Shown piece after piece: positions 1 to 64,000 of a stretch of DNA of 64,000 nt. Below the pieces are notes generated by a model. The model was not told the DNA's origin. It ran no database searches and saw only the letters and a list, made by a program, of their open reading frames with translations. The stretch is from positions 186,001 to 250,000 of the IMG/VR virus record IMGVR_UViG_3300028800_000001; one strand, 5' to 3'. The translations under genes and the position numbers were made by a program. Numbering within the stretch: the stretch's first letter is position 1; each line of letters begins with the position of its first letter.

Positions 1-360
1 GTACACCAGTGTCTCATTGTAGGCACTCACCAATGGCGCGAGATCTAAAAAATAGAGAGGAATTACCGCATAGACTTTATACGCTTCGCCCGTGAGCTCT
101 TTAATGCGCGTCTCAAGAGTCATTGCGGCTTTGTGCAGCACATCAAACTCCAGATCAAGCACAGCGCGGTTGAGGTGTTCTTCCTCCAGCGCGAGTGTCT
201 CAATCTTTTGACGCTTTACCAACATGTCTTCACGTAAGTGATCACGACGCTTCTCTTTCCTGGTTGTTGTATGTAAGAACCAGCCAGAGAGAAATGACGA
301 GAACACAGAAAAGCAGGAGCCAATAAAGACTCCTGCAAGGGTTGCCGTTGTACTATCCAT
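1..360 (-). CDS. membrane-anchored hypothetical protein (partial, runs off window)
   Basis: ATG at 360; MDSTTATLAGVFIGLLLFCVLVISLWLVL hydrophobic helix then coiled-coil-like stretch; open to window edge. Confidence 0.55.
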   Translation of the reverse strand, partial: MDSTTATLAGVFIGSCFSVFSSFLSGWFLHTTTRKEKRRDHLREDMLVKRQKIETLALEEEHLNRAVLDLEFDVLHKAAMTLETRIKELTGEAYKVYAVIPLYFLDLAPLVSAYNETLVY

Positions 361-381
361 TGTTTCTTCCAGAAGTTTTAC

Positions 382-564
382 TTATTTTACCACACCTAGT
401 ACCCCAAGTATGATATTCGCTATGAATATCCCCAAAATGATACCACAAAAAAAACCTCCAAACGCTCTGCTGCGTATTCCTTCGGTTTTCGAAGGAGTAT
501 AAAAGAGCCAAATCAAGACAATGAATACGGCCCCAATAGCCGAAGAAAGAATCATTCCAATCAT
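382..564 (-). CDS. small membrane protein
   Basis: 60 aa, two hydrophobic helices, AGGAG RBS. Confidence 0.6.
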   Translation of the reverse strand: MIGMILSSAIGAVFIVLIWLFYTPSKTEGIRSRAFGGFFCGIILGIFIANIILGVLGVVK

Positions 565-574
565 GTATTTTCTC

Positions 575-793
575 CTATGGAAGTGGGCACGTGGGAAACT
601 GTGTGATCAAGATGATCGCATAGCGCGCCAATTCTGCCCCACAAATTGCAGAAACAATCCCCATCAAAAACACAAAGACACCAACGATGATCAAAGAGAT
701 ATTGTGACGGTTTTCTCGTACAATCTCAAAGCCAGTGACCAGAAGAATAGCCGCGACAAAAAGAGACCACAGAATAGCCAGGAGTTGTAGCAT
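575..793 (-). CDS. small membrane protein
   Basis: 72 aa, two hydrophobic helices, GAGG RBS. Confidence 0.55.
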   Translation of the reverse strand: MLQLLAILWSLFVAAILLVTGFEIVRENRHNISLIIVGVFVFLMGIVSAICGAELARYAIILITQFPTCPLP

Positions 794-814
794 ATTTACC
801 TCAATCCAACTTTT

Positions 815-1027
815 TTAATGTATCGATATCCATAAAAGAGCACTAAACACTGTCGTCGCCAGCCCCGCAATAAAACACACAACTGAAATGCCTTGCAATA
901 CAGTCTCTTTGTCGGTTGCCGAGCGGTGAAAGAAACAACTGATAAAAAATCCAACGCCAAAAATCATGACGAAAACGCCAATAACAAGAAACGGAAGAAG
1001 CAGTAGCTTGAGAATTATGGGTAACAT
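815..1027 (-). CDS. small membrane protein
   Basis: MLPIILKLLL... 70 aa after GGAGG RBS; two TM helices. Confidence 0.55.
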   Translation of the reverse strand: MLPIILKLLLLPFLVIGVFVMIFGVGFFISCFFHRSATDKETVLQGISVVCFIAGLATTVFSALLWISIH

Positions 1028-1283
1028 GATGCCTCCTGAAGAAATAGAAGAGGCCAGCAAAAGCCGACCTGAAACAATAAAAACGTTAGTTGTTTTCTGC
1101 TTGTTCGCGTGCTTTGGCGGCTGCGCGCTGTACGCGGCGATACCCGAATACGAAAAGTGCACCGTAATCGCCAATGACGCGACAAGAAATGTTAAAAAGA
1201 ATTTGCTTCCGAGGAGAAAGCGTGTCGTACCACTCGCCAACGGTGGGAATGTTATCGTTTTCCATAAAAATGGACCTTTCTTC

Positions 1284-1523
1284 TTACGAGAAATGAAGAG
1301 GGGTTTTCGCCATCTCTTCCAATTCTCGTGCGTGCTGCCAGGAGAGCGTGATGCTGTGATCAATGTGGTTCAACTTGTCTTGCGACAATCTGCAACGCAG
1401 GCTCATATCCCATTTGCCGATCATAAAGCGGATACCTTCGCGGTTAGCAGCGTTGATATCTGATTTCACAAACCAATAGTAATACGCGTCCAGATGCTCT
1501 TGCACTTGTTCATTTGTTAACAT
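1284..1523 (-). CDS. hypothetical protein
   Basis: MLTNEQVQEHL...; first ORF downstream of promoter at 1557-1585. Confidence 0.55.
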   Translation of the reverse strand: MLTNEQVQEHLDAYYYWFVKSDINAANREGIRFMIGKWDMSLRCRLSQDKLNHIDHSITLSWQHARELEEMAKTPLHFS

Positions 1524-1556
1524 CACTTTTCTCGCTTTCTTTTTCTCTATACAGGA

Positions 1557-1611
1557 AGTATAGGGCAGCATAGGAGAGAAGTCAAGACTATTTTCTCTGT
1601 ATTTTCAGAAA
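1557..1611 (-). promoter_or_regulatory. sigma70-type promoter with upstream TTCTGAAAA box
   Basis: TTGACT-17-TATACT, TTTCTGAAAATA upstream of -35. Confidence 0.75.
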
Positions 1612-2438
1612 CGATTACTTTTCTTTTTATTGCAGGGACCACACAGGGGTTGTAGATTGGAGAATTCGGTTTTACCGCCTTTACTCCAGGGGAAGATATG
1701 ATCAATTTCGAGTCCGACACCCGCGCCCTCGCCATCAGCACCACAGGCAGCGCAGCGATTATGATAATGCGCAAGCACCTGCAAACGTAGTGGCTCAGGG
1801 ATGCTACGCTTCTGTTCTTGCATACCAAAGAGGCGTCTATTCCAACGCTCCACGACCGCATGGATAAATGCATCAAGCAATTCTGGATCGTGGACAAGAA
1901 AGGTGCCGCCCTTTGCTTTCTTGGTAAAGATTTGTAGTTCACTTCCAAGGATACAGGTGGAAGCAAGGTTGCTCACTTCTATCGCAAAGCTATCCTTTGC
2001 GCCGTTGGAGATAAAATACACCTTGCGATCTGTGATGAGCAGACGCCCCAGGATCGCAAGCGTCTGGCGTTTCATCTCTTTGCGTAGCGAACAGCCAATT
2101 TCAAAGTACGGCTCTTCGCCAGGAGAAAGAAGTATCCCTGAATGAACGATGTTGAGATCACCATGATAAATCTGACAGATATAGGCCCACCGTTTGAGAT
2201 CACCTAAAACTTTGCCAGAGACATCAGGAGGAAGCCGTTGCAATGTTGCGTATAACTTGTTATACTCCTGATAATCGATAGCGCGCCTCTGATATAACTC
2301 TTGACTATAACGCGCTAAACCATCAATCTGACGAGCAAGCATGTGAATACAAATGCCACAACGTTGTGTGCCAAAGAACGAACGAAAAGAATCAAAGAAA
2401 GATAAATCTTTTAAACAATAATCGCAGTGTCTTGCCAT
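1605..2438 (-). CDS. HNH endonuclease with N-terminal Zn-binding and PH-like region
   Basis: C-terminal CAACG...EIDHIFPWSKGG...NLQPLCGPCNKKK HNH signature. Confidence 0.85.
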   Translation of the reverse strand: MARHCDYCLKDLSFFDSFRSFFGTQRCGICIHMLARQIDGLARYSQELYQRRAIDYQEYNKLYATLQRLPPDVSGKVLGDLKRWAYICQIYHGDLNIVHSGILLSPGEEPYFEIGCSLRKEMKRQTLAILGRLLITDRKVYFISNGAKDSFAIEVSNLASTCILGSELQIFTKKAKGGTFLVHDPELLDAFIHAVVERWNRRLFGMQEQKRSIPEPLRLQVLAHYHNRCAACGADGEGAGVGLEIDHIFPWSKGGKTEFSNLQPLCGPCNKKKSNRF

Positions 2439-2503
2439 ATGTCATCTCCCGAATATGCTTATAAAACAAGCATAACACACTAGCAAGAAAGAAGAAAGAA
2501 ATC

Positions 2504-2830
2504 GTGTCCGACGAACTTGCTCATTTTCATGAGCTCAAAGAAACCTGTCTGGAGACTATTCAAACAATACTCAAACACCACGCCGGTATTCTCACCCCTG
2601 AAGAAATTCTCCAGATTGGTGAGTTTTTTGGCCTCTCTAATCGTCTTGTGACGACGAAAACCGAGGATATTAAAGCATATCATGGAGCGCTAGAAGCAAT
2701 GCTTCTTTGCCTCTATCGAGGAGAAGACTGGCAGCAAGGGATCGCAGAGGACGCAGCTAGAGCCCTTTCTCGCCACCATGAGCTCTCTACGCCACAGGCC
2801 ATTGCGGAACGCTTACATCGCCACTTCTAA
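2504..2830 (+). CDS. hypothetical helical protein
   Basis: 108-aa ORF with purine-rich RBS, divergent from HNH gene. Confidence 0.55.
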   Translation: MSDELAHFHELKETCLETIQTILKHHAGILTPEEILQIGEFFGLSNRLVTTKTEDIKAYHGALEAMLLCLYRGEDWQQGIAEDAARALSRHHELSTPQAIAERLHRHF

Positions 2831-2963
2831 CCCCTCTGGCACAGAGAAACGAGCTACTTCGCATAGGTTCTCATCTCCCACACGCTCTTTGCAGAGAAAA
2901 GTAGCTCGTTTTTATTGAGTCGATACAATGTGCGGCCTGACGGACTGAAAGGACGTACCAGGG
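2831..2963 (-). ncRNA. putative small structured RNA
   Basis: TATACT -10 at 2965-2970; outer stem CCCUGGUAC/GUGCCAGAGGG and 13-bp stem AAACGAGCUACUU/AAGUAGCUCGUUU. Confidence 0.3.
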
Positions 2964-3089
2964 CAGTATAGCATATTCCCAGATTCCCGTGTTTTCTGCT
3001 ACACTGATTTCTAGCCACTCTTCGCTCAGTGAGCATTACCGTACAGTGGCCCTGGAAAGAAGAGCATCTCCTCTTCTTTCTTTTTTGAT

Positions 3090-3932
3090 CTAAGCACTCC
3101 TTTCGTCAGGGTACTCTAGCCTATATAACAAAAAGTCGAGGAGACTTCTGTCATTCTTTCTGCTATTGCAACGCTTGCAAGCCGCTGTTAGATTCGTCCA
3201 ATGCTCCGCGCCATTATTTGCTACAGGATCAATATGATCTATATGTTCCATCGGCTCTCCACAGTAACAGCAAGGATCTTTGTACAACGAAGTCAGATGA
3301 ATAAAAGTCTCTTCGTCGCGATACAGTTCTTTTGCTTTCTCAGTATTGCGATCAGAAATCTTTTTGAAACGACCTCTCAGGCTCGTCATTCTATCTCGAA
3401 CCTTTCGGTCTTCTCGTCTTCGATAGCTCCTAAATCTTTTATTAATTTGATCGCGATGAGCTTTGGCGTATGCCAAAGACAACTCTACCATCTTTTGAGG
3501 ATTCTTATGATATCGCCTCTTGCCGCTTTCTCTGTGGCATGTCAAGCATTCCTTCTTCCCCTTACGCAAATTCCCTTCAACAAGGGGATGACCATTAGGA
3601 CAAAATCCTTCATGATCGTTTTTTGGTGGGACTCCATTTTTTCTAGCTCGCTGCATCTCACGCTCTCTATGGCAAGTCAGGCACTCTCTTCTTCCTTTGC
3701 GTAAGTTCCCCTCTACTAAGGGATGTCCTTTGGGGCACATTTCTTTCTTCAAACTTGGAGGTCTGAGCGCTCTTTTCTTCTTCTTATACTCAGAGGATGC
3801 TTTATTATTGCAGATTCTACAAAGACGGTTTAAACCGTCTTTTGATGCTTCCCTTTTGTGAAAAAATTCTTCGGTTGCATCAAAATTGTTTTCGCAGCCA
3901 GGACAATACTTTTGTGGTACACTATTACCCAT
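3090..3932 (-). CDS. HNH homing endonuclease with tandem Zn-ribbon repeats
   Basis: two CPxGHPLVEGNLRKGxxECLTCHRE repeats; CCYCG...HIDHIDPV...NLTAACKRCN. Confidence 0.85.
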   Translation of the reverse strand: MGNSVPQKYCPGCENNFDATEEFFHKREASKDGLNRLCRICNNKASSEYKKKKRALRPPSLKKEMCPKGHPLVEGNLRKGRRECLTCHREREMQRARKNGVPPKNDHEGFCPNGHPLVEGNLRKGKKECLTCHRESGKRRYHKNPQKMVELSLAYAKAHRDQINKRFRSYRRREDRKVRDRMTSLRGRFKKISDRNTEKAKELYRDEETFIHLTSLYKDPCCYCGEPMEHIDHIDPVANNGAEHWTNLTAACKRCNSRKNDRSLLDFLLYRLEYPDERSA

Positions 3933-4043
3933 GGTAAGACTCCCATTCTTATCATCAGCCAGAGAGTGCTCTAACACTGCTCTGGCAACAAGCTTTACTA
4001 ACTAAGTATATAGTATTTGTGCAATAAGACAACACCTCGCTAT

Positions 4044-4853
4044 TTACTCGATAGTTCTAATTGTCCAAAAATCATCTGCAAGGTTTGAGTCGAGTAAGTA
4101 AGTATATGGAAGATACCCATAGCCTTTATCACCCCAATCAGTGCCCCACGAATTTCTGAAGATAAACATCTGCTTACCATTGTCATAGCCAACCGCAAGT
4201 ACTGCATGTCCACCAAGCGCCTGCTCATCTTGCGCTGGCATCGGCACCATGCCGGTCTGTGACACGTGTGGACTTTCAAAGCTCTGATAGACCGTAATTC
4301 CAGCAACGAACGGATAGCCTTCGGCAAGACATGCTTGCATTTTACTCAAGTGCTGCGTGATACGTTTGTATTTAAGTGCTAAATGTTTGAGTCCATCCTG
4401 GTAACAGGAATCGGGTGGCTTTTGCGCAAACTTCTCAATATCGTACGCCCACAGCGCTTCACTACAGACACCAATACCCGCAACCGATTTGATGCCATCT
4501 CTAATCATTGCGCCTGCATCAGAGTTCACCGTATGCTCTATAGCACGCTCGTTGTAATAAATGAAGAGGCGTGAAGGCATGGTGACCGAAAGTCCCTGCT
4601 TTGCCTGATCAAACTGGATTGCAGCGGCAATCGCATTCGCAGTACAGGAGCCCAACGACCCCTGATCATACGGAACGGGTAATTCAGCACGCAAGTCTAT
4701 CACCTGCGGAATAGTTTCAAGAACGGGAACATAGGCGTGATCACGCTGGTCAGGGGTGTCAGGAAGCCATCCATACCGGTAACCGGCTGGTTTTGCGACA
4801 ACTGTCATAGCTTTTTGCTGCTTTCGTTGATAAGCGTAACGGAAAAAGGGCAT
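4044..4853 (-). CDS. papain-like cysteine peptidase (C1A, xylellain-like)
   Basis: YGWLPD, QGSLGSCTANA (Cys), GGHAVLAVGY (His), RNSWGTDWG (Asn). Confidence 0.92.
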   Translation of the reverse strand: MPFFRYAYQRKQQKAMTVVAKPAGYRYGWLPDTPDQRDHAYVPVLETIPQVIDLRAELPVPYDQGSLGSCTANAIAAAIQFDQAKQGLSVTMPSRLFIYYNERAIEHTVNSDAGAMIRDGIKSVAGIGVCSEALWAYDIEKFAQKPPDSCYQDGLKHLALKYKRITQHLSKMQACLAEGYPFVAGITVYQSFESPHVSQTGMVPMPAQDEQALGGHAVLAVGYDNGKQMFIFRNSWGTDWGDKGYGYLPYTYLLDSNLADDFWTIRTIE

Positions 4854-4918
4854 AAAAATACTCCAAACAATTAATTATTTTTTATTTGGAGGAATGTAAA
4901 TTTATTTTTTAAAATTAA

Positions 4919-5332
4919 TTATTTCTTTTTGCTGCCTTTTTTCTTGTTCTGATCATCCATCATCCCTGGAGTGCCAGCCTGCACAGGCGGAACGGGTGGT
5001 TTCTTTGGATTGCGCACTGGCAATGAGGGGAGCTGATTAGGATATGCCCCTGCTGGTGCCATCGGGATTTTCGAAGAGATATTATTGTCCTGCTTCCCAG
5101 GTTTCTTTGCCATAGGAGGCGGATTCTCCCCTTCAGCCGGAGTAAAAGGTCTGACCGCACCTGCAAACGGCTTCTTTGGAGTGGCTGGCTTTGCGGCTGC
5201 TGCTGGTTTGGCTGCGAAGGGATTGACTCCAGGGACACCACCCTTGCGTGCTTTCTCCATATCGCTGTTATCAATTCCCGCATTGCTCTCTTCGGGCACT
5301 GTTGCGTGACTATTTACTGGTTTCTTCGCCAT
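4919..5332 (-). CDS. low-complexity Pro/Lys/Ala-rich protein
   Basis: 137 aa, disordered composition, co-oriented in head operon. Confidence 0.6.
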   Translation of the reverse strand: MAKKPVNSHATVPEESNAGIDNSDMEKARKGGVPGVNPFAAKPAAAAKPATPKKPFAGAVRPFTPAEGENPPPMAKKPGKQDNNISSKIPMAPAGAYPNQLPSLPVRNPKKPPVPPVQAGTPGMMDDQNKKKGSKKK

Positions 5333-5846
5333 TATTTGTTTCTCTTTCTTTCTTTACAACGCGCATTACGTGATGCTGCGCAATAGGTGGCTTCACCATC
5401 GTTGGCTTTTTGGGAGCAGCGACTTTCTTCGGAGCAACGGTTCTCTTTGGAACCACCACTTTTTTCGGAGCAGCTACCCGCGCTGCGTGATGCGCTGCTA
5501 CTTTTTTCGGCTTCTTTGGCTTTTTCGGTTTTAGAACTTTTGGTTTGGGAAGCTTCTTCGGCTTTGGAGGTTTCGGTGCCTTTGCTACCGAAGAACCAAG
5601 ATGCGCATCACCAAGAAATGCCCCTGGCTTTGCTGGTGCTTGTGGCTTCACGACAGGCGCGGCAACCGGATTGGGTGTAGTAGTCACAGGATGACTCTGT
5701 ACCCCCACTATCGGCTTTGGTGGTGGCATCAATGGTTGTAAGTAATTCGTGGTACCACCAGCTTGAGAGCGCTGCGCTGGATGCATTGCATTCCAGGTAG
5801 CCCAACTCTTACGCGCTCCAGCACGCAGATACGCCTCAAATGTCAT
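5310..5846 (-). CDS. highly basic histone-H1-like low-complexity protein
   Basis: KPKK/APKK repeats, 178 aa. Confidence 0.6.
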   Translation of the reverse strand: MTFEAYLRAGARKSWATWNAMHPAQRSQAGGTTNYLQPLMPPPKPIVGVQSHPVTTTPNPVAAPVVKPQAPAKPGAFLGDAHLGSSVAKAPKPPKPKKLPKPKVLKPKKPKKPKKVAAHHAARVAAPKKVVVPKRTVAPKKVAAPKKPTMVKPPIAQHHVMRVVKKERETNNGEETSK

Positions 5847-5944
5847 GACTTCCCCTTTCGCTTTGGCCCTTTCAGATATTCCATACCACCAGCCATGCCG
5901 ATATCTTTCTTCAAGATGCTCATACGTATATGCGACTTCTTCAT
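5843..5944 (-). CDS. 33-aa basic peptide downstream of ART-like paralog
   Basis: MKKSHIRMSILKKDIGMAGGMEYLKGPKRKGKS; fills gap exactly, GAGG RBS, ATGA overlap with next gene. Confidence 0.45.
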   Translation of the reverse strand: MKKSHIRMSILKKDIGMAGGMEYLKGPKRKGKS

Positions 5945-5946
5945 AG

Positions 5947-6936
5947 TTACCTCTTTGTTGTCACGGTAGAAACGCGTATTGCTGTACGATTAAGCAGTAC
6001 AAAGTATCCAGCATCGTTATACACACCGCCCGTTCTCGTTCCACTTGCGCTCACATCATAGCCATCATAGCCCTGAGAAGCAGCATAGCGCCCTTCATCC
6101 TTATAGATTTCGAGCAACGCTTTTTTCTTATCGAGTTGCTCTCCCACTGCCAGCTTTTTTGCGGGATTACGTGTCCTGTTATAGCTCCGCTGAAGACTCT
6201 GCACTTCACTTTCTGTGGTAGTGGCAAGCGCTGTCGTTTCCCGTTTAATCTGACTATAGTCGCCAATATTGGCATCACTCTTGAGCGAAATATGCATCGC
6301 AGTATCACCATAGTCAAACGCCTCTTTAAGTCCTTTGAGCGGTAATTTCGGATCTACCGAATACGCCATATAGGTTCCGTTGCCATAAATACCATAACCT
6401 GCATAATTGGTTCCCGATTGAAACGCTTTGGTATAATCACCATTGCCAGTATCATTGACCGCTCTATAGAACTCACGCTCCCCACCACGTATTGCTGCCA
6501 TCAAATCATCTTCAGAAACCAGATCTGGCTTGCCGTCGAAGCCCTGATGCGCATAGAGACCAGCCAACACGTTATCACCAGAGACCTTGCGATACGGAAC
6601 AGTGCCATCGTTAGCAAGCATTGCTTTACCAATGTCTGATCCCAAGATCTCGTCTTCGCTGAGCTTTTTCCCTTTGACGGTCTCATGCGCAGGTGGAGCC
6701 GTCACCACGCTTGCTGGCGCGACAACTGGCTTTTTACCACGAATGCGTACTCCCACAATCTCGCCATTACTATCTCTAATTACATTGTGACCGGAGGCTC
6801 CTCCACCATGATGTACCAGTAGGCGTGCAGAGCCAGAGCCGCCAAAGCGATTACCATGCATACGCTGATCATGTCTTCCAGGCATATGCTTCACGGCCTG
6901 TTTAATGGCTTCAATATCACGCTCTAATAAATACAT
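5947..6936 (-). CDS. ART-fold-like effector paralog 1 with HxPGRHDQxxHG tag
   Basis: EFYRA, GYGIYGNGTY, GYDG, YFVLLNR; paralog of four neighbours. Confidence 0.6.
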   Translation of the reverse strand: MYLLERDIEAIKQAVKHMPGRHDQRMHGNRFGGSGSARLLVHHGGGASGHNVIRDSNGEIVGVRIRGKKPVVAPASVVTAPPAHETVKGKKLSEDEILGSDIGKAMLANDGTVPYRKVSGDNVLAGLYAHQGFDGKPDLVSEDDLMAAIRGGEREFYRAVNDTGNGDYTKAFQSGTNYAGYGIYGNGTYMAYSVDPKLPLKGLKEAFDYGDTAMHISLKSDANIGDYSQIKRETTALATTTESEVQSLQRSYNRTRNPAKKLAVGEQLDKKKALLEIYKDEGRYAASQGYDGYDVSASGTRTGGVYNDAGYFVLLNRTAIRVSTVTTKR

Positions 6937-7928
6937 TAGTACCCTCGCTTCTTAAAGAGCTTTGTAGAGACACGCACTGCGGTGCGATTGAGCAGCACAA
7001 AGTATCCAGCGCTCGGTGCCCCTGCGGTGGTACGCGTAGCACTGACATCGTAGCCATCATAGCCTTTACTGGTCGCGTATTTACCAACATCATAATAGAT
7101 GCTCATGAGTGCATTCTTTTGTGCCACTCGCGTTTTAAGATCGTTATATTTTGTATCACTTAAAGAAGGATCACTCATTTTTTGGTTGAGCGCTGTAATA
7201 TCATCTCGCGTGCTGTTTGCTAACTCTGTTGTTTCGTTGACAAGCGTATCGTAATTACCAATCTTCGCGTCCTTCTTTAAAGCAAGATGCATCGCAGAAT
7301 TACCGTAGCCATGCGCTTCCTCTAGTGCCGCAGCAGGATCGTTTTTATGTAGCGCGTAGGCCATATAAGTACCGTTCCCGTAGCCACCGTAGCCTGCGTA
7401 ATACTCTCCACTCTTAAACGCATCGGAAAACTGGGAGCCAGAGCCCTCATTGGTGCCACGATAGAACTCACGTTCCCCGCCTGCAATTGCCGCGTTCAAT
7501 TCGTCTTCAGAGACCACATCAGGCTTTCCATCAAAACCTTGATCACGATACATAGAGGCCAGGATCTCATCGCCATCATTATGCGCTGCTATTCCGCCTG
7601 TATCCACCATTTCCTGCATCGTTTTCGTATTAAGCAGTTCATCTTCCATCAGGTCACGGCCCTTGACTGTCTGATGCCCAGGTGGAACTGTCACAATGCT
7701 TGCGTCTGCTGGCTTTGGCTTTTTCCCAGGCCGAATACGTACGCCAGTGATTTCACCGTTTGCGTCCCTGATGACATTGTGTCCAGAAGCTCCACCGCCA
7801 TGATGCACTAAAGACCTACCGGCTCCTCCTCCACTGAAACGATTGCCATGTGTACGCTGATCATGACGCCCCACCATATGCTTTATCGATTGCGCAATAG
7901 CTTCAACATCGCGTTCCAATTGATACAT
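6936..7928 (-). CDS. ART-fold-like effector paralog 2
   Basis: HMVGRHDQRTHG tag; EFYRG, GYGGYGNGTY, GYDG, YFVLLNR. Confidence 0.6.
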   Translation of the reverse strand: MYQLERDVEAIAQSIKHMVGRHDQRTHGNRFSGGGAGRSLVHHGGGASGHNVIRDANGEITGVRIRPGKKPKPADASIVTVPPGHQTVKGRDLMEDELLNTKTMQEMVDTGGIAAHNDGDEILASMYRDQGFDGKPDVVSEDELNAAIAGGEREFYRGTNEGSGSQFSDAFKSGEYYAGYGGYGNGTYMAYALHKNDPAAALEEAHGYGNSAMHLALKKDAKIGNYDTLVNETTELANSTRDDITALNQKMSDPSLSDTKYNDLKTRVAQKNALMSIYYDVGKYATSKGYDGYDVSATRTTAGAPSAGYFVLLNRTAVRVSTKLFKKRGY

Positions 7929-8911
7929 TAGAGCCCCTTCTTTTTGAAGAGCTGCGTGGAAACGCGTGCCGCAGTACGATTAAGCAGTACAAAATAACCA
8001 GCATAGTTAAAGTCACCTGCCGTTGAGCGTGACGCACTCACATCAAAGCCATCGTACCCTTTAGTGACCGCATATTTCCCATAATCCTTATAAATATCAA
8101 GCAAATTTTGCTTTTCTTTGATCTTTGTATTAATGGCACCGTATTGCACCATTGACATACCTGGACCTACCTGTCCAGAAAGCCTTGCAATCTCTTTTTG
8201 CGTCTCGCGTGCCAGATCGTCGGCTTCATTCACAATTTTATTGTAATTCCCAATTTTGGCATCCTTCTTTACTGCAATATGCATGGCAGAGTCGCCATAT
8301 CCACGCGTCTCAGCAAGCGCGGCCCCTGCCAGATCAGAGTACGCCATATACGTCCCGTTTCCATAGCCGCCATACCCTGCGTAATATTCGCCGTCTTTAA
8401 AGGCATCAGAAAACTGCGTTCCAGAACCTTCCATCGTTCCGCGATAAAATTCGCGGTCTCCGTTCGCAACAGCGGCATTTAATTCATCCTCTGAGACGAC
8501 ATCTGGCTTGCCGTCAAACCCCTGATCATGATAGAGTGAAGCAAGCGTTTTATCGCCATCATTCTTAATTGTGACCCTGTCCAGGTTGACAAGCTCCTGC
8601 ATGGTATTACTCTTCAAGAGCTCATCTTCGCTCATCTCTTTGCCTTTGACGGTTTGATGCCCAACAGGAGGAGTTACTATACTTGCATCAGCAGGTTTTG
8701 GTTTCTTCCTAGCTCGTATGCGCACTCCTGTAATCTCGCCGTTGCTATCGCGGATCACATTGTGCCCAGGTGCGCCACCACCATGATGTACCAATGAACG
8801 AGCAGAGCCGCCACCACTAAAACGATTTCCGTGGGTGCGCTGATCGTGGCGACCGACCATATGTTTAAGTGCCTGTCGAATTTCCTCGACATCCTGCTCT
8901 AATTGGTACAT
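7928..8911 (-). CDS. ART-fold-like effector paralog 3
   Basis: start MYQLEQD at 8911 after AGGAG; same motifs. Confidence 0.6.
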   Translation of the reverse strand: MYQLEQDVEEIRQALKHMVGRHDQRTHGNRFSGGGSARSLVHHGGGAPGHNVIRDSNGEITGVRIRARKKPKPADASIVTPPVGHQTVKGKEMSEDELLKSNTMQELVNLDRVTIKNDGDKTLASLYHDQGFDGKPDVVSEDELNAAVANGDREFYRGTMEGSGTQFSDAFKDGEYYAGYGGYGNGTYMAYSDLAGAALAETRGYGDSAMHIAVKKDAKIGNYNKIVNEADDLARETQKEIARLSGQVGPGMSMVQYGAINTKIKEKQNLLDIYKDYGKYAVTKGYDGFDVSASRSTAGDFNYAGYFVLLNRTAARVSTQLFKKKGL

Positions 8912-8919
8912 CACGTCTC

Positions 8920-9099
8920 CTACTTCTTGATTTCTGTCGCCGCTTGCTTGAGCAGTGTTTTCCACTTCGCGTCAAGTGCATCAAAGTCTTCTGCTTTTTC
9001 CACAGCCGCCACAAACGCGTGGCGATCTTCCACGCTGAGTGCCATAAAGGTTGGGGTGCTCATCGCACGCCCTGCTTGTTGTGATAACTTTGGATTCAT
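8920..9099 (-). CDS. 59-aa helical protein, candidate immunity (missing from ORF track)
   Basis: MNPKLSQQAGRAMSTPTFMALSVEDRHAFVAAVEKAEDFDALD...; ATGA overlap with upstream gene; paralog of 11289-11483. Confidence 0.7.
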   Translation of the reverse strand: MNPKLSQQAGRAMSTPTFMALSVEDRHAFVAAVEKAEDFDALDAKWKTLLKQAATEIKK

Positions 9100-10076
9100 G
9101 CTTTCATTCCTTTCGTATACGTTTTATCTGAGACACGGATAGCCGTTCTATTAAGTAGCACGAAGTATCCGGCAGTACTACCTGCTGAAGGACTCACGTC
9201 GTAGCCATCATACCCTTTGGACGTAGCGTAGCGTCCAACATCACCATAAATCTTTTGCAGTACCGTCTGCTCGTGTATCTTCTTAGCAAGCACCTGACTC
9301 TTCGCAAGATCACGTTCGCGACGAAACTGCGCTTCGAGGCTGATTTGCTCATTTTCTGCTTCATTGTATAGCTTATTCGCCTCGACCTCCAGCTTTCCGT
9401 AATCTCCAACCTTTGCATCTTTTTTGAGTGCGATTCGCATTGCATATCCACCATACGCATGCGCCTCGCGCAGCGCTCCAGAAACACCGTCACTTCCATT
9501 GGAGTACGCCATATACGTGCCATTCCCGTACATCCCATATCCAGCGTAGTAGTCTCCATTTTTAAAGGCATCGATGTAATCACCACTTGCGTTATCACGA
9601 AGACCACGAAAGAACTCGCGTTCGCCTCCTGCCACCGCCGCTTTGAGCGCATCATCAGAAATCACATCTGGTTTGCCATCAAAGCCCTGATCTTTATAAA
9701 GAAACGCCAACGTATCGTCTCCATCATTAATGAATGAAGAGTCATCGCTATGCGCAAGCATATCAGCGACCGTTCCTGATTTGAGCAACTCATCTTCGCT
9801 CATCTCTTTTCCCTTCACCGTCTGATGCCCAACGGGAACGGGTGCGATTGTTGCATCGGCAGGCTTGGGCTTTTTGCCACGGATACGCACGCCCACAATA
9901 TCACCATTCCCATCGCGGATGACGTTGTGGCCTGCGGCCCCGCCTCCATGATGTACGAGTGACCTTGCCGCTCCCGCACCACTAAAACGATTGCCATGCA
10001 TATGCTGGTCATGACGCCCTGGCATATGTTTAATTTGCTTCAGCAGCAATCGAATATCACGTTCTAAAAGAGACAA
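9096..10076 (-). CDS. ART-fold-like effector paralog 4
   Basis: TTG start after GAGGA; HMPGRHDQHMHG tag; EFFRG, GYGMYGNGTY, GYDG, YFVLLNR. Confidence 0.6.
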   Translation of the reverse strand: MSLLERDIRLLLKQIKHMPGRHDQHMHGNRFSGAGAARSLVHHGGGAAGHNVIRDGNGDIVGVRIRGKKPKPADATIAPVPVGHQTVKGKEMSEDELLKSGTVADMLAHSDDSSFINDGDDTLAFLYKDQGFDGKPDVISDDALKAAVAGGEREFFRGLRDNASGDYIDAFKNGDYYAGYGMYGNGTYMAYSNGSDGVSGALREAHAYGGYAMRIALKKDAKVGDYGKLEVEANKLYNEAENEQISLEAQFRRERDLAKSQVLAKKIHEQTVLQKIYGDVGRYATSKGYDGYDVSPSAGSTAGYFVLLNRTAIRVSDKTYTKGMKA

Positions 10077-10084
10077 GCACTTCC

Positions 10085-10324
10085 TCACTTGATATGGGTA
10101 ATCTTCATACTCTTTTCAATACTCTCCAACGTCTCTTTCCCACTATAGGGCTCCCACTCTCCATGCAAAAGCCAGAGATAGAGGAGATCAGCAGGCGAAA
10201 GCGTCTTCGCATCCAGATCAAGAAATGCGGCCATCGCCTCATCTTTATTGCTATTGGAATCATGATATGATCCTCCATCAACAAGGTAGCCATTGTCTGC
10301 ATTTTGATACAGAATTTTCGTCAT
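10085..10324 (-). CDS. 79-aa protein, candidate immunity of DUF3626-like gene
   Basis: immediately downstream of 10336-11292. Confidence 0.55.
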   Translation of the reverse strand: MTKILYQNADNGYLVDGGSYHDSNSNKDEAMAAFLDLDAKTLSPADLLYLWLLHGEWEPYSGKETLESIEKSMKITHIK

Positions 10325-10335
10325 CTCTTTTTCCT

Positions 10336-11292
10336 TTACCCTACACGCCAGGAAACGCCAGCGGCCTTGAGTTTTTTCTGAAGGGCAATCGTCGGTTTCT
10401 TGCCAGAAAACACCACTTCAGAAATATGCTGCGTGGTGACCCCGCCATGCGTTTGCGTCTCAATATAGCGAAATTGATCGTTACTCATACCGCTCTCAAT
10501 AGAACGTACCGAGAGCGGATCAACCGCACCGTAATGAAATGGATTTGGATTGGTTGAAATATTAAATATTTTACTATTCGCTTCAGTTAAGGGTTGCGGG
10601 ATCATCTTTGGCGAAGTCCCTCCACCAGTGCTACCCATACTATCCTCTGCGGTAATCGTCACCCGATCAGAAAGCGCGGCCTTATCCATCTTGATCGCAA
10701 TAGCTCCATACCCATCTAACCTCCAGCTCCCTCCACCATTGCTATCGTTGCTCATGTACCCATAGATAGGACGCTCATTTGCATCCATCGAAGCAGGATT
10801 GCCAAAAAGATTTTCTTCAGCTTGCTTACGTGTAGACAACGAGTACTTTGCTGAAGGGTTGGCTGGCACCTGAAAGGCATTCTTAAACGAGCCATCACTG
10901 AGAATAGAGTCGAGTGCCTTCGGACTGGTACGCATCCACATCTCTGCTTTCCCTACCAGATCTTGCGCTTTTTGATCTGCTGCTTTGACATAGTCGTCAT
11001 AACTCATACCATGTTTGCTCGCAAACGCACTCCAGGTGGACTTACGAGCCGACTCATATTGCTGTTGCCAGTGATCATCTGGATGTTTATTGGCAAGCGG
11101 CTTTGGCTTTTGATTGTCAGGATGATCTGGATGCTTGGGACCAAGCTCACGTCTGCCATCAGGATGCACAATTAAATGCGCCTCACCGGCTGTCGTAAAA
11201 CGGCCCGTGTGATCATGATAGCGATTGTATTTCTCCTCAACATCACGAACCAGATGCTTAATGTCAAGAAGTTCGAAACGCAGTAACGTCAT
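10336..11292 (-). CDS. DUF3626-like protein (probable ART fold) with YHDxxGRF tag
   Basis: ERPIYGY, YGAIAI, TxEDS, YIETQTHGG motifs; N-terminal KYNRYHDHTGRFTT. Confidence 0.6.
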   Translation of the reverse strand: MTLLRFELLDIKHLVRDVEEKYNRYHDHTGRFTTAGEAHLIVHPDGRRELGPKHPDHPDNQKPKPLANKHPDDHWQQQYESARKSTWSAFASKHGMSYDDYVKAADQKAQDLVGKAEMWMRTSPKALDSILSDGSFKNAFQVPANPSAKYSLSTRKQAEENLFGNPASMDANERPIYGYMSNDSNGGGSWRLDGYGAIAIKMDKAALSDRVTITAEDSMGSTGGGTSPKMIPQPLTEANSKIFNISTNPNPFHYGAVDPLSVRSIESGMSNDQFRYIETQTHGGVTTQHISEVVFSGKKPTIALQKKLKAAGVSWRVG

Positions 11293-11483
11293 ACTTTTGA
11301 GCTACCTTTAAGATATGTTTTTTCCGCATCCACAAGAACCTTTTTATTGACACTATCCAACGCGTCAAAATCTTTCGCTTGCTCTACTGCCTCCAAAAAG
11401 CTTTGACGCTGCTCACGTGACAGGTCTCTATACACATCCGTACTCATAGCGCGTCCAGCGCGCTGTGAAAGTGCTATATTCAT
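11289..11483 (-). CDS. 64-aa helical protein, candidate immunity
   Basis: MNIALSQRAGRAMSTDVYRDLSREQRQSFLEAVEQAKDFDALD; paralog of 8920-9099. Confidence 0.7.
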   Translation of the reverse strand: MNIALSQRAGRAMSTDVYRDLSREQRQSFLEAVEQAKDFDALDSVNKKVLVDAEKTYLKGSSKV

Positions 11484-11496
11484 ACCATTCCCTTTC

Positions 11497-12519
11497 TTAG
11501 TCAATCCAGGCACCACCAGAGAAGCCAGTGTATGAGGCTTTATGATGTACTTTGGTCGAGACACGCGTCGCAGTACGATTGAGCACTACATGATACGTAG
11601 ATTGTGGCGACGCTGCTCGATCCACTTTTATCACATCGTAGCCCTGGCTTGCGGCGTAACGCCCTGCATTGGAATAGACCTCACGCAGCAACTTCAAATC
11701 ACTTTCTCGACGCTGAAGCCCTGCGTAAGAAGGATCGCTACTTGGAACGGTATAGAGCTGATTGCGCACCTTATAGATCTCACTTGTCACACGTGCTTCG
11801 GCTTGCCCTGCTTCATTATTAAGATCACTATATTTACCAATCTTTGCGCCCTTTTTAATGGAGAGACGCATCACCGCACCCTGCCCATAATTGTTAGAAT
11901 AGCTGCCTGCCACCTCTTTTGCGCCATTGGGGTTGCCCTTTTTCGCTCCTGCAACGTAGGTACCATTGCCATAAATACCGTAGCCTGGATAATACTTCCC
12001 TTGCATATACGCCTGATCAAACCCTTGCCCATCAGAAACCCCACGATACGCTTCTAGCTCTTTCCCTGTGGTCACATATTTGTCCATCTCGGAAGGACTG
12101 ACCACATCAGGCTTCCCATCAAAACCGTGATGCGCAAATAATGCTCCGAGCAGCGCGTCTCCTCCAGCACTGCGTGTAGCAAACTGCTTTGGATTGGCCG
12201 CATACGCATCACCAAATTTCGCAAGAATATCATCATCACTCATGGGACTGCCTTGCGTAATTTTATTGGCTATCGCAGGACTTACCTTTGGAGGTTTGGG
12301 GGGTTTTACAGGCTTTGGAGGAGGCACATCAGGACCATGCGAAAGAGGATTGCCATGCGCGTCATATTGAAGCACTCCAGGCTTGCCGCCAATACGTATC
12401 TGGCGACGCGTCCCAGCGATCATGTGAAATCTATTACCATGCGTACGTTGATCATGACGACCAGGAAGATGCTTAATTTGTTCGCACAGTGCCTTGAGCT
12501 CTTGCTCTAGAAGAAACAT
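11497..12519 (-). CDS. ART-fold-like effector paralog 5 (most divergent)
   Basis: HLPGRHDQRTHG tag; EAYRG, GYGIYGNGTY, GYD, YHVVLNR. Confidence 0.6.
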   Translation of the reverse strand: MFLLEQELKALCEQIKHLPGRHDQRTHGNRFHMIAGTRRQIRIGGKPGVLQYDAHGNPLSHGPDVPPPKPVKPPKPPKVSPAIANKITQGSPMSDDDILAKFGDAYAANPKQFATRSAGGDALLGALFAHHGFDGKPDVVSPSEMDKYVTTGKELEAYRGVSDGQGFDQAYMQGKYYPGYGIYGNGTYVAGAKKGNPNGAKEVAGSYSNNYGQGAVMRLSIKKGAKIGKYSDLNNEAGQAEARVTSEIYKVRNQLYTVPSSDPSYAGLQRRESDLKLLREVYSNAGRYAASQGYDVIKVDRAASPQSTYHVVLNRTATRVSTKVHHKASYTGFSGGAWID

Positions 12520-12612
12520 AGCGCACTCCATATCTCAAAAGATAAAATAGATATTTGAGATATGGACATTTGAGGATGCACCTATCATAGCAGATCTGTG
12601 CAGAAAAAGAAA

Positions 12613-12735
12613 CTATTTTTTCTTGGGAAGTTTACTTTTCACATTCTTTACAACCGCGCCCCAGGAGCGCTTCGCTACCGGCTCGTCCCATATAATAGAA
12701 TCAGGATGCCACAAAAACTTTTTCGATTTCTTCAT
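12613..12735 (-). CDS. 40-aa peptide downstream of VIP2-like ART (missing from ORF track)
   Basis: MKKSKKFLWHPDSIIWDEPVAKRSWGAVVKNVKSKLPKKK; GGGAGG RBS; own promoter. Confidence 0.6.
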   Translation of the reverse strand: MKKSKKFLWHPDSIIWDEPVAKRSWGAVVKNVKSKLPKKK

Positions 12736-12752
12736 ACTCGCCTCCCACATAT

Positions 12753-12805
12753 AGTATACCCTAATTCACACGTTACGTCAAATATTTCTTCTTTGCATTT
12801 TCAGA
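12753..12805 (-). promoter_or_regulatory. sigma70-type promoter with upstream box
   Basis: TTGACG-17-TATACT plus TCTGAAAA at conserved distance. Confidence 0.7.
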
Positions 12806-13489
12806 CTTGGCAAGTCCCAACGTCACTGTTCGAATGCCATATTGATTTTTACCTGTACCAAGCACTTTGAACTTTGACCCAGGCGGAATAAGAAATTCGT
12901 GTTCATCCTTTCCTTCGGAAATACTTTCCACATACAATCCTTTTGCGCCTTTGGGCACATGGATTACAAACTTCATTGTATCGCCAAAGGAGGATTCATC
13001 GTCGCTCGTGGTTGAAACAAAGGCTGGATCGGTAAAGCTTTTACCAACGTTGCGTTCGAGCTCTTGAAAGACCGACTTGGCCGTTGCTTCATCAGGAAGT
13101 TTAATGCCCCGTGACACCGAGAATGCGACAGGGGCTTCCCCTCTATTTAATCCCTCTGTCGCCGCTTTGATCATCTGAGCATATTTGGCAGGCAGCGCCG
13201 TCTTCTCACGCAGTGAGCGGTTAAACATATCGTAGAGACTACTGGTGTACTGCACGATAGCATTTTTTTGTTCGCGAGAAAGTCCCTTTGTCATCTTCTT
13301 ATAGAGACCGAGCAGATGCGTGTTGCGCTCTTCATCGCTTCCAGCAAGGCCACCGCTATCGCTTTCCTCTGCGCTTCCGTAATGTCCCGCAGATGCGGTT
13401 GCAAAACGACCATGATCATCATGATAGGGATCAGCCTTACTTGCTAAAAAGCGCGTAAGTTGTACCACGTCGCTCACGAAAGGAATCAT
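12773..13489 (-). CDS. ADP-ribosyltransferase, VIP2/C3-like (R-S-E class)
   Basis: YT...FNRSLR, VSRG, FVSTT, EHEFLIPPGSKF; N-terminal KADPYHDDHGRFAT tag. Confidence 0.85.
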   Translation of the reverse strand: MIPFVSDVVQLTRFLASKADPYHDDHGRFATASAGHYGSAEESDSGGLAGSDEERNTHLLGLYKKMTKGLSREQKNAIVQYTSSLYDMFNRSLREKTALPAKYAQMIKAATEGLNRGEAPVAFSVSRGIKLPDEATAKSVFQELERNVGKSFTDPAFVSTTSDDESSFGDTMKFVIHVPKGAKGLYVESISEGKDEHEFLIPPGSKFKVLGTGKNQYGIRTVTLGLAKSENAKKKYLT

Positions 13490-16368
13490 TTACGCACGCT
13501 CTCCTGAAATTCGCGATACTGTGTGCTCACCGAGACTGGTGGCCTGCGCTTTTTCTCTTCGCGTACTGCAAGCTCTTTCTCTGTGCGTTCCAAGAGCGCT
13601 TCCACGCGGTGAATAGCTTCCTTCTTCTCAGGGACAAAGACCTGAGAACAGCGGCAACGAATGATATTGCCAGCAGACGCCCCAATGGTCATATCCCCTG
13701 GATACATCAAATATTCGCCTCCCACCAGAAAGGGATCTTCATAGCGACGCAATTGTTGATCGGCCTGCGCATGTGCCAGTCTGGTATGTGCGTCATGCGT
13801 ACTAATCCAGACTTTTAAAAGTGGAATACCAACGGCTCCAGCCGTCTTATGTGCGCCATAGTTATAGGCAGTCGTCCACTCCGTTTGCGCAATCATTTCT
13901 GCTTTTTTGCCTAAGCGCTCACCAGAGAGGAAATTGCTCAAGCGTTCGCCAATAGCGCGGTTGTCTTCGCCTTGCGCAAGCCCTGTCTCAATTTCACGAG
14001 CAACCTCTTTTTTGAGGGTATCAAGCACCTGCGCGGTCGCCTGCTCACCATGCTTACGCCCATATTCAGCCGCAAGGCTTTGCCATGACGGCGGTGACCA
14101 TTTCTTTTTATAAGCAGCACTGGTAAGATTTTTATGCGTATCATTTACGCCCTGTGTTCCTGCTTGCTCTGAGCACAGCGAAAGACCATGCAGAATGACT
14201 TTCTTTGAGGTGTCCCAGACCGGCTCAAGATTATCAGTAATCGTATTCGGATCAGTGCCTACACGTGCAGTTGCAATCGCCTGCTGTGCGGTGACGTTTA
14301 ATGCGTGACGCACTGGCTCCACACCACGCGTACTCTCCAGGTTTTGCTGACTCTCTAGCACTGGTGTGCTCTTAATCTCTGTCACAATCACCCGACTCAT
14401 CGTCTCTTGCGCATCCGCGTCCTGCACATTTGACGTTCCTTGCTGTGTTGAGCCCTGTCCAGGTTTGGGTGTAGGAGAGGCCGAAGGATTTGGCCCAGGA
14501 CTAGGAGGTGCTGGCTGTTTTCCAGGCGGTAGTTGTGCAGGTTGTTGCCCAGGTGGTAACTGCCCACTACCATCGTCAGGCGGTGGTGGTCCTCCTGCTC
14601 CTGGTTGCGGTGGCCCTGCAAGCGTCTGCTTAAACATCGTCTCGACAAACTGGCCCATTGCCTCTTCAGGCACAAACGCTTTATTCATCGTCGTGATATT
14701 GAAGTAATCCCCACCATCAATTTCAGTGAGCCCAAGAAGATTGCGCACTTCGTTTAAGGTCACAACGCCTGCGCCCCACTGTGCCATGACGCGAGTATTG
14801 AGGCTATCACGGTCCTCTTGTAACGCCTCCACCTGATCTTTGTCATAGTCGAGCTCTAAGCGCTCATCAAACATTGGCACGAGCCAGACGTTGAGACGAT
14901 CCCTCAGTTTATCCATGAGGGGCAAAACCGTCTCCTGATAAAAGCTTTTACGTGCTTCCCCATAATTGGAGTTGTGGACACAGAGCCCTTGCGCAAAGAA
15001 GGTATGCGTCCCTTCTACTTCAATGTCATACACATCCACTTCAAGGAGCTCTTCAATCTTTTGCAGCTCCACCAGTGTCGTGCCAACCGGAATACTGGGA
15101 AATTCATCAGAATAGACGCATTCATGCCTGATTGTTTCTTTGAGCGGCCCATCACGAGCCACCAACAGATCGCCAACACGCAAGTCATCTAAGCGCACAA
15201 AATAGAGTCCATCAAAACGCTCTTTCTTCTGTTTATTTCTGCGCGCCATAAGAAAGGGGTGATTGGCCGTCGCCTCAACCGTAAACGATCCTGCCGTCAA
15301 ACGAAACGTCTTCTTCTTCCCTGTTTTCCACTGGCGTGTAATACGCCGCTTCACAATCGTATTGAAGGTCGGATCATAGGAGTAAACTTGAATACCAGGA
15401 GTGAGCATGCCGATAGGCAGTGGCCCATGCACCGTTTCAATGCGGCTCTCATAAGGGAGACAATAGGTTTTATTGGCATTGTCACCAAGCAGTTCAGACG
15501 GCACACCAAGAGCAATGGAGATATCACGCATATTTTGCTTGCGGCTCTCCTGCCAGTCCAATTCCATTGGCGACATAGAAAACTGTTTCCAGTCCAACCC
15601 ACCCTCTAGCAAGAGTGGTACACCTGCGTTCTTCTTGCCGGTATATTTCTCCCGAATCACTCTTCTCAAACGCTCAAATTGATCGTTGCCGAGTGTGCCA
15701 GAGGCAACAAGCGCACCAGAAGGTCTTCCTGCGTTCTGAAGTATAGCGGTGTTCCAGTCAAATCCTTCATTTTGCTGATCAATCAAGGCTGCGGCTACCG
15801 CGACGGGAGAAAGTCCGTACCAATCATTCGTTGCCGAGAACATCTTGAGATGCATAATATCTGGTGCATCATAGTATTGGCGATGACCATCAAGCGTATA
15901 TTCGTAGCCAGCGATAGTACCAATACCAGGAATGACACGCATACGGTCTGGTCGCATTGTCCAGAGCTCCATTGGCAGCGCACGCGGGTTAGGACGTACC
16001 GCGTACATATAGGCATTGCCCGAAAGTATCCAGTAGGAAATGATCTCTTCTAAAAAGGTGGCGGAACCATGACGGGGATTGGGTTGCATAAAAAGATCAA
16101 GGAGTGGGTGTTCTTCAATGACGCGTTTCTTATTGGTTTTCTGTGTCAGTTTCCAGGGGATGCCAGCACAACTTTGCGCGATCAAAGAGATAGCTTTATA
16201 CGTCGTAATATTTTTTTCATAGCCGAATGTTGCTAAATTCTTAAAATCGCGTGGCGTATAAATAGGTTGCCCAGGCGCAATGAATTGTGCGTACATCTGA
16301 TACGCTGGATCGTCCTTCTTTTCAGAACCACCCAGGCGCAAGAAGAACTTCTGGAGCGGATTTGCCAT
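13486..16368 (-). CDS. HK97-family portal protein with intein, fused to MuF (Mu gpF/SPP1 gp7) head morphogenesis domain
   Basis: GNAY, GLSPV, NAGxPLLLEGG, GVPSELLG, TLNEVR portal motifs; C-terminal KVWISTHDAHTRLAH...YPGD...CRC MuF motif. Confidence 0.9.
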   Translation of the reverse strand: MANPLQKFFLRLGGSEKKDDPAYQMYAQFIAPGQPIYTPRDFKNLATFGYEKNITTYKAISLIAQSCAGIPWKLTQKTNKKRVIEEHPLLDLFMQPNPRHGSATFLEEIISYWILSGNAYMYAVRPNPRALPMELWTMRPDRMRVIPGIGTIAGYEYTLDGHRQYYDAPDIMHLKMFSATNDWYGLSPVAVAAALIDQQNEGFDWNTAILQNAGRPSGALVASGTLGNDQFERLRRVIREKYTGKKNAGVPLLLEGGLDWKQFSMSPMELDWQESRKQNMRDISIALGVPSELLGDNANKTYCLPYESRIETVHGPLPIGMLTPGIQVYSYDPTFNTIVKRRITRQWKTGKKKTFRLTAGSFTVEATANHPFLMARRNKQKKERFDGLYFVRLDDLRVGDLLVARDGPLKETIRHECVYSDEFPSIPVGTTLVELQKIEELLEVDVYDIEVEGTHTFFAQGLCVHNSNYGEARKSFYQETVLPLMDKLRDRLNVWLVPMFDERLELDYDKDQVEALQEDRDSLNTRVMAQWGAGVVTLNEVRNLLGLTEIDGGDYFNITTMNKAFVPEEAMGQFVETMFKQTLAGPPQPGAGGPPPPDDGSGQLPPGQQPAQLPPGKQPAPPSPGPNPSASPTPKPGQGSTQQGTSNVQDADAQETMSRVIVTEIKSTPVLESQQNLESTRGVEPVRHALNVTAQQAIATARVGTDPNTITDNLEPVWDTSKKVILHGLSLCSEQAGTQGVNDTHKNLTSAAYKKKWSPPSWQSLAAEYGRKHGEQATAQVLDTLKKEVAREIETGLAQGEDNRAIGERLSNFLSGERLGKKAEMIAQTEWTTAYNYGAHKTAGAVGIPLLKVWISTHDAHTRLAHAQADQQLRRYEDPFLVGGEYLMYPGDMTIGASAGNIIRCRCSQVFVPEKKEAIHRVEALLERTEKELAVREEKKRRPPVSVSTQYREFQESVRK
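14971..15462 (-). mobile_element. mini-intein (164 aa, no endonuclease) in portal
   Basis: begins CLPYES, block B TANHPF, ends VYDIEV...CVHN followed by Ser. Confidence 0.9.
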
Positions 16369-16480
16369 AAAATAACTACACCTTCAATAGAAGAGAATCA
16401 GCAAAGGATTTTCGTTTCTATTGAAGATGAATGTTTGGCAGGGATTTGGCCTTTAGTATACTATAGATTTTTCGAAATGA

Positions 16481-16693
16481 CTAGTCCGTCAGATCAAGGA
16501 GCGCGGCGCGAAGCTGTTCGGCTTGTTTTGCGTAATACAGATACGTTTTCGTTTTGGTTTTTACTTCCACACAGAGCACATCGCTTTCTTCGTCTCCCCA
16601 ATCAATTCTCTCAATTGTGTTCAAGGGGAAACTATCGCGAAAGATACGCATAAAGATCATGCCACCGATATTATGATATTCTACTACCTTCAT
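16481..16693 (-). CDS. hypothetical protein
   Basis: 70 aa, GAGGA RBS. Confidence 0.55.
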   Translation of the reverse strand: MKVVEYHNIGGMIFMRIFRDSFPLNTIERIDWGDEESDVLCVEVKTKTKTYLYYAKQAEQLRAALLDLTD

Positions 16694-16706
16694 AGGTCTT
16701 CCTCAT

Positions 16707-16744
16707 AAAAAAAGAGCGCCCCCTTGCGAGACGCCCCTCTTTTT
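16707..16744 (-). terminator. intrinsic terminator after Ro60 gene
   Basis: GGGCGUCUC-GCAAG-GGGGCGCUC then U7. Confidence 0.75.
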
Positions 16745-16749
16745 AGTAG

Positions 16750-18597
16750 TTACACATTCCCTACAATGAAATCATTCATAATTTGTGGCGTAGCGGTGTC
16801 AAAACCTACAACATCCAACGAGCCTGGATCGGCTGGATCGGCAATTGTGAATTCCGTCGCGGTCATTCCCATGACGATCAGCTTTGCATTGATACCGCTG
16901 TGCTGTCGATAATTGCGCAGCGCTTCCGAGGCGTGTATTTCACCGGCCCACGTCTCATTGTCGGTAAGCACAATAAAGGCATCCGCCTCAACATTGTTTT
17001 TCTGTGCCCAAATCATCGGCAATGAGCAATCAGTCCCACCAAACGGCATGCGATCAACAGCCGCAAGTGCATCGTCCAAACGCTGTTTTGGTGAAACAGG
17101 TAGTGGCACGAACTGATGACTAAACGCCATCATCGCATAATTGCTCTCCGTTGCAGCCGTGAGCAGCGCAAGCGCGGTGGAAGCCACTCGTGGAGTGAGC
17201 CCAATCACCTCTGCCAAGGTTCCACCGGTCATGGAACCTGAAACGTCTACCGCAAGCACCAAGCGCTTATTCGTTGGTGTGATGACCCCAAAGGAAAGAT
17301 GAAACGCGTCATGGAGCGCATCAACGATAGACTGCACAGGCGTCCAGGTAGCAGTGCTTCTCAAGCTGCGTCCGGCCTTGTAAGTGAGCATTGCGGCCAG
17401 GATTTTAATTGGGTGCAAGCGCGCTCCAACTAAGCGCTTCTGCTCATGCAAACGTTTGTTTACCAGCGCCGTTGCGCTGCTCGTTTGCGTCAGAATGCCC
17501 ACTCTGGTCATCGTCGCAAGGTTCTTCACCATCATTTCCGGCTGCGACTGCTCCAAGAGAATCTCCCAGACCGCTTTCGATTTGAGATATTGCGTTGGCA
17601 CTGCTTCACGTGGAAGTTTGTATGCCTCAATCAACTTCACGACTTCCGCTTCGCTATTGGCGCGCTTTGCCTGTTCGAAGGCACGCAAAATTGCGACCGG
17701 ATCATGATCAGAGGGAACCACTGACTCAATTTCCCCTTTCGCGATCCATTTGAGCGCTTCAGCACGCTCGCCAGAAGAATGTGGATGTGCTAAACGCACA
17801 ATATCTTGCTGACTCCAGCCATCGCGGCTCTGATACTTCACACTCTGGTACGCCAACTTCTCGACTGCCATGTCTTCGTACCACAAACGGCTGGATTTGC
17901 GCTGCGCACCACCACGGCCACGGAACTGCTCAATATAGGACTGAAAGTGCAGCCAATGTGTACCAATGCGCACCACTTTTCCAAGCTGGCTATACGCATA
18001 TTGGCGAACCTCAAGATCCTCTGGATGCAAAAGCTGAACGGTTTTCCCACTCTTCTTCACCTTGAGCTCAATCGTGTTTTCGTCCAGACGCGTCCAGGTA
18101 CGACTGCCATCTTTGGACGTAACGGTAAGCCCAACTTTCGGAAAACGTGTAAACTCTCTCTCGTGCTTCTCGTTTACGTGTTCGGTGTCATCCTCTGTGT
18201 AGCGATGCAACAGGTACACCATCTCAGCGGGAACCGTGTGCGCAACCGTTCCATGTACATCACAGGCGCAACAACGCGCAAGCGCAAACAGCGCAGGATC
18301 TTCTTTCGGAGCGCGCCCTGCCTGGGAAATCTCCACAATGGTGTCTACCACCTCTTTGCCACGACCAGCGCGTAGTAACGCCTCTAGTGTGTCCAGGTTG
18401 TCCTTCGTCAGCTTTTTCTTTCCAACATAATAGGTAGAGCTGCTACTGCCCAGGATCAAAAAACGCTTGAAGCGATCCAGATCGTCCAGCGTGTAACTAA
18501 ATCCACCCGCATTGTTTTTCTTCTGGTTGGAACCAGGGATCGGCTGGCTCTGTGGCGTCACCAAATTACGCGTGCCCACATTACGATAATTGCTCAT
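16750..18597 (-). CDS. rsr: Ro60 / TROVE-domain RNA-binding protein (Rsr)
   Basis: NNAGGF, RFLILG, KYQSRDGWS, NLATMTR, vWA MIDAS DVSGSM, GGTD, LTDNET, DVVGFD; GAGGAG RBS before ATG 18597. Confidence 0.95.
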   Translation of the reverse strand: MSNYRNVGTRNLVTPQSQPIPGSNQKKNNAGGFSYTLDDLDRFKRFLILGSSSSTYYVGKKKLTKDNLDTLEALLRAGRGKEVVDTIVEISQAGRAPKEDPALFALARCCACDVHGTVAHTVPAEMVYLLHRYTEDDTEHVNEKHEREFTRFPKVGLTVTSKDGSRTWTRLDENTIELKVKKSGKTVQLLHPEDLEVRQYAYSQLGKVVRIGTHWLHFQSYIEQFRGRGGAQRKSSRLWYEDMAVEKLAYQSVKYQSRDGWSQQDIVRLAHPHSSGERAEALKWIAKGEIESVVPSDHDPVAILRAFEQAKRANSEAEVVKLIEAYKLPREAVPTQYLKSKAVWEILLEQSQPEMMVKNLATMTRVGILTQTSSATALVNKRLHEQKRLVGARLHPIKILAAMLTYKAGRSLRSTATWTPVQSIVDALHDAFHLSFGVITPTNKRLVLAVDVSGSMTGGTLAEVIGLTPRVASTALALLTAATESNYAMMAFSHQFVPLPVSPKQRLDDALAAVDRMPFGGTDCSLPMIWAQKNNVEADAFIVLTDNETWAGEIHASEALRNYRQHSGINAKLIVMGMTATEFTIADPADPGSLDVVGFDTATPQIMNDFIVGNV

Positions 18598-18636
18598 AGT
18601 ACTCCTCTTTCTTTTTAGACGAACAATTTGCGACAT

Positions 18637-18668
18637 AAAAAAAAACACGGGACAACAAAGGCCCGTGT
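18637..18668 (-). terminator. terminator hairpin between Y-RNA array and rsr
   Basis: ACACGGG/CCCGUGU stem then U9. Confidence 0.75.
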
Positions 18669-18677
18669 CTCAGGAAG

Positions 18678-18783
18678 GAACCGGACAAACACTGGAGAGG
18701 TGCTCACCCACATGAGCGCTACACCGCACAAAAAGCGGTGTACAAGAGTCGAACTTGAAAATCCTCACCAAACAGCCCGTTTC
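18678..18783 (-). ncRNA. Y RNA unit 5 (YrlA-like)
   Basis: GAAACGGGCUGU...GUUUGUCCGGUUC terminal stem; T-loop CAAG-UUCGACU-CUUG, capped acceptor-like hairpin, D-like arm. Confidence 0.75.
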
Positions 18784-18786
18784 GAA

Positions 18787-18848
18787 GCTCTGGACAAACA
18801 AGCGAAGAAGCATACAAAAGCGAGAACACTTCTTCAACAGCCCACAGC
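18787..18848 (-). ncRNA. Y RNA unit 4 (minimal, no tRNA domain)
   Basis: GCUGUGGGCUGU...GUUUGUCCAGAGC; shares GAAGAAGUGUUCUC/CUUCUUCG segment with units 1-2. Confidence 0.65.
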
Positions 18849-18851
18849 GAA

Positions 18852-18952
18852 GTCCCAGACAAAAGTTACTGAGCATTTTTCGTGCGCTCTAGCCGCTATG
18901 GGCTAGCCGCTTCCGTCTTCCAATAGAGTACACTCAATAGACAGCCTGCGAC
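18852..18952 (-). ncRNA. Y RNA unit 3 (non-tRNA cargo)
   Basis: GUCGCAGGCUGU...UUUUGUCUGGGAC terminal stem; internal CUAGCC/GGCUAG hairpin. Confidence 0.6.
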
Positions 18953-18955
18953 GAA

Positions 18956-19095
18956 GAAAGAGACAAACGAAACGAAGAAACTTATCTGAGCACTGCTCTA
19001 ACCTAGCTGAGCTACACAGCGGTTTCCCTCTGTGGTCGGATTTGAACCGACGACCGGCGCTTTAAAACGAGAACATTTCCTCCACAGCCTCTTTC
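18956..19095 (-). ncRNA. yrlA: YrlA-type Y RNA unit 2
   Basis: GAAAGAGGCUGU...GUUUGUCUCUUUC; T arm GUCGG-UUCAAAU-CCGAC before D arm GCUC..GAGC (permuted tRNA). Confidence 0.85.
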
Positions 19096-19098
19096 GAA

Positions 19099-19236
19099 GA
19101 GTGAGACAAACAAACGAAGAAACTCTTTTTGAAGACTGCCTGTACCATTCGGCTACATACACGGATACCCGTCTACGGCTGGACTCGAACCAACATGTCG
19201 TCTTTGGTTGAGAACATTTCCTCAACAGCCTCACTC
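19099..19236 (-). ncRNA. yrlA: YrlA-type Y RNA unit 1
   Basis: GAGUGAGGCUGU...GUUUGUCUCACUC; T arm GUUGG-UUCGAGU-CCAGC, capped acceptor, D arm GCC..GGC. Confidence 0.85.
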
Positions 19237-19245
19237 GATAGAGGA

Positions 19246-19300
19246 AGTATAGCACACCCTTTGCGATACGTCAAGCGTTTCTTCTATGAGTTTTCAGAAA
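19246..19300 (-). promoter_or_regulatory. promoter of Y-RNA array
   Basis: TTGACG-17-TATACT with extended TG; TTTCTGAAAA box upstream. Confidence 0.8.
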
Positions 19301-19514
19301 GATTAGAAATCTCTTCCCGCTCACAGGAAAGATGATTGAGCAGATCGGTTGCGGCGTCATGCGCACCATGCACATCATCTGTGTAGCGCGCCTCGCTATT
19401 GTCGTAGCAGACAATGAGCTCTCCATGCTCGTGATAAAAAGGAAGTCCTGCTTGCGCGCACAGGTTCTTCACATCGTTCGGAGTATAATAATCAGGGTTT
19501 TCAAACTGTGTCAC
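19284..19514 (-). CDS. hypothetical protein
   Basis: 76-aa ORF, GGAGG RBS. Confidence 0.55.
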   Translation of the reverse strand: MTQFENPDYYTPNDVKNLCAQAGLPFYHEHGELIVCYDNSEARYTDDVHGAHDAATDLLNHLSCEREEISNLSENS

Positions 19515-19950
19515 TTTTGACCTCTTCTTTTAGCACACGGCGCTTTTGTACTTCATCCCAAACGGTGCGCTCTGCGAGCGTATTCAAATCTTCGGTGGCC
19601 GCTGGATCACTTTCAGCACACGGCCTCCATCCGTTCTCCCATTTGCACCAGAAACCATACTCACGGCACTCACGTATCCCAGGAAAGACACCATCCCATT
19701 TAAGGAGATGTGGCTCCAGGTGTTGCTCGTAGAGATCAGCCATTTCGTCAGTCAGTCCATTGGCGTAAATCCACGGAAAGCGCTGCTCCATTGTATCCGG
19801 CTCGATACCAAAGTAGAGATATTTGCATTCATCTTGAAGCATCTGCACGCCGCAGAAGGGGCAAATGTCTACGTCGCAGCCACCCTCATGCACTTCGCCA
19901 AAGGTGGCACCACAATCGTGACAATGATCTTGTAGTTCAAGCGGTTTCAT
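19501..19950 (-). CDS. Cys-rich Zn-binding hypothetical protein
   Basis: CHDC...HxxxCDxxxCPFC motif. Confidence 0.65.
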   Translation of the reverse strand: MKPLELQDHCHDCGATFGEVHEGGCDVDICPFCGVQMLQDECKYLYFGIEPDTMEQRFPWIYANGLTDEMADLYEQHLEPHLLKWDGVFPGIRECREYGFWCKWENGWRPCAESDPAATEDLNTLAERTVWDEVQKRRVLKEEVKSDTV

Positions 19951-20434
19951 GTGGCTCCTCTATCTTTGCCAGTACCAAGCGCTCTGGCCCACGATCATTG
20001 TTGTCCTGTTTCCAATAAAGCACTTCCACCTCATTTTGAAATGCGGCAAGCTGCAAGATGGCAAGCGGCTCTCCCGTGAGTCGATCTTCAGGATAGCAGA
20101 AAATCATCAATCCATTGGCCCCAAAATCGCACTTGAGGTGCAGCACTCTACCACTCACGCTATCTTCAACCGAATAAATTGTACTCATCCTACGTCGCTC
20201 AACAATCTGATTGCTGTCCACTCGCATTCGCCATCTTCGTAACGTATCCAGCGTTCATCAGCACTCGCATGATATCCACTAGGAGTACTCTGCTCATCGG
20301 CTGGATCGCCTGGAAGATGCAGCACTATACCAAGTTGGCCGTGACGATTTCCTCCTGGCTCTTCATGAAGAACACGTGTGCCTCGATCAAATTTCACTTT
20401 TTATTTCTCACTTTCTCTTTTTTTTATAGAGGTA

Positions 20435-20508
20435 TGCAGAAGACGAGATTCGAACTCGCATTCTCCTACTTGGAAGGCAGGCACGATTGCCATTTACGCT
20501 ACTTCTGC
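20435..20508 (-). tRNA. tRNA-Gly(TCC)
   Basis: cloverleaf, anticodon loop CT-TCC-AA. Confidence 0.85.
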
Positions 20509-20750
20509 GTGCGTTTTCTCTGAATACACTGGAAAACAAACCCCTTAAAGATTGTTACCAAGTTATTCTCTTTGTCCGTAATGCGAACGGTACTTTCCGG
20601 CTCCATTGACTTGACGAACCATGCGTAAACTTGCAGTGCTTCACGTACAGTTTCAGCACGCGTTGAAGCCTGCGTCATCTCTTTGAGTTCGTCAAGTCGC
20701 TCAATCTCTTCTTCGAAGAAGTCAAATTGCACCCGTATCTTTGGTTTCAT
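20499..20750 (-). CDS. ribbon-helix-helix (CopG-like) protein
   Basis: RVQFDF...TRAETVREAL; paralogs at 25196-25671. Confidence 0.65.
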   Translation of the reverse strand: MKPKIRVQFDFFEEEIERLDELKEMTQASTRAETVREALQVYAWFVKSMEPESTVRITDKENNLVTIFKGFVFQCIQRKRTQK

Positions 20751-21272
20751 TGCCAATCCAACAACTCCAGATCAGGAATGCCGCGTGCCCACTCCATGAT
20801 CTTTTGCATCTTCTCTTCGTCTGGTAACCCGCATACATTCGGAAACACCACGAGATCGTGGCGAATAACACCCACTGTTTGCGGATGATAATACGAATAA
20901 CAACTCACCGGATAACCGGCTTCTAGTTCAAGACCGAGATGCTGGGCACGCTCAATCAAGTCGATCTGACGTAGTCCATCAATGATTGTCTGTTTGGTGA
21001 TGCGGATCATTCTTTCTCTCTGTCAAGCTTGTCAAAGATTACTGTTGACTGAATATACTCTTGTAAGAAATTCGACAAATCTTCGTTGGAAATCACGACA
21101 AGATCAACATCTTTTTGTAACGCCCTGGCAAGGTTCTCTTGACGCCCATACAGATCACTAAACGCCCTCCCACTCGGAAGCAATTCGCTTGGAAAGATCT
21201 GACGTACGCGCCCCTCTGCCAAAAGGAGTACATAGTAACCAGGGGCATCGCTGCGCTGTACACATCCACTCA

Positions 21273-21584
21273 TCATAGTTCACGCTCCAATGTTAACATG
21301 GCGGGTATCACCGACACATTTGAATTAAACTCATCACCACCAGTAGTCTTTTCACGAGACCACGTGACCCGCGCCCACGGTGGTTGCGCCTCTTGATATG
21401 CCTGCATCAAACGCAAGCCAAGCGCCTCACTGAAGTAACACTCACCCGTGATCACCTCTTCTAATTGCTTTCTGGTGAAACGGTAAAAAGGTTTGGTCTG
21501 ATTGCTTTCGATGTAGTCGTCAATGTACTCACAAATCTCATCGAACTGCATTTCTGTATACCCCTTTGGGGCTCCTCGTGGCAT
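21273..21584 (-). CDS. hypothetical protein, tandem paralog
   Basis: GAPKGYTEMQF..., similar to 21587-21898. Confidence 0.65.
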   Translation of the reverse strand: MPRGAPKGYTEMQFDEICEYIDDYIESNQTKPFYRFTRKQLEEVITGECYFSEALGLRLMQAYQEAQPPWARVTWSREKTTGGDEFNSNVSVIPAMLTLEREL

Positions 21585-21586
21585 CA

Positions 21587-21898
21587 CTAGTCCTCTCGTT
21601 CTAAACAAAGTGCAGCTTCGATTGTATGGCTGCGCGATATCGCGTCTTCACCGTATGTCGTTGTCTCTGGCCTCCAGTGCACACTTCCCCACTTCGGTTC
21701 TGCCTCTTGATACACCTGCATTAAACGCGTGATAAACGCTTTGCTTGCGAGAAAGTGCCCAGTGATCGCGCCATTCAGCTCGGAGACTTCAAAAATGTAC
21801 TCCTCTTGCGTCTGATTCTCCTCGATATAACGGTCAATATAATCAACCGCTTCCATGAATTGTTGTTCTGTATACCCACGCGGGGCTCCTGCGGCCAT
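21587..21898 (-). CDS. hypothetical protein, tandem paralog
   Basis: GAPRGYTEQQF... Confidence 0.65.
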   Translation of the reverse strand: MAAGAPRGYTEQQFMEAVDYIDRYIEENQTQEEYIFEVSELNGAITGHFLASKAFITRLMQVYQEAEPKWGSVHWRPETTTYGEDAISRSHTIEAALCLERED

Positions 21899-22173
21899 TA
21901 TACTTGCCCCTCTTTCTCTTGGCGATACGCATCCATCCGACTAAAATCAGGACAAATTTGCGCACCCTTTGGAATATGTGGCATACCAGTCGTCACCTTG
22001 CCGTCTACAATCTCAACATGAACGCACGTCGCAGAAAGGATACGGCGTAAGCGCTCGTACTCCACCATGTTACCAGCGTCAAGCGCGGCCTGTATCTCTG
22101 TGAGCAACAATTGACCCGCTTCTGAAAAGTCCATAATTTTCTCTTTTCTTTCTCTTTAAAACAACATTTTTAA

Positions 22174-22245
22174 TGGGACAGGTGAGGATCGAACTCACGA
22201 CCTAACGCTTAAAAGGCGCTTGCTCTACCGCTGAGCTACTACCCC
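22174..22245 (-). tRNA. tRNA-Lys(TTT)
   Basis: cloverleaf, CT-TTT-AA loop. Confidence 0.9.
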
Positions 22246-22341
22246 AAAATCGCCGGAAGATGAGTGTGAAAACAGAAATTTACATTCAGGAGTTCTCCAC
22301 CGAATACCCATTGGTGGAAAAACTCATCTTCTTTTGAGTAA

Positions 22342-22415
22342 TCTGGATGGCAGGATTTGAACCTGCGACCTCCTGATTCCAATTCAGGCACGCTACCGAG
22401 CTGCGCTACATCCAG
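22342..22415 (-). tRNA. tRNA-Pro(TGG)
   Basis: cloverleaf, AT-TGG-AA loop. Confidence 0.9.
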
Positions 22416-22831
22416 TCAGTTTTATCATAGGTAAGCTTTGCTACCCTTTTCACAATTCCATCAAAGAATCCGCGCTCCCTCTTTGGCAACATCTTTCCTG
22501 AAGCACGATCAATAGAGCTGCATTCTTCTGCAACACCTTCCTCCTCTACAAAGGCATCTCGTGGAAGACTGCCATAAAAAATATAGTCGCACATCCAACG
22601 ATGAAGTGTTCGTGTACTCTGGCGTTCTTTCGGTGTGGTCACTGCGAGAAGCATTACACCGTTGCCAGGACCACCAAGAAACTCAGGTTCCCAGACTTGA
22701 TTTTCTCTCAGGTAGTTTTCAATTGCATTCTGACGGCTATACCAAAGATCATTTATATCGTTTCTCCGAGCATAGCGCGCAAACGCTTTATAATCTTTGA
22801 GTAATTCCATTGCTTCTCGCAAATCTTTCAT
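22406..22831 (-). CDS. hypothetical protein
   Basis: 141-aa ORF in co-oriented run. Confidence 0.6.
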   Translation of the reverse strand: MKDLREAMELLKDYKAFARYARRNDINDLWYSRQNAIENYLRENQVWEPEFLGGPGNGVMLLAVTTPKERQSTRTLHRWMCDYIFYGSLPRDAFVEEEGVAEECSSIDRASGKMLPKRERGFFDGIVKRVAKLTYDKTDWM

Positions 22832-23368
22832 TTATTTCCATTCCCGCGCTTTTCTCTCTTCGTGTATCGCTGCGTAGATCATAAGCGTATCTTCAGGAAT
22901 TTCCAGCGCGCTTGCGAGTGCGTCCATATCACGGCTCACCCGATAACGCTCTAACGCGACTAGAAGATTGATTGCCATTGGCCCGACACTGGCGTCACTG
23001 ACCTTTCGCCTCTGGCGATAAAGATAGGTTGCCACTATATCGGCAAGAAATGCGTCCTCGCGTTCCATTGGTATCGTTACTAAATTATCCATCATTAGCA
23101 CTCCCGTATCGGTGATTTTGTATTCTTCTTTCTTGATGCAAACCAAATGAGCATAAATCCAACGCCGCTAGCGCACCCGAAGATGAGCCCAAAGAAAAAT
23201 CCAATGAGGAACGTTGCAAACATTACTTCTCCTTCCGCAACCTTGTGACGCCATCAATAATCGCATGAAATGCGCTGGCGTCTTTCTTCCACAGGTGCGA
23301 AAGATACATCCACATGGCGGCTGCGCCAACACTTATCCCTGAGAAAAAGCAAAGAAGCACTATAACAA

Positions 23369-23719
23369 TCATGATTGCTGTTCCTCAATCACCGTACTAT
23401 TGAGAACGGTCTGGCCGTTATATATTGCCGTTCCGTCTGCCTCGATTCTGAGATATCTCCCAACGACGGTACTTTGCACCGTATGTCCAAGCGGGGTATT
23501 TATAATTATTCTCTTGATAGTGTCTGGCACGTCGTGGATAGAAATCGTACGCTCTTGCGGCTCGTCCAGACTCTCTACCACCTCTGCCCCATCAAAGGTG
23601 ATATCTTCGCCCACAATGCGTAGCGAACCATCAGGACGACTAGAGGTCGTCACAAAACTGGTGTTCTTCGCAATCATTTCCTGTGCCCAGGTAGGAAGTG
23701 TTGATTTCAGTCTTTTCAT
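23369..23719 (-). CDS. hypothetical protein
   Basis: 116 aa, AAGGAG RBS. Confidence 0.6.
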   Translation of the reverse strand: MKRLKSTLPTWAQEMIAKNTSFVTTSSRPDGSLRIVGEDITFDGAEVVESLDEPQERTISIHDVPDTIKRIIINTPLGHTVQSTVVGRYLRIEADGTAIYNGQTVLNSTVIEEQQS

Positions 23720-23735
23720 GATTTCTCCTTTTTAA

Positions 23736-23828
23736 TGAGTGAGGGAAGGAATCGAACCTTCCACAATCTTCTTTAAAAGATATCCGGTTTACCGGTCGCC
23801 GGACCCATTTCCGTTCTGGCACCCACTC
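23736..23828 (-). tRNA. class II tRNA (Tyr-like) with expanded 11-nt anticodon loop
   Basis: acceptor, T arm and long variable arm intact; loop CGACCGGTAAA. Confidence 0.6.
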
Positions 23829-23897
23829 TTACCTAGTCAGTATACCGCAGTCCTCATCAAAAGACAAGCGTTTTTTCACGGTATTTTCTGAAGAAAT

Positions 23898-23990
23898 AGG
23901 ATCGTGCAGGAGTCGAACCTGCGCCTCTCGTACATCTACGAGCATACTCGCCGTCAGTGGATGTCTCCACCAGTCTTATACGAACGATCC
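23898..23990 (-). ncRNA. tRNA-like RNA with hairpin inserted in D loop and no canonical anticodon loop
   Basis: GGATCGT/ACGATCC acceptor, GCAGG-TTCGACT-CCTGC T arm, CTCGTA-GATG-TACGAG arm. Confidence 0.6.
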
Positions 23991-24938
23991 AAAAACTATG
24001 CCGCTTCCACCAGGATCAGATCACTATGAATAACCTGCTCCAGGCCACGGCTGATACTTACATGAATATTGTAGTATCCTTCAACCTCTGGCAGAGTGAT
24101 TGCGCCTTGAAAGTGTCCAGGGGCAATTTCACGAGGAGCTACAGAATCAACTATCGGCTTATTCTCAAGCGCTGTGTTGCCAGGAAGCTCTTGCTCCCAT
24201 ATCAATGAGACAGATGCATGTGTTCCTGTAACTACTTCGCCACGCGCTGTCTCCACCATAAAATCAAGTGGGAGGACGCTCCCAGGAAAATGACTATCAT
24301 CCAATTCAAAGTGTGCTAAAAACATGATACTTCTTTCTTTAGTATCTCCCCTCTGGAAGCTCTGGCCTATTCTTCTCGAACCACTCCTTTGCCTCGTACC
24401 ACTGGAACCTCATACGACTAAGCCCCTGTGTACATAGGTTCCAGATGTGATACTGCGTAAGTCTGCTAGCATCAATGCTGCCCCTGGCAATAAGCCCCTC
24501 TTCATCGGCAAGCTTTGCGCGAAGGGTCTGATCAATCCAGTCTTCTCGACTACTCATAATTATTCTTTCTCACTTCCCCATTCATCAAAGGACTCTCGTT
24601 AGTATCGTATTTCCTGCATTGCCAATCCTGGCAATGCAAATAGGAGTTTGCATACTCATCTGATACCCTCCACCCTTCCAGCCCTGAAACATCATTCCAT
24701 CACAGAAATAGGCTTTAGCAATCAGTTCCTCTACCGTTTGCGGCGTGGTATTCGGTCTTTTCTGGTTGTACCCAGAGAGATCAAAGCCCAGTGCCAATTG
24801 GTTGTAATCACCACGCCAACTGGCGAAGGCGGTTGGAAACGCCTCTTCAAAATCGAAGTGCACACGGTGCTTTCTGTCTGGCAGCAGTTCTAATGCCTAT
24901 ATCAGTTGTCCCAGGTTCATAATCAGCTCTTTCAATAA

Positions 24939-25012
24939 CACGAAAGGGGTGATTCGAACACTCATCTCACCGTTTTGGAGACGGTTGCTTTAGCCAATTA
25001 AGCTACTCTCGT
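24939..25012 (-). tRNA. tRNA-Trp(CCA)
   Basis: cloverleaf, CT-CCA-AA loop. Confidence 0.85.
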
Positions 25013-25195
25013 ATGAGCAAGGCTAGCGCACGCCATATTCGCGCTGCATAACAGTCCAGGCATCAGCAATTGAAAGTTTCTCACGCTGAATGCGGTATAA
25101 TTCACGCTGGACAGGGGTGAGCCGCTCGTATGCCTCTTGATCAGTCTTTGGTACCATTCTTTTCCTCCAAAAGTCTTTTCTCTTTTATTCTTCTC

Positions 25196-25432
25196 CTACA
25201 AGCGAAAGAAAAAATTCGCCTCTAAACGAAATACCAACTCGCCGTCTTCGCTGCGCACTTCCAAGATGCGCTTCTCATTGCTTTGTTCAAGTAACCATTC
25301 ATATGCGTGGAGCGCGGCCCGTAGCACCTCTGGCTTCGAGACATCCTTCTCTTCGCAGAGTGTTTCCAGACGCGCAAACTGACGATCAGAAAAATCAAGC
25401 TGGACGCGTTGACGTTTTTCATCGTTAGGCAT
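25196..25432 (-). CDS. ribbon-helix-helix protein
   Basis: RVQLDF...SKPEVLRAAL. Confidence 0.65.
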   Translation of the reverse strand: MPNDEKRQRVQLDFSDRQFARLETLCEEKDVSKPEVLRAALHAYEWLLEQSNEKRILEVRSEDGELVFRLEANFFFRL

Positions 25433-25671
25433 TATGATTTCCTTCGCAGAAGATGAAAGAGCGTTGCAACTTCTGTTTGGTACACCAGTTCACCGCTCTT
25501 TTCATGAAGTTCGAATGTGCGCTCTCGATTTTTTGCTAGCCACGCGTACATACGCACTGCTGCGCGTACAAATTCCGGCTTTGTCATTTCTACCTCTTGA
25601 GACAAGGCATCAAACGCTTCAAAGGAAGCAAACACTTGATCAATCTCTTTGATAATTTGTTCTTCGTTCAT
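25432..25671 (-). CDS. RHH-like paralog
   Basis: TKPEFVRAAVRMYAWL similar to neighbour. Confidence 0.55.
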   Translation of the reverse strand: MNEEQIIKEIDQVFASFEAFDALSQEVEMTKPEFVRAAVRMYAWLAKNRERTFELHEKSGELVYQTEVATLFHLLRRKS

Positions 25672-25680
25672 ACCAGTCCC

Positions 25681-25863
25681 TTAGCGTTTCACGTATGCGT
25701 TGATTCCTATAAGCACATTCGTGCCTTCAACCTGCTGGTTACCAGAGGTCGTAGCAACACTAATTGATTTGCCAGTGGCGGTAAGACCACCGCGCTGCGT
25801 GAGATCAATGACGATAGTAAGTTTTTTCTTGTCGTCCGAGACAGTCATTTCGACATTTTTCAT
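25681..25863 (-). CDS. small beta-rich protein
   Basis: MKNVEM...GKSISVATTSGN, strong RBS. Confidence 0.65.
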   Translation of the reverse strand: MKNVEMTVSDDKKKLTIVIDLTQRGGLTATGKSISVATTSGNQQVEGTNVLIGINAYVKR

Positions 25864-25893
25864 TATTTTTTCTCCTTTACAACTATTTTAAAA

Positions 25894-26003
25894 AGTTGTG
25901 CGCAGAGGGATTCGAACCTTCAAGACTTTTCCTGCAACCCCAAGCAGAAAAGCCGTCTGACACATGTCAATATCAGCGTTTCACCAATAACGGTACACAC
26001 AAC
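25894..26003 (-). ncRNA. non-canonical tRNA with ~10-bp acceptor stem and very long variable arm
   Basis: GTTGTGTGTA/TGCGCACAAC, T arm TTCGAAT, ~11-bp extra arm, 8-nt anticodon loop. Confidence 0.55.
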
Positions 26004-26005
26004 AA

Positions 26006-26076
26006 TTCTCCTACCTCGATTCGAACGAGGAACACTTGGTTCAAAGCCAAGCAAGTTACCGTTACTCCATAGGAGA
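26006..26076 (-). tRNA. tRNA-Gln(TTG)
   Basis: cloverleaf, CT-TTG-AA loop. Confidence 0.9.
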
Positions 26077-26080
26077 TCGA

Positions 26081-26150
26081 TAGAGCGTAGCGGGATCGAA
26101 CCGCTCGTACAGGACTACACCTGCCACATCACCAAGATGTGTCACGCCCT
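26081..26150 (-). ncRNA. atypical tRNA-like RNA (6-bp D stem, 6-nt anticodon loop)
   Basis: AGGGCGT/ACGCTCT, AGCGG-TTCGATC-CCGCT, GCAGG-TGTAGT-CCTGT. Confidence 0.55.
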
Positions 26151-26243
26151 CTTGGAACACTCTCCTCGCGACCTTGAGTGCCCATCCACACAATCTGTGA
26201 GTCAGGAGACCGGCGATCAACCCGATATACCCTTTCTCACTTG

Positions 26244-26318
26244 TGGTGCCAGCGGGTAGGATTGAACTACCGACACCGAGCTCTTCACGCTCGTGCTCTA
26301 CCACTGAGCTACACTGGC
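26244..26318 (-). tRNA. tRNA-Phe(GAA)
   Basis: cloverleaf, GT-GAA-GA loop, encoded CCA. Confidence 0.92.
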
Positions 26319-26320
26319 AT

Positions 26321-26472
26321 ACGCGCATGCTGAAGAGTCGAACTTCAGACTTCCCTGCGAAAGAGATCAGGTAGCTACTACTGACGTTTTCCCTCTTTTG
26401 AGCACGCTAGCAACACTTCAAAAGCTGGACTCTTCGCAAAAGCGTGCTTGAGCCACAAACACCCCCGCGCAT
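26321..26472 (-). ncRNA. ~150-nt tRNA-like RNA with large insert
   Basis: T arm CTGAAG-TTCGACT-CTTCAG; AGCACGCT/AGCGTGCT helix. Confidence 0.4.
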
Positions 26473-26477
26473 GATTT

Positions 26478-26930
26478 CTAGTTATTGGCCTCTATAATAG
26501 CGCTCAAACGAGCGCGCTGCTCTGCATCTAGTCGTCCCATCCACTCCACCGTAATTACGCACATATCCTCAAAGCTAAGCTCAATATCGTGAGGCGTTAC
26601 GCCATCAGGGCAATAGCGAAGTACTGTCTTTTCAGGAAGCGCAGTAAAATCCATCGCAAGTTCAGTATTAATCCCAATATTATTGGGATCACCACCAAAG
26701 AGCACATGGTACACTTCTGGCGAAAGCCCCTGAAGGACAAATCCACCCCTGTCATCATCATCGAGATAATATTCATCGTTGATCAAGTCCAGATGATAAT
26801 TGGCTTCCTGCAATCGTCCGAAGACGAGACCGCTCGTAAGAAAGTACACCTCGCCTGAAATGCGGCGACCATCACTGGTATAGACGTACCGCGTCTCTTT
26901 GCGTTCTAACTGATCTTCCATTCTACACAT
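26478..26930 (-). CDS. hypothetical protein
   Basis: ~150-aa ORF in co-oriented run. Confidence 0.55.
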   Translation of the reverse strand: MCRMEDQLERKETRYVYTSDGRRISGEVYFLTSGLVFGRLQEANYHLDLINDEYYLDDDDRGGFVLQGLSPEVYHVLFGGDPNNIGINTELAMDFTALPEKTVLRYCPDGVTPHDIELSFEDMCVITVEWMGRLDAEQRARLSAIIEANN

Positions 26931-27763
26931 CCTTCTTTAAACAAGGGATCAACGTGTACGAGAGAAGTCCCTTTTCCGCAACGCTACAGAGGATCAACTG
27001 ACGCATTGTTTCGCTGAGTCCACGTCCACCCTCGACAGGAAGCACACCGGCATCAATGAGCACCTGCTCTGTACTTCCAAAGAGCCGATGATTATGATCT
27101 TTGCAAAGCTCTAAAAGCTCATAGATGGCAATTGCATCTTTGCGCGCAAACAAACTTTCCAGCACTAAGCGACTTGACATGACTGCGACCATCGGTACCT
27201 GTGTGCCATTGGTCAGCGTTGCCATTTCTATTTCTTCTGTCATAGATATTTTTCTCTTTTCATTTCTTGTTCAAATGCTTCCTCGCGCCTCTCCATACTT
27301 CTATAGCTGCAACTCATATGGTGGTGACAGACGCCGCAAAGATAGAGCGCCGTGTACAGATCTTGCGGTGCATACTTTCCATCAATAAAAGTATAGTCCT
27401 TTTTGTCGCGAATAAGAGCACAAGAGTCACCCTTTTCGCCGCACTCATCGCAGAGATAATGCAACGATAGACTTGGAAGACTGATAAACTGTTCTTGCGT
27501 AAGATTAGTAATCATTCTTCGCCTCCTATTCTTGCATTGATTCGAAATCAGCACGATCACTAGCCGCCCATCCCTGTTCTACATCGGTCTCTGCTTTCCA
27601 ATAGAAATCCTCCCAGGAAAAGCCTTCGCCAGTACTAGAACGAGCACCAATCTTTTTCGCAATCACGTGAATTTTCTCTTCCATTTGTTCAGGTGAAGAA
27701 TGGTGCTCACGAAATTCAATAGTTATTTTCATATACTCCCTCCATATATACCAAGTAATTATA

Positions 27764-27896
27764 TCCAGCTAGAGCGATTCGAACACTCTCCTGCTCCCCT
27801 GTTCGCCTGACTCTCACCAGCCCTGGAGGACCATCCCCAAAGAGGCGAGACAAAAGGCTACTAAGGGGTGCTATGCACGCCATACATCGTAGCTGA
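27764..27896 (-). ncRNA. tRNA scaffold with ~60-nt hairpin replacing anticodon loop
   Basis: TCAGCTA/TAGCTGG acceptor, D arm, CCCCT/AGGGG stem enclosing long hairpin, T arm TTCGAAT. Confidence 0.6.
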
Positions 27897-27926
27897 TCAA
27901 AATATCCTATATCGATATAGGATAAA

Positions 27927-27998
27927 TACCTCATGTGAGACTCGAACTCACGATCTGCTCATTGAGAATGAGCTGTCCTGCCGCTAGACGAATGAGGC
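27927..27998 (-). tRNA. tRNA-Glu(CTC)
   Basis: cloverleaf, TT-CTC-AA loop. Confidence 0.88.
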
Positions 27999-28010
27999 AA
28001 ATGGTGCCAA

Positions 28011-28096
28011 TTTCCAGAGGCAGAGTCGAACTGCCCTGAACCATTATTGCGACTGTACGGCCCCAACTCCGATGGTTGGCTCTCGAAGCTCTGGAA
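28011..28096 (-). ncRNA. tRNA scaffold with 27-nt anticodon insert and reduced D arm
   Basis: TTCCAGA/TCTGGAA, AACCAT/ATGGTT, GGCAG-TTCGACT-CTGCC. Confidence 0.55.
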
Positions 28097-28368
28097 AAGT
28101 GTGCCGTTTCTTGCAACGCGACCATCAGAGGTAGGCACACGCATCGTTCTGCTCTCCGTAGTGTTTTGTGTGCTTACGGATAAACCCACAGACAAGTTGG
28201 CTGCGCTCGACATTCGAAGCACGTGCGATACGCTCTCAATGAAGATGGGCGAAGAGCGGATCATTGGGTACTTGCCAATCCCAATACTGGCAAGCGCAAC
28301 CTTTTTTGTGATGGCGACACGAATGCACGCGTCATTAAACCTGCGTTTCCAGTGCTGGGTACCATCAA

Positions 28369-28442
28369 TACGGGTGGCGAGAATTGAACTCGGCTATTTC
28401 CTGTTTGAAGGACAGGCGGCTCGACCGTTTGCCTTCACCCGC
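28369..28442 (-). tRNA. tRNA-Glu(TTC) (C33 variant)
   Basis: cloverleaf, CC-TTC-AA loop. Confidence 0.75.
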
Positions 28443-28446
28443 AGGT

Positions 28447-28514
28447 TGCGAACAGAACGGAGTCACACCGTCATCTTCCTCTTACAAGGTGCTCTGTTCT
28501 TGAGCTATGTTCGC
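28447..28514 (-). tRNA. degenerate tRNA
   Basis: GCGAACA/TGTTCGC, GCTC..GAGC D arm, short anticodon arm, TGTGACT T loop. Confidence 0.45.
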
Positions 28515-28546
28515 GGTGTACCCGCATCTTCATGCTTCGACACCAG

Positions 28547-28617
28547 GAGACGAATGTAGGAGTTGCACCTACACGGGAGGTCATGACGCTCCTCGTAACC
28601 CTGCCGGTTCCTCGTCC
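28547..28617 (-). tRNA. degenerate tRNA (CAT anticodon?)
   Basis: GGACGAG/TTCGTCT, T arm TGCAACT, GT-CAT-GA. Confidence 0.4.
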
Positions 28618-28984
28618 AAATAAGAAGTTCACGTATGCATTGTCTACATCAGCCGCAAACGATGTGGTAGCGTGCATCGCCAGCAGCAAAGGTGTTGCAC
28701 CTTCTCTTCATAAACTTCTTTGTCAAAGGCCGATGGACGTTAACCGTTTATCCTCGCCGTCGCTTGCGAGGCACCTTTGGACACCCGTAATGCTCTTCTG
28801 TTGTACTTCCAAAAGAACTGCTAGAAATAACGTCAGTAGTCGCATTGTTTTTTCATGCTTTCGCATGACGGAATAAGTCACATGCGGGAGTCCCTTACTT
28901 CTCATGAATAAGTAGTGCGCATGCTAACACGACACAAACCTCCATACACTTTCTACTGACGGCTTGACCCATTACTGAGTCAAA

Positions 28985-29056
28985 TCTAGTTGGCTGGACT
29001 TGAACCAGCGACCTCTCGCGTCCGAGGCGAGTATGCTACCGCTGCACCACAACTAG
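28985..29056 (-). tRNA. tRNA-Pro(CGG)
   Basis: cloverleaf, CT-CGG-AC loop. Confidence 0.9.
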
Positions 29057-29061
29057 AGATA

Positions 29062-29153
29062 TTGGACACCCTGGATTCGAACCAGGACAGGTGATCAACC
29101 TGCTACTTCCATTTTCATGCCCAATTACAGCATAGTCTAGAATACTGCGTCCA
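29062..29153 (-). ncRNA. atypical tRNA-like RNA
   Basis: TGGACGC/GTGTCCA, CCTGG-TTCGAAT-CCAGG, extra hairpin; no canonical D or anticodon arms. Confidence 0.45.
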
Positions 29154-29209
29154 GCCCCCCATTTCCCATCAAAGGAACTTTGAATGAATAGCCAGGAGGA
29201 CACCGGCTA

Positions 29210-29259
29210 AGGACAGAGAAGGACTTGAACCTTCTGACACCCAAAACGTGTGCCTATCC
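29210..29259 (-). ncRNA. tRNA minihelix-like element
   Basis: acceptor plus T arm (TTCAAGT) with one short hairpin. Confidence 0.35.
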
Positions 29260-29270
29260 GCAAGAAACAA

Positions 29271-29345
29271 GGGTGACTATCCAGATTTGAACTGGAGTTA
29301 GGAGAGCCACAATCTCCTGTGTTAGACCACTACACTATAGCCACC
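29271..29345 (-). tRNA. tRNA-His(GTG)
   Basis: cloverleaf, TT-GTG-GC loop, G-1. Confidence 0.9.
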
Positions 29346-29891
29346 AAGAGTATTAGCGTCGCTTCTCTTTCGCTTCGCTGATCTTTCGATACGCGTCTCT
29401 TCGCGTATCGTTGACCGTATCAATAACAGCGATCACGCTATCAGTTCCGACATATTCTACAACGAAGAACTTTGGGCACTTCGCACTATTCTGTTCAACC
29501 GCCTCGTAAATGATATAGCCATCACGCATCGTGTACGAGCTGTACTTCATCGCGCCCTTATCGGTTTCCTGGGCTTCCTCGAAAACGGCGAACGGGATGC
29601 GCGCCCCTTCTTGTAACGTAATCATCATTTTCTCCTGCAACTGCCTGGAACGCTCGTGCGCATGACTCACTGCACACATACACTTTTTTCTCTGGTGCCC
29701 CTGGTACGCCAAAATCACCGTAGATAACAGCGTAAACGTACGCAAGCCCAATCCAGACGCGTCCAAAGTGTCCTTGTCTGCACGCTGCGCAGCGATGATA
29801 AAAATGCCACTGCGACAGCCCTTCGACCCACAGACGCCCATATAAATACTCTGTCATGCACGCCTCTTTCAAAATTGTGTAAAAATAAAGC

Positions 29892-30040
29892 CCCACACCC
29901 TCTGATTCGAACAGAGATACTTGCTGTCTGGTATCAGCAGAACGAAAAGCGGTATGCAGTCTTGTCCTCTGTAGAGGAAGAGAAAGTGATACCATGCCTG
30001 CTTCGCTCAGCAAACGTTTTACCGTTTAAACTAGGTGGGT
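29892..30040 (-). ncRNA. tRNA scaffold with ~75-nt insert in anticodon arm
   Basis: canonical D arm GTTT-AAACGGTA-AAAC, TTGCTG/CAGCAA stem, T arm CTCTG-TTCGAAT-CAGAG. Confidence 0.6.
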
Positions 30041-30115
30041 AAGAGAGAAGAACAACATTGCTTTTTACATTGCTATACTCTTCGCCATTATGGACCCCGT
30101 TGTTCTTCTTTTTAG

Positions 30116-30171
30116 AGTATAGCGCATCACGCTTTGAATTGTCAAGACTTATTTCTCTGTATTTTCAGAAA
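30116..30171 (-). promoter_or_regulatory. sigma70-type promoter with TTCTGAAAA box (upstream of tRNA cluster)
   Basis: TTGACA-18-TATACT. Confidence 0.75.
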
Positions 30172-30718
30172 CCGTGTACTCTTCGATCAGGCCACGCCTG
30201 CGAGCATTGTGTATTTCGATATAGAGGTCTGACGGCTCTTCAACCGTGATAAAAACGTAACAGTAACCAACCTCTCGAAAGAGATCGTACTTCAGCGTAG
30301 GATAGGTACCAGCGAGCTTTTCTAACCAGGGCATTGTGCGCTCGTATGCTTCGCCAGCAACGCTAACACGAAAACTATAAAGTGTGCTCTGCATGAACGC
30401 GTCCTTTCTTAATAAAGATATTTTGCGGCGAGGATTGCAATCTCTTCTGAGAGGTTATTTTCGGTAACCGCGATACGCTGTGCCTGGAGATATCCGCCCC
30501 TTTTAAAAGCGAAGGCGAAACCAAGACGCTCTAGCTCGTGACGGATCGCCACATAATCTTTGCCTGCGACCATTCTATCGGAGCCCGATTGAAATTGGCG
30601 GTAACACGCGGCCATTGCTGCAAGCATTGGTTTAACCCAATCGTTTTGTGATTTGATTTGAAGCGCGTTCATCTTTTTCTCCTTGAATAATGTTTTCGTT
30701 TATTTCTTCTATAGAGGA

Positions 30719-30773
30719 AGTATAGCGCACTCGTCTCCGTCCGTCAAGGGTTATTTCTCTGTATGTTCAGAAA
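30719..30773 (-). promoter_or_regulatory. sigma70-type promoter with upstream box
   Basis: TTGACG-17-TATACT, TTTCTGAACATA. Confidence 0.75.
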
Positions 30774-31292
30774 CAATTTGATACCGACCATCTATAAAGC
30801 GAAATACTAAAGGGCGAGAGCGGTGCGCGCCACGTCGTGCGGTCTTGGAAAAGAGCTTTTTCCCTTCCTGCTCTGCTCTGAGAGCGTGCTTGCTCTTCTG
30901 GCGTGCGGTATGCTTCACACTTTTGCCACCGCGCTGCTTGCTGGTACTGTCGTGACCTGGGCAGCAGTTCATTTGCTGCCCATCTTTGCCGTAAGGCTTC
31001 ATTCGTTCTCCCCTTCTACTCAGCGTAGTCGTCGTACACGCACACCACGAAATCAGCATCCAAATCCGACTGATCAACTATGCACTGACCGTATTTTTTG
31101 ATTAACGCTTTAAAAGCTTTCAAATCAGCAACTTCGATATAACCGTTTTTTGCACCGTTCAATTCTTCGAAGTGGATTTCTAACGAGATAGAATTTAAGA
31201 ATATTTTCATGACCGTTTCTCCTTGACTGTTCTTAACTACAAAAGCGCGTCCCAATCGAGGAAGAAGTTTTTCGTTTATTTCTTATACACGA

Positions 31293-31347
31293 AGCATAGC
31301 GCAATCAAAGAGAAACGTCAAGTCTTTTTTCATGAGTTTTTCAGAAT
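31293..31347 (-). promoter_or_regulatory. sigma70-type promoter with upstream box
   Basis: TTGACG-17-TATGCT, TTCTGAAAA. Confidence 0.7.
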
Positions 31348-31705
31348 AGTATTTTTTCTCTGAAAATGTCTTTTCCGCCACAGACGAACAATGCCTTTGC
31401 GGTGACACCAGTAGAACACGCCATCCTCTCGTATCCAATTAAAAGCCAGGGAGAGCGGCTTTGAGAGGAAGTCTAGGGTGCTGTAGACGGCGTCTCGCTC
31501 TATAGACCTGAGTACTGGTACAAAGCGCTCCCTGAGCTCCTCCTTGCGTCCACTTTGCATTTCCCAACGTGCGGTGGGACTCTGCAAAACATTGAGCCAC
31601 ATAATCCACACGAGACGTAAAATCTCATAGACTTCTTTGACTATCCAGACTACGAACATTAAGAGAAAGGCGATACCGAGAAGCACTAAAGAGAGGTGGA
31701 TAATA

Positions 31706-32227
31706 TTATTCATGGTCTTTCACACGCTCCTGCAACATTTCGCGCATCCAGGCGCGGTCTTTTTCATTACTATGCTGTAGCATCCAATGCGGCCATGTAT
31801 AAAACGGACCATCAGGCGAGAATGCATGTGCACTATAAGGAAAACGCTTCTCGCCCACCGGCCAATACTCACCCACATAGGTGCCAGAAGGGGTATCTTT
31901 GCGAATATTATAAATGTAGTATTCGTGAGAACTATCGCTGCGCTCCCAGAGCACAAAGGTTCCCGATTGATACATGGTTTGCTCTTGCGACGAAGCGTCT
32001 TTTTCAAACTGATCATTTTTATAACGATACTTTTTGCGCTCCACGTCGCTCTTGAGCAGTACAAGATAATAGGTAGACGGTTTTGCACGTCTACGATAAA
32101 AAATGAGGGGAAGCAGCGCGCCACCTGTTTCTTTTGCAAAGGTATTCGCGGCCTCTTTGGCACGTCCATATTTTTGAAACGTTTCCGCGCTTTCATAGTT
32201 TCCTTCTTCAGTAATTGTCCAGCGCAT
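31706..32227 (-). CDS. hypothetical protein
   Basis: 173-aa ORF with AAGGA RBS. Confidence 0.6.
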   Translation of the reverse strand: MRWTITEEGNYESAETFQKYGRAKEAANTFAKETGGALLPLIFYRRRAKPSTYYLVLLKSDVERKKYRYKNDQFEKDASSQEQTMYQSGTFVLWERSDSSHEYYIYNIRKDTPSGTYVGEYWPVGEKRFPYSAHAFSPDGPFYTWPHWMLQHSNEKDRAWMREMLQERVKDHE

Positions 32228-32665
32228 AATTATTTCCTTTTATGCAATTGCAAATCGAAAAACATCACTAACGCTCCTGCTCCAAGGCAAAGCGTAAGCA
32301 ATGTTCCTATACATCCATAAAGTATATGATCAAGACTAGAAAACTCAGAAATGGAAACTCCCAAGTAAGTGAATATTCCAAAGGCGAGCGCTCCTGCAAT
32401 CATAATAAACATGGATGCGAAAGCAAGCCAATACCTTTTGCTAGATTCGACACGAAGAGGTGGAGAGTAATTATCCCAGAGCTTTCTCGCTACTTTCCTC
32501 CATCTTCCTAGATATGCTTTCTGCATCGCAGGCGTATCTTCCATGCCGAAAAGCTCAGCCCCTTCCTTGAAAGTTTCTACTAATCCTGGCACTATCTCTT
32601 TTTCCCAAAACTTTTCAAACTCTTCATTCATTATCATCTCCATTCTTGAATTATCATTTCAGTAA

Positions 32666-33142
32666 TTATCCAGCGCATAGCTCTGCCTCCTGCTCTATCA
32701 CCCGCCATACGTGGCGAAGTATCTTTGGATAGTTATGTTTTGTTTTCGTTCTATGAAGATAGACTAAATGCGCTATCGCTTCAGACTGCGTACAACGATC
32801 AGCCTGTGGATAGGTAGCTGACGGCTCATAAATCATGCCACGATGCCCATCAAAGACATCCTGAAAGCCCTCAAAAGTAGCTGCGTACTCCAAGAGGGTT
32901 GGATGCTTTCGTAGGTACGCATGCCAGAGCAAGAGATAGTATTCATGCTGAATGATAATAGCGGGAATATAGGTGGCGTCCAGTAAAAGGAAGGTGGCCT
33001 GCTCTCCTTTGGGCTTTTTATAGGGATAGCCATTCTCGTTACGTTTAGCATCTTGATACCATTGTTCAATCGTGCGTACTCCAAGATAGGCATAAAGCGC
33101 ACTAAAGCGATGATCGCCTTTGGAATCGCATCGTAAAATCAT
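32666..33142 (-). CDS. possible NADAR-like protein
   Basis: SKGDHRFSALYA...TIEQWYQxxK...LWxxYLRxHPxLL pattern resembles NADAR fold. Confidence 0.35.
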   Translation of the reverse strand: MILRCDSKGDHRFSALYAYLGVRTIEQWYQDAKRNENGYPYKKPKGEQATFLLLDATYIPAIIIQHEYYLLLWHAYLRKHPTLLEYAATFEGFQDVFDGHRGMIYEPSATYPQADRCTQSEAIAHLVYLHRTKTKHNYPKILRHVWRVIEQEAELCAG

Positions 33143-33486
33143 GCCAGCACCTCGCAATAGCACTCTGGCGGAAACGGAAGCGTGTTCGCATCATCATCTT
33201 CATGCAAACTTGTCCAGTTGCACGCGGCACATACCGGATAACTCCCTGCAAACTCTTTCCAGGGCTCCTGCACTATCTCTTGTTTACCGCAGCGTGGGCA
33301 CTTCCCCTGCTCCAGACAAGATGTACACGGATACTGTTTTAATTCTCCCCAATAGTCTTTGCTATAGGTAAATCCATCGGCACCGCAGGCAGTGCAATAG
33401 TCTGGATAGCGGCTTTGGAACCGTGTCTTGCGCGCTCGTGCGATGCCTGCGTATTTGCGGCAGAGCGCGCTATGCGTCTTATTCAT
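33139..33486 (-). CDS. Cys-rich Zn-finger protein
   Basis: YPDYCTACG..PCTSC..GKCPRC; paralog of 47493-47960. Confidence 0.6.
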   Translation of the reverse strand: MNKTHSALCRKYAGIARARKTRFQSRYPDYCTACGADGFTYSKDYWGELKQYPCTSCLEQGKCPRCGKQEIVQEPWKEFAGSYPVCAACNWTSLHEDDDANTLPFPPECYCEVLA

Positions 33487-34057
33487 AGCGGATTATTCCA
33501 TCCTCTTTCCTTACTGGGACATCGTAATCAAAAGGCATTGCAAACCCTTCGTGCAGCCGCACCTGTTCCAGGTAATATTGCATGTACGTTGTTGTGCGTG
33601 CCTGAAGGCCAAGGTAGAGGTACATCCCAAGCGTGTCTGCTGGATCGGGCTGCTTCGTTTCTGTAACAAAGGCGTCGCGCTCTTCTTCATAGCCGAAGGC
33701 AGAAGCCAATTGCGCGAGTGCGGCGCGCTTCTCGTCTTCGTAGGAACTGCGTAGCCCCATCACGAGTGCCTCATACATCTCGCCGCGTGCTTTGGCAATT
33801 TCATGCGTAAAGCGGTTGGCAAAATACTCCATAAGCCCTGAATCATTATCATAGCGAAAGTTCGGAGAGTATTTCAACTCCTCTTGATAACGCTCTTCAT
33901 CGCCGCTGTCGGCATACATATCTTTCACAAACATCTGTCGATCTGACTGCTCAGGCAGCACCTCTTGCAAATCAAAGTCGTTGCAGCCGTGATTGCTAAA
34001 TCGGTCAGACGCCAGATCAAGCAGCGCAACTAACACTTTCTTCTCGTAGTATTTCAT
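33479..34057 (-). CDS. hypothetical protein
   Basis: 192-aa ORF. Confidence 0.6.
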   Translation of the reverse strand: MKYYEKKVLVALLDLASDRFSNHGCNDFDLQEVLPEQSDRQMFVKDMYADSGDEERYQEELKYSPNFRYDNDSGLMEYFANRFTHEIAKARGEMYEALVMGLRSSYEDEKRAALAQLASAFGYEEERDAFVTETKQPDPADTLGMYLYLGLQARTTTYMQYYLEQVRLHEGFAMPFDYDVPVRKEDGIIRYE

Positions 34058-35199
34058 GTTTCTGTTCTTCTTTCTTTTTTAGAATACTTGTACACAGTTC
34101 TTCAAATTGGTCGGAAACTGCTTCAGCGGCCTCCAGGCCAGCACTTTTCTCTACGGCTTCAAGAGCGACCAGGATCGCACGCATTTCTTCAAAGGTAACT
34201 CCTCTGCTCCATGCGGCACACCAGGAAGTTTGCCAATACGCACGAAGGAATTCCATTGTATGTATTCTTCCTCCTTCTACAAACTGTACCAGATCTTTGC
34301 TATCGTACTCACGTCACGAAAGTGAAACCACGCTAAAAGCTTCGCACCATCGCCTGAACCTTCAGTTGCCACATCATTATTCTGAAGTGCCCAAAAGCGA
34401 AACGTGTGACCACCAACAAGATCTTCTACAATATACTGTACATCCCCAATCCAGGTCTGCGCCTTATTTCCAGCACTACGTGCCAGGGCAACACGCATCG
34501 CGACACCGTCCGGCTTGCTTTCGTTTCGCATTAGTATTGCTCCTCATCTTTCAGAACCCAAATTCCATCTTCACCTAGTATTTTCACTTTTCCTGGCACC
34601 ATCAATTCATCATCCGGCTCATCGAGCGCCCCCAATCCGTGTATAGGACCATAGAGATCAACTTCATTGAGACGTGCAAAGATTTGAAATGCTTGCCCCA
34701 TTTGCAGCATCTCATTGTGACCTCCATCAGCAATATATAAAAGCATCTCTTCTCCTTCTAAGAAGAGAAAGGAAACGCCGGTCTTCCTGTGAAAGAAGAC
34801 GCCAAGATGCCTGAGTGTTTCTGGCATTTCGCCACGCGACCACATATACGTAGCATAAAAGGTCTGCTCACCGTACTCTTGTGCTACCTTTCTCTGTAAA
34901 CTGTTCTTTTCCATTTTTGCTCCTTGTTGGAATTAATTAATTAATTATTTTTTCTTGAACGCGAGAAAATTATTTTTTAAAATTAATTAATTACGCGAGT
35001 TCACGTTCAAGTTCAATACGTCCACGCTCAATCGTGGTATAGATACGATGCTGGTCTTCCAAAATCGCTCGTAAGTCCATCATGCGATAATAGGCTGCTC
35101 CACGCACGTCGGGAGACAGCCCATTATCATTGACGACCACCATCAGCTTTTGGACGCGCTCAAAGAGCTCTTGCTGCTGTGCGGTCATACTCATGCTCC

Positions 35200-35712
35200 T
35201 TATACGTAGACGACCACGAGTATTCCGGCAACCGGATCAATAGAAACGATCTGAAATTCGGTTTCCAGCCAATCGTTCGGCAGAAAGTAATCCTTTATAT
35301 ACGAGCCTGGGGCAATAGAGCCTTGCTCGTATTGGTATTCATAGCCGTACTTACATACTCCTACAACCTGATCGTTGTTACTCATAATCTGGTTGTCAAG
35401 ATCGGCACGAGAAAACACTTCCACCGTCCAAAATTCCGAACAATTTTCATACCCGACCGACCATGTAGGGCAAGGGTTATGAACATCAGAACAAGGCAAT
35501 TTCGGCTGTGGCGCTGGCACAGAAGTGGCTGTTGGCTGTGTTGGAGGATCAACCAATGTTGGATTGACATCCGCATGCGCTGTTTTCACATTGACGGCCA
35601 AAGCGAGGAATAGAGAGACAAACAAAAGGGAAGCAAACACGATTTTCTTCAAATGAAGACTCCTCTCTGTATATGGAACATCCTTTCTATCAGAATAGCC
35701 CATTTTTCTCAA
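35200..35712 (-). CDS. secreted/exported protein
   Basis: signal peptide with AHA cleavage motif, P/T-rich linker. Confidence 0.55.
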   Translation of the reverse strand: MRKMGYSDRKDVPYTERSLHLKKIVFASLLFVSLFLALAVNVKTAHADVNPTLVDPPTQPTATSVPAPQPKLPCSDVHNPCPTWSVGYENCSEFWTVEVFSRADLDNQIMSNNDQVVGVCKYGYEYQYEQGSIAPGSYIKDYFLPNDWLETEFQIVSIDPVAGILVVVYV

Positions 35713-35744
35713 GGAGTCAACATTTTTCTTATCATTTTCAGAAG
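35692..35744 (-). promoter_or_regulatory. sigma70-type promoter with upstream box
   Basis: TTGACT-17-TATTCT, TTCTGAAAA. Confidence 0.65.
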
Positions 35745-35869
35745 AAAGTCCATTCCCAGATTCCCCGATTCCCCACTTTTTTGAAGAAGCGTATTTTTTC
35801 TTGCAAAAGGCAGAATTTTCTTCTACAATGGGACATCTCTAGTCGCCTACCAACGAAACGGACAAGCCT

Positions 35870-36226
35870 ATGTCAACGACAGACAATCTTTTCTCTTCTT
35901 ATCCCAATACGGATAAAGAGACAGTTCCCAGCTCTCTTGCGCTCCTCCAGCGCATTGAGTTTGAGCAGTATCTTGCCCACGACTTGAAAAAATATTATTA
36001 TGCACAGCTCGCTATCCACGGCGTCCTGCTGCTCTGGCTTCTCGCCCTCATCTTACTCTTTATTTTAAATATTGGCAGGGAGTTGCTTTTCTTCTGCGCG
36101 GCAATCGCGGTCCTTGTTCTTCTGCTCTCGCTGTGCATCACGCACTTCTACCACGAAGCTGTGAAAAGCAAAGACCGCTATGAACGGCTGGTTAAAGACT
36201 TAAATACCCGTTCACGAAACCAGTGA
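35870..36226 (+). CDS. two-TM membrane protein
   Basis: 118 aa; TTGCAA..TACAAT promoter upstream. Confidence 0.6.
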   Translation: MSTTDNLFSSYPNTDKETVPSSLALLQRIEFEQYLAHDLKKYYYAQLAIHGVLLLWLLALILLFILNIGRELLFFCAAIAVLVLLLSLCITHFYHEAVKSKDRYERLVKDLNTRSRNQ

Positions 36227-36696
36227 TGAAACAATTGATCGTCTCTTTGTGGGTATAACATTCAAGCGCCTGGAAAAACGCGGCATCAATGAGCGTCTTC
36301 CCTAAAATTAGTTTGCCCTTCTTCTCGTGATACTTGCGTAGCTCCAGGCCGTAGGCAATGCCTACCTTCCAAATGTCTTGTTGTCGATTCAAGGCCAGCA
36401 TCTTCGTGCTCCTTTCAAAAACAACCGCAGAATGCGGCGTTTACTCTTCTTCTTTTCCTAACATTTTCTTCAAGCGCGCTATTTTGCGTACCACACACCA
36501 CTCTTCATGACTGTGATCAAGCTCCCTGCGAAAGCTTTTGCGCACGTGGCAACAGCCACACTCATAGCGCGACATCGCCGCATTCTGATACACAATCGCC
36601 TGATCCAAATCCGCAAGAATTTCCAGGCCAAGTGTGGCCTGTGCCTCTTTTTCTTTGTCCATGCATTTTTCCTTCACTTTTCTTGACTTCCCACTT

Positions 36697-36751
36697 AGTA
36701 TAGGCCAGTGCCGAAAAGAAGTCAAGAAAAAGTTCATTGTATTTTCAGAAA
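36697..36751 (-). promoter_or_regulatory. sigma70-type promoter with upstream box
   Basis: TTGACT-17-TATACT, TTTCTGAAAATA. Confidence 0.75.
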
Positions 36752-36754
36752 GAA

Positions 36755-37039
36755 TTAAAGGAGTCCTCCAGCTTGCTTGGCACGCTTAATCAGCTCACGC
36801 ATAAACTCATTACGATTCATGCGTGCACGCTTGCCCTCTGCACGCATTTGCTTTTTGTGATCCACCACCATGCCGTCAAGCGCATCAAGCAACTCGTCAT
36901 CGAGATAGAGCGTGACTTTCTCTTTCAGTTTTACCTTTTTACCGTTCTGCGGTTGTACCGGTATGACATCATTGTCTTGGAACCGCGCCTGCTGCTCTTT
37001 AACAGCTACATCCCAGGCTGACGGCTTGCGTTTGTTCAT
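36755..37039 (-). CDS. ParG-like ribbon-helix-helix partition adaptor
   Basis: KVTLYLDDEL..ALD..MNRNEFMRELI; overlaps parA stop. Confidence 0.7.
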   Translation of the reverse strand: MNKRKPSAWDVAVKEQQARFQDNDVIPVQPQNGKKVKLKEKVTLYLDDELLDALDGMVVDHKKQMRAEGKRARMNRNEFMRELIKRAKQAGGLL

Positions 37040-37806
37040 TGGCGCACCCTTTCTCCCAGACGCACTGAGTCCTGAATAAGCAGTGTTGCCAGATCATCCC
37101 ATAGAACACCAAGAGAAGGATCAATATCAAAGATGTCTGTTTGGAAGCGCACTGCCCTTTTGTAGTCAGTCTTACGTGGCACTGGCGTTTCATAGACGAG
37201 CTTGCCGTATTGTCTGCGAATACTGGTCAGGCAATCCACGTCTTCTTTCTCGCGTGAGCTAAAGAGTGTGGGTAAAATGTACCAGGGATAGAGCTCTTTA
37301 TTGAGCTCAGTGTCATGCACATCTTTGATGTGTCCAAGAATATAAGGAAGGGTGCGGATCGCCATCACTTCACAGGCCACCGGAATGAGGACACTATCAG
37401 CAGCAGTGAGTGCGATACGGGTAAGCACACCAAGCGTCGGTGGACAGTCCAGAATACAATAATCATAATCGGTTGCATATTCGCGCAACCTTCTACGTAA
37501 CGAATGCTCAAAATTGGTTTTCGATGGCAATTCAATTTCGGCTGCGGCCAAGTCCAATGTGGTTGGCAGAAGATGTACAAAACGCCCAAGAGGGAAGGGC
37601 ACAATCTTCACGCCACTGATAATAAGATCATACGTGGTTTCCTTGAGGTCAACGGGCCTCACAAAGTATTCTGTGAGCGAGCTCTGTGGATCAAGATCAA
37701 CCATCAAGACACGCTTGTCCTGACGCGCTAGCGCAGCAGAGAGGCTGACGGTTGATGTGGTCTTCGTCACTCCCCCCTTCTGGTTGGCAATCGCATATAC
37801 CTTCAT
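37036..37806 (-). CDS. parA: ParA/Soj family ATPase
   Basis: NQKGGVTKTT deviant Walker A, DLDPQ, ILDCPP. Confidence 0.93.
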   Translation of the reverse strand: MKVYAIANQKGGVTKTTSTVSLSAALARQDKRVLMVDLDPQSSLTEYFVRPVDLKETTYDLIISGVKIVPFPLGRFVHLLPTTLDLAAAEIELPSKTNFEHSLRRRLREYATDYDYCILDCPPTLGVLTRIALTAADSVLIPVACEVMAIRTLPYILGHIKDVHDTELNKELYPWYILPTLFSSREKEDVDCLTSIRRQYGKLVYETPVPRKTDYKRAVRFQTDIFDIDPSLGVLWDDLATLLIQDSVRLGERVRQ

Positions 37807-37847
37807 ATAGGTTTCCTTTCTTTATTCTTTAGATACACGTTTTACAT

Positions 37848-38717
37848 CTAACTCGCTTTGTAACGGAGCCAAGACTTTACTCTTGGATGTGCTTGATGAT
37901 AACGTTCCAAATCATTGAAAATTTCTTTTTTACGCTCCAAACACACTGTCGATCCGGTATACAAAAATTCAGAGAAAACAAGAAGGTTCTCTCTCCTCCC
38001 TGATAATGGTAAGAAGAATGCGTTTGACTGCTGATTGCGATATATGCACAATGTCTCAATGCCGCGCTCCTCTAATTCTGTTTTCAATCTTTCTAAGAAC
38101 GATTGGCTTCCACCAATGAAACGGCAGATAGTTTCTGTCCAATTACTTCCGCCATTTTTCCTGTGACGTTGATAGACTGTTCCATCGCCATCAAAGTATC
38201 CTCGAATGTATGCCGATAATAAATGCTCAGGAAAATCAGTGGGCCAGGATAGTTGCAACGTCTTGTTTGGAACAATGCCCCAACGAGCAAGAGCCGTTGC
38301 AAGTGGAGGATCATAAAGACACAGTATAGCTGCGCTAGAGCCTCCCTTTCCTCCAAAGCGAATAGCAGATTTTGATCCCACGCCATCTCGAAAATTCTTC
38401 ATATGATCTGCATCAGATTGTTGGAGATGAAGTTGTACTCTTATACTATTCTTCCCGTCCTCATAGATACAACCATCAGCGGCAAGAAAGCCTATCCAAT
38501 AAGCATGCCAATCATCAGAAACATCGAGAAACCCAGACGAGTCTATATAATTTCTCTTAATATAGTGTCCATGCGGATTTTGCTCAATTTCATGCACTTT
38601 CATATGCTTCGATATTGTTGACTCAGCATACCCTGTGGCTCTGGAAATTTCCCTTATGCTCTCCCCGCCAACGGCATATCGCTCGTAAAGAGATTCTTTC
38701 GTAAGCGACTCCCTCAT
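37848..38717 (-). CDS. free-standing LAGLIDADG homing endonuclease with N-terminal HTH
   Basis: YWIGFLAADG and YIRGYFDGDG motifs. Confidence 0.88.
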   Translation of the reverse strand: MRESLTKESLYERYAVGGESIREISRATGYAESTISKHMKVHEIEQNPHGHYIKRNYIDSSGFLDVSDDWHAYWIGFLAADGCIYEDGKNSIRVQLHLQQSDADHMKNFRDGVGSKSAIRFGGKGGSSAAILCLYDPPLATALARWGIVPNKTLQLSWPTDFPEHLLSAYIRGYFDGDGTVYQRHRKNGGSNWTETICRFIGGSQSFLERLKTELEERGIETLCIYRNQQSNAFFLPLSGRRENLLVFSEFLYTGSTVCLERKKEIFNDLERYHQAHPRVKSWLRYKAS

Positions 38718-38852
38718 AATAACCTTGCCGCGCTTGCAGTATCCATTTTCAACAGGCATCATAGTGCCCCTGGTTGGCAATCGCATATACTTTCATACAT
38801 ATTTCCTTTTCATGTAAATTTTACCGTGAAGCGGTTTTACCGTTCTACTGGT

Positions 38853-38881
38853 AGAGTACACAAAAAGGTTCAACCTGTCAA
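38853..38881 (-). promoter_or_regulatory. par operon promoter with downstream TTTTACCGT repeats
   Basis: TTGACA-17-TACTCT; repeats at 38819-38846. Confidence 0.6.
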
Positions 38882-41739
38882 GACTTTTTTCTGAAGGAAC
38901 AAATAAGAAAAAGGTCATACTTTGGCGTAAAAGCAAGGCATCTATGTTATACTGGCGTTACTGTTGGTACAACACCCGACAGATGTGGAAAATAATAGCA
39001 GGGTAGCAACTCATGCGCATCAGCATGTAGTAACTACCCTCTCGTTTTTTACGCTTCTTCTTTGAGCGCTCTCTCACGCGCTGCCTGGGCTTTCGCATTA
39101 TTAGTCAATCGATCTGCATAGCCGTGTACATATTCTTCTACAAAGAGCGCAATAGCCGCGCCATTCTTGCAACATGGTTTTGCCAGCTCCAACGCTGCGC
39201 TGCGCTGCTCTACTTCACTTTGCTCAGGCCGGTCACCAGTAAGATAGGTATAGCCACAACTGTAACCAACATTGCCTGATTCATCGGTGTCATAATACAT
39301 GCGTGTTCTCGCTTTCGTTTTGTGAAACTTTTTCATCTTAAATCTTTTCAACCGCTTCGATGATATACTTGATCGATGCCTGTTCTGCTTCGTGTTTAGA
39401 AACCAGATCAAAGACAAAGGCCAGCAAGATGCCACCTTTCATACGCAGCCCAATCGCCTCTTCATCATCGTTCGGAAAAACCAGAAACCAGAGATCATAC
39501 GAGCTGATAAAGTATGGTCGCTTCTCTGTGACAAGCGTCACACCAAGAAAAGAGCTCCATTCAACGTGCAGTACTGGCAGCATTGGATAGGGATGCTCAA
39601 TATCTTCCACGAAGAAATTATGATTCTCATCTTTTTCAACGTTCAAGCGGAAACTATCTAACTTTCCCTCTGCCGTCCACCAGGATACCTTGAGTAGATT
39701 TTTCACTTGGTACGCTCCTTCCAAACACGTACCAACTCATCATCTTCCAAGAGTGGAGCCAGCATATAGCGAAATGCCAGATTGTCGCCAGTGCGCGAGA
39801 AGCTTTCTAATGAATAGCTGGAAACGCGCATGAGGAGTGTCTCAAATTGACGCACCACACAATCATCCTCCATCATGACATCTGGCTTGCGAAAGAGTGT
39901 CATCGCGTACATCTCTGCATATTTTGCGTAGCGATGCCCAAAGACCTGTTCGCCAATCGTCTCAGGATCGTAGACATTGTCCTCTATCGTGACAATCTCC
40001 GAGCGCTTCACCTCTACGTTCATCAACTCAGCGCCTTGATAGTGCATGTGCTGCAACTCTTTGAGCCAATACTTACTGGTTGCAATACGCGCCATCTCAC
40101 GTGCCAGGGTGCTTCCCAGCTCTGCAAAATCTTTCGTGGCATATTTCATAGTAAGGCTCCCGTGTTTGCGGTATGCCAGAAGTGGCTTTCCTAATTCTTC
40201 GCTCATGAAAATCTTCCTTTTCTTATCGGTTTTCTCACCAACTCTAGAGGACACCAGGGATATTCTGCGTACTCCAGATTAAGGCGAACACTTTCGTACT
40301 TCACATATTCTAAAAACGCTACTTCTTTCTCTTCTGCGGTCGCGTCCTTGCGAAGCACCTGTTTGTACCAGACAGCCTTTTGAATGATCTTGACTACGTC
40401 TTTGATCACTGAGATGCTGTCCCACCAGCCCACACCATCATAATTACGGTACAGCCGTCCAAAGCTGTAGGTGTCCTTCCCCTCCTGTATAATCTGCTCA
40501 GCGATATCCAGAAAGATTGCGCTACCTGTAGTGATTTCTTCGCCATTCACCGTACGATAATACACAAAGTTTGCCATTAACTTCCTCCAATCGTACCGAC
40601 ATACCACGGCGCTTTCGCGTACTCCAAGTCAAGGCGAACATGTTCTAGCTTGACGTAGTCTAAGAAAGCGCTATCCTTATGTTCAAGTGTCTTTGCAGAC
40701 AATAAAAATTGATAAATTAATGCTTTGGTGATCAACTCCAAGACCGAGCGCATATCTTCATACTCATCAAAGTGAAAGGAGAACGCCGCGTCGTCTGCCA
40801 CAATGCTGACAAAGGTATAGCGCTCAGTGCGCTTTTTCTCCGCAATCGCATAGGAAGCTGCACGAAAGAAATCGGGAAAGTTGTTGACGACGGCCTCATG
40901 ATTGAGGACACGTGAATAGGTAAAAATCATGCTGGTAGTTTCCTTACTTGAATATCTGCAAGCGCTGAGAGATACGTAATCATGCCATTCTTTGCTGCGC
41001 CATCTTCTAAAAGCATTGTTTGATAAATCTTATTCTTGAGCGTGTGCTGCGCAAGGTATTTATGACACGCTGGAACATTGCCAAGAAACTGCTCAACCGG
41101 TTCACCTTCTAAAGAGGTGACAGCGATAAGCTGAAAAGAATACTCTTGCTCAGCATGCTTGACAGCCGCAATGACGGCCTCTGGAAAGCTTTGGTACTCT
41201 TCTGTGGTCAACCCTTTTGCACCGCCGTAGCGATTGCGGTAGATGATTTGCGCGTGCTTTACGCCCCGAATACTATCAATTTGAAATGCGGTCACTTCTT
41301 CAAACCCAAGGCATGCCTCTCCCTCATCACCAAACACCGCAAGGATTTCGACATCAATCTCTTTGTCCATTTCACAGGCAGTGCTACACGCTTCGACAAA
41401 GCTCTGACGAGCCATTGTCCGTATAGGAAGCTCAGGGCTGACTCGATAGACGAGACAGGCAGTCATAACTATTCTCCTTATCTTGCGAAGATGTGGCGGA
41501 ATATCACCCCATCCTCCACATCTTCATATTCAAAAATCTCACGGAGCCACTCAAAGGCTTCGCGCATCACCATATACTTTTGCGCTTCGATCTGGTCATC
41601 CAGAAAATCCGCAATGTCGTCCTCACTGGGCAAGACAGGATAATTCTCAAAAAGAAATTCCCACGCGGTTGCAATCGCTGTTTCTTTTGAAGACGAATCT
41701 TCATTATTGCTGCGCTGATTGCAAAACTTGTAAAATGCT

Positions 41740-42882
41740 TTATTGTTCATGGGTGTAGCGGCTCTCCTCATAATGGCTTTGCATTTCTTCATCAACTGCG
41801 TTGTACCATCCCTCCAGCTCTGGGAGGCATTGGAATATCCAGTTCCACACATCCTGGCGAAACCAGATAGTTTTCGTGTTCTCTTCCCATTCAAAACGAT
41901 CTGGAAGCACTTGTATCGTTGCCCCTTGCTGATCCCAGGAAACGGTTGCAGGAGTGTAGCGCTCATCAAGCGCTGGAATACGCACCATGCCGGTGACCTC
42001 TGTCTCTATTAAATGTCGGACAGCTAAAAGCTGGTACACTGAGACGCGTACCCGTTCAGCAAAGAGTCCTGCATTGTAGTGCGTAAACACCAGATCAATC
42101 TCTGTCCAGTCAGGTTTGCCGTATCTGCCCCAGCCCTCTTTGCGACGGTAAAGCATGTGACGCATGTCTGAGACTGGACACTGGAGTGTCCACACGTCAG
42201 GCGTGCCAAGTAAAAAGAAATCATGCGTCACACTGCCATAACCATGATCAAACGGGCGTATTGGTCGCTCAGTAGTGCTATAACACCGCCTTCCGTAACT
42301 ATCTCTTGGGAATACGGCCTGCGTCTCTTCGAAAACCTCTTCGATCAAGTAGCGATGCTCTCCACGTATTCTTGGACGCACTCGCGTCTTATATTCAGGG
42401 AAGTGCTTGTGGGCATCAGGAATGCGTGCAATCTTTTCACACACATCTGCGTACTCAGCGTTGGTGAGCACCAGTTGTCTTTCAGTGCAATCTCCCCACT
42501 TTGCCAGAAGCACCCGATCACCAGGAAGCTTCTTCTTTGCGTAGCATTCGTAGCGACCAAAGTAACGGGTATCCCACTCTGTCTCTTGTGCGTTGTAACG
42601 CACTTCAAACACCTTTGAGCCAATATCACGTAAGGCCAGAATGCCGTCATAGGAGAGATAGCCATCAGTCAACAGATTTCCCCCTTCATAGACATAAATC
42701 TCGCCCCAGGCGCGGCCAAATTCCTCCGTCTCAAAGGAACCGTAGTTGGCCGCAAGTGTGCGATCTGTAGACAGTAGTCGCTCTTCTTCTAAGCCCAGGA
42801 ACTCGTTCGCTGCGCGATGCACCAGCGATTGCCTGGAAAGAGGCATCTCACCATATGCAAAGGGATTACTTTCGCTCTGCAT
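41740..42882 (-). CDS. hypothetical protein (380 aa)
   Basis: long ORF in co-oriented run. Confidence 0.65.
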   Translation of the reverse strand: MQSESNPFAYGEMPLSRQSLVHRAANEFLGLEEERLLSTDRTLAANYGSFETEEFGRAWGEIYVYEGGNLLTDGYLSYDGILALRDIGSKVFEVRYNAQETEWDTRYFGRYECYAKKKLPGDRVLLAKWGDCTERQLVLTNAEYADVCEKIARIPDAHKHFPEYKTRVRPRIRGEHRYLIEEVFEETQAVFPRDSYGRRCYSTTERPIRPFDHGYGSVTHDFFLLGTPDVWTLQCPVSDMRHMLYRRKEGWGRYGKPDWTEIDLVFTHYNAGLFAERVRVSVYQLLAVRHLIETEVTGMVRIPALDERYTPATVSWDQQGATIQVLPDRFEWEENTKTIWFRQDVWNWIFQCLPELEGWYNAVDEEMQSHYEESRYTHEQ

Positions 42883-43616
42883 AGTACAGTGTCTCCATAT
42901 CCTCACCAAGCCAGTACTGTATCAGAGTAATGAGCGCGGCCTGCTTCTCCCATTCGTCATAGTATTTTTCAGCCGTCATGCCACTTTCCCTGTCATATTT
43001 ATCCAGCGCGCCCTGATCAGCAAGCCATTTCCCCCAATTCCCGCCAAAAGAATAGCTTTCAATCTCATCAAAAAGCTGTACAAAAATGTCATAGGCAGGT
43101 GGTATTCCGTCTGAAGACTGGTCGTGCTCAACTTCCATGATACGGCCCTGGTAGACTAAGCAAAGCGTCCAATGCCAATACGGCGTGGTGTAGACTTCCG
43201 TACGCAACCGATTGTAGCCAGTGTTGTGACTGCGCTGCTCACATTTCAGACACTCAATGACCAGCTCACACGCTGCTCGTTTTTCTTCCAACAGTTCTTC
43301 TAATGTCTCGCTCATGATTTTTCCTCTAACTTCAACAACCGCGCCATCTTGCGAATAAGCGCATCTTTCTCCTCTACGCTGATAGAATGCAGCGCAAGAT
43401 CAATTTCATCACTGAGCTTGCAGCGCTCAGCATAAGCAGTCACATCCTCCATGCGGTAGAGTGCGGTCTCTTCATCTCTGACAACTACCAGAGAGACCGC
43501 AAAGGCACCCTCACGGGCGTAAACCTTGATAGCCTGTTCACATGCTTCTCGTAGCGTGGGAAGCGTGCCAATAATTGCTCCACCACCATCATTATGCGAA
43601 AAAGCATATAATCCCA

Positions 43617-44060
43617 TTATTGTTCCTCTTCTTTCTGTATCCATGTGAAAGCGCGTTGCACCAGCGTTTCACGGATTGCTAAATCAACTGTGTTGATTGG
43701 CCTGCCTCCTGGCATACGGAAATTTCCAACCCAATGCGCAACCGCATCAAGCGTCCAAAAGGGGTGTTCCTCTATCGCCAATCGTGCTTTCTCAACAATG
43801 TCTTCTGTCTGTTCCTGTGTGAGTGGCACAGGGTAGGTGCCATACTCTCGTGTTACTTCGCCCAATGTTTCAAGCAGCACCTCTGTACGTGTTGCTTTCG
43901 AAACGGTGTTACTCAAGCGTCCACCAGGAAGCACCTGCACACCAAGATGATTAGTAAGGAGATCCTGACTCCACTCTGGATGATGAATAAGCAGCCGCCT
44001 TGCAGTGCTCTTCATCTCCGCACGCTGTTCTTCGGTCATTTGTACGAGATCACTATTCAT
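43617..44060 (-). CDS. hypothetical protein with internal duplication
   Basis: two HPxW...PGGRxxNTV repeats. Confidence 0.6.
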   Translation of the reverse strand: MNSDLVQMTEEQRAEMKSTARRLLIHHPEWSQDLLTNHLGVQVLPGGRLSNTVSKATRTEVLLETLGEVTREYGTYPVPLTQEQTEDIVEKARLAIEEHPFWTLDAVAHWVGNFRMPGGRPINTVDLAIRETLVQRAFTWIQKEEEQ

Positions 44061-46640
44061 GAATGCACCGCCAAGCGAATTGGCTTATCCAGCACGAGTA
44101 GTTCTTTGAGTGCCGGAAGCAGCCGTTTTGCCTGATCGATATCACTGATCATCACCAAGCCAGAATTATCGGTTGTCTCCATGCGCAGGAGCCCAGTGAA
44201 GATGGGGAAAACCTGTGTACCTGCTTCAAGCGTAATCACCGTATAACTATTTGGAATACGGTTCCCCATCTTCTCATAGATCGTATCTTTGGCAAGATAG
44301 CAGCACCAGTCAAAATCCAACTCAGGATAGTCCATGAGCAGTTTAGCCGCGCACAACTTCTCCAGTGGTACCTGTTTTTGCTGTTGCTGTTTTGGTGACC
44401 AGAGCTCAAAGTTCATATCATGGAGTGTTCTTTGAATAATCCCACGATAGTTCACCTCTGCTGGTCCTTCTTTTTGCACATCCAGCGAAACGCTACACTT
44501 TGCTGCTTCATCCAGTCCTGCCTCAAAATCTTCCAGATAGTTCAGGTGTTTCTGTGTACGCATCTTCTGCGGAAGCAGAAAATTATATTCAGCACCCACC
44601 TGCGGTAAGTCCAGCAAAATCGTTCTGTGCCCGATTGAATAATCACTTTCCTGATGAAAGATCACATCTGCTCTATTCAAAACCATCATCCTCCTCTAGA
44701 AAAACATTCAACGCGATCCGCATATCTTCCATCTGCTCTTGTGTCAGGCCAGAAGATGTACGCTCTCCAATACCAAGGGTATAGATAACGGTCTCGCCTT
44801 GATTAATGAGCCCCTTTTGTAACCAGATCGGATTGATACGGCTGGGCACCAACAGCGTGAGTTCTTGCGGATCAATATCAGGACGCGCTGCACGATACGT
44901 ATTCACCACATCGCGAAAACGCTCCTGCGCTAACCGCTCTTCTATCTGCTTTTTACTTATCGACATCTTTTTTCTCCAATGTTTTTTGCAAGAGCGTGAC
45001 CATCATTTCAACCTCTTGCCGATCAAGCGGAAAGGTCACATGCTCTGCCACGCCAACGGTAAATGATTCATAGCCTTCATCGTCAGTCACACGGCTTATC
45101 CAGACGGGACGCACATGACGAGAAATAAGGACAATCCCTGGATCGTGTATAAGTTTTGGACGTTGCAACCGTTCTTTCTCTACGTAGAGACTGACCAACC
45201 ATGCAATGCGCTCTTCCGATTGCATTTTTCTCTCCTCTCTAACGATGAATGAACAAAAACAATCTTTCTTGCGCTGCAAACTGAAAGAGAATGTTAAGAT
45301 CACGTATCCATGCATAAGAAAGTGTCTCCTCTGGATCGCTTTCGTCATATGGTATCTCTTGGTCACCGGCAATATTTGGCCCCAACTCTTGTACATAGTC
45401 GTTAAGCCGCTGCGCAACAGAAGCAACTTCATCAGGCTCCAGTGTCCCAGTAATATACTCATCACACGCCAGATCAAAGAACTCAATAAACGGAGAAATT
45501 TTAAACGCTCCCTGATAGATCTGATTGGGGAGCGAAGGGATGGCAGGCCAGACAAGTCCTTGCCCCGTTTCTAACTCTGTATCATCTTCGCTCTTGGCAA
45601 ACGCCACATCTTTCACAAACTGTGCATCTAAACTCATTGTTCTACCCTCCTATAAAAAGAAAGAAGCCAGCGAAACACCGGCTCCTACAACACATATGTA
45701 CGCAACACTTGCCGCCAGAACTTGATTGCCTTGCCCTCTATTTAAGCGGGTGTATGCTGCGCACCCGCGCCAGATGAAGAGTACTAAAAAGAGGAGAGAA
45801 ATGAGCTTCATGCGTTCATAGCTTTCTTCAAATCTTGCACATCGTAGAAGAGGCATTCCCCTGTATGATCTACTCTTTCAGTAGTAAATGCTTCGCTGCC
45901 ACAAGCGCGACAGCGCCAATAGCGTTCATCTTGCCATGCTTCTTCATGACCATCATCCACCACATGCTCGTATAAAAGTGTATCCAGCTTCGAAAGAATG
46001 CGTAAGCCAACGCGTATTTGTTCATCCATTTCTCTTCTCTCCTTTATGAAATTACTACGTGAAAAAACGGGTATAAGAAAAATCCAAAGCAAATGCCAGA
46101 AATCACCAAACACACAATAGTAGCTATTCCCATCAACTGACGGTTCCCGATTCCCCTCGCATACTGATCAAGGGAGCGTAGCCCAAAGATGAGGAAGAGA
46201 AAAGCATACAAAATGAAAAAGTCATTGCTCATTGCTCTTCTCCTTTAAAACTGCACATGAAAGATCGCGCAAAAGGTAAGTACAAAAGCGGCTCCCGCAA
46301 CAAAAGTGGCTCCCCAGCAAGCCCATAGGAGACTGCGGCGCGCATTGCTCTTCATACTCTTATCAAGTAACGTCAGAGAAAAGGCCAGCGAAGCGTTTAA
46401 AAGAAGGACAAACACTGCCTCCATCTTACTTACTCCTCGTCTTCAATCTTGAGAAGAACTTTCCCAGCGGCCAGCTCCATGTACTTGCGCAAATGTGCAA
46501 CCTCTTTTTCACCAACCACTGAAAAGCTCTTTGGACGAATTGCCGTTGTTTGTGTGCGTACCATTGCCTGTAAAAACACAGTGGCATGGGTGCTATCGTG
46601 ATACTCCACCCAGGCAATCGCATGGTACGGAATATCGCAA

Positions 46641-47477
46641 TTATTCAATCTCAGCAACATTGTTCTCTTCTCCTTTATAGCCACCAGCATAGCCGCGATT
46701 AGGAACACCGTAGAGGTCAATAAGCCCCTGGCGTGGTGCCCAATCCTGCAAGAATGCCTCAACACAGGCAGGCGTGCAGTGGCCTGCTATTGTCCATTTT
46801 TCACGCGTCTCTTTGTAATCATGCGTACGCAAGAGTACTGCATACCCTCCTACGAGTGTTGCCAACTGCGCTGTAAGTAGGTCAAGTGAATAGCCAACAC
46901 CGTTATCGTATTCGCGCAAGTCTCTCAGTTTTTGCCCACCAATCTCAATTTCAGGAGCGGCGTCTAGACGTTCTCTCATCACCTGTACGCGTGCATTGAC
47001 CTCATCGACAGATACATGAAGCTTCAGGACAATCTCTGCAACTTTTCTGGCAAGCACTTCTTCAGATGTGACGCCAGGGCATCGTCCACGAAGTGCCTGT
47101 GCAGGACAATGATCCATTGCAGCCAGCACGAGCTGCTCTTGCGATGGAGCGCCAAGATTGAGGAATGCAAAGAGCTGTCCAAGCGAAGATGACTCCCAAT
47201 AGTGCTCTGCGGTTCCTGCGTAGCCAGGATCAAATGGTCGATGATGATCAAGCCTGAGATAGTGCTTTGGAAGGATGATCGGTTCGCACTCAACCAGCAC
47301 CAGTGTGACCCAATCGGGAATTTCACTAAACGGTGCTGCTCTATACGCATTGCCAGCATGCACATATGCACCGTCGCATAGTGCATAGGCATAATCTTGT
47401 CGCTGCTCTTCTAAAACTTTCGTGATCTCACGCATTTCAGGATCATCAGCGCCAAGAAGAAATTGATATTTTTGCAT
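46641..47477 (-). CDS. DHH-motif phosphoesterase-like protein
   Basis: LGADDPEM, VECE, RLDHH, AMDH acidic/His motifs. Confidence 0.45.
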   Translation of the reverse strand: MQKYQFLLGADDPEMREITKVLEEQRQDYAYALCDGAYVHAGNAYRAAPFSEIPDWVTLVLVECEPIILPKHYLRLDHHRPFDPGYAGTAEHYWESSSLGQLFAFLNLGAPSQEQLVLAAMDHCPAQALRGRCPGVTSEEVLARKVAEIVLKLHVSVDEVNARVQVMRERLDAAPEIEIGGQKLRDLREYDNGVGYSLDLLTAQLATLVGGYAVLLRTHDYKETREKWTIAGHCTPACVEAFLQDWAPRQGLIDLYGVPNRGYAGGYKGEENNVAEIE

Positions 47478-47492
47478 TCGTTTCTCTCTTTT

Positions 47493-47960
47493 CTATTTAA
47501 AGCCGATATAACTGTTGACAGCGTCAATGCTTTCTTGTTCGTTCCACAGAGCACGTGCGGCCTCAAGCTCACGCCTGAGTGCTTCCTCCTCGTCCTCAGA
47601 GAGCTCCCAGCAATCGCATTCATACGGTTGCGGTGCAATACACGTCGCATCTTCACACTTCCACCCACACACTTCACAACGCGTGTTTTCTTCATCCATG
47701 CTATCTTGAGCAGCACAGCGTGGGCAGCGCCCTTCCTCTATACAGTGAGAACAAGGATCAAAATCTGTGAGATATCCAGAGCCAAGACTGACACCTGCGG
47801 GGCTGGGATCGTAAGTAGAATAGAAACCACCAACAGCGCCACACGGGCGACAATAATGCGGATAAAGCGTTTCGAAGCGCTCAAGTTCTCTTTCGTAAGC
47901 GTCTGTGCGCTCGTTGCAGCCAGCGCTATGCCCATTTGCTTCTAATGTACATTTGCTCAT
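47493..47960 (-). CDS. Cys-rich Zn-finger protein
   Basis: YPHYCRPCG..PCSHC..GRCPRC. Confidence 0.6.
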   Translation of the reverse strand: MSKCTLEANGHSAGCNERTDAYERELERFETLYPHYCRPCGAVGGFYSTYDPSPAGVSLGSGYLTDFDPCSHCIEEGRCPRCAAQDSMDEENTRCEVCGWKCEDATCIAPQPYECDCWELSEDEEEALRRELEAARALWNEQESIDAVNSYIGFK

Positions 47961-49175
47961 CGTTTTTTCTCCTCTAATTTCTTGTCACGCACACGTGAGT
48001 AGTTCCAGCAGCATCTTTATATTCATGCACCGTGAAAACGCCCTTTGCTTTTTTCCACTCTTCAAAGGTGTACCCTTCTAGAAAGAGTGTTGCAAAAAGC
48101 TCGTTCTTTTCAACCACCCACATATCCCCAGGCTGAAGACGCGTTCGGTCTTCAAGATAGTCTATAAGTGTTCTCATTCTTTTTCTCCTAGAATATCCAA
48201 ATGTAAGTTCTCAGCGATAAGCCGCAAGCAGGCGCGGATATGGCCGCGATCATCAGTGTGATAGGCTTCACGCAACAACGTTTCTGTGCCGTAGTCTTCA
48301 ATATACTGACGTAGCTGCTCTATCTCGACCAGTGTCCGGCCTTTCCCCACAACCTGTACAAAAGCGGCCTCGCCACTCTCGTGATCCTCTATGGCCTTTT
48401 CGCACGCTTCAAGCAAAGAATCAAACCACAATTCTTGGCGATGCCGATAGATATCAAATTGATACTGCACTGATTTTTTATTCATAGCGGTGGTTCCTTT
48501 CTTCTGTTTCGCAGTAACGCTCTGCCGCATCAAGCGTGTCAAAGCGCACTTCGCCATTAAGAAGAATACTGTGAAAAGAGCCAATGCCACGATCTTCGTA
48601 CTCTATAGCTGTCTTGCACGCCTCAAAAAGCGTGTCGCATTCTTTTTCTTGTAAGACGAGAAGACGCCAATAGTTTAAAATTATTTGCTCCATTGTTTCT
48701 TTTCCTCGATAGCCTGCGCGGCCTCTAACATCGTGTGGAATTGTGTGAGGGTGATGCGTCCCAGAAAGCGTGAGGTGGTGTGCCACGCGATCCAGGTGTC
48801 ACCCTCTCGCTCTTGCACAATATAATTCTTCTCGTAGAGGCGAATGCGAAAACCGTCTCTTCCCTCTTCGCCAAACATGGCGTCCAGAAAGTCCATCGTA
48901 AGATCAGTATTTGAGAGCATTCTTTTTCTCCTTATGCGGCCTGTTTGAAACCTTCGATTGCTTGCGCGCCCTGCTCAGGCGTCACATAAAATGCGACCAC
49001 ACGACAATGCCAAAAAGGAGAAACGATAGAACAGGTTTCCCAACGACCAGCCTCAAAATGCTGTGCCACATAACGACCTTTACGCACCTGTAAACGATAG
49101 CCGTCTTTTCCTGTCTCACTCAAAAGCTTTTTCATTTCCATTTCTCCTTGAATTATTTGTTTCTCTAATAAGGTA

Positions 49176-49230
49176 AGTATAGGTCTTTTGCCATAAATCG
49201 TCAAGCATTTTTTCTATGAATATTCAGAAA
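49176..49230 (-). promoter_or_regulatory. sigma70-type promoter with upstream box
   Basis: TTGACG-17-TATACT, TTTCTGAATA. Confidence 0.75.
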
Positions 49231-49279
49231 TTAGAGCAAGTGAGAAAAAGATCATGCGGCACACCAAAGAGAAAATACA

Positions 49280-51170
49280 CGGCTGGAATTAATTACGAAT
49301 AAATAAGAGGGGTGCGCAATGAATTAGAAATTAATTCCGCCGTCTTTTCTCGCGTCCAAGAATTAATTATCATAATTACTCTGGAATTAATTTTAATTAA
49401 CTGAGAGGCTGGAATGAATTAGGGAATTATTTCGTAATTAGAAATTAATTCCAGAGTAATTAAAAAGAATTAGCGCCCCTGTCGAATAATTAAATTTAAT
49501 TACCCCGTAATTAGAAATGAATGAGCAAGTATCCGTGAATTAATTATGGGAATTAAAATTTAATTACGGGGTATCTCCTAATTAGGAGGGGAATTAATTT
49601 TAATTCCAAATTTAATGAGCAGGTATCTTCGAATTAATTAGAGGTTACTCCTAATTAATTTTTTAATTACCAAATAACTCGAAATTAATTAGGAGGTATC
49701 ACTTTATTAAATGATTTAATTAAGGGGGTATCTCAAAGTAATTAGAAGGTATCTGAAATTAATTAGGAGTAACCTCTAATTACTTTTTTAATTAGCAAAG
49801 ACGGCTGGAATTAATTAGGGGTATCCTCTTATTTCTCAAAAGTAATTACGGGGTATCGCTAATTAATTATGGGATATCTCTTAATTACTTCAAGGTATCC
49901 CTCGGAATTAAAAAGTAATTAGCAGGTATCTCTTAATTAACTCCGAGTAATTAGAAGGTATCTCAAATTAATTAGCGGTTACCCGTAATTACTTGAAGGT
50001 ATCACTTAATTAAATCATTTAATTAAGGGGTTATCGCTAATTACTTCAAGGTATCTCAATTAATTAGGAGGTATCTCCAAGTAATTACGAAGTGCCACTC
50101 CAGGGGCTCATAATTACTTTTTTCGTAATTGGCTCAGACCGCTCCACAGGCGTGTTTAGAAATTAGCATATACCTCCAATTAATTAGCGATACCCTCCAT
50201 TACCGTTTTACCGTTCTCTTTTTGAGCTCTATTTTCACCATCAGCAGGGGCATATTTGGCTCGTGGCGGGGGTGAAATTAGAAGAAATAACAGGAGATCT
50301 TTTGAGCTCAGAATTTAATTAGAAGGTATCTGGAAGTAATTACAGGGTATCGCTAATTCCTCAAAATTAATTAGGAGATATATGCTAATTACTTGAAGGT
50401 ATCTCCTAATTCCCAGAAATTAATGAGAGGGTATCCTGAATTAATTATGGGGTATTGCTAATTAATTAGAGGTAACCCGTAATTACTCAAAATTAATTAG
50501 CATATATCTCCGAGTAATTAGAGAGGGGCACTTAATTAAATCATTTAATTAAGGGGTATCCCAAAATTAATTAACAGGTATCTCTCGTAATTAAAAATTA
50601 ATTAGCTGGTATCTTCAATTAATTAGCAATACCTCATAATTAATTGGAGGGGTATCTCCTAATTAAAATTAATTGTTGGAAGTAATTAGCAGATAGGGAT
50701 AATTAATTAAGAGGTCTTCGGAATTAATTAAGAGATACCTGCTAATTACTTTTAATTGTTGGAATGAATTATCCGTAATTAGGAAGTAATTAGAAATAAC
50801 TTTTCATTGCCCATAATTAATTAAGAGATACCTGTTAATTAATTTTTTATTACTGGAGTTAATTAGCGGGGTATCAGCGAATTAAAATTAATTGTCAGAA
50901 TGAATTATCCGGCGTCCGAATGTAATGAGAAGTTATTTCTCATTACCCCCGAATTAATTATGGGATATCTCGTAATTAAATTTCAGTGTCCGGTCTGAAG
51001 AAAGTAATTGCTAATTAATTAAAAAGTAATTCCGAGACCGGCCTGAGTAATAAAAATAATTCTTTCCCACTTTTTCTCAGTATTCCCATAATTCCCAATT
51101 CCCCATAAAAAATTACTTTCCCCTTTCCGCGCCCACGAAGAAAAAGAAAAGTAATTCGTATCCTCCATTA
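49280..51170. repeat. 1.9-kb non-coding AT-rich array of TAATTA-N11/12(GGTATC)-TAATTA pseudo-palindromes (candidate origin/centromere)
   Basis: dozens of TAATTA and GGTATC/GATACC motifs, no ORF >=60 aa over 49204-51019, near the coding-strand switch. Confidence 0.85.
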
Positions 51171-51247
51171 TAGAGAGTTCTTTGTTGCCTCTGCAATTGT
51201 TTTGGCTGCATCCCAGAAAAAAGAGAGGTGCGCCCCATTGATACAAT

Positions 51248-52078
51248 ATGGTACACTATGTTTCTGAAAATCGTCCGTCTTTTCTCGGTAGAAAGGATTG
51301 TCACGTGCCCACTGTTTCGGAGCGCAAGCTGATGCTTGCCCATTACACCTCAGAGATACCACGTCTCGTTCTTGCGACCATTCCAAAGGATGAAAGCTTT
51401 CTCATGATCCCTGTACGCAGAAGAGAAAGAAGTAGCGGCTATGCCCACTGGAAAAATAGACTCAACAAACGTGTCTATTTGCTAGCGGATGGAAAGCACA
51501 CAGAAATTGATTTAGCACGCCTGCTGCATAAATCACTCTTTTCTATTCACCATGCGCTCGGCATGCTGTTCTTTACCCGCTCTATTGATATCGAAATCAA
51601 ACACAAGGAGAATATGATGCCCCTCAACCCTGATCTCCTACGCGCCACACTGGACTACGTTGCGCCACACGAAGAATCCAATCAGTTTCTTAATGCCTAT
51701 TATCACAATCGTAGACAGGCATTCACAGATGTCTTTTATGGCCGTCTGCGGGTAGAATCGCAAGAGGTGGATAATTTATTCTCTGCCAGAGGCACCGATA
51801 TGCGAGAACAAGGAAAGCGGCTCTTTCAAACCCTCTGGTATATTGTTGGTGGTCTGCAAACAAACGATCAAAGCTTGCCACAGAAAATACAGGAGTTAGG
51901 TATGCGCCATCACGGCTACGGCGTCAAACCGTGGATGTACCCAGTGGTCGGAAAAGTCCTCTTGGAGTCTTTTGAAGAATTTCTTGGCCCTGCCTGGACA
52001 CCGCAAATGCAAGAAAGTTGGGCTGCGGCCTACGATCTGGCGTCCAGTGTCATTCTCACTGCCACTGAAGAGCACTAA
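51248..52078 (+). CDS. globin (Vgb/flavohemoglobin-type globin domain) with in-frame N-terminal wHTH-like region
   Basis: FYxRL, LF, Q(E7), LGxRH(F8)xxYGV, YPVVG, W..AY; second RBS before ATG ~51614. Confidence 0.85.
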   Translation: MVHYVSENRPSFLGRKDCHVPTVSERKLMLAHYTSEIPRLVLATIPKDESFLMIPVRRRERSSGYAHWKNRLNKRVYLLADGKHTEIDLARLLHKSLFSIHHALGMLFFTRSIDIEIKHKENMMPLNPDLLRATLDYVAPHEESNQFLNAYYHNRRQAFTDVFYGRLRVESQEVDNLFSARGTDMREQGKRLFQTLWYIVGGLQTNDQSLPQKIQELGMRHHGYGVKPWMYPVVGKVLLESFEEFLGPAWTPQMQESWAAAYDLASSVILTATEEH

Positions 52079-52411
52079 AGAGCGCAACAGAAAAGTGAGA
52101 AGCAAAAGGGTAGCACTTCTCACTTTTCTTTTTGTATGAACTTTTGCGCGCCGCGCAAGACACCTATGCGAACGCTTCTTCCTCCCAAAAGTACTTGCCT
52201 GCCCAGTGTGGGGCAACTCCCATTGTTGGTTCTTTTCGTTGGTTGTCGGTACGGTACCACCAGGAGCACTGCGTACAGGTAAATTTGAGTGCATTGCCGC
52301 ACGGCGGAATGCAAGAAAAGCTAAATTCCTGATCATAGAGCGTCACACTGTAGCCAGGACAATCTGGTTCGCAAAGCGTGGCACTACTGCATACAGGACA
52401 AAGATCCTCCA

Positions 52412-52963
52412 TCACAACACACTTTCTTTCTGCAAAGCAGGCGTTATTTCTTCTACACGGGTAAAACACCAGCGAAACCAAAGCGTAGACTCTGCGTCCC
52501 AGGCATTCATATTGCACCTGAGACTATTGTGCAGTAACACATTACCACGTGCGGTTAACTGCAAGCCGTCATAGTCTTGTGCTAAGCGTTCAAAGTCAAA
52601 GCCTGTAAAGGTATAGCTTGCAAACTCACTGAAAACGTCATAGAGGCTTTTGACCCGTTCATCAATCCAACTATAGTCTTTGAGGAGCAAAGCGGCCTCT
52701 GCCTCTCCTCTGATGCAATAGATACGCGCTGTGTGCTTTGGCTCTAAAAGATACCAACGCAGCCCATAGGGATTGCCAAAGTCCTCTTTTTTGCACCAGG
52801 ACACCCAGGCTGAATCCTGTGTGCTTTCTCTATACGTGGAAGTCCACAGCCCTGTATTAAATTGTGGTTTCTTGAGGTAGCTCGCGCTCCCCTCATTTTT
52901 GACCGGCGTCACCACTGGCCGTAGTGGCTCCAATGACCGGCTCAGATGTAATTGTGTTTTCAT
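52412..52963 (-). CDS. phage protein, possible ART fold
   Basis: KP..GLWTS...DFERLAQDYDG...WDAES pattern. Confidence 0.4.
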   Translation of the reverse strand: MKTQLHLSRSLEPLRPVVTPVKNEGSASYLKKPQFNTGLWTSTYRESTQDSAWVSWCKKEDFGNPYGLRWYLLEPKHTARIYCIRGEAEAALLLKDYSWIDERVKSLYDVFSEFASYTFTGFDFERLAQDYDGLQLTARGNVLLHNSLRCNMNAWDAESTLWFRWCFTRVEEITPALQKESVL

Positions 52964-53504
52964 ATAAGTCCTCTAATCCAAATTCATAACCGGCCACCGT
53001 GAGCTCCGAGACCGTATCATCAGAAAAATGATACTGCATATGTAAAGAATAATCTTCCTGCTGTATCGCAAATAGAAAAGGGATATCCATTGTTTTTAAG
53101 AGCCACGCGACACGCGATAAAAGACGCTTCGCCTGCCACTCTTTTTCTTCATCTCTCATTCTTGAAACGCACGATAGAATGCCTCTGGCACCAGAAGCGG
53201 GGCATCAGGCCGTACATGAATATACATCTTCGGAGAATAACACTCCAACATTTCTTTGGTGACCACAAACTCTTTCCCACAGCGATCACACTTCCACCGC
53301 TGATCACCCTCTGTGACACTCAGTAGCGTAATCGCAATACCAACACACATCCAGTCTTCTGAAAACATTCTCTTCGAGCTCCTTTCCATTTTCACGCAGT
53401 TTTGTCTACCCTCAAGTATAAAGAGAGTCAAAATAAATATCAATGCGCAATCGTATCATCTTTTCCGTCAATTCATTGCACCCAAAATGGCTACCCATTG
53501 ATTT

Positions 53505-53816
53505 TTGATTTCGCTCTTCTCTACAATGAAAGAAATATTCAGCGCTGAAAGGAATAGGATGATTGACACCAAATGGGAATATCTCTTTAGTCACGTCAAA
53601 CGTGATCTGATGATGCATACCGTTACCGAAAGTACCAATGCCGAAGGAGAACTGCAAGCCAGGAACGAAGTGGGCGGTATCCCCTTTGCCGAATTTGCAC
53701 AAATCGCTGGCAGCTACGGCTGGCAAATGATTGACTTTCACTCCACCGGCTCCAATATGATCCCAACTGCCGAGTACGACCTCATCATCTTCAAACGCGA
53801 GAAAAGAGACAGCTAA
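53505..53816 (+). CDS. DUF4177-like small protein
   Basis: KWEY...GxxGW...IFKR. Confidence 0.45.
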   Translation: MISLFSTMKEIFSAERNRMIDTKWEYLFSHVKRDLMMHTVTESTNAEGELQARNEVGGIPFAEFAQIAGSYGWQMIDFHSTGSNMIPTAEYDLIIFKREKRDS

Positions 53817-53941
53817 CAAGACGGTGAATTAATTATTTTTTATTTCTTTTTGAGAAAATATTCTGCAAAAATAATTAATTCACCCTTTTCTCTTCTTTCG
53901 TTTTCTTCACACTTTCTTCACTTACTTTTGACACAAATGTC

Positions 53942-53970
53942 TTGACTTATCTGGACAACAATGCTATCAT
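53942..53970 (+). promoter_or_regulatory. sigma70-type promoter
   Basis: TTGACT-17-TATCAT. Confidence 0.7.
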
Positions 53971-54014
53971 TTTCTCAGTCTTGATGTTCCACTTTAAAAA
54001 TTCAGAGGAGAAAA

Positions 54015-54224
54015 ATGTTGGAAGAAGAACAAAAACTTGAACGCGTTTTTACGCAAAGAGAAGCGGCAAGAATATTGAATGTGGTTGAACGCACTATACG
54101 TCGTAGAATTGACGCTGGAGACCTCGAAGCCTACAAAGAGGGGAACCAGTGGCGTATCACTGAGACTTCGCTCCTTCAATACCAGCAAAAGCAAAGAAAG
54201 AAATATGGCAGTAGAGCCGCGTAA
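54015..54224 (+). CDS. excisionase-like HTH DNA-binding protein
   Basis: TQREAARILNV..RTIRRRI..GDLEAYKEGNQWRI. Confidence 0.85.
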   Translation: MLEEEQKLERVFTQREAARILNVVERTIRRRIDAGDLEAYKEGNQWRITETSLLQYQQKQRKKYGSRAA

Positions 54225-54499
54225 GTGAAAAAGAAAAATCCCACTGATTGCGACAGTGGGAACTTCTACCAAATCTACAAGGATAAAAACTTCATTTTTC
54301 ACAGAGTCCAACCTCTGTGTTCAATCGTCGCTGTGCAAGCACCAAATTTGCGAAGGATAACAAATTTGATTGGTTAGGATTATGCCCAAAAGACTGCCTA
54401 ACGCCACGATCTATTAGTATCAGTATACCATACTGGCTAATAATTTTCAAGTGAGCGTATAGGCAGATAGTGTCTTTTATAGGCAAATGTAGGAAAATT

Positions 54500-55951
54500 A
54501 TGGCAAAAAGTAAGTGGTCTAACGCTCAAACAAAGATAACACACGAAGTTAACGAGAAATCGTTACAAAGATATTATGAGTACCGCGCTCAGCAGGTAAC
54601 ACTCGCTGAACAGCAAAGAGAGCAAATTGAGAGTATCAGTAAGATACTTCGCACACGCCCTGACTTTCGTATGGGGATTTCATTCTTAGCAGGAGAACCA
54701 CGCATGCTCGATGATAAAACCAAAGAGCGGTTCTGGCCGCATTACCATATCTGCGCAATACGTGGTGTCGATCCTGTTCATAATCCTTCCTGGCCCTGGC
54801 TCCTAGAATTTAAAGAGAAGATTGTTCACAGGCTGGAGATGAAGAATGAATGGAGTTTTAAATATCGACAGAGTCGCATTATCGAATGCGACGGCATTAC
54901 GCAAACCATGCGCAAGGCATTTGCGCTACAGCAAGGGAAGAAACGCATTTACATGCACAATTTTCTTACCTATAACGAGCGAAAAGCTAGAGAAGCGGAT
55001 ATTGTTGTATGCAAAGAACTGGCAAAAGCCACAAGCGCATATCCACAGCTCGACTTCATGCGCAAATATCTTCATGGCATCCCTTTTACAACTTTTCTCA
55101 ACTTTAAACGAGTGAATAGCGAAAAGACGCTGGAGCTCGCAAAAATGATTGACGATGACGGCGAACAGCAAAGGATTGTGCAAACCATGATTGATGAAGT
55201 AAAGCCACACTATCCAGTATCGCTAAAGAATAATCCCATACTGGCAAGAATTTACACGCCAAATTTCGGCAATGTTATGTCAATCCTGAGAAGAGCATAC
55301 TTCGCTGGATGCCTTGAAGCTGACTTTCAAAACTTCCATTTTGCACTCATGGTTTCTTATTATCCAAATATCATGCGAGAAACCGCCGCTTGGCTTTCAA
55401 AAGGCGAATCGATCTGGAAAGAAATCATGAAAACCATGAAGATTGCTCCTAATTTGCGAGGAACGGCCAAAGGAATAATCAAACCACGTGTTTATTCAAT
55501 CGAATACGGATTTGATCCCTTAAAAGCACAAGAGCTTCTTCATAACGATCTCAAAAAAGCACGCATCCCAAGGAAAGCCGATCTTTTCAATTGCGTTTAC
55601 GTAGACGAGCTTGCCAGAGCAACACAACAATGCCTTTTAGATATAAGAGATAAAAAAGAGTTAGCAGGCCCATACGGAACAAAACAATGGGATACAACAA
55701 CAAAAGAAGAAAGCTTCCTTGCTAACGTTTTTCAGTCATGGGAAATAGCAGTACGTTTCCCCTGCTACGAATTTGCTTCAAAACAAAAAGCCCAGTGCAA
55801 CAGCATTTTTGATATTGTGCTTGATCAGCACGACGGCTTCACTGTACTCCCAGAGAAAGGAAAACAAGAAGAAACAAAACAGCAATTATTAAAAATCGCA
55901 AACAAAACACTTTCAGATTACAAAATTAATAGCAGTTTAATTTTTAAATAA
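54500..55951 (+). CDS. family A polymerase-like protein (palm/fingers only; candidate replication protein)
   Basis: ARIY, motif A LEADFQNFH, motif B RxxAKxxxKxxxYxxxYG, motif C QHDG. Confidence 0.6.
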   Translation: MAKSKWSNAQTKITHEVNEKSLQRYYEYRAQQVTLAEQQREQIESISKILRTRPDFRMGISFLAGEPRMLDDKTKERFWPHYHICAIRGVDPVHNPSWPWLLEFKEKIVHRLEMKNEWSFKYRQSRIIECDGITQTMRKAFALQQGKKRIYMHNFLTYNERKAREADIVVCKELAKATSAYPQLDFMRKYLHGIPFTTFLNFKRVNSEKTLELAKMIDDDGEQQRIVQTMIDEVKPHYPVSLKNNPILARIYTPNFGNVMSILRRAYFAGCLEADFQNFHFALMVSYYPNIMRETAAWLSKGESIWKEIMKTMKIAPNLRGTAKGIIKPRVYSIEYGFDPLKAQELLHNDLKKARIPRKADLFNCVYVDELARATQQCLLDIRDKKELAGPYGTKQWDTTTKEESFLANVFQSWEIAVRFPCYEFASKQKAQCNSIFDIVLDQHDGFTVLPEKGKQEETKQQLLKIANKTLSDYKINSSLIFK

Positions 55952-56587
55952 TGATCACACGCTGCCCACCACCCAACCCCCCCTTGATACACGGATTCAG
56001 GGTACAAAAAGTGGTCTTCAAGCCGCTTCTGGAGAGGGCTGAGATAGGTTTTCAAATCTTGCACGTTTTACGTTAATGGTATCCTCAGCCCGCTCTACAG
56101 GCGGTTTTATAAGATTTTTTGAAAAAGTGCAATCGGCCTCTGGAGCGGCTTCAGGGCACCTAAAATTTCAAACTTTACAAAAATTTTACAATTGCGTTGA
56201 AGCAACGGTATGTGCGAAGAGATTGGGTGCTAAGGCAAGGCTACAAGCAGTACCAGGGCAGCAAGAGCGGGTATTCGGTCTCATGCAGGTGCAGTTCGAT
56301 AAGGTAAGCAATCACTATGGCATTATCACGAAGCTTGTTCTCAAATATCCATAGCCCCTATTGCTTCCCCAGGACCGAAGAACAACAAGAAAGAAAGAAC
56401 AAAGATACAATAGCCGGAAAAAGGCTCAAAAAAGTGGCAATGAAACCGCTTCTAGAGCCTTTTTGTAAAGCATCAAAAAATGAATCATGATTTTGCGTTA
56501 GGCTATTTAAGTTAATATTACGGGCATGTTTTTAAGCGTTAATTTTTGTCTTCTTTTTGAACCATAATGTCTTTTCGGACAGAAGTA

Positions 56588-56616
56588 TTGCTTGTTAATT
56601 ATGGGCATGTTATACT
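56588..56616 (+). promoter_or_regulatory. sigma70-type promoter containing array-type TTAATTATGGGCA site
   Basis: TTGCTT-17-TATACT. Confidence 0.65.
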
Positions 56617-56663
56617 CAATTATACGATGTCTCAATGAACTTAAATGATTAGGAGAAAATTCA

Positions 56664-56861
56664 TTGTTTAACTCCATACCGGCTTATACATTGTCGCAAG
56701 TGGCGAAGAGATTAAGTAGGCCAAGAAGCACCATTAAACTTTGGCTAAATGAAGGCGTGGTTCCGTCTTGGAAGTGTGGCGGAATTGTGATTGTACGTGC
56801 TGAAGACGTTCCAAAGCTACAACTTCATTCTGATGAACATCCAGGCCGCAGCAAATTTTAA
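56664..56861 (+). CDS. excisionase-like HTH protein
   Basis: TLSQVAKRL..PRSTIKLWL..G; AGGAG RBS, TTG start. Confidence 0.7.
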   Translation: MFNSIPAYTLSQVAKRLSRPRSTIKLWLNEGVVPSWKCGGIVIVRAEDVPKLQLHSDEHPGRSKF

Positions 56862-56911
56862 TAATTTACTTACGTATAACATTTTTCAAAAAAGAAAGGA
56901 ATTTGATACAT

Positions 56912-58447
56912 ATGTTTGAAGTAGTTACACAGGCTGAGGCCGCAAGATTGATCGGAACAACTTCTGCTGTCATCCAAAATCTTATCGCAAAAGGAGTTGT
57001 TCAAGCCAATCGGCAAGGTAAAACGGTGCTCATTCACATCTCAGAGTTGAAAAAATTACTTACAACAACGCATTTAACGTTTGAACAACGCCAAAATCTT
57101 GAACGAGCGCTTACCGAGAATGATAAAGAGACGGAAATAAGAGACGATGATCAAGATGAGTATATAGAATCAGCGAAAAGCATTTATGAGCAGAGAGCCG
57201 TCACAGAACCGCTTGACCCAAACGTTGGAAGTTTGTACCAGAAATGGATGAGTGGAGATCTAATTCTCGATCCAGATTTTCAGCGTGAATTTGTTTGGGA
57301 GCGCCCCAAAGCTAGCCTTTTCATTGATTCGCTTGCGATTGGAATACCAACGCCAACAGTATATATATCAGAAGAGGCAGATGGAAAATGGATTGTTGTT
57401 GATGGTAAGCAACGTTTGAAATCCACTTTTGATTATATCAGCAAGCGCTGGGGTTACGATGGCACGATCTTTCGTTTGTCGAAGGATTTGGAAAATTTAA
57501 AGCTTGCTGGTCGCAGTTTTGATCAGTTAGATGGTGTGACGCAGCGCGGTATTATGAATGCCTCCATACCTGTTACTATTATACGTGAGCCATTTCGTCC
57601 CAAAATAAAATGGGAGATTTTCATACGTATTAATGGAAAGCCAACCTCATTGAATCATCAGCAATTGCGAAACGCAATTTATTATGGCCCGTTCCTCTCT
57701 TTTACACGAGAGCTTGCACAAAATACGACATTGCGAAGGTTGGTGCATCCTAGCCGCAAGACGAAAGAAGCTGAATATCAGGAGCATGTTCTGCGCTTCT
57801 TCGCATTTGATAATACTGATATACCCAATTTCAGAGGCTCGCTTAACACGCTGCTTGACGCTACAGCAGATCGATTCCAACATCGCAGCGAAAAAACATT
57901 CTTGCCGATGAAGGCGAGGTTTCTTTTAGCGTTGGAACGCAGCGAAGTATTATTCGGTGATAAAAGCTTCGTGCGCCTCAATCCAGGGAAGAGACTGGTT
58001 GATCCAAATGGTTATTGGTCAAAAAATTCTACCAATAAATATCTTTATGATCTACTAACCTGGGGGCTGATACGCATCGATGCGCAAGACTTCGAACTGC
58101 ACCAAGATTCACTGCGTGAAGGATTTTTGCACTTCTTTGCTACGAATCAGCGAATGCAGGTGCATATTAATAGCGGCTTGAGCAGTGGGCAAAACAAGGC
58201 AGTCAAAGAGCGTTTTGAACTCTTTGATACTTTTTTACAGAAGCTTTTGGCAGAGTTGCACGAAGTCGAAGAACCGTTTACATACGATTGGAAGTGGCAG
58301 CACTTTCATATAACCGATTTGTGTACTGTTTGTAAGAAACCTATACAAGAACGTGATGATGCGGCGGTATACGGCATCAAAAATTATTGGACAGAGCAAC
58401 CGGTAGGTGAAGTATCGTTTGCTCATCGTTGTTGCGTGGATTATTAA
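56912..58447 (+). CDS. HTH + DUF262 (GmrSD N-terminal, ParB/Srx-like) + C-terminal Cys/His domain
   Basis: TQAEAARLI HTH; PDFQREFVW, VVDGKQRL, FIRIN; CxxC...HxxC tail. Confidence 0.8.
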   Translation: MFEVVTQAEAARLIGTTSAVIQNLIAKGVVQANRQGKTVLIHISELKKLLTTTHLTFEQRQNLERALTENDKETEIRDDDQDEYIESAKSIYEQRAVTEPLDPNVGSLYQKWMSGDLILDPDFQREFVWERPKASLFIDSLAIGIPTPTVYISEEADGKWIVVDGKQRLKSTFDYISKRWGYDGTIFRLSKDLENLKLAGRSFDQLDGVTQRGIMNASIPVTIIREPFRPKIKWEIFIRINGKPTSLNHQQLRNAIYYGPFLSFTRELAQNTTLRRLVHPSRKTKEAEYQEHVLRFFAFDNTDIPNFRGSLNTLLDATADRFQHRSEKTFLPMKARFLLALERSEVLFGDKSFVRLNPGKRLVDPNGYWSKNSTNKYLYDLLTWGLIRIDAQDFELHQDSLREGFLHFFATNQRMQVHINSGLSSGQNKAVKERFELFDTFLQKLLAELHEVEEPFTYDWKWQHFHITDLCTVCKKPIQERDDAAVYGIKNYWTEQPVGEVSFAHRCCVDY

Positions 58448-58482
58448 TAATCCACGCCCCTTCTAATTTGAAAGGAACTGCA

Positions 58483-58956
58483 ATGGAACAAAGACAAGAT
58501 GAAGAGCAGGACGAACGAATATTTTTCGTTCAATGCTGGAGCGTGCAAAAAGTCGAGCGAGATTTACACTACGTAACACTCTATACTGCTCAAGGAAAAA
58601 TGTGCAAATGCGCTACGCGTAATGGATGTCACTTTGCTGAAAAAAGTTTCTATATTGTTCGCCCAAAGTCGGTGCGCGAAAAAGTCTCGAAGAACGGCAA
58701 AGAATACCTTGCTTTTGGTGGTACATTTATTGAGCGCAAGATTACAAGGCAGGATTATTATCGAGCCAAGGAGGCTCCGCAAGAGGTTTTTGAAGAAGCA
58801 AGACAGCGTCCATCTGTTGCGGATAAAAGAAATGCAAGGAAAGATAGGAAATTTGAAGAGTTTGTGTTTGAAATGAATTTTGGCTATCATAAACCAGGAG
58901 GCACCATTAAGGACGTTATGGATGCCTATGGGGATTTGCCTGGAATGAGAGGGTAG
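58483..58956 (+). CDS. hypothetical protein
   Basis: AAGGA RBS before ATG. Confidence 0.55.
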   Translation: MEQRQDEEQDERIFFVQCWSVQKVERDLHYVTLYTAQGKMCKCATRNGCHFAEKSFYIVRPKSVREKVSKNGKEYLAFGGTFIERKITRQDYYRAKEAPQEVFEEARQRPSVADKRNARKDRKFEEFVFEMNFGYHKPGGTIKDVMDAYGDLPGMRG

Positions 58957-58994
58957 ATACGAAAAAGAAATCAAAGCGCAAAATCATTGCGCGC

Positions 58995-59603
58995 ATGCGA
59001 CCGGTGAACAAAACCACTTCCAAAGAAAAGCCACGTAAAAGCGCTGAGGAGCTTGAGGCGCTGGTCGATTCTTTGGCTGAAGAGTTGGACGATCATAGTG
59101 AGGCAACCCGCGCTGCGCTCTTCTCCTTCGTGCTGCATGCAGGTTACAAAGCACCAGTGCTTATGCTCGGTGTTATTAACCTCACTCTTAGAGTGCATGG
59201 AGGAATGGCGATTGAAGCAGGGGTGAAGCTGACCAGCAAAGCTGATTGTTTTTATTATCTTTTGAAGCGTGACTTTCCAGCCATTTATGAAAATGTCATG
59301 CGAGGTGGAGCGAAAAAAGCCAATGATGCGCAAGACCTGATCTTTCAGGATGACGTGACATGGTTTGAAGAGCATCCAGAGAGCATTCAGCTTATGCGTA
59401 GCAAAACACCAGTTGAAGATTTCCCAACGAACTGTGTGATCATTGCGCAGCTTGCGCCGCGCCGCCATGCGATTGTGCCTACGCCTGTAAAAGAGCAGGG
59501 AAAAGCGTGGGACGCCTTAAAGAGTGGCACACGGTTGGATGTCTCAGACATTGATCTGAGTGAAGTCCTACCAGGGAAGGAAGATTTACCTGGACTATTG
59601 TAG
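58995..59603 (+). CDS. hypothetical protein
   Basis: 202-aa ORF. Confidence 0.6.
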   Translation: MRPVNKTTSKEKPRKSAEELEALVDSLAEELDDHSEATRAALFSFVLHAGYKAPVLMLGVINLTLRVHGGMAIEAGVKLTSKADCFYYLLKRDFPAIYENVMRGGAKKANDAQDLIFQDDVTWFEEHPESIQLMRSKTPVEDFPTNCVIIAQLAPRRHAIVPTPVKEQGKAWDALKSGTRLDVSDIDLSEVLPGKEDLPGLL

Positions 59604-59748
59604 AATAATAAGAGAAAGTTTGATGCTTTCTCTTATTATTCTCCTCCTAGAATTCTTCTTTGCTTTCTCCCCAATTAAATTTTCTTTTCAAAAAATAAAA
59701 AATGAGAATCTTTTTGTCTTTTTTCTAAAAATTGGAGGCACTTCTTTT

Positions 59749-60903
59749 ATGTACGATACAATTTCTTTGTTTAGCGGAGCAATGGGGTTAGATCTTGGCC
59801 TTGAAAGCATAGGTTTCAGAACACGTATTTGTGTTGAGATCAATGCACACTGTTATCGAACGATCCAGCAAAATCGGCCTTATCTTCCAGTCATTTTCCG
59901 AAATATACAAGAGGTCACAACGCAAGAAGTTTTGGAAGCAGCGGGGCTCAAAAGCGAGGAAGTTTTCCTCATCTGTGGTGGGCCTCCTTGTCAGCCATTT
60001 AGTACAGCCGGAAAGCGAAAATCGACAGAAGATCCCAGAGGAAATCTTTTTAAAGATTTTATACGCTTCGTTGAAGAAATCAGGCCATCATATTTCTTAA
60101 TGGAAAACGTAAGAGGGATATTATCTGCTGCAATAAAACATAGACCGCTTGATAAAAGAGGGAAAACAAACTTGCCGCTTGAGGATGATGAGACGTTGGG
60201 CTCTGTACTAGAAATTATTCTCGATGAATTTCAAAGAATTGGCTATACAGTAACCTATAAGCTTGTAAATGCAGCAAATTATGGCGTTCCACAATCAAGA
60301 GAAAGAGTTCTGTTTTTAGGAAGTAAAGACGGGCAGAAGATTCCCTTTCCGCCAGAGACACATGCAAAGAAACCTTCGGGTGGAATGCTTCCTTGGATGA
60401 CATTAGGAGAAGCTTTTGAAGGGTTAGAAGATTCCTTTCCTCAGTATCAGTCTTATAGCGAAACTAGAGCAAAGTTGTTTGATATGATATTGCCAGGGAA
60501 AAATTGGAGATCGCTCCCGCAAGATGTTCAATCAGAGGCTCTAGGTGGGGCATACAATTCAACAGGAGGAAGAGTGGGTTTCTATAGAAGATTGTCATTT
60601 GATAAGCCATCTCCAACGATAATTACAAGTATGATACAAAAAGCCAGTGGTATGTGTCACCCAGTTGAAACGCGCCCGTTGAGTGTACTCGAATGTAAAA
60701 CCTTACAGCAGTTCCCTGTTGACTGGCAGATCTCAGGCAATTTATTGGAACAATATCGCCAAATTGGCAATGCAGTTCCGATAGGACTAGGTAAAGTTAT
60801 GGGGGAAGCAATTCTTCGTGCCGAGAAGGAAAAAGAGGAATGTGTTGGTTCACCCATAGAAAAGCTTGACATTGCGTTACTACAACTCCAAAGTGTATTG
60901 TAA
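59749..60903 (+). CDS. DNA (cytosine-5)-methyltransferase
   Basis: SLFSGAMG, GGPPCQPFS, MENV, PQSRERV, IGNAVP; GGAGG RBS. Confidence 0.95.
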   Translation: MYDTISLFSGAMGLDLGLESIGFRTRICVEINAHCYRTIQQNRPYLPVIFRNIQEVTTQEVLEAAGLKSEEVFLICGGPPCQPFSTAGKRKSTEDPRGNLFKDFIRFVEEIRPSYFLMENVRGILSAAIKHRPLDKRGKTNLPLEDDETLGSVLEIILDEFQRIGYTVTYKLVNAANYGVPQSRERVLFLGSKDGQKIPFPPETHAKKPSGGMLPWMTLGEAFEGLEDSFPQYQSYSETRAKLFDMILPGKNWRSLPQDVQSEALGGAYNSTGGRVGFYRRLSFDKPSPTIITSMIQKASGMCHPVETRPLSVLECKTLQQFPVDWQISGNLLEQYRQIGNAVPIGLGKVMGEAILRAEKEKEECVGSPIEKLDIALLQLQSVL

Positions 60904-60946
60904 CTCGTAAATGCGAGAGGAAGCGCCAAAACTTCCTCTCTCATAA

Positions 60947-61486
60947 CTACACCTTCGCTCCAACCGCACCACTGTTATCATCCTCTTCCACTATTTTCTG
61001 TATGGGGCCGGTCTCCTGGTCTCTGTATCCATGAGGGAACAGAAAATCATACATATCCTGAGAACTAGCCTGGACGGCATCAATGCTACTCCTTGCACCA
61101 TCAATGACTTTCGTATGCTCTGTATGACGACTGTTATAGCCACGCATGAGGGCAAGATATTGCCAACGCAGCTCATTGATTGCTGCAATCGCCTGATGCG
61201 TGTAGATGCTGATAGCATCTTGCAGCACTACATTGCCTGTAAAGGGTGGAGAGAAACGATACACAGCCGCTTCTACGTTTTTCAACCGACGATCCAGGTC
61301 TTCCTGGCGTTTTAAGAGCACACGCTGATTTTGTAAGATATCGTGCTCTGCTTTGTCTAGTTCATCTTTGAGATACTCTTTGGTCTGCTGGTTCTCTGTC
61401 TTCATGCTTGCCATGTCTTGACGCACTTCTTTGAGTGCATCTAAAATTCGTTGGGTTGAGCCCCACACAGGCAGGTATCCTTTCAC
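60947..61486 (-). CDS. coiled-coil hypothetical protein
   Basis: 179 aa, heptad-rich. Confidence 0.5.
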   Translation of the reverse strand: MKGYLPVWGSTQRILDALKEVRQDMASMKTENQQTKEYLKDELDKAEHDILQNQRVLLKRQEDLDRRLKNVEAAVYRFSPPFTGNVVLQDAISIYTHQAIAAINELRWQYLALMRGYNSRHTEHTKVIDGARSSIDAVQASSQDMYDFLFPHGYRDQETGPIQKIVEEDDNSGAVGAKV

Positions 61487-61716
61487 TTTTCAGGAGGCGG
61501 GTACAAAGAGGGTGACACTACATTGGCTGTTCCTTTCACACAGTACACGGTTGCTCTTGTGTTTGTCAACAGGGAAGCAGTATACTTTTTTGATAAATTG
61601 CCAGATTGCTCGTCTTTTTTCTTATAAAAGCGCTGTACTGGTGGAATATAGTAAATGTGCAGGGATGTTTTTTCTGGAATATTCACGTGCAAAGAAAAGC
61701 GAAAAGGATGGAACAT

Positions 61717-63285
61717 ATGTTAGAAATTGTGACACAGGCAGAGGCCGCACGACTGATGAATACATCATCGGCAGCGATCAAGCATCTCATTGACAATGGA
61801 TACCTTGCAGGAGAAAAACAGGGAAAGAGTGTATTAATTAAATTAGAAGCACTCAAGACCTTGCTAGGGAGTCAAGCCTTGAACGACATTCAGCGCAAAG
61901 CACTGGAAAATGCCTTTCCTGATGCGGCTGCTTCCAAGAAGTATGCAAACTTTGTGCCCACATGGCAGCAAGCAGTGCCAGAGGCATCACCGCTACCAGA
62001 GCAAGCAAAGATCACCATCAGGCAAGAAAATGCCAAAGTAAAAACCGTGGAGGAAGGTGTTGCAACCCTCTGGCAGCAGTTTCTTGATGGTGATCTTATT
62101 CTTGATCCTGATTTCCAGCGAGAATTTGTGTGGGATCGCAAAAAGAGCAGTCTTTTTATTGATTCGCTTGTTTCTGGTTATCCCACACAATCACTCTACT
62201 TTTCTCGTGAGGCTGACAACCGGCGCATTGTGATTGATGGACGCCAGCGGCTCACAGCACTCTTCAACTACCTGAGTAAGGTGTGGAGTCCAGATGGCTC
62301 TGTCTTCCGTCTCTCACGTGATCTGGATGACAGTAGGTTGCGTGGACGTGCTTTTGATCAATTGGACGGCGTCACAGCGCGTGCCATTATGGGCGCATCA
62401 CTTGCGGTCTCAACGGTAGATGAGCCACTACGACCAGATATTAAGCGTATCATCTTTATGCGGCTCAATGATAAGCCAACGCCACTTGACCCACAGCAAT
62501 TCCGCAATGCCTTGTACTATGGGCCATTTATGCACTTTGTGCGTGATCTGACCAAATTTGAGAAGTTTCGTGAACTGGCACATCCTAGTCGTAAAACCAA
62601 AGAGTCACAATATCAGGAGATGATCTTGCGCTTCCTGGCACTGGACACGCATGATGTCAATTCGTTTCGTGGCTCACTGCGTGACCTCTTAGATGCCACT
62701 TGCCAAACCTATCAACATGAGAAGCAACAGGAGATTTATGATACCATGCGTGGCCGCTTTCAAGAGGCTGTCTTGCGCAATGAAGTGCTCTTTGGTGATC
62801 AGACCTTCACGCGCTTCAATCTGGGAAAGCGGCTGGTCAATCCCAATGGATTTTGGACAAGCAAATTTATTAACAAAAACATTTATGAACTCATGATGTG
62901 GGGCGTCTTGCGTATTCAGGAAGAAGAGTTTTTGCTGTACCGTGACTCTCTTCGAGAGAGCATACTGCATTTCTTTGCCACCAATCAAATGATCAAAATC
63001 CACCTGGAGGGTGGACACAGCAATGGTAAGAATGCAGCCGTCAAGGAACGCTTTGCTTTGTTTCAGGCACGCCTGAACGCCACACTACAACAGATGCGTG
63101 AGGTGAATGAACCATTTACGTATGAGTGGAAATGGAGCCAGTTTCATTTGACAGATCGTTGTGCTGTCTGCGACAAGCCAATCTTGGAGCGTGACGATTC
63201 AGCCGTCTATGAGCACAGTGATTACTGGGCAGAACGTCCAAAAGAAAAAGTGAACTTTGCGCACCGCTGTTGTGTCAACTACTAA
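61717..63285 (+). CDS. HTH + DUF262 + Cys/His tail, paralog of 56912-58447
   Basis: PDFQREFVW, VIDGRQRL, HPSRKTKE, FAHRCCV shared with paralog. Confidence 0.8.
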   Translation: MLEIVTQAEAARLMNTSSAAIKHLIDNGYLAGEKQGKSVLIKLEALKTLLGSQALNDIQRKALENAFPDAAASKKYANFVPTWQQAVPEASPLPEQAKITIRQENAKVKTVEEGVATLWQQFLDGDLILDPDFQREFVWDRKKSSLFIDSLVSGYPTQSLYFSREADNRRIVIDGRQRLTALFNYLSKVWSPDGSVFRLSRDLDDSRLRGRAFDQLDGVTARAIMGASLAVSTVDEPLRPDIKRIIFMRLNDKPTPLDPQQFRNALYYGPFMHFVRDLTKFEKFRELAHPSRKTKESQYQEMILRFLALDTHDVNSFRGSLRDLLDATCQTYQHEKQQEIYDTMRGRFQEAVLRNEVLFGDQTFTRFNLGKRLVNPNGFWTSKFINKNIYELMMWGVLRIQEEEFLLYRDSLRESILHFFATNQMIKIHLEGGHSNGKNAAVKERFALFQARLNATLQQMREVNEPFTYEWKWSQFHLTDRCAVCDKPILERDDSAVYEHSDYWAERPKEKVNFAHRCCVNY

Positions 63286-63501
63286 AAAACACGGGAATCT
63301 GGGAATCTGGGAATGATGATTCCCGCAAAAAAGGGAAAAGACGATGTGGAATCCATTTAAGAAGAAAAAAGAGAAACCATTTGTGCCCATTATTGAACGG
63401 GGGCTTATGCCTGGACGGTATCCAACGAAGGTACCACCACTCAAAGCCATCACGGGAACCGTTGGTCAGCCTCGTCCTAATCGACATCTTTTGGAGGACT
63501 A

Positions 63502-63888
63502 GTGGAACATCAGTTTGAGCCATATAAAGAGGTTTATTATCAGTGTGCGCGCTGTCACTTGATTGTGCGCACCACAAACTTTACAGGGGGCAATGCCTTT
63601 GTGCAGGAGCTTGCTGTGTGTCAGGAGCAGCCTGTCTATCAGACCATTCCGAAAGAGCTTGCCAATAAATCCTGGTTTACAAAGCAGGCGCTAGAAACCA
63701 CCGCAGAAATTGTGGGCTACTATGTCAATCCTACACATGTGCGACCTGCTTTTATTGGGCTCTATCCAAAGAACACAGCGCGCCCCAAAGCAAAGAAGCG
63801 TCCAACTGATGCAACCTATCGTCGTGCTGCACGTGCTGTTGGCATAGTGATTAAAGATGAGGAGAAGAAATCATGGGGAAAAAGCTAG
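63502..63888 (+). CDS. hypothetical protein with CxxC
   Basis: 128 aa, GGAGG RBS. Confidence 0.55.
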   Translation: MEHQFEPYKEVYYQCARCHLIVRTTNFTGGNAFVQELAVCQEQPVYQTIPKELANKSWFTKQALETTAEIVGYYVNPTHVRPAFIGLYPKNTARPKAKKRPTDATYRRAARAVGIVIKDEEKKSWGKS

Positions 63889-64000
63889 CCTTTCTTTTCC
63901 TGCTACTTCTTCTGCTTGCAGGGTGTGGAAGTGTGCAAGCATCTGCTTCACCAAAAGCCATCACATTTCCAAAGGACACACCACACTTTGCAGGGCCACT

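Follow-up and report, generated by a model that had tools for sequence, protein, structure and literature searches.

Seven genes for probable host-modifying enzymes adjoin the portal gene in an uncultured phage of 327 kb, and all seven encode the same kind of short peptide near the N-terminus. What does this peptide do? The reading favored here, with a probability of roughly 0.6, is that it is a tag for capsid cargo loading, for processing or for both, on effectors that would be injected, and that the locus is a head-module arsenal. All positions refer to the window, the 64-kb stretch of DNA that was analyzed.

The array begins with a gene that fuses portal and MuF domains (Pfam Phage_portal, 6.5e-71; Phage_Mu_F, 1.7e-07). 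The product also matches PHROG portal and head-morphogenesis families, and the same fusion is found in the related locus L002. Seven tagged genes follow on the minus strand (Table 1): one VIP2/Alt-type ADP-ribosyltransferase (ART), one DUF3626/SopF-type ART-like protein and five paralogs whose fold is ART-like. Each is built as a short leader ending in lysine, a tag of ~16-20 residues, a disordered linker and a domain. The Pfam and PHROG matches and the translations confirm the original prediction of a portal-MuF gene followed by seven genes with this leader and tag. Beyond these seven, neither form of the tag turns up in a credible context in any open reading frame (ORF) of the 64 kb. Among the larger ORFs of the window and of the 10 kb past its low end, portal-MuF is the only head-assembly gene found, and neither the prohead protease nor the capsid gene of this phage was seen, which counts against the favored reading. 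As a separate observation, absent from the original prediction, the portal domain is interrupted by a mini-intein whose junctions, read from the translation, have Cys at the start and His-Asn followed by Ser at the end.

Table 1. Coordinates of the array and of the genes that close it
Feature	Position	Strand	Basis
Portal-MuF fusion, Pro/Gly-rich linker between domains; operon start	13486..16368	-	Pfam, PHROG
Mini-intein within portal, residues 303-466	14971..15462	-	Pfam Intein_splicing 7.6e-11, weak Hint_2 match
VIP2/Alt-type ADP-ribosyltransferase, class-2 tag	12773..13489	-	PF03496 3.3e-21, PF01129 2.5e-10
Class-2 tag of VIP2-type ART, KADPYHDDHGRFAT	13397..13438	-	Translation; fits class-2 consensus
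Paralog 1, most divergent; likely start 12519; tag DNA match 12437-12474	11497..12531	-	Alignments
Small ORF, 64 aa, after paralog 1, no tag	11289..11483	-	Translation; gene call in related contigs
DUF3626/SopF-type ART-like protein, class-2 tag	10336..11292	-	DUF3626, phrog_8314 3.4e-11, SopF
Class-2 tag of SopF-like protein, KYNRYHDHTGRFTT	11191-11232	-	Within 10336..11292
Small ORF, 79 aa, after SopF-like gene, no tag	10085..10324	-	Conserved in L002, L003
Paralog 2; likely start 10076; tag DNA match 9994-10031	9096..10088	-	Alignments, gene calls
Small ORF, 59 aa, after paralog 2, no tag	8923..9102	-	Gene call in L003
Paralog 3, 327 aa from ATG at 8911; tag DNA match 8829-8866	7928..8911	-	Alignments
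Paralog 4, the modeled one; tag DNA match 7846-7883	6936..7928	-	AlphaFold2
Paralog 5; tag DNA match 6854-6891	5947..6936	-	Alignments
Two Pro/Lys-rich low-complexity proteins, no tag	5310-5846, 4919-5332	-	Translations
Papain-family (C1) cysteine peptidase, no tag, closes array in window lineage	4044..4853	-	PF00112 1e-13

The VIP2-type ART of the window retains an intact R-S-ExE set, all of which is invariant across the family alignment, and its tag reads K-ADPYHDDHGRFAT. The SopF-like protein, whose tag reads K-YNRYHDHTGRFTT, matches Pfam DUF3626 weakly (E 0.0056, below cut-off), and its family profile matches Salmonella SopF (7DN8, E 6.1e-05; 7DN8/7DN9 at ~6e-05), which is an ART (PMC10333799). 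Two of the seven genes belong to the families of Salmonella SopF (DUF3626) and of the Bacillus VIP2 and clostridial C3-type ARTs; the window genes differ in being phage-borne and in carrying a head-module tag, and their products presumably act on bacterial targets.

The five paralogs share the invariant motifs YRG, GxxGNGTY, GYD and LNR, with identities of 34-37% to paralog 1 and up to 69% among the other four, so the alignments bear out the predicted family. Three starts were corrected to the most likely ones using gene calls (7928-8965 to 8911, 9096-10088 to 10076 and 11497-12531 to 12519). The AlphaFold2 model of paralog 4 has a pLDDT of 76.6 overall and >90 in the domain, whose fold is ART-like. 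The five paralogs have no conserved strand-5 acid, and without this catalytic residue naming them transferases is unsafe. The original prediction of ART-like enzymes is supported as regards superfamily membership by sequence or fold. Against the PDB, the top match of the paralog fold is a cyanophage A4 pre-ejectosome chain (E 2.8e-04); the pre-ejectosome sits inside the capsid (PMC12002296). ART folds come next. Viral proteins with a matching fold include ART-PolyVal and protease-MuF fusions, and in cyanophage PSS2 the MuF protein gp030 has the paralog domain as its C-terminal part. MuF fusion proteins such as gp030 carry this domain without the motif, a point against the favored reading.

Small untagged ORFs lie between the effector genes. 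The 64-aa ORF is a paralog of the 59-aa one, and its product is a candidate immunity or chaperone protein. Past the last tagged gene, the two Pro/Lys-rich proteins have no match in Pfam or PHROG; ORFs of similar size occupy the same position in L002 and L008, and the L002 pair is also Pro/Lys-rich. The C1 peptidase, found in the same position in both loci, may have a role in processing.

The tag occurs in two classes. Class 1, with the consensus [VIL]xKHLxGxHDQxxHGx[WR], appears in five window genes as K-H-[ML]-x-G-R-H-D-Q-x-x-H-G-N-R-F behind a 15-aa leader, and its degenerate DNA pattern has five matches in the window against 0.00 expected (100 shuffles). Class 2, built from IMG/VR instances, reads [VIL]xK[FY]NPYHDxxGRFTT. 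Both have the core [VIL]-x-K-aromatic/His-x-P-...-H-D-...-G-x-[FW]. Orthologs of the window VIP2-type ART in L008 (43-46% identity) have a class-1 tag at the same place, and single polyproteins contain both classes in L015, L069 and L077. Both tags are present as originally described, and on this sequence evidence they are interchangeable variants of one motif family. In the AlphaFold2 model of paralog 4, residues 2-15 form a low-confidence helix; from the tag through the linker, as far as about residue 80, the chain is disordered except for a short hairpin of low confidence, and the confident domain follows. Such predicted disorder is what a linear motif would be expected to show. No publication naming the motif was found in the literature.

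A profile of the window tag retrieves 254 protein clusters, most of them made up of large proteins in which the motif recurs internally as many as 10 times, and DNA pattern scans match at least 120 IMG/VR stretches for class 1 and 85 for class 2. Bacterial genomes (596 Gb) yield only 16 single matches, and the motif is therefore nearly absent from prophages as well. Among cultured phages the motif was not found: a short-motif tblastn against INPHARED was empty, perhaps through low-complexity masking, and the closest cultured relatives by capsid protein are without it. The tags precede modules of ~200 aa, either as single genes or inside giant polyvalent proteins, from families that include ARTs, topoisomerase IB, GNAT, zeta toxin, NUDIX and zincins. 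Examples are nine successive units of tag and VIP2 ART, two units of leader, tag and ART, and proteins bearing NUDIX, DUF3626, topoisomerase IB, ART-PolyVal or GNAT. Of 69 tag proteins in a census of domains, 20 match an ART-type family (VIP2/exotoxin 10, ART-PolyVal 3, ART 3, PARP 2 and DRAT 2, multiple matches per protein being possible), topoisomerase IB and GNAT occur in four each, and InPase, MPTase-PolyVal, PBECR4 and MuF in one each. At the class-1 loci, 174 of 272 tagged ORFs have a single tag, the first motif peaks at residues 20-30, and both the spacing between motifs and the distance from the last motif to the C-terminus are 200-250 aa. What is new here is that the tags are neither confined to the window nor only N-terminal.

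The gene order in these loci is portal, MuF, array, prohead protease/scaffold and capsid. Portal_Mu is present in 46 class-1 loci, always upstream of the array, and MuF is upstream in 42, the median distance being 0 bases. Downstream of the array or within it lies an S78_2 protease cluster (33 members), followed by the scaffold-like protein c3, c8 and a capsid protein. Of the 62 class-1 IMG/VR loci whose upstream DNA is long enough, 45 have MuF or portal as the closest gene on that side; at least five more class-1 loci have a portal or head-protease-like gene by PHROGs (four scanned, and L108 through its likeness to L097). Head genes accompany class 2 in 65 of 78 loci, in the same order. Several head-gene lineages, with Portal_Mu or PF04860 portals, contain the motif. 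The tag is thus strongly tied to head modules, and on this point the original prediction is not refuted. The original prediction, a shared N-terminal signal that loads unrelated enzymes into the head for injection, is upheld for the unrelated enzymes and the link to head modules; the signal is N-terminal in the seven window genes and, more widely, a module-junction motif.

A peptide that precedes enzyme modules among head-assembly genes in hundreds of uncultured phages is probably an undescribed loading or processing signal. We infer that the effectors of the locus are probably carried in the virion. The tag would recruit each module into the procapsid by docking on a conserved head component (MuF, portal, scaffold, capsid interior or protease) and would probably also be trimmed or cut there, the best candidate site being the invariant [VIL]-x-K common to both classes. 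Together with the DNA, the enzymes would subsequently pass into the next host.

A pure docking signal leaves the copy at every polyprotein junction unexplained, and this is where the strongest alternative begins: the motif would be only a protease site that separates modules, with packaging dependent on something else. Its candidate proteases are the prohead S78 protease, a polyvalent zincin module or the C1 peptidase that ends the array in the window lineage. An S78_2 gene directly follows arrays, zincin-like modules are common in them, and in L097 and L108 the motif comes after an S78 domain on one polypeptide (L015 belongs to the same cluster, with an ORF cut at its 5' end); moreover, polyvalent proteins have been proposed to be cut by their own peptidases (Iyer et al., 2017; PMC5512222). 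A pure separator, in turn, leaves the tag on single-domain genes unexplained. Most single-tag ORFs, including all seven in the window, have nothing to separate; single-tag ORFs predominate, and the first tag of an ORF peaks near its start. The ~20-residue footprint, in which H, D, Q, H and G are invariant, far exceeds usual protease sites, and the same motif recurs across lineages whose candidate proteases differ. Processing alone is accordingly a possible but rather unlikely account.

Considerably less probable is a metal-binding or regulatory element, neither loading nor cleavage signal, that holds the enzyme in an inactive or unfolded state within the producing cell or aids passage through the tail channel. 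Class 1 does have three invariant His and one Asp (H-x4-H-D-x3-H), the tag is disordered when modeled alone, and several cargo families are toxins, such as zeta toxin and ARTs. However, class 2 has other residues at two of these His positions and is nevertheless interchangeable with class 1, and the model predicts no intramolecular contact between tag and domain. Slightly more doubtful still is the proposal that the tagged enzymes are late intracellular proteins, unpackaged and placed in the head module only for expression timing, the motif having another purpose. The virion location is itself deduced, and the window lineage keeps small untagged ORFs between effector genes. Against this stand the strict position between MuF and protease/scaffold, the match of the paralog fold to a pre-ejectosome chain and the domain repertoire, which matches the phage polyvalent proteins, a group regarded as virion proteins (PMC5512222, PMC9503650). 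In addition, another tagged-module family, seen in L084 and not in the window, has a homolog in Rhodococcus phage E3 whose annotation is structural protein. Finally, a DNA-level recombination signal that shuffles cassettes would fit the varying number and order of modules in close relatives, but it is very improbable and largely refuted by codon usage, since synonymous codons are mixed at all invariant residues (near 50:50 at five of eight) and third codon positions vary among the five copies in the window, which indicates selection on the peptide.

The favored reading, a loading and/or processing tag, has precedents in phages T4 and P1 and a parallel in encapsulin cargo-loading peptides. Encapsulin peptides are short, conserved and joined by a flexible linker, usually C-terminal and single, and bring unrelated enzymes into an HK97-fold shell; they show no homology to the tag, and encapsulins have no injection step. 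In phage T4, the targeting peptide of the internal proteins is removed by the prohead protease after use, and IPI and Alt carry it too. It is ~10 aa, strictly N-terminal and lineage-specific, whereas the tag is ~20 aa, has two classes, is also internal and occurs in several head-gene lineages; the two have no sequence similarity. As described in PMC9958956, this N-terminal capsid-targeting sequence (IPII/IPIII) sends unrelated proteins into the prohead core, and T4 Alt is a head-packaged ART injected with the DNA (PMC5512222). The Dar antirestriction proteins of phage P1 are likewise several effectors packed into the head, there in an ordered way, and the prohead protease cuts the N-terminus of DarA (PMC12810830); they have no motif in common with the tag, and P1 packaging relies on Hdf and DarA rather than a common tag.

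Also close to the locus are the polyvalent proteins, which are large, virion-linked, encoded amid late/head genes and proposed to be co-injected with DNA, and which string together ART, GNAT, zincin peptidase, InPase, PBECR, NUDIX and similar domains (Iyer, Burroughs, Anand, de Souza and Aravind, 2017; PMC5512222). That paper credits their processing to MPTase or assemblin-like peptidases and does not mention a junction motif ('HDQ' occurs 0 times). The tag-bearing giants carry the same signature domains; here, in contrast, modules are mostly separate genes and VIP2/Alt-type ARTs dominate. MuF-toxin fusions of temperate phages (Jamet et al., 2017; PMC5576092) and MuF-ART fusions (PMC9503650) occupy the same head-module place and likewise link a MuF head protein with variable toxin or ART domains. 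They differ in that the link here is gene neighborhood and a peptide tag instead of covalent fusion, the motif being nearly absent from bacterial genomes and missing from PSS2 gp030. The locus would extend the known polyvalent and MuF-linked virion effectors by a peptide tag, putatively for loading or processing, placed on separate genes or on fused modules.

The five paralogs begin with M-[YFS]-x-L-E-[RQ]-[DE]-..., followed by K-H-[ML]-x-G-R-H-D-Q-x-x-H-G-N-R-F, and the corresponding tags of the VIP2-like ADP-ribosyltransferase (ART) and of the SopF-like protein read K-ADPYHDDHGRFAT and K-YNRYHDHTGRFTT, respectively. The degenerate DNA pattern of the first tag has five matches in the window versus 0.00 in shuffles, and neither tag occurs in a credible context in the other ORFs of the window. 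For a paralog, AlphaFold2 predicts a low-confidence helix at residues 2-15, disorder through the tag and linker to about residue 80 with the exception of one short hairpin of low confidence, and from there on a confidently modelled domain. The translations and this model confirm the leader, the Lys, the two tag types and the linker as the original prediction had described them. The genes of the array are all on the minus strand and are transcribed from high to low coordinates, and all ORFs studied are uninterrupted.

Coordinates of the tagged array and of neighboring features in the window
Feature	Coordinates	Strand	Basis or remark
Portal(+mini-intein)-MuF protein, 960 aa	13486-16368	-	Phage_portal 6.5e-71; MuF domain 1.7e-07; Pro/Gly-rich linker between
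Mini-intein in portal, residues 303-466	14971-15462	-	Intein_splicing 7.6e-11; Cys...His-Asn/Ser ends; no endonuclease domain
VIP2/Alt-type ADP-ribosyltransferase	12773-13489	-	PF03496, 3.3e-21
DUF3626/SopF-like gene	10336-11292	-	Pfam DUF3626 E 0.0056 (weak); family profile versus SopF
Five paralogs	11497-12531, 9096-10088, 7928-8965, 6936-7928, 5947-6936	-	YRG, GxxGNGTY, GYD and LNR common to all
Three small ORFs without tag, 64, 79 and 59 aa	11289-11483, 10085-10324, 8923-9102	-	Each after one enzyme gene
Two Pro/Lys-rich low-complexity proteins	4919-5846	-	Between array and peptidase
Papain-family C1 peptidase	4044-4853	-	Last gene of the array in the window phage
Ro60/TROVE + vWA protein	16750-18648	-	vWA_Ro60 1.4e-64; directly upstream of portal
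tRNA cluster, 11 genes	20435-29344	-	ARAGORN; Rfam confirms 9 and adds one at 28369-28442
Two HNH endonuclease genes	1605-2438, 3090-3977	-	Just downstream of peptidase
Two GmrSD_N (DUF262)-type proteins with HTH domains, C5 cytosine methyltransferase between	56903-63285	+	Opposite strand

The motif exists in two classes. Class 1, represented by 356 instances among the matches listed, has the form [VLI]-x-K-H-L-x-G-x-H-D-Q-[SK]-[TS]-H-G-x-W-A-x-G, with little or no variation at the H, D, Q, H and G. Class 2, first noticed as a second repeated junction motif in the same polyproteins, has the form [VIL]-x-K-[FY]-N-P-Y-H-D-x-x-G-R-F-T-T-A and fits the tags of the window ART and the SopF-like protein. 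Common to both are [VIL]-x-K, an aromatic residue or His, Pro, H-D and G-x-[FW]. Both classes occur within one protein at three loci (L015, L069 and L077), and orthologous ARTs (43-46% identity) have the tag at the same position, of class 2 in the window and of class 1 in the related locus L008. Among the class-1 loci listed, the first motif peaks at ORF residues 20-30 (leader lengths are upper bounds, because the ORF start in metagenomic loci is taken as the first start codon), neighboring motifs, and likewise the last motif and the C-terminus, are mostly 200-250 aa apart, and 174 of 272 tagged ORFs have a single tag. Synonymous codons are mixed at every invariant residue, with proportions near 50:50 at five of eight, and third codon positions differ among the five tag copies in the window. 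Conservation is therefore of the peptide and not of the DNA, and a DNA-level repeat as the nature of the motif is largely refuted by this codon usage.

To survey the spread of the motif, a 40-column profile of the leader and tag of the window genes was searched against 1.84 billion proteins. At E up to 0.001 it retrieved 254 protein clusters, mostly of large proteins, and single large proteins contain up to 10 motif copies. Examples include a 2201-aa protein of nine consecutive units of tag and VIP2 ART, a 455-aa protein with two such units, a 3023-aa protein in which ten tags accompany NUDIX and DUF3626 modules, and further proteins bearing topoisomerase IB, ART-PolyVal and GNAT. VIP2-type ARTs are the most frequent of the tagged modules: in a Pfam census covering 69 proteins with the tag, there are 10 of them, four each of topoisomerase IB and GNAT, three ART-PolyVal, two each of PARP, DRAT and lethal-factor-like zincin, and one each of InPase, MPTase-PolyVal, PBECR4 and MuF. 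The few C2H2 zinc-finger proteins in the census were rejected as false positives.

At the DNA level, an exact scan of IMG/VR with the class-1 degenerate pattern identifies at least 120 stretches, single loci having as many as 13 copies, and a narrow form of class 2 identifies 85 more with up to 10 copies per locus, the window's own contig among these; both counts are lower bounds. The same class-1 scan of 596 Gb of bacterial and archaeal genomes yields 16 single matches, which indicates that the motif belongs to rarely integrated phages. A near-identical DNA search of GenBank phages returned no match to the locus, a word-based protein search with the tag alone returned the window's own proteins only, and the domain search returned close relatives only. 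Searching short tag peptides against INPHARED with tblastn gave nothing even at E of 10, probably owing to masking or word limits, and this outcome does not speak for the motif being absent there.

The neighbors of class-1 arrays were clustered and representatives annotated, giving the gene order Portal_Mu, MuF, tagged array, S78_2 protease, scaffold-like protein, 131-aa protein and major capsid protein. Among the class-1 loci listed, Portal_Mu is present at 46 and MuF at 42, each always upstream of the array and MuF at a median distance of 0 bases, while the 33 members of the S78_2 (XkdF-type) prohead protease cluster lie downstream of the array or inside it. The protease is followed by the scaffold-like protein (263 aa), the 131-aa protein and then the capsid gene. 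MuF or portal is the nearest upstream gene in 45 of the 62 class-1 loci listed that have at least 1.5 kb of upstream DNA, and at least five of the remaining 17 have another portal or head-protease-like protein (four by scanning, and L108 by its likeness to L097). For class 2, recognizable head genes in the same order are found in 65 of 78 loci. Co-location of the tag with head genes, which the original prediction had proposed as a check on its idea of a shared loading signal, thus held for both classes. A gene-position index also places three giant proteins, one beside a prohead protease and capsid gene, one between portal and capsid, and one in a phage closely related to that of the window.

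Arrays reach 13 or more modules and occupy 12-15 kb of contigs of about 60 kb. The number of modules and their fusion differ among close relatives: the VIP2 ART is missing from L002, where two paralogs and the SopF-like gene accompany the portal-MuF gene, and L008 contains a single ART and a double ART. At another locus (L007, 1135-4215), two class-1 motifs at residues 635 and 802 lie in a C-terminal extension of the Portal_Mu protein, so modules can be fused to the portal as well. Two sequence features of the adjoining head proteins were also observed. At 3286-4047 and 972-1946 of locus L029, for example, the S78_2 protease ends in a tail (...VHVDTIM...KKKK) similar to the sequence with which the capsid protein begins (MPQPNxNSVHVDAILTN), and the two may share a docking or cleavage element. 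The scaffold-like protein has a conserved His-rich N-terminal motif (ETSGVDHPAHLHEGW), for example at 2367-3143 of L029.

Several further features accompany the array in the window phage, for which the 327,295-bp source contig in IMG/VR and the 11 tRNA genes together point to a jumbo phage. The portal mini-intein is also found in L002. The 64-aa and 59-aa small ORFs are paralogs of each other (MNxxLSQxAGRAMST...), with two more in L002, and the three untagged small ORFs that follow effector genes are candidates for immunity or chaperone proteins. No family was matched by the two Pro/Lys-rich proteins, and relatives have similar-sized ORFs at the same place. The C1 peptidase ends the effector array in the window phage and in both related phages (L002, 7721-8512; L008, 4282-5091), a site similar to that of the S78_2 prohead protease in other lineages. 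Neither a prohead protease nor a capsid gene of the window phage was found among the larger ORFs of the window and of the 10 kb beyond its low end. In related contigs, the region past that end includes genes for a GH18 chitinase and a glycosyltransferase (L003). Near the Ro60 gene, Rfam gathering scores were reached by no non-tRNA family, Y RNA included, and nowhere in the window by a Y RNA-like family.

The identity of the VIP2-like enzyme as an ART, as originally predicted, is borne out by its match to PF03496 (76 bits; cut-off 23.4) and by an intact catalytic set, which comprises the strand-1 Arg in SRG, the strand-2 Ser-Thr in STT and the strand-5 Glu-x-Glu in EHE. The R, S, E and E are invariant across a 14-member alignment of the family, and by profile and catalytic residues the protein is assigned to the VIP2/Alt-type ARTs of the R-S-E clade. 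The SopF-like gene matches Pfam DUF3626 weakly (16.2 bits, under the cut-off of 27), and a homologous module of another tag-bearing protein scores 26.8 bits on the same profile. The family profile built around the window gene matches the solved Salmonella effector SopF (7DN8, also 7DN9) at E 6.1e-05. SopF itself is an ART whose triad is of the I-Y-E type (PMC10333799); PIYGY and Y-x-E-x-Q, which are invariant in the SopF-like family, are its possible counterparts. Profile-profile comparison detected no link from this family to the VIP2 family or to the paralog family.

No Pfam family matches the five paralogs with E of 0.1 or lower, two of them weakly match the 'minor head protein' PHROG family, and their domain corresponds to the C-terminal part of gp030 of cyanophage PSS2, a 1499-aa MuF protein. 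Foldseek with a full-length window paralog found nothing significant, the query being dominated by a helical-hairpin insert, and the fold search was instead performed with a modelled homolog lacking the insert (pLDDT 82.4). Its best PDB match is chain 9k3a_B of the cyanophage A4 pre-ejectosome (E 2.8e-04), a protein complex inside the capsid (PMC12002296), followed mostly by ART folds, namely RES toxin, exotoxin A domain III, PARP12, ParT and PltA (E 0.03-0.3). Among the predicted viral structures of BFVD, matches include ART-PolyVal-like proteins (2.8e-04) and a protease-MuF fusion protein. An hhalign comparison with the VIP2 family gives a probability of 56% and E 1e-04, with YRG aligned to the strand-1 Arg and GNGTY to the STT strand. 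Each score is modest, and together they suggest an ART-like fold. Identity with ART-PolyVal (PF18760, H-Y-D) was rejected, since there is no Pfam match and strand 1 has Arg instead of His; the likeness is in fold only. Across 20 homologs, the conserved strand-5 acid (E/D/Q) is absent, with F, H, Y, I or T at the site before [VI][VL]L, and conservation is also lacking in the residues ahead of this site. The proposal that the five paralogs are ART-like therefore stands for the fold but not for the catalytic acid, and we refer to them as ART-fold proteins with possibly lost or altered activity; from their sequences, they may have no activity or may rely on other residues for it.

The recurring unit is thus a tag, linker and enzyme, free or fused, located in the head module and with the peptide under selection. 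Because the tag is kept on single-domain genes, it is not merely a separator of fused domains, and its presence at every polyprotein junction implies that each module needs its own copy. A model of the T4 type is the simplest that covers both the single-gene tags and the junction copies. Under this model, the short peptide would take each module into the procapsid and a protease would then clip it off. The invariant [VIL]-x-K common to both classes is a candidate cut site, the H-D...G-x-[FW] part is a candidate docking element, and the candidate receptors are MuF (always adjacent), portal, scaffold, protease and the capsid interior. We infer, with a probability of roughly 0.6, that the tag is a procapsid loading and/or processing signal of injected effectors. 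An unlikely alternative is that the motif serves as a processing site only.

Phages inject proteins along with their DNA, and the T4 targeting peptide is clipped off by a protease. To our knowledge, the choice of proteins for packaging is unclear outside T4 and P1, and injected proteins are not recognizable from sequence in uncultured phages. Polyvalent proteins, MuF-toxin and MuF-ART fusions, T4 Alt with its targeting sequence and the P1 Dar proteins have already been described (PMC5512222, PMC9503650, PMC5576092). In T4, a short peptide takes proteins into the prohead (PMC9958956), and P1 DarA, whose N-terminus the prohead protease cuts, provides a second precedent for clipping (PMC12810830). 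The tag resembles the T4 capsid-targeting sequence in architecture only, in its N-terminal position and its occurrence on unrelated cargo. Polyvalent proteins (Iyer et al., 2017) have several unrelated domains with effector roles per polypeptide, whereas each of the seven window proteins has one; the same-tag relatives of the latter are true multi-domain giants. Tag proteins have the same signature repertoire as polyvalent proteins (ART, ART-PolyVal, GNAT, InPase, MPTase-PolyVal, PBECR4, NUDIX and topoisomerase IB), and the head/late-gene position of polyvalent proteins is matched by the head-gene synteny of the tag arrays.

The string 'HDQ' is absent from the 2017 paper on polyvalent proteins (PMC5512222), full-text searches with the motif strings found nothing relevant, and we could not find a prior description of the two-class junction and N-terminal motif in the literature searched. 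The searches turned up no cultured phage that carries the motif; it is absent from Arthrobacter phages Wheelbite and Ottawa, Rhodococcus phage E3, Bxz1-like phage Rizal and cyanophage PSS2. The two Arthrobacter phages are the nearest cultured relatives by capsid protein (56-60% identity) and are without both motif and array, which may be why the motif has so far escaped notice.

More broadly, and tentatively, the two-class motif could be a general cargo-loading peptide of tailed-phage capsids, a counterpart of encapsulin targeting peptides that would bind a conserved head component, alone decide packing and injection, and be cut after [VIL]-x-K. If so, a motif search would yield a catalogue of the effectors that uncultured phages inject, which can occupy 12-15 kb of a 60-kb genome, and the motif would be a portable handle on protein loading into phage heads. 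The tagged-module set now includes VIP2-type ARTs and probable SopF-type ARTs, plus a new ART-like fold family without the catalytic acid, and some phages devote a fifth of a 60-kb genome to such modules. A conserved peptide before enzyme modules between MuF and the prohead protease or scaffold offers a sequence-level marker for injected cargo and a concrete, testable candidate for a loading or processing signal, and it joins separate tagged genes and giant polyvalent proteins into a single system with two forms.

Follow-up and report, generated by a model that had tools for sequence, protein, structure and literature searches.

The locus examined here raises the question of whether the tiny genes that follow its effector-like genes encode inhibitors of those effectors. 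It lies in a 64,000-nt stretch of DNA (the window) from an uncultured, probably virulent jumbo phage represented by a 327-kb viral contig. A reading made from the sequence alone had proposed the tiny open reading frames (ORFs) as candidate immunity or inhibitor proteins, and every ORF that it named is indeed present on the minus strand where it had been placed. We assign a probability of about 0.5 to the explanation favored here as a whole, wherein a jumbo phage head-morphogenesis operon has its cargo section here and two of the small proteins, S1 and S2, would by analogy belong to a split variant of MuF toxin-immunity modules in which S acts as a binding inhibitor.

An operon of effector-like genes behind the portal

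Every gene of the block is carried on the minus strand in a single packed operon, with overlaps of 4 or 1 nt between neighbors, and none of its ORFs is broken. The effector-like genes are located immediately downstream of the portal gene, in the head-morphogenesis module. The operon encodes a portal (intein)-MuF fusion, an R-S-E ADP-ribosyltransferase (ART), five weakly ART-like paralogs (A to E), and a DUF3626-like protein, such that seven effector-like proteins are interleaved with tiny genes among the head-assembly genes. The features are as follows, where L005 denotes a diverged relative.

13486..16368, minus strand: 960-aa portal protein with an intein and a C-terminally fused MuF (head morphogenesis) domain (Pfam, PHROG)
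12773..13489, minus strand: 238-aa ADP-ribosyltransferase of the R-S-E type, whose N terminus bears an HDxxGRF leader (Pfam and PDB matches)
12753..12781, minus strand: sigma-70-like promoter, TTGACG-17-TATACT (10/12 consensus matches)
12613..12735, minus strand: putative ORF for a basic 40-aa product (pI 10.4) within the paralog A transcript leader, with GGGAGG 5 nt before its ATG
11497..12531, minus strand: paralog A, 344 aa (340 from the second ATG; ART-like HMM 7e-62)
11289..11483, minus strand: S1, S-family protein of 64 aa, nested in a longer ORF that starts with GTG
10336..11292, minus strand: DUF3626-like effector-like protein, 318 aa, with an HDxxGRF leader (phrog_8314, 3.4e-11)
10085..10324, minus strand: acidic protein, 79 aa, pI 4.8, conserved beside the DUF3626-like gene
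9096..10088, minus strand: paralog B, leader plus ART-like domain, 330 aa from GTG (alignment, ART-like HMM)
8920..9099, minus strand: S2, 59-aa member of the S family, whose start overlaps the paralog B stop by 4 nt
7928..8911, minus strand: paralog C, not followed by an S gene, 327 aa when started at the ATG at 8911 (alignment, ART-like HMM)
6936..7928, minus strand: paralog D, 330 aa, likewise not followed by an S gene (alignment, ART-like HMM)
5947..6936, minus strand: paralog E, 329 aa, with the 33-aa ORF next downstream (alignment, ART-like HMM)
5843..5944, minus strand: 33-aa ORF, starting 2 nt after paralog E and running 4 nt into the K/P-rich gene
5310..5846, minus strand: very basic K/P-rich protein, 178 aa, pI 11.0, conserved in L005, no family match
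4919..5332, minus strand: basic protein, 137 aa, 72% identical in L005, no family match
4044..4853, minus strand: papain-like cysteine peptidase, 269 aa, at the end of the block (Pfam Peptidase_C1, 1e-13; phrog_16701)

The portal-MuF protein matches Phage_portal (6.5e-71), Intein_splicing (7.6e-11), and Phage_Mu_F (1.7e-07) in Pfam as well as the portal and head morphogenesis families of PHROG, and its ortholog in L005 is 75% identical. Its stop is overlapped by 4 nt by the start of the 238-aa ART, a gene that is absent from L005. This ART matches the Pfam families ADPrib_exo_Tox (3.3e-21; 76 bits relative to a cut-off of 23.4) and ART (2.5e-10), and its PDB sequence matches are Lmo0066, SpvB, Tre1 (6dre_B), C3larvin, VIP2, and Certhrax. 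The R, S-T-x, and E-x-E elements can be read by eye in this order in its translation, and by its sequence the protein conforms to the R-S-E (Alt/VIP2-type) ART class.

The description of the five paralogs as ART-like in the sequence-only reading has fold and profile matches in its favor, but all of these are weak. When the AF2 model of paralog B (pLDDT 70.7; residues 18-86 disordered) was compared with the PDB by Foldseek, the top 17 matches were almost all ART folds, including tankyrase, diphtheria toxin, PARP10/14/15, and exotoxin A, with weak E values of 0.19-1.2. A PDB profile search with the ART-like domain returned the C domain of diphtheria toxin (E 0.14, also weak), and the Pfam matches among ART-like members are similarly weak (ART-PolyVal for 3/27, best E 0.014; PARP for 1/27, 3e-4). 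No match to the 238-aa ART of the window was obtained with hhalign. From these weak fold and profile scores, the C-terminal domain of the paralogs is probably an ART fold.

The catalytic triad of ARTs is formed by H/R in strand 1, Y/S in strand 2, and E/D in strand 5 (PMC5512222). In the ART-like alignment, the R of xxRG, the Y of GNGTY, and the D of GYD are nearly invariant; an LNR motif has an invariant R and nearly invariant L and N. Many relatives carry D or E just before the LNR strand, and this acidic residue, as read by eye, is absent in the window copies, which therefore may not be active toxins.

Paralog A consists of a leader (a helix plus KHLPGRHDQxxHGNRF), a disordered linker, and the ART-like C-terminal domain, and is 63% identical to its ortholog in L005 (pN 0.25, pS 0.70). 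Paralog B is 326 aa long in the gene calls of public assemblies. L005 has only counterparts of these two, A′ and B′, and the directly adjoining paralogs C, D, and E are additional copies in the window. An HMM search of the window identified exactly five ART-like genes and exactly two S genes.

An N-terminal leader, in which a helix precedes HDxxGRF or KHxPGRHDQxxHGNRF, is present in 7/7 effector-like ORFs and is absent from the small ORFs and the remaining ORFs of the operon. In the window it heads three unrelated domains. In other phages, effector domains are preceded by this motif or an equivalent one, and S-leader fusions to five further domain types also occur; such motifs also sit between the domains of a 1170-aa polyvalent protein. 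We infer that the leader takes the place of a covalent MuF fusion, and that it would tag these proteins to be loaded into the head and ejected into the host.

A small protein family that follows the ART-like domain

S1 and S2 had been described as paralogs, and a 58% identity over 50 residues (E 4e-19) bears this out. The start of S1 is placed at the ATG at 11483 because the N terminus of the S family is conserved there; with this start, 13 nt separate the gene from paralog A, and at its other end the S1 stop shares 4 nt with the beginning of the DUF3626-like gene. As judged from comparisons with the L005 orthologs, S1 (pN 0.32, pS 0.89) and S2 (pN 0.24, pS 0.67) are both under purifying selection.

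The S family, of about 60 residues, comprises 85 clusters at E<=1e-3 and has no match in Pfam, PHROG, or the PDB. The AF2 model of S2 (pLDDT 94.4) places helices at residues 3-12, 16-19, 23-35, and 44-58, and a three-helix bundle is predicted with confidence.

Each S gene had been said to follow an ART-like paralog. This is true of S1 after paralog A and of S2 after paralog B, but only 2/5 paralogs are accompanied in this way. The neighborhood itself is conserved far beyond the source phage. In 9/9 S contigs examined the ART-like domain ends just upstream, and 24/24 S matches (E<1e-5) start 5-97 nt after the ART-like domain on the same strand; stop and start codons often overlap, and S directly follows the ART-like domain without exception in the contexts examined. 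A Streptosporangium genome locus carries the same two elements. Of the ART-like lineages, 13/22 have an S gene and 9/22 have none. On the side of lysogeny, two scans of 185,579 species genomes with restrictive patterns found the ART-like domain at only four loci.

Stand-alone proteins of 55-85 aa account for about 75 of the 85 clusters. In at least five lineages, S instead forms the N-terminal domain of unrelated downstream proteins, whose other portion is a LigT/2H domain, an XkdF protease, a PARP-type ART, a DRAT-type ART, or a RelA/SpoT-like domain. Such fusion proteins adjoin an upstream ART-like gene in every case, and despite this constant adjacency S is fused to the ART-like domain itself in 0/85 clusters. 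On these sequence comparisons, S proves to be a widespread, previously undescribed partner family of one effector domain.

Inhibitor, adaptor, or subunit

In MuF toxin modules, the gene order places a small immunity ORF directly after the variable effector (PMC5576092, PMC11699363, PMC12226406). The known examples (Jamet et al. 2017; Apk2-IapK/Aph1; Bxa-Bsi/BAH) occupy the same head-module site after the portal and carry variable effector domains, commonly ART or RelA-like, each followed by a small ORF on the same strand. As in these modules, unrelated C-terminal domains are found on a common N-terminal module in the window. The classic position of a MuF toxin, at the C terminus of the MuF protein, is not used in the window but is occupied by the ART-like domain in MuF-containing proteins of L016/L017 and in cyanophage PSS2 gp030. 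The window differs further in having seven effectors in a row, in an ART-like domain and an S protein that belong to no described family, and in the occasional fusion of S to the next protein. Because its MuF domain is fused to the portal and its effectors are separate, leader-bearing ORFs, we consider the locus a split variant rather than a strict member of the MuF modules.

The most likely role proposed for S is that of an inhibitor, comparable to IapK and Bsi, adjacent non-enzymatic immunity proteins that block their MuF toxins by binding (PMC12226406; PMC11699363). S would be produced together with the ART-like protein, bind it 1:1, and hold the enzyme inactive in the producing cell. The packaged effector would then enter the head and be ejected into the host, and S, because it carries no leader, would remain behind. 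S1 would serve paralog A, and S2 would serve paralog B and probably the close copies C, D, and E. The 79-aa acidic protein would likely be the equivalent of S for the DUF3626-like protein.

Several observations weigh against inhibition, including the weak ART-fold scores of the paralogs and the acidic residue missing from the window copies. Through the S fusions, an “immunity” protein would travel with other cargo, and 3/5 paralogs and 9/22 lineages are without S. The S family is conserved rather than hypervariable, and the identity values only weakly resolve the cognate specificity of S1 versus S2 for paralogs A and B, or their orthology along with these paralogs. Also, the source phage is large and probably virulent rather than a prophage, whereas MuF toxins have been described in temperate phages.

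A possible but distinctly less probable explanation is that S serves as an assembly adaptor or chaperone for an ART-like domain anchored at the portal via MuF or the leader. S would help to fold or load the ART-like protein and, when fused, would recruit its partner into the prohead in a dock-and-load manner. The downstream proteins that carry S at their N terminus include a prohead-type XkdF protease and effectors with the leader, and such a role fits these fusions as well as inhibition does. Consistent with it, another small domain that follows the ART-like domain in L035 is fused in the same way to a leader-bearing protein, and the S fold resembles generic protein-binding three-helix bundles, although without significance. 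The conservation of S and the doubtful catalytic status of the window ART-like copies point in the same direction. However, the stand-alone clusters have nothing to recruit, a 4-nt stop/start overlap makes fusion easy and the fusions may be neutral or artefacts of assembly or gene calling, and immunity genes are known to occupy this very place in the gene order.

It is unlikely that S instead is packaged with the ART-like enzyme and travels to the host as its subunit or cofactor, whether as an activator, a specificity subunit, or a small ejected protein. The strict adjacency and translational coupling suggest equal stoichiometry, fusion to leader-bearing cargo would bring S into the head, and the S N terminus is very conserved and basic. 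Yet S has no leader whereas all seven presumed cargo proteins have one, there is no adjacent S in nine lineages or for paralogs C, D, and E, and no precedent was found in the cited literature.

The preferred inhibitor reading can be set beside other known systems. By sequence, the 238-aa ART matches the Tre1 chain in 6dre and 6drh. In the Tre1-Tri1 system an ART toxin is paired with an immunity protein encoded beside it; Tre1 is delivered by type VI secretion rather than a phage head, and Tri1 is larger than the 40-aa ORF and S and is unrelated to both. T4 Alt resembles the window cargo as a head-packaged, injected ART, and it is not known to have a small partner protein. Several T4 cargo proteins share a short N-terminal signal, the capsid targeting sequence (CTS), and giant phages carry tandem families of head-internal paralogs (PMC5694885, PMC10052503), of which the ejection proteins of SPN3US and phiKZ-like phages resemble the tandem paralogs of the window. 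The leader motifs of the window are unrelated in sequence to any named match in the searches. Polyvalent proteins (Iyer et al. 2017) share with the locus the ART, RelA/SpoT, 2H phosphoesterase, and peptidase domains, a portal/MuF context, and inferred packaging and injection with DNA; L049 (1170 aa) and PSS2 gp030 (1499 aa) are polyvalent proteins that end in the ART-like domain. In the window these domains are split into single-domain ORFs rather than joined two or more to a protein, and a dedicated small partner follows one type of domain, whereas the phrase “immunity protein” occurs 0 times in the main text of Iyer et al. 2017.

The remaining small ORFs and the promoter

Small ORFs directly follow the ART, the DUF3626-like gene, and paralogs A, B, and E, and there is none after C and D. 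The proposal that a small-ORF family tracks the effector family holds strongly for S1 and S2 but is not supported for the 33- and 40-aa ORFs. That the tiny ORFs are chance frames or leader features rather than genes is improbable, more so than any of the explanations above, and for S1, S2, and the 79-aa ORF this is refuted by homology, purifying selection, and synteny.

The 79-aa ORF follows the DUF3626-like gene, as had been noted, with its start 11 nt downstream, and this pair of neighbors is conserved in L005, where the orthologs are 78% (79-aa protein; pN 0.18, pS 0.74) and 79% (318-aa protein) identical. A search of 5.8e9 proteins recovered only the window and L005 members of the 79-aa family, which has no Pfam or PHROG match. 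By this sequence conservation the ORF is a real gene, and its product is a candidate partner or inhibitor of the DUF3626-like protein. Membership of the 318-aa protein in DUF3626 itself (PF12294; E 0.0056) was rejected, since 16.2 bits is below the Pfam gathering threshold of 27. Its best named family, phrog_8314, has no assigned function, and no sequence relative was found in the PDB.

The 40-aa ORF does follow the ART, beginning 37 nt downstream, but the claim that it has its own sigma70 promoter was not upheld. The promoter site is present and overlaps the last codons and stop of the ART gene. At the homologous position, L005 has a perfect TTGACA-17-TATAAT without the ART and without the 40-aa ORF, and for this reason the site most likely drives the downstream effector array. 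A second conserved element, TGnTATGAT, is located at 12592..12584. The 40-aa ORF yielded zero matches in Pfam, PHROG, and a phage tblastn search, and L005 lacks about 105 nt of its body and has no ortholog. These absences, together with its position in the 5′ leader between the promoter and paralog A, favor a non-genic origin of this putative gene, against which stands a strong, correctly spaced ribosome-binding site, GGGAGG.

The 33-aa ORF is located after the last paralog, as had been described, but it has no paralog partner and tracks the next gene in L005, where the peptide core lies after S2′ and before a 180-aa K/P-rich gene. Over 33 codons its pN is 0.32 and its pS 0.71. The first 16 codons are not conserved, as would be expected of a chance frame, whereas most changes in the last 17 codons (5843-5896) are synonymous (4/6 nucleotide changes, counted by hand). 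From its sequence, this ORF behaves as an upstream micro-ORF of the K/P-rich gene. The papain-like peptidase that ends the block occupies the same position in L005 and L007 and is a candidate processing protease.

Gene order and the small ORFs of the effector array

The effector array lies within the 327-kb viral contig IMGVR_UViG_3300028800_000001, and the region has no nucleotide-level relative by megablast among 50,697 phage records. From position 16368 down to 4044 every gene is on the minus strand, with spacing of 1-4 nt overlaps or few-base gaps, and the whole row consists of intact frames wherein no stop is read through. Seven effector-like proteins are encoded here, namely a 238-aa R-S-E ADP-ribosyltransferase (ART), five paralogs (A to E) that carry a leader and a weakly ART-like C-terminal domain (the ART-like domain), and a DUF3626-like protein. 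S1 and S2 denote two members of a ~60-aa protein family, S.

Features of the effector array in gene order, with the leader motifs last
13486-16368, minus: portal protein with intein, fused to a MuF domain (Pfam)
12773-13489, minus: ART, 238 aa, ADPrib_exo_Tox type (E 3.3e-21)
next, minus: 40-aa ORF, then paralog A
11289-11483, minus: S1
next, minus: DUF3626-like protein (318 aa), 79-aa ORF, then paralog B
8920-9099, minus: S2
next, minus: paralogs C, D and E, then 33-aa ORF
5310-5846 and 4919-5332, minus: two basic proteins
4044-4853, minus: papain-like peptidase
near 6856-6879, 7848-7871, 8831-8854, 9996-10019, 11197-11217, 12439-12462 and 13403-13423: leaders

The intein of the portal gene spans approximately residues 303-466 (Pfam Intein_splicing and Hint match), and the same intein and MuF architecture is found in the 956-aa portal protein of L005, a diverged relative phage. 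The PDB relatives of the ART are VIP2, C3larvin, SpvB, Tre1 and Certhrax, and the 318-aa protein resembles DUF3626 solely below the Pfam threshold and has no significant sequence match in PDB. Locus searches with either of these two proteins singly returned the same phage only, plus leader-only matches.

A sequence-only reading had proposed that the tiny ORFs encode immunity or inhibitor proteins of the neighboring effectors. The ORFs are indeed present where that reading placed them, and S1 and S2 are paralogous (58% identity over 50 residues, E 4e-19); paralogs A to E share 34-70% identity among themselves. Nothing credible was recovered for any small ORF from Pfam and PHROGs. L005, which is ~75% identical at the nucleotide level where alignable, carries the order portal-MuF, A′, S1′, DUF3626-like gene, 80-aa ORF, B′, S2′ and K/P-rich gene, wherein primes mark its copies. 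Between the two phages synonymous sites are saturated (pS 0.6-0.9) and non-synonymous change is far lower. The fact that pN is well below pS in S1 (0.32 versus 0.89), S2 (0.24 versus 0.67) and the 79-aa ORF (0.18 versus 0.74) demonstrates that these are real protein-coding genes that have been kept in place. Six near-identical contigs, with 0-3 differences, are uninformative on selection.

A homologue search with the 79-aa ORF returned itself and its L005 ortholog only. The acidic 79-aa protein is likely the counterpart of the DUF3626-like protein, as S is for the ART-like domain, and this pair is known from this lineage alone. The 40-aa ORF is preceded by a good GGGAGG site, has no tblastn matches among phages, and is absent from L005, as is the ART; it is only a candidate gene. 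Conservation of the 33-aa ORF is limited to its last 17 codons, where changes are mostly synonymous, and in L005 these codons sit between S2′ and the K/P-rich gene. We therefore rejected this ORF as the partner of a paralog, and its previously suggested pairing with the last paralog does not hold, since the conserved part goes with the K/P-rich gene in L005. The 33-aa ORF is a micro-ORF coupled to that gene.

The same reading had assigned the 40-aa peptide its own promoter inside the end of the ART gene. A promoter-like TTGACG-17-TATACT does overlap the final codons of the ART gene. However, L005 carries a perfect TTGACA-17-TATAAT at the homologous site without the ART and without the 40-aa ORF. 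Thus, the promoter belongs to the effector array rather than to the peptide. A second promoter-like element, the extended −10 sequence TGnTATGAT (12584-12592, minus), sits after the 40-aa ORF and ahead of paralog A, and is kept in L005 (about 3022-3036). In the region overall, promoter-like sites are not enriched (23 found versus 17.5 ± 4.8 expected), and neither are terminator-like sites.

S and the ART-like domain

An exhaustive search of 1.84 billion representative proteins with an S1 and S2 profile returned 85 clusters at E ≤ 1e-3. Most members stand alone, at 55-85 aa, and share an N-terminal L-S-R-R-A-G-R stretch followed by two further conserved helices; AlphaFold confidently predicts a small helical bundle (pLDDT 94.4). 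Simpler searches did not reach this family: tblastn of S2 against phages gave no matches, and a word-indexed search with S2 alone recovered only itself. Comparison of S with PDB by sequence gave nothing significant, and Foldseek of the model matched generic three-helix bundles only (E ≥ 1).

S is consistently found after an ART-like domain. On the contigs of nine members (four stand-alone, five fused), the next gene upstream ends in this domain in every case. When loci were fetched via the paralog domain alone, S lies directly downstream in 13 of 22 lineages and was not found in the other nine. All 24 matches to an iterated S profile (E < 1e-5) begin 5-97 nt past the end of an ART-like domain on the same strand, and none occurs elsewhere. 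These results strongly support the earlier proposal, as far as S is concerned, that the small-ORF family tracks the effector family. S and the ART-like domain thus form a conserved two-gene module, maintained across phages whose ART-like domains are only 23-41% identical. A functional partnership between S and the gene downstream of it was rejected, since the downstream gene varies freely whereas the upstream domain is constant. Pairwise identities do not clearly assign S1 with A and S2 with B as co-duplicated pairs, and orthology is barely resolved.

A first genome scan returned no match. Only four matches were found, with restrictive patterns, in 185,579 species genomes; one of them is a locus of Streptosporangium longisporum (NZ_BAAAWD010000016.1, 33031-39489), in which two tandem ART-like genes precede a longer ORF that includes an S domain.

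Some lineages in which S was not found carry other small proteins after the ART-like gene (L033:2830-3042, L035:6792-7511, L032:880-1167 and L034:6164-6535, all fetched loci). In L035 this small domain is part of a leader-bearing protein, which parallels the fusions of S.

The ART-like domains of the window have no sequence matches in Pfam or PDB. In an AF2 model of a paralog (pLDDT 70.7), the helical leader is followed by a linker that is disordered (residues 18-86) and then by a mixed alpha/beta domain into which a long helical hairpin is inserted. Almost all top matches of the model among PDB structures have an ART fold (tankyrases, diphtheria toxin, PARP10/14/15 and exotoxin A), but at E values of 0.2-1. 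Among 27 diverse members, Pfam ART-PolyVal is matched in three (best E 0.014) and PARP in one (3e-4), and the family profile weakly matches the diphtheria toxin C domain (E 0.14). By hhalign, the paralog profile has no similarity to the 238-aa ART and resembles the DUF3626-like protein in the leader only.

Statements on catalytic positions derive from the family alignment and the wording of PMC5512222. Near-invariant positions are Arg in xxRG, Tyr in GNGTY, Asp in GYD and both L and N in LNR; the Arg of LNR is invariant. As we read the alignment, many relatives have an acidic residue immediately ahead of the LNR strand, and the window copies have none there. The domain probably adopts an ART fold, with at most putative catalytic activity. 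The same domain forms the C terminus of MuF proteins in two other loci (L016 and L017) and of polyvalent head proteins, namely PSS2 gp030 (1499 aa) and a 1170-aa protein of locus L049. Neither the ART-like domain nor S matches a described family.

Leaders, proposed head cargo and possible roles of S

Scanning the window in six frames with regular expressions, we found G-R-H-D-Q-x-x-H in the five paralogs and H-D-x-x-G-R-F in the ART and the DUF3626-like protein. Exactly these seven proteins carry a motif, which in each follows a helix and falls at residues 22-39, counted along the stop-to-stop frame; one unrelated chance match occurs elsewhere, and the small ORFs have none. Different phages (the window and loci L006, L019, L027 and L049) use three leader types, KHxPGxHDQxxHG, HPRD/HDxxGRF (also HPRDxxGRF) and GNxGHxGRxGxxGGS. 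These lie at the N termini of several neighboring head-module ORFs and, in some cases, between polyvalent-protein domains; locus L019 holds six copies in five ORFs. L016, with its ART-like domain joined to MuF, lacks the motif. We infer that the leader would take the place of covalent attachment to MuF or to the portal and would label proteins as head cargo.

The system would work like the MuF polymorphic toxin-immunity module, except that the covalent MuF-toxin fusion that defines the latter is missing. We regard it as a split variant, carried by a jumbo phage, whose effectors are single-domain proteins that bear leaders.

Effectors packaged in the head act before any other phage protein once a new cell is infected. 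To our knowledge, few have been characterized, and little is known of how they are loaded or of what protects the producing cell from them. Among the modifying domains of polyvalent proteins packaged in heads, ARTs occur most often (PMC5512222; PMC9503650), and Apk2 and Bxa are neutralized by adjacent non-enzymatic binders (IapK and Bsi) and also by enzymes (PMC12226406; PMC11699363).

The best-supported reading of our analysis is that S would bind the ART-like domain and hold it inactive in the producing cell. Because S lacks a leader, it would stay behind at packaging. S1 would serve A, and S2 would serve B together with C, D and E, its recent duplicates (56-70% identical), which are additional relative to L005, where only A′ and B′ are present.

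S can also form the N terminus of unrelated proteins encoded downstream, namely a LigT/2H phosphoesterase, an XkdF protease, PARP-type and DRAT-type ARTs and a RelA/SpoT-like domain, and in several of these fusions a leader separates S from the effector. Fusion of S to the ART-like domain itself was seen in none of the 85 clusters. As the fusions still directly follow an ART-like gene, S is tied to the upstream domain, yet can ride on other head proteins. A docking or adaptor role fits this pattern at least as well as inhibition does. In a further reading, S and the ART-like domain would be a dedicated docking pair for loading head cargo rather than toxin and antidote, and the three leader types would make up a general code by which tailed phages load cargo, following a logic akin to that of encapsulin cargo-loading peptides. 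The ART-like domain would be the dock, anchored at the portal via MuF or a leader, and S the handle taking itself, or a fused protease, ART, 2H phosphoesterase or RelA-like enzyme, into the prohead. We consider this further reading unlikely. Inhibition, as the preferred reading, is nevertheless uncertain because of the S fusions, because S is conserved and not hypervariable, because orthology between S and the paralogs is barely resolved, and because of the nine lineages without S and the array of L027. This last is a high-GC phage contig with at least six tandem ART-like genes (2945-9931), each with an HPRD-type leader and with no S between them.

An undescribed ART-like domain and an undescribed ~60-aa three-helix partner (85 sequence clusters) constitute a new and widespread two-gene module. 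The locus presents natural "split" MuF/polyvalent toxins, seven separate effectors with a short common leader, such that the putative loading signal is visible as a discrete motif, and for two further effector types it offers candidate partners. Should S be an inhibitor, it would provide a compact scaffold that binds ART domains and carry toxin-immunity logic beyond prophages to jumbo phages; should it be a loading handle, it would indicate a modular system by which tailed phages load cargo.

Genes surrounding the array

The effector block ends with the papain-like peptidase (Peptidase_C1; 4044-4853, minus), whose position is kept in L005 and which could be a candidate protease for processing leader-bearing proteins. 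The two very basic, low-complexity K/P/A-rich proteins preceding it (5310-5846 and 4919-5332, minus; pI 11.0 and 10.1) overlap by 23 nt, have no family match, are both conserved in L005, and may be internal proteins that are scaffold-like or associated with DNA.

The gene next upstream of the portal encodes a 632-aa Ro60/TROVE and vWA protein (16750-18648, minus; vWA_Ro60 1.4e-64, TROVE 4.1e-29). At Rfam gathering thresholds no Y-RNA-like partner for it was found in the window, the matches being tRNAs only. Eleven tRNA genes (Gly, Lys, three Pro, Val, Trp, Gln, Phe, Glu and His) cluster at 20435-29344, all on the minus strand. Several homing-type endonuclease genes of the HNH and endonuclease VII-like kinds lie scattered about the head module (3090-3977, 1605-2438 and 37848-38786, minus). 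GC skew and gene orientation switch at ~54-56 kb, and two phrog_2598 paralogs are encoded on the plus strand at 56903-58447 and 61606-63285.

What the first reader, a model, noticed from the sequence alone, without database searches (positions are those of the whole stretch)
18637..19274. Polycistronic array of five modular Y RNAs upstream of phage Ro60: constant handle, variable cargo
Seen: one promoter (19246-19274) precedes five units at 19099-19236, 18956-19095, 18852-18952, 18787-18848 and 18678-18783. Each is closed by a 9-bp terminal stem ending in an invariant GGC/GUC, followed by a UGU/UUU internal loop. Outer stem sequences differ but pairing is kept (covariation), and units are separated by exactly 3 nt (UUC). 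Cargo differs: two full permuted tRNA domains (YrlA topology: T arm, capped acceptor, D arm), one reduced tRNA domain, one non-tRNA hairpin cargo and one with none. Known: bacterial Rsr uses Y RNAs as tethers to effectors such as PNPase, usually with only one or two Y RNA genes. Inference: a precursor processed into a repertoire of Y RNAs that redirect one Ro60 to several partners or act as decoys.
Basis: partly seen in the sequence, partly recalled or inferred. Interest (0 to 1): 0.9.

Follow-up and report, generated by a model that had tools for sequence, protein, structure and literature searches.

The report
Five Y RNAs before phage Ro60
A giant phage carries, just upstream of its Ro60 gene, one promoter-to-terminator block of five head-to-tail small RNAs that share the same Ro60-type stem but carry different tRNA-like or hairpin inserts; this is a real and conserved Y RNA array, but such arrays prove common near Ro60 genes, so it extends a known system rather than founding a new one.

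Summary
On the minus strand, a sigma-70-type promoter (19274-19246) precedes five abutting units (19236-18678) joined by exact UUC linkers. A hairpin with nine U residues follows, 39 nt before the ATG of a Ro60 gene with TROVE and vWA domains. Every unit closes with a 9-bp terminal stem ending GGC/GUC; 42 of 45 stem cells pair, and there are compensatory changes.

Related Ro60 loci carry the same architecture: terminal stem, asymmetric internal loop, second stem, GUUAUC-like motif, then a variable insert. Covariation across them is strong (about 90% of cells paired, against about 40% in slid controls). Covariance models built from relatives recover all five window units. All 88 and 148 model hits lie on the Ro60 strand.

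U1, U2 and U5 carry permuted tRNA-like domains (T arm, capped acceptor-like stem, D arm). U3 has only a D-arm-like hairpin, and U4 has no insert.

These are divergent Y RNAs. The loop reads GCUG where the published motif has GCCGAA, and none reaches Rfam's YrlA threshold. Arrays of 4-6 units occur in about a fifth of the Ro60 loci surveyed, so the premise of "only one or two" is too narrow.

Processing at the linkers, Ro60 binding and redirection to partners remain untested inferences.

The parts
19246..19274 (-). Sigma-70-type promoter of the array (TTGACG, 17 nt, TG-TATACT). The predicted start lies 0-3 nt before unit 1.
   Evidence: 10 of 12 matches, TG extension; sequence. A similarly placed promoter ends 8 nt before the first unit of the related array in L010.
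19099..19236 (-). U1: Y RNA with a full permuted tRNA-like domain (spacer, T arm, capped acceptor-like stem, D arm).
   Evidence: Model R2 79.4 bits (in its training set). Rfam YrlA 19.1 bits, E 0.33. Own fold closes the terminal stem, z -3.0. Aligned with 17 relatives, with compensatory changes in the T, acceptor-like and D stems.
18956..19095 (-). U2: Y RNA with a full permuted tRNA-like domain.
   Evidence: R2 95.3 bits (in its training set). Rfam YrlA 30.7 bits, E 1.5e-4, below the gathering score of 69. Fold.
18852..18952 (-). U3: Y RNA handle with a hairpin insert that resembles only a D arm. Its motif is GUACUC.
   Evidence: R2 21.5 bits, E 0.0016 in the window and 0.013 in 1.1 Mb; not in the training set. 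Terminal stem kept in its own fold.
18787..18848 (-). U4: minimal Y RNA (62 nt), handle only.
   Evidence: R1 57.7 bits, E 2e-12 (in R1's training set). R2 31.7 bits, E 6.7e-6 (not in R2's training set). Ten relatives of 63-69 nt in other loci show 14 of 18 pairs with compensatory changes.
18678..18783 (-). U5: Y RNA with T arm, 7-8 bp capped acceptor-like stem and D-arm-like hairpin, but no spacer arm. Its motif is AUUUUC.
   Evidence: R2 24.8 bits, E 2.7e-4; not in the training set; the alignment places the T, acceptor-like and D elements. Own fold z -3.6. L015 266-378 has the same AUCAAGUUCGACUCUUG start.
18784..19098 (-). Four UUC linkers at 19098-19096, 18955-18953, 18851-18849 and 18786-18784. 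Each lies between a unit-final C and a unit-initial G.
18637..18670 (-). Intrinsic terminator: a hairpin of about 9 bp followed by nine U residues, between the array and the Ro60 gene.
   Evidence: Sequence. The hairpin is formed in the fold of the whole transcript. The simple scan missed it because its loop is longer than 8 nt.
16750..18597 (-). Ro60/Rsr gene (615 aa). The ribosome-binding site AAGAGGAG is at 18609-18602 and the ATG at 18597. Only 39 nt separate it from the terminator's U run, so it has no room for a promoter of its own.

Best explanation
The block 19274-18637 (minus strand) is a single transcription unit that encodes five Y RNAs for the phage's own Ro60.

Shown:
- One promoter, five abutting structured units and one terminator lie directly upstream of the Ro60 gene.
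- All units share a conserved handle: a terminal stem closed by G.Y and C-G pairs, a 4 x 6-9 nt internal loop with invariant UG on the 5' side and UU on the 3' side, a second stem, and a GUUAUC-like motif.
- The same architecture is seen in Rfam's YrlA consensus. Covariation supports it in dozens of Ro60 loci, always on the Ro60 strand.
- The apical inserts differ from unit to unit.

Inferred:
- The handle is the Ro60-binding module, so all five RNAs load onto the same protein.
- The primary transcript is cut in or next to the 3-nt linkers and trimmed back to the stems that Ro60 protects. In relatives, embedded tRNAs would add RNase P and RNase Z cuts.
- The three tRNA-like inserts, the hairpin insert and the insert-less unit give Ro60 particles different partners, or simply gate the Ro60 cavity. 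This follows what is known for Yrn1 and YrlA with PNPase.
- Ro60 mRNA arises by read-through of the terminator, which would keep Y RNAs in excess over the protein.
For: - Anatomy.
- Ro60 identity.
- Conserved two-stem handle: 89.8% of cells paired against 38-42% for slid partners, and 14 of 18 pairs compensatory, in 11 minimal units from 9 sources. In 84 distinct model hits, 91.3% against 35-42% (this alignment is fitted to the model).
- tRNA-like inserts: RNAalifold recovers the terminal, T, acceptor-like and D stems, with 17 of 21 pairs compensatory.
- U3, U4 and U5 are found by a model trained without them.
- Strand and position: all 88 R1 hits and all 148 R2 hits lie on the Ro60 strand. 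The strict scan gives 122 same-strand hits against 2 opposite-strand hits in 545 kb.
- Arrays of 4-5 units in the closest relatives L007, L010, L011, L013, L014, L016 and L029.
- True tRNAs sit inside such arrays.
- A minimal unit of a relative passes Rfam's threshold for nematode stem-bulge RNAs, which the literature treats as Y RNA homologues (PMC4726728).
- Published precedent for co-transcribed, processed Y RNAs and for modularity: PMC4201824, 10.1101/312249, PMC12135203.
Against: - There are no RNA-level data, so the ends, the processing and even the expression are unshown.
- No unit reaches Rfam's YrlA gathering score (30.7 and 19.1 bits against 69).
- The loop reads GGCUGUNG rather than the published GNCGAAN0-1G.
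- U3 and U5 have degenerate apical motifs and modest model scores.
- Stem 2 is nearly identical in U1, U2 and U4. Within the window, those three therefore add no independent covariation.
- A 3-nt linker is short for the known single-strand endonucleases.
- The host is unknown.
- The model E-values are rough.
Confidence: 0.7

Rival explanations
1. The array is not cut into separate RNAs. The intact transcript of about 600 nt acts as a multivalent scaffold or sponge that binds up to five Ro60 rings. Alternatively it is a cis-acting leader: Ro60 occupancy of the handles tunes termination at 18670-18637 and so regulates Ro60's own synthesis.
For: - The Ro60 gene has no promoter of its own and starts 39 nt after the terminator, so its expression must pass through the array.
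- The linkers are only 3 nt here and 0-12 nt in relatives.
- Thermus phage Ro60 forms higher-order complexes with its Y-like RNAs (PMC12135203).
Against: - In all three bacteria studied, Y RNAs accumulate as discrete processed species from polycistronic precursors (PMC4201824).
- tRNA genes embedded in related arrays imply cleavage by tRNA-processing enzymes.
- Each unit folds on its own.
Confidence: 0.15
2. The tRNA-like units act mainly on their own as tRNA mimics, for example as decoys for host tRNA-cleaving defence nucleases or for tRNA-modifying enzymes. In this reading Ro60 is only a stabiliser.
For: - U1, U2 and U5 keep the T-loop and D-loop consensus.
- Units of related arrays carry different D-arm types. 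Some look like class II tRNAs, one with a long extra arm before the T arm (read by eye and compared from memory).
- The phage carries 11 tRNA genes nearby.
- Relatives place RNA-repair genes beside Ro60: Rnl1 plus PNKP, or RlaP.
- YrlA is a substrate of tRNA enzymes (PMC4201824).
Against: - The units lack an anticodon loop and a free CCA end, which are the usual targets of anticodon nucleases.
- U3 and U4 have no tRNA-like domain, yet their classes are conserved across loci.
- The invariant handle argues for a common protein partner.
Confidence: 0.1
3. The units are decayed or rearranged tRNA genes, or chance repeats, with no link to Ro60.
For: Rfam's tRNA model gives a weak hybrid hit across the D arm of U1 and the T arm of U2 (18.9 bits). 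A tRNA cluster lies 1.2 kb upstream.
Against: - ARAGORN and Rfam call no tRNA in the array.
- The order T, acceptor-like, D is permuted.
- The non-tRNA handle is conserved with covariation across loci and is tied to Ro60 in strand and position.
- The junction pattern is never seen in shuffles.
Confidence: 0.02

Closest known systems
YrlA (Rfam RF02553), the tRNA-like Y RNA of Salmonella Typhimurium, Mycobacterium smegmatis and mycobacteriophages
   Same: - Encoded just upstream of Ro60/Rsr on the same strand.
- A long stem formed by the 5' and 3' ends, an asymmetric internal loop (5 x 8 in the Rfam consensus, 4 x 6-9 here) and a second stem of about 7 bp.
- Then T arm, capped acceptor-like stem and D arm, as in U1, U2 and U5.
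   Different: - The loop reads GGCUGUNG rather than GNCGAAN0-1G.
- Scores are 30.7 and 19.1 bits against a gathering score of 69.
- None of the units in 16 related loci reaches that threshold.
- There are three such units per locus here, not one.
YrlB of Salmonella and M. smegmatis, and Yrn2 of Deinococcus radiodurans: second Y RNAs processed from one precursor, in Deinococcus together with tRNA-Asp
   Same: - Several Y RNAs are co-transcribed upstream of Ro60.
- Some lack the full tRNA-like domain.
- A tRNA can sit inside the precursor; relatives L007, L010, L013 and L017 have one.
   Different: - Five units rather than two.
- Uniform 3-nt linkers.
- A shared, sequence-conserved handle.
- The insert-less class (U4) is conserved across many loci, whereas YrlB had no detectable homologues outside Salmonella (PMC4201824).
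Yrl1 and Yrl2 of Thermus phage phiLo with its Ro60
   Same: Phage-encoded Y-like RNAs lie upstream of a phage Ro60. Binding to the Ro60 and to host PNPase has been shown in vitro (PMC12135203).
   Different: Two RNAs with a CGAA motif. Here there are five units with a UG loop. No biochemical data exist for this phage.
Metazoan Y RNAs and nematode stem-bulge RNAs (Rfam RF00019, RF01656)
   Same: A stem, an internal loop or bulge, a second stem and an apical loop. A minimal unit of relative L014 scores 40.6 bits on RF01656, whose gathering score is 38.
   Different: The window's own units give no hit to either family at E up to 10. Metazoan Y RNAs are separate polymerase III genes, not arrays.

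Membership tests
Y RNA (RNA partner of Ro60, as a functional class) | Encoded next to a Ro60/TROVE gene on the same strand | tested here: met
   The array ends 39 nt before the Ro60 ATG. In relatives, every model hit lies on the Ro60 strand.
Y RNA (RNA partner of Ro60, as a functional class) | Long stem formed by the 5' and 3' ends that holds a conserved internal loop or helix, the Ro60 site | tested here: met
   Both stems have compensatory changes. GC(U/C)G, GUUAUC and UUG are invariant or nearly so.
Y RNA (RNA partner of Ro60, as a functional class) | Binds Ro60 and depends on it for stable accumulation | not testable with these tools
   Needs EMSA, pull-down or Northern blots with and without Ro60.
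YrlA (Rfam RF02553) | Score at or above the curated gathering threshold (69 bits) | tested here: not met
   U2 30.7 bits, U1 19.1 bits, and no hit for U3-U5.
YrlA (Rfam RF02553) | Permuted tRNA-like domain in the order T arm, capped acceptor-like stem, D arm | tested here: met
   Met for U1, U2 and U5. Not met for U3 (D-arm-like hairpin only) or U4 (no insert).
YrlA (Rfam RF02553) | GNCGAAN0-1G motif in the Ro60-binding stem (PMC4201824) | tested here: not met
   The window units read GGCUGU(U/G/C)(G/U) at the equivalent place. Cellular-type relatives read GGGCCG(A)AG.
tRNA genes | Cloverleaf with an open acceptor stem and an anticodon arm, called by ARAGORN or by Rfam's tRNA model | tested here: not met
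   No call inside 18678-19236. Only a sub-threshold hybrid hit across two units.

The most novel reading that the evidence does not exclude
Phages and many environmental bacteria keep a conserved repertoire of Y RNA classes in one array. The classes are several tRNA mimics of different tRNA types, a hairpin class and an insert-less class. In this reading a single Ro60 is programmed combinatorially, with each insert recruiting a different enzyme or decoying a different tRNA-directed defence, and the array is a programmable adaptor set rather than redundant copies.
Probability: 0.2. Interest if true: 0.75.

Novelty: new variant of a known kind. Interest (0 to 1): 0.5.

Why it matters
Work on bacterial Y RNAs rests on a few species with one or two RNAs per Ro60. 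Here, and in about a fifth of the Ro60 loci surveyed, Ro60 is preceded by four to six Y RNAs that share one handle and differ in their inserts. Standard annotation misses all of them, because none reaches Rfam's threshold.

This gives three things:
- a better sequence and structure definition of the Ro60-binding module;
- conserved non-tRNA Y RNA classes that earlier homology searches could not find;
- a compact phage operon, under 2.7 kb with promoter, five RNAs, terminator and Ro60, in which the idea of one Ro60 with several adaptors can be tested directly.

It does not establish a new kind of system.

Tried and rejected
- Megablast of the locus against 50,697 phage records found no match. 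The phage has no sequenced close relative. The window is part of the IMG/VR contig IMGVR_UViG_3300028800_000001, 327 kb.
- A search of viral contigs with the window's own handle pattern found only the source contig.
- The exact hexamers GGCTG...TTGTC, scanned in the first relatives, found almost nothing. The handle had to be generalised to GC(T/C)G, GTTATC and TTGYC.
- Model R1, built from minimal units, cannot span units with inserts, even with the filters off. Model R2 was built for those.
- A scan of genome contigs with GGGCTG-N8-10-GGGTTATC was too loose. It gave 120 loci, and almost none carries a real unit. It gives no inference about the host.
- Weak model hits elsewhere in the window were rejected. 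62014-62091(-) lies antisense inside a GmrSD-like ORF. 2845-2913(+) and 56030-56097(+) are plain hairpins in the wrong register. 26264-26367(-) is the dimeric-tRNA artefact that Chen et al. describe.
- The ORFs that overlap the array (85 aa and 68 aa on the minus strand) were not treated as genes. They cut across structured, covarying units.
- The review by Sim et al. 2020 (PMC10870794) and the supplementary tables of Chen et al. 2014 could not be read. A prior listing of multi-copy loci therefore cannot be excluded.
- Four literature searches found no description of arrays of 4-6 Y RNAs.

Full report
**What is in the sequence**

Everything lies on the minus strand. A promoter-like site (TTGACG, 17 nt, TATACT, with a TG extension) occupies 19274-19246. 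From 19236 to 18678 there are five units of 138, 140, 101, 62 and 106 nt. Each pair of neighbours is joined by exactly UUC. The composite junction pattern TTTGTC-N6-TTCG-N5-GGCTGT matches four times in the window and never in 100 shuffles.

After U5 comes a hairpin followed by nine U residues (18670-18637). It forms in the fold of the whole transcript. A ribosome-binding site and the ATG (18597) of a 615-aa protein follow. That protein is Ro60:
- Pfam TROVE 3.6e-29 and vWA_Ro60 1.3e-64;
- D. radiodurans Rsr (2nvo) 1.5e-112;
- a chain deposited as RNA-binding protein RO60 (9nen) 7.3e-111, and Ro60 entry 1yvp.

Only 39 nt separate the U run from the ATG, and no promoter-like site lies between them. 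Ro60 must therefore be transcribed through the array.

**The units**

Each unit begins with six variable bases followed by GGC-UGU, and ends with UUU-GUC followed by the complement of those six bases. Across the five units, 42 of 45 stem cells form standard pairs (93.3%, against 33-53% when partners are slid). Five of the nine pairs change on both sides. The last three pairs (G-C, G.U, C-G) never vary. Position 4 is a mismatch in U3, U4 and U5.

Folded alone, every unit closes this stem in its minimum-free-energy structure, with z-scores from -1.45 to -3.8.

Inside the terminal stem lie three more features:
- an asymmetric internal loop, 4 nt on the 5' side and 6-9 nt ending in UUU on the 3' side;
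- a second stem of 6-8 bp;
- a short motif, GUUCUC in U1, U2 and U4, GUACUC in U3 and AUUUUC in U5.

**Relatives**

The window is part of a 327-kb IMG/VR contig. It has no close relative among deposited phages. The nearest Ro60 proteins in the large protein collection are about 55% identical.

I fetched their loci and 80 further Ro60 loci from metagenomes. Read by eye, the non-coding DNA upstream of Ro60 in L007, L010 and L011 is again an array of abutting units. They have the same layout and a slightly different handle: (A/G)GCUG, then GGUUAUC 9-10 nt later, and (C)UUGCC before the closing strand.

A regular-expression scan for this layout finds:
- 5 units in L007 and L011;
- 4 to 6 units in L013 and L014;
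- 4 units in L010, L016 and L029.

**Structure tests**

Eleven insert-less units of 62-69 nt from nine sources, including U4, align cleanly. On the two-stem structure, 89.8% of cells pair against 38-42% for slid partners. Fourteen of 18 pairs change on both sides, and no shuffle out of 500 reaches the observed values.

Eighteen units with tRNA-like inserts, including U1 and U2, align as well. RNAalifold independently recovers the terminal stem, a T arm, a capped stem and a D arm, with 17 of 21 pairs showing compensatory changes.

I built two covariance models from these alignments, R1 and R2. R2 was trained on U1 and U2 together with 16 units from relatives. It recovers all five window units end to end:

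| Unit | Bits | E-value in the window | In R2's training set |
|---|---|---|---|
| U2 | 95.3 | 1.2e-20 | yes |
| U1 | 79.4 | 5.7e-17 | yes |
| U4 | 31.7 | 6.7e-6 | no |
| U5 | 24.8 | 2.7e-4 | no |
| U3 | 21.5 | 1.6e-3 | no |

(All.)

Its alignments show that U5 has a T arm, a capped stem of 7-8 bp and a D-arm-like hairpin, but no spacer arm. U3 keeps only a D-arm-like hairpin, and U4 has nothing.

Across 0.55 Mb of Ro60 loci, all 88 R1 hits and all 148 R2 hits lie on the Ro60 strand, most of them just upstream of the gene. On the 84 distinct R1 hits the two stems are 91.3% paired, against 35-42% for slid partners. All 18 pairs show compensatory changes. That alignment is fitted to the model, so it leans towards the structure.

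**What family this is**

Rfam's YrlA model gives only sub-threshold hits to U2 (30.7 bits) and U1 (19.1 bits), against a gathering score of 69. No unit in 16 array-bearing loci reaches that threshold.

The YrlA consensus printed nevertheless has the same plan: a closing stem, a 5 x 8 loop, a 7-bp stem, then T, capped stem and D. Cellular-type loci in my set read GGGCCG(A)AG ... GGGUUAUC ... CUUGCC. That matches the published GNCGAAN0-1G motif (PMC4201824). The window and its nearest relatives read GCUG where those loci read GCCG.

These are therefore Y RNAs of a divergent branch. They work like YrlA and its partners but fall outside the curated family.

One minimal unit of a relative (L014 3410-3475) even passes Rfam's threshold for a nematode sRNA family (RF01656; 40.6 bits against 38). 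That family belongs to the stem-bulge RNAs, which are described as Y RNA homologues (PMC4726728). The window's own units do not hit that family.

**How unusual the array is**

A strict scan requires GC(U/C)G, the motif at the right distance, UUGYY, and at least 6 of 8 further stem pairs. It gives 122 hits on the Ro60 strand and 2 on the opposite strand.

Among the 58 loci with at least 1 kb upstream of Ro60:
- 13 have three or more units;
- 11 have four or more;
- the maximum is six.

These counts are lower bounds. The scan sees only three of the window's five units.

True tRNA genes are embedded in several arrays on the same strand:
- tRNA-Gln after the first unit in L007 and L010;
- tRNA-Phe before the first unit in L013;
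- a tRNA-like gene in L017.

This recalls the Yrn2-tRNA-Asp-Yrn1 precursor of Deinococcus (PMC4201824). Linkers in relatives vary from 0 to about 12 nt. The uniform UUC is private to this phage.

**Mechanism**

Shown:
- one promoter-to-terminator block;
- a shared, covarying handle tied to Ro60 in position and strand;
- inserts of differing kinds.

From established knowledge:
- Y RNAs are modular, with the Ro60 site in the terminal stem and an effector-binding apical part.
- They tether Ro60 to PNPase or block its cavity.
- YrlA and YrlB of M. smegmatis are processed from one precursor.
- YrlA is a tRNA mimic without an anticodon loop or a free CCA end.

Inferred:
- All five RNAs bind the phage Ro60 through the handle.
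- The transcript is cut at or near the linkers and trimmed to the protected stems.
- The inserts give the particles different partners.
- The terminator sets an excess of Y RNA over Ro60 mRNA.

Context in relatives points to RNA repair and turnover. Rnl1 ligase plus PNKP follow Ro60 in L007, and RlaP lies beside Ro60 in three loci. The window has no such neighbour. Ro60 there sits between a portal gene and small ORFs that lead to a cluster of 11 tRNAs.

**Rivals**

- An uncut multivalent scaffold or autoregulatory leader is not excluded (confidence 0.15).
- Ro60-independent tRNA decoys are possible for U1, U2 and U5, but this does not explain the conserved handle or U3 and U4 (0.1).
- Decayed tRNA genes or chance repeats are contradicted by the comparative data (0.02).

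**Novelty and limits**

In four full-text searches I found no paper that describes arrays of four to six Y RNAs or the insert-less conserved class. However, the main review and the supplementary tables of the 2014 survey were not readable, and that survey did report every YrlA-like hit within 4 kb of Ro60.

I file this as a new variant of a known kind: a divergent Y RNA branch in an expanded array.

Caveats:
- There are no expression data.
- The host is unknown.
- The model E-values are rough.
- Some alignments are fitted to the models.
- The class II tRNA likeness of some relatives' D arms was judged by eye against remembered tRNA features and was not tested.

Noticed in passing
window 18637-18670 (-): The arms of the terminator hairpin (AGACACGGG / CCCGUGU, with UUGUC just before the 3' arm) resemble the terminal stem of the conserved last unit in related arrays (GACACGGGCUG ... 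UUGCCCGUGUC in L014, L011 and L007). In L011 that last unit is itself followed by a U run. The terminator may be a collapsed sixth unit.
   Followed up: partly
window 16750-18597 (-), about residues 117-193 of the protein: This Ro60 and its nearest relatives carry an insertion of about 75 aa after a CCACDVHG segment, with conserved Cys and His positions. It is absent from cellular Ro60 proteins and is not covered by the matches to solved structures. It may be a metal-binding insert.
   Followed up: partly
L007 2519-2592, L010 3437-3509, L013 365-439, L017 2914-2987: True tRNA genes (Gln-UUG twice, Phe-GAA, and one with an odd anticodon loop) sit inside or at the head of Y RNA arrays on the same strand. 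tRNA processing would therefore cut these precursors.
   Followed up: partly
L007 2350-2509, L011 2510-2654; also L007 2653-2795, L010 3654-3798, L016 401-556, L029 315-457: Units within one array carry different D-arm types. Some look like class II tRNAs (Leu/Ser type), and two have a long extra arm just before the T arm, as if different tRNA identities were mimicked. This was judged by eye only.
   Followed up: no
L014 3410-3475: A 66-nt insert-less unit passes Rfam's gathering score for the nematode sRNA family ceN72-3_ceN74-2 (40.6 bits against 38), which is a stem-bulge RNA family.
   Followed up: partly
L007 5989-8018; L213 9670-10611; L214 1-718: In relatives, RNA-repair genes flank Ro60: Rnl1-type ligase plus PNKP, or RlaP nucleotidyltransferase. 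The window has none next to its Ro60.
   Followed up: partly
window 13486-16368 (-): The 960-aa portal protein carries an intein splicing domain and a C-terminal Mu F-like domain.
   Followed up: no
window 12773-13489 (-): A 238-aa protein just after the portal gene matches ADP-ribosyltransferase families (ADPrib_exo_Tox 3.3e-21, ART 2.5e-10). By position it could be a head-packaged enzyme that modifies host proteins.
   Followed up: no
window 20435-29344 (-): A cluster of 11 tRNA genes lies here. Two are unusually long calls (Val, 93 nt, at 23898-23990; Pro, 83 nt, at 26081-26163). A T-arm-like element lies just upstream of tRNA-Phe and gives a dimeric-tRNA type hit to the Y RNA model (26264-26367).
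   Followed up: no
window 56903-63285 (+): Two proteins with GmrSD N-terminal domains flank a C-5 cytosine DNA methylase. A ParA-like ATPase and a LAGLIDADG protein lie at 37036-38786 (-).
   Followed up: no
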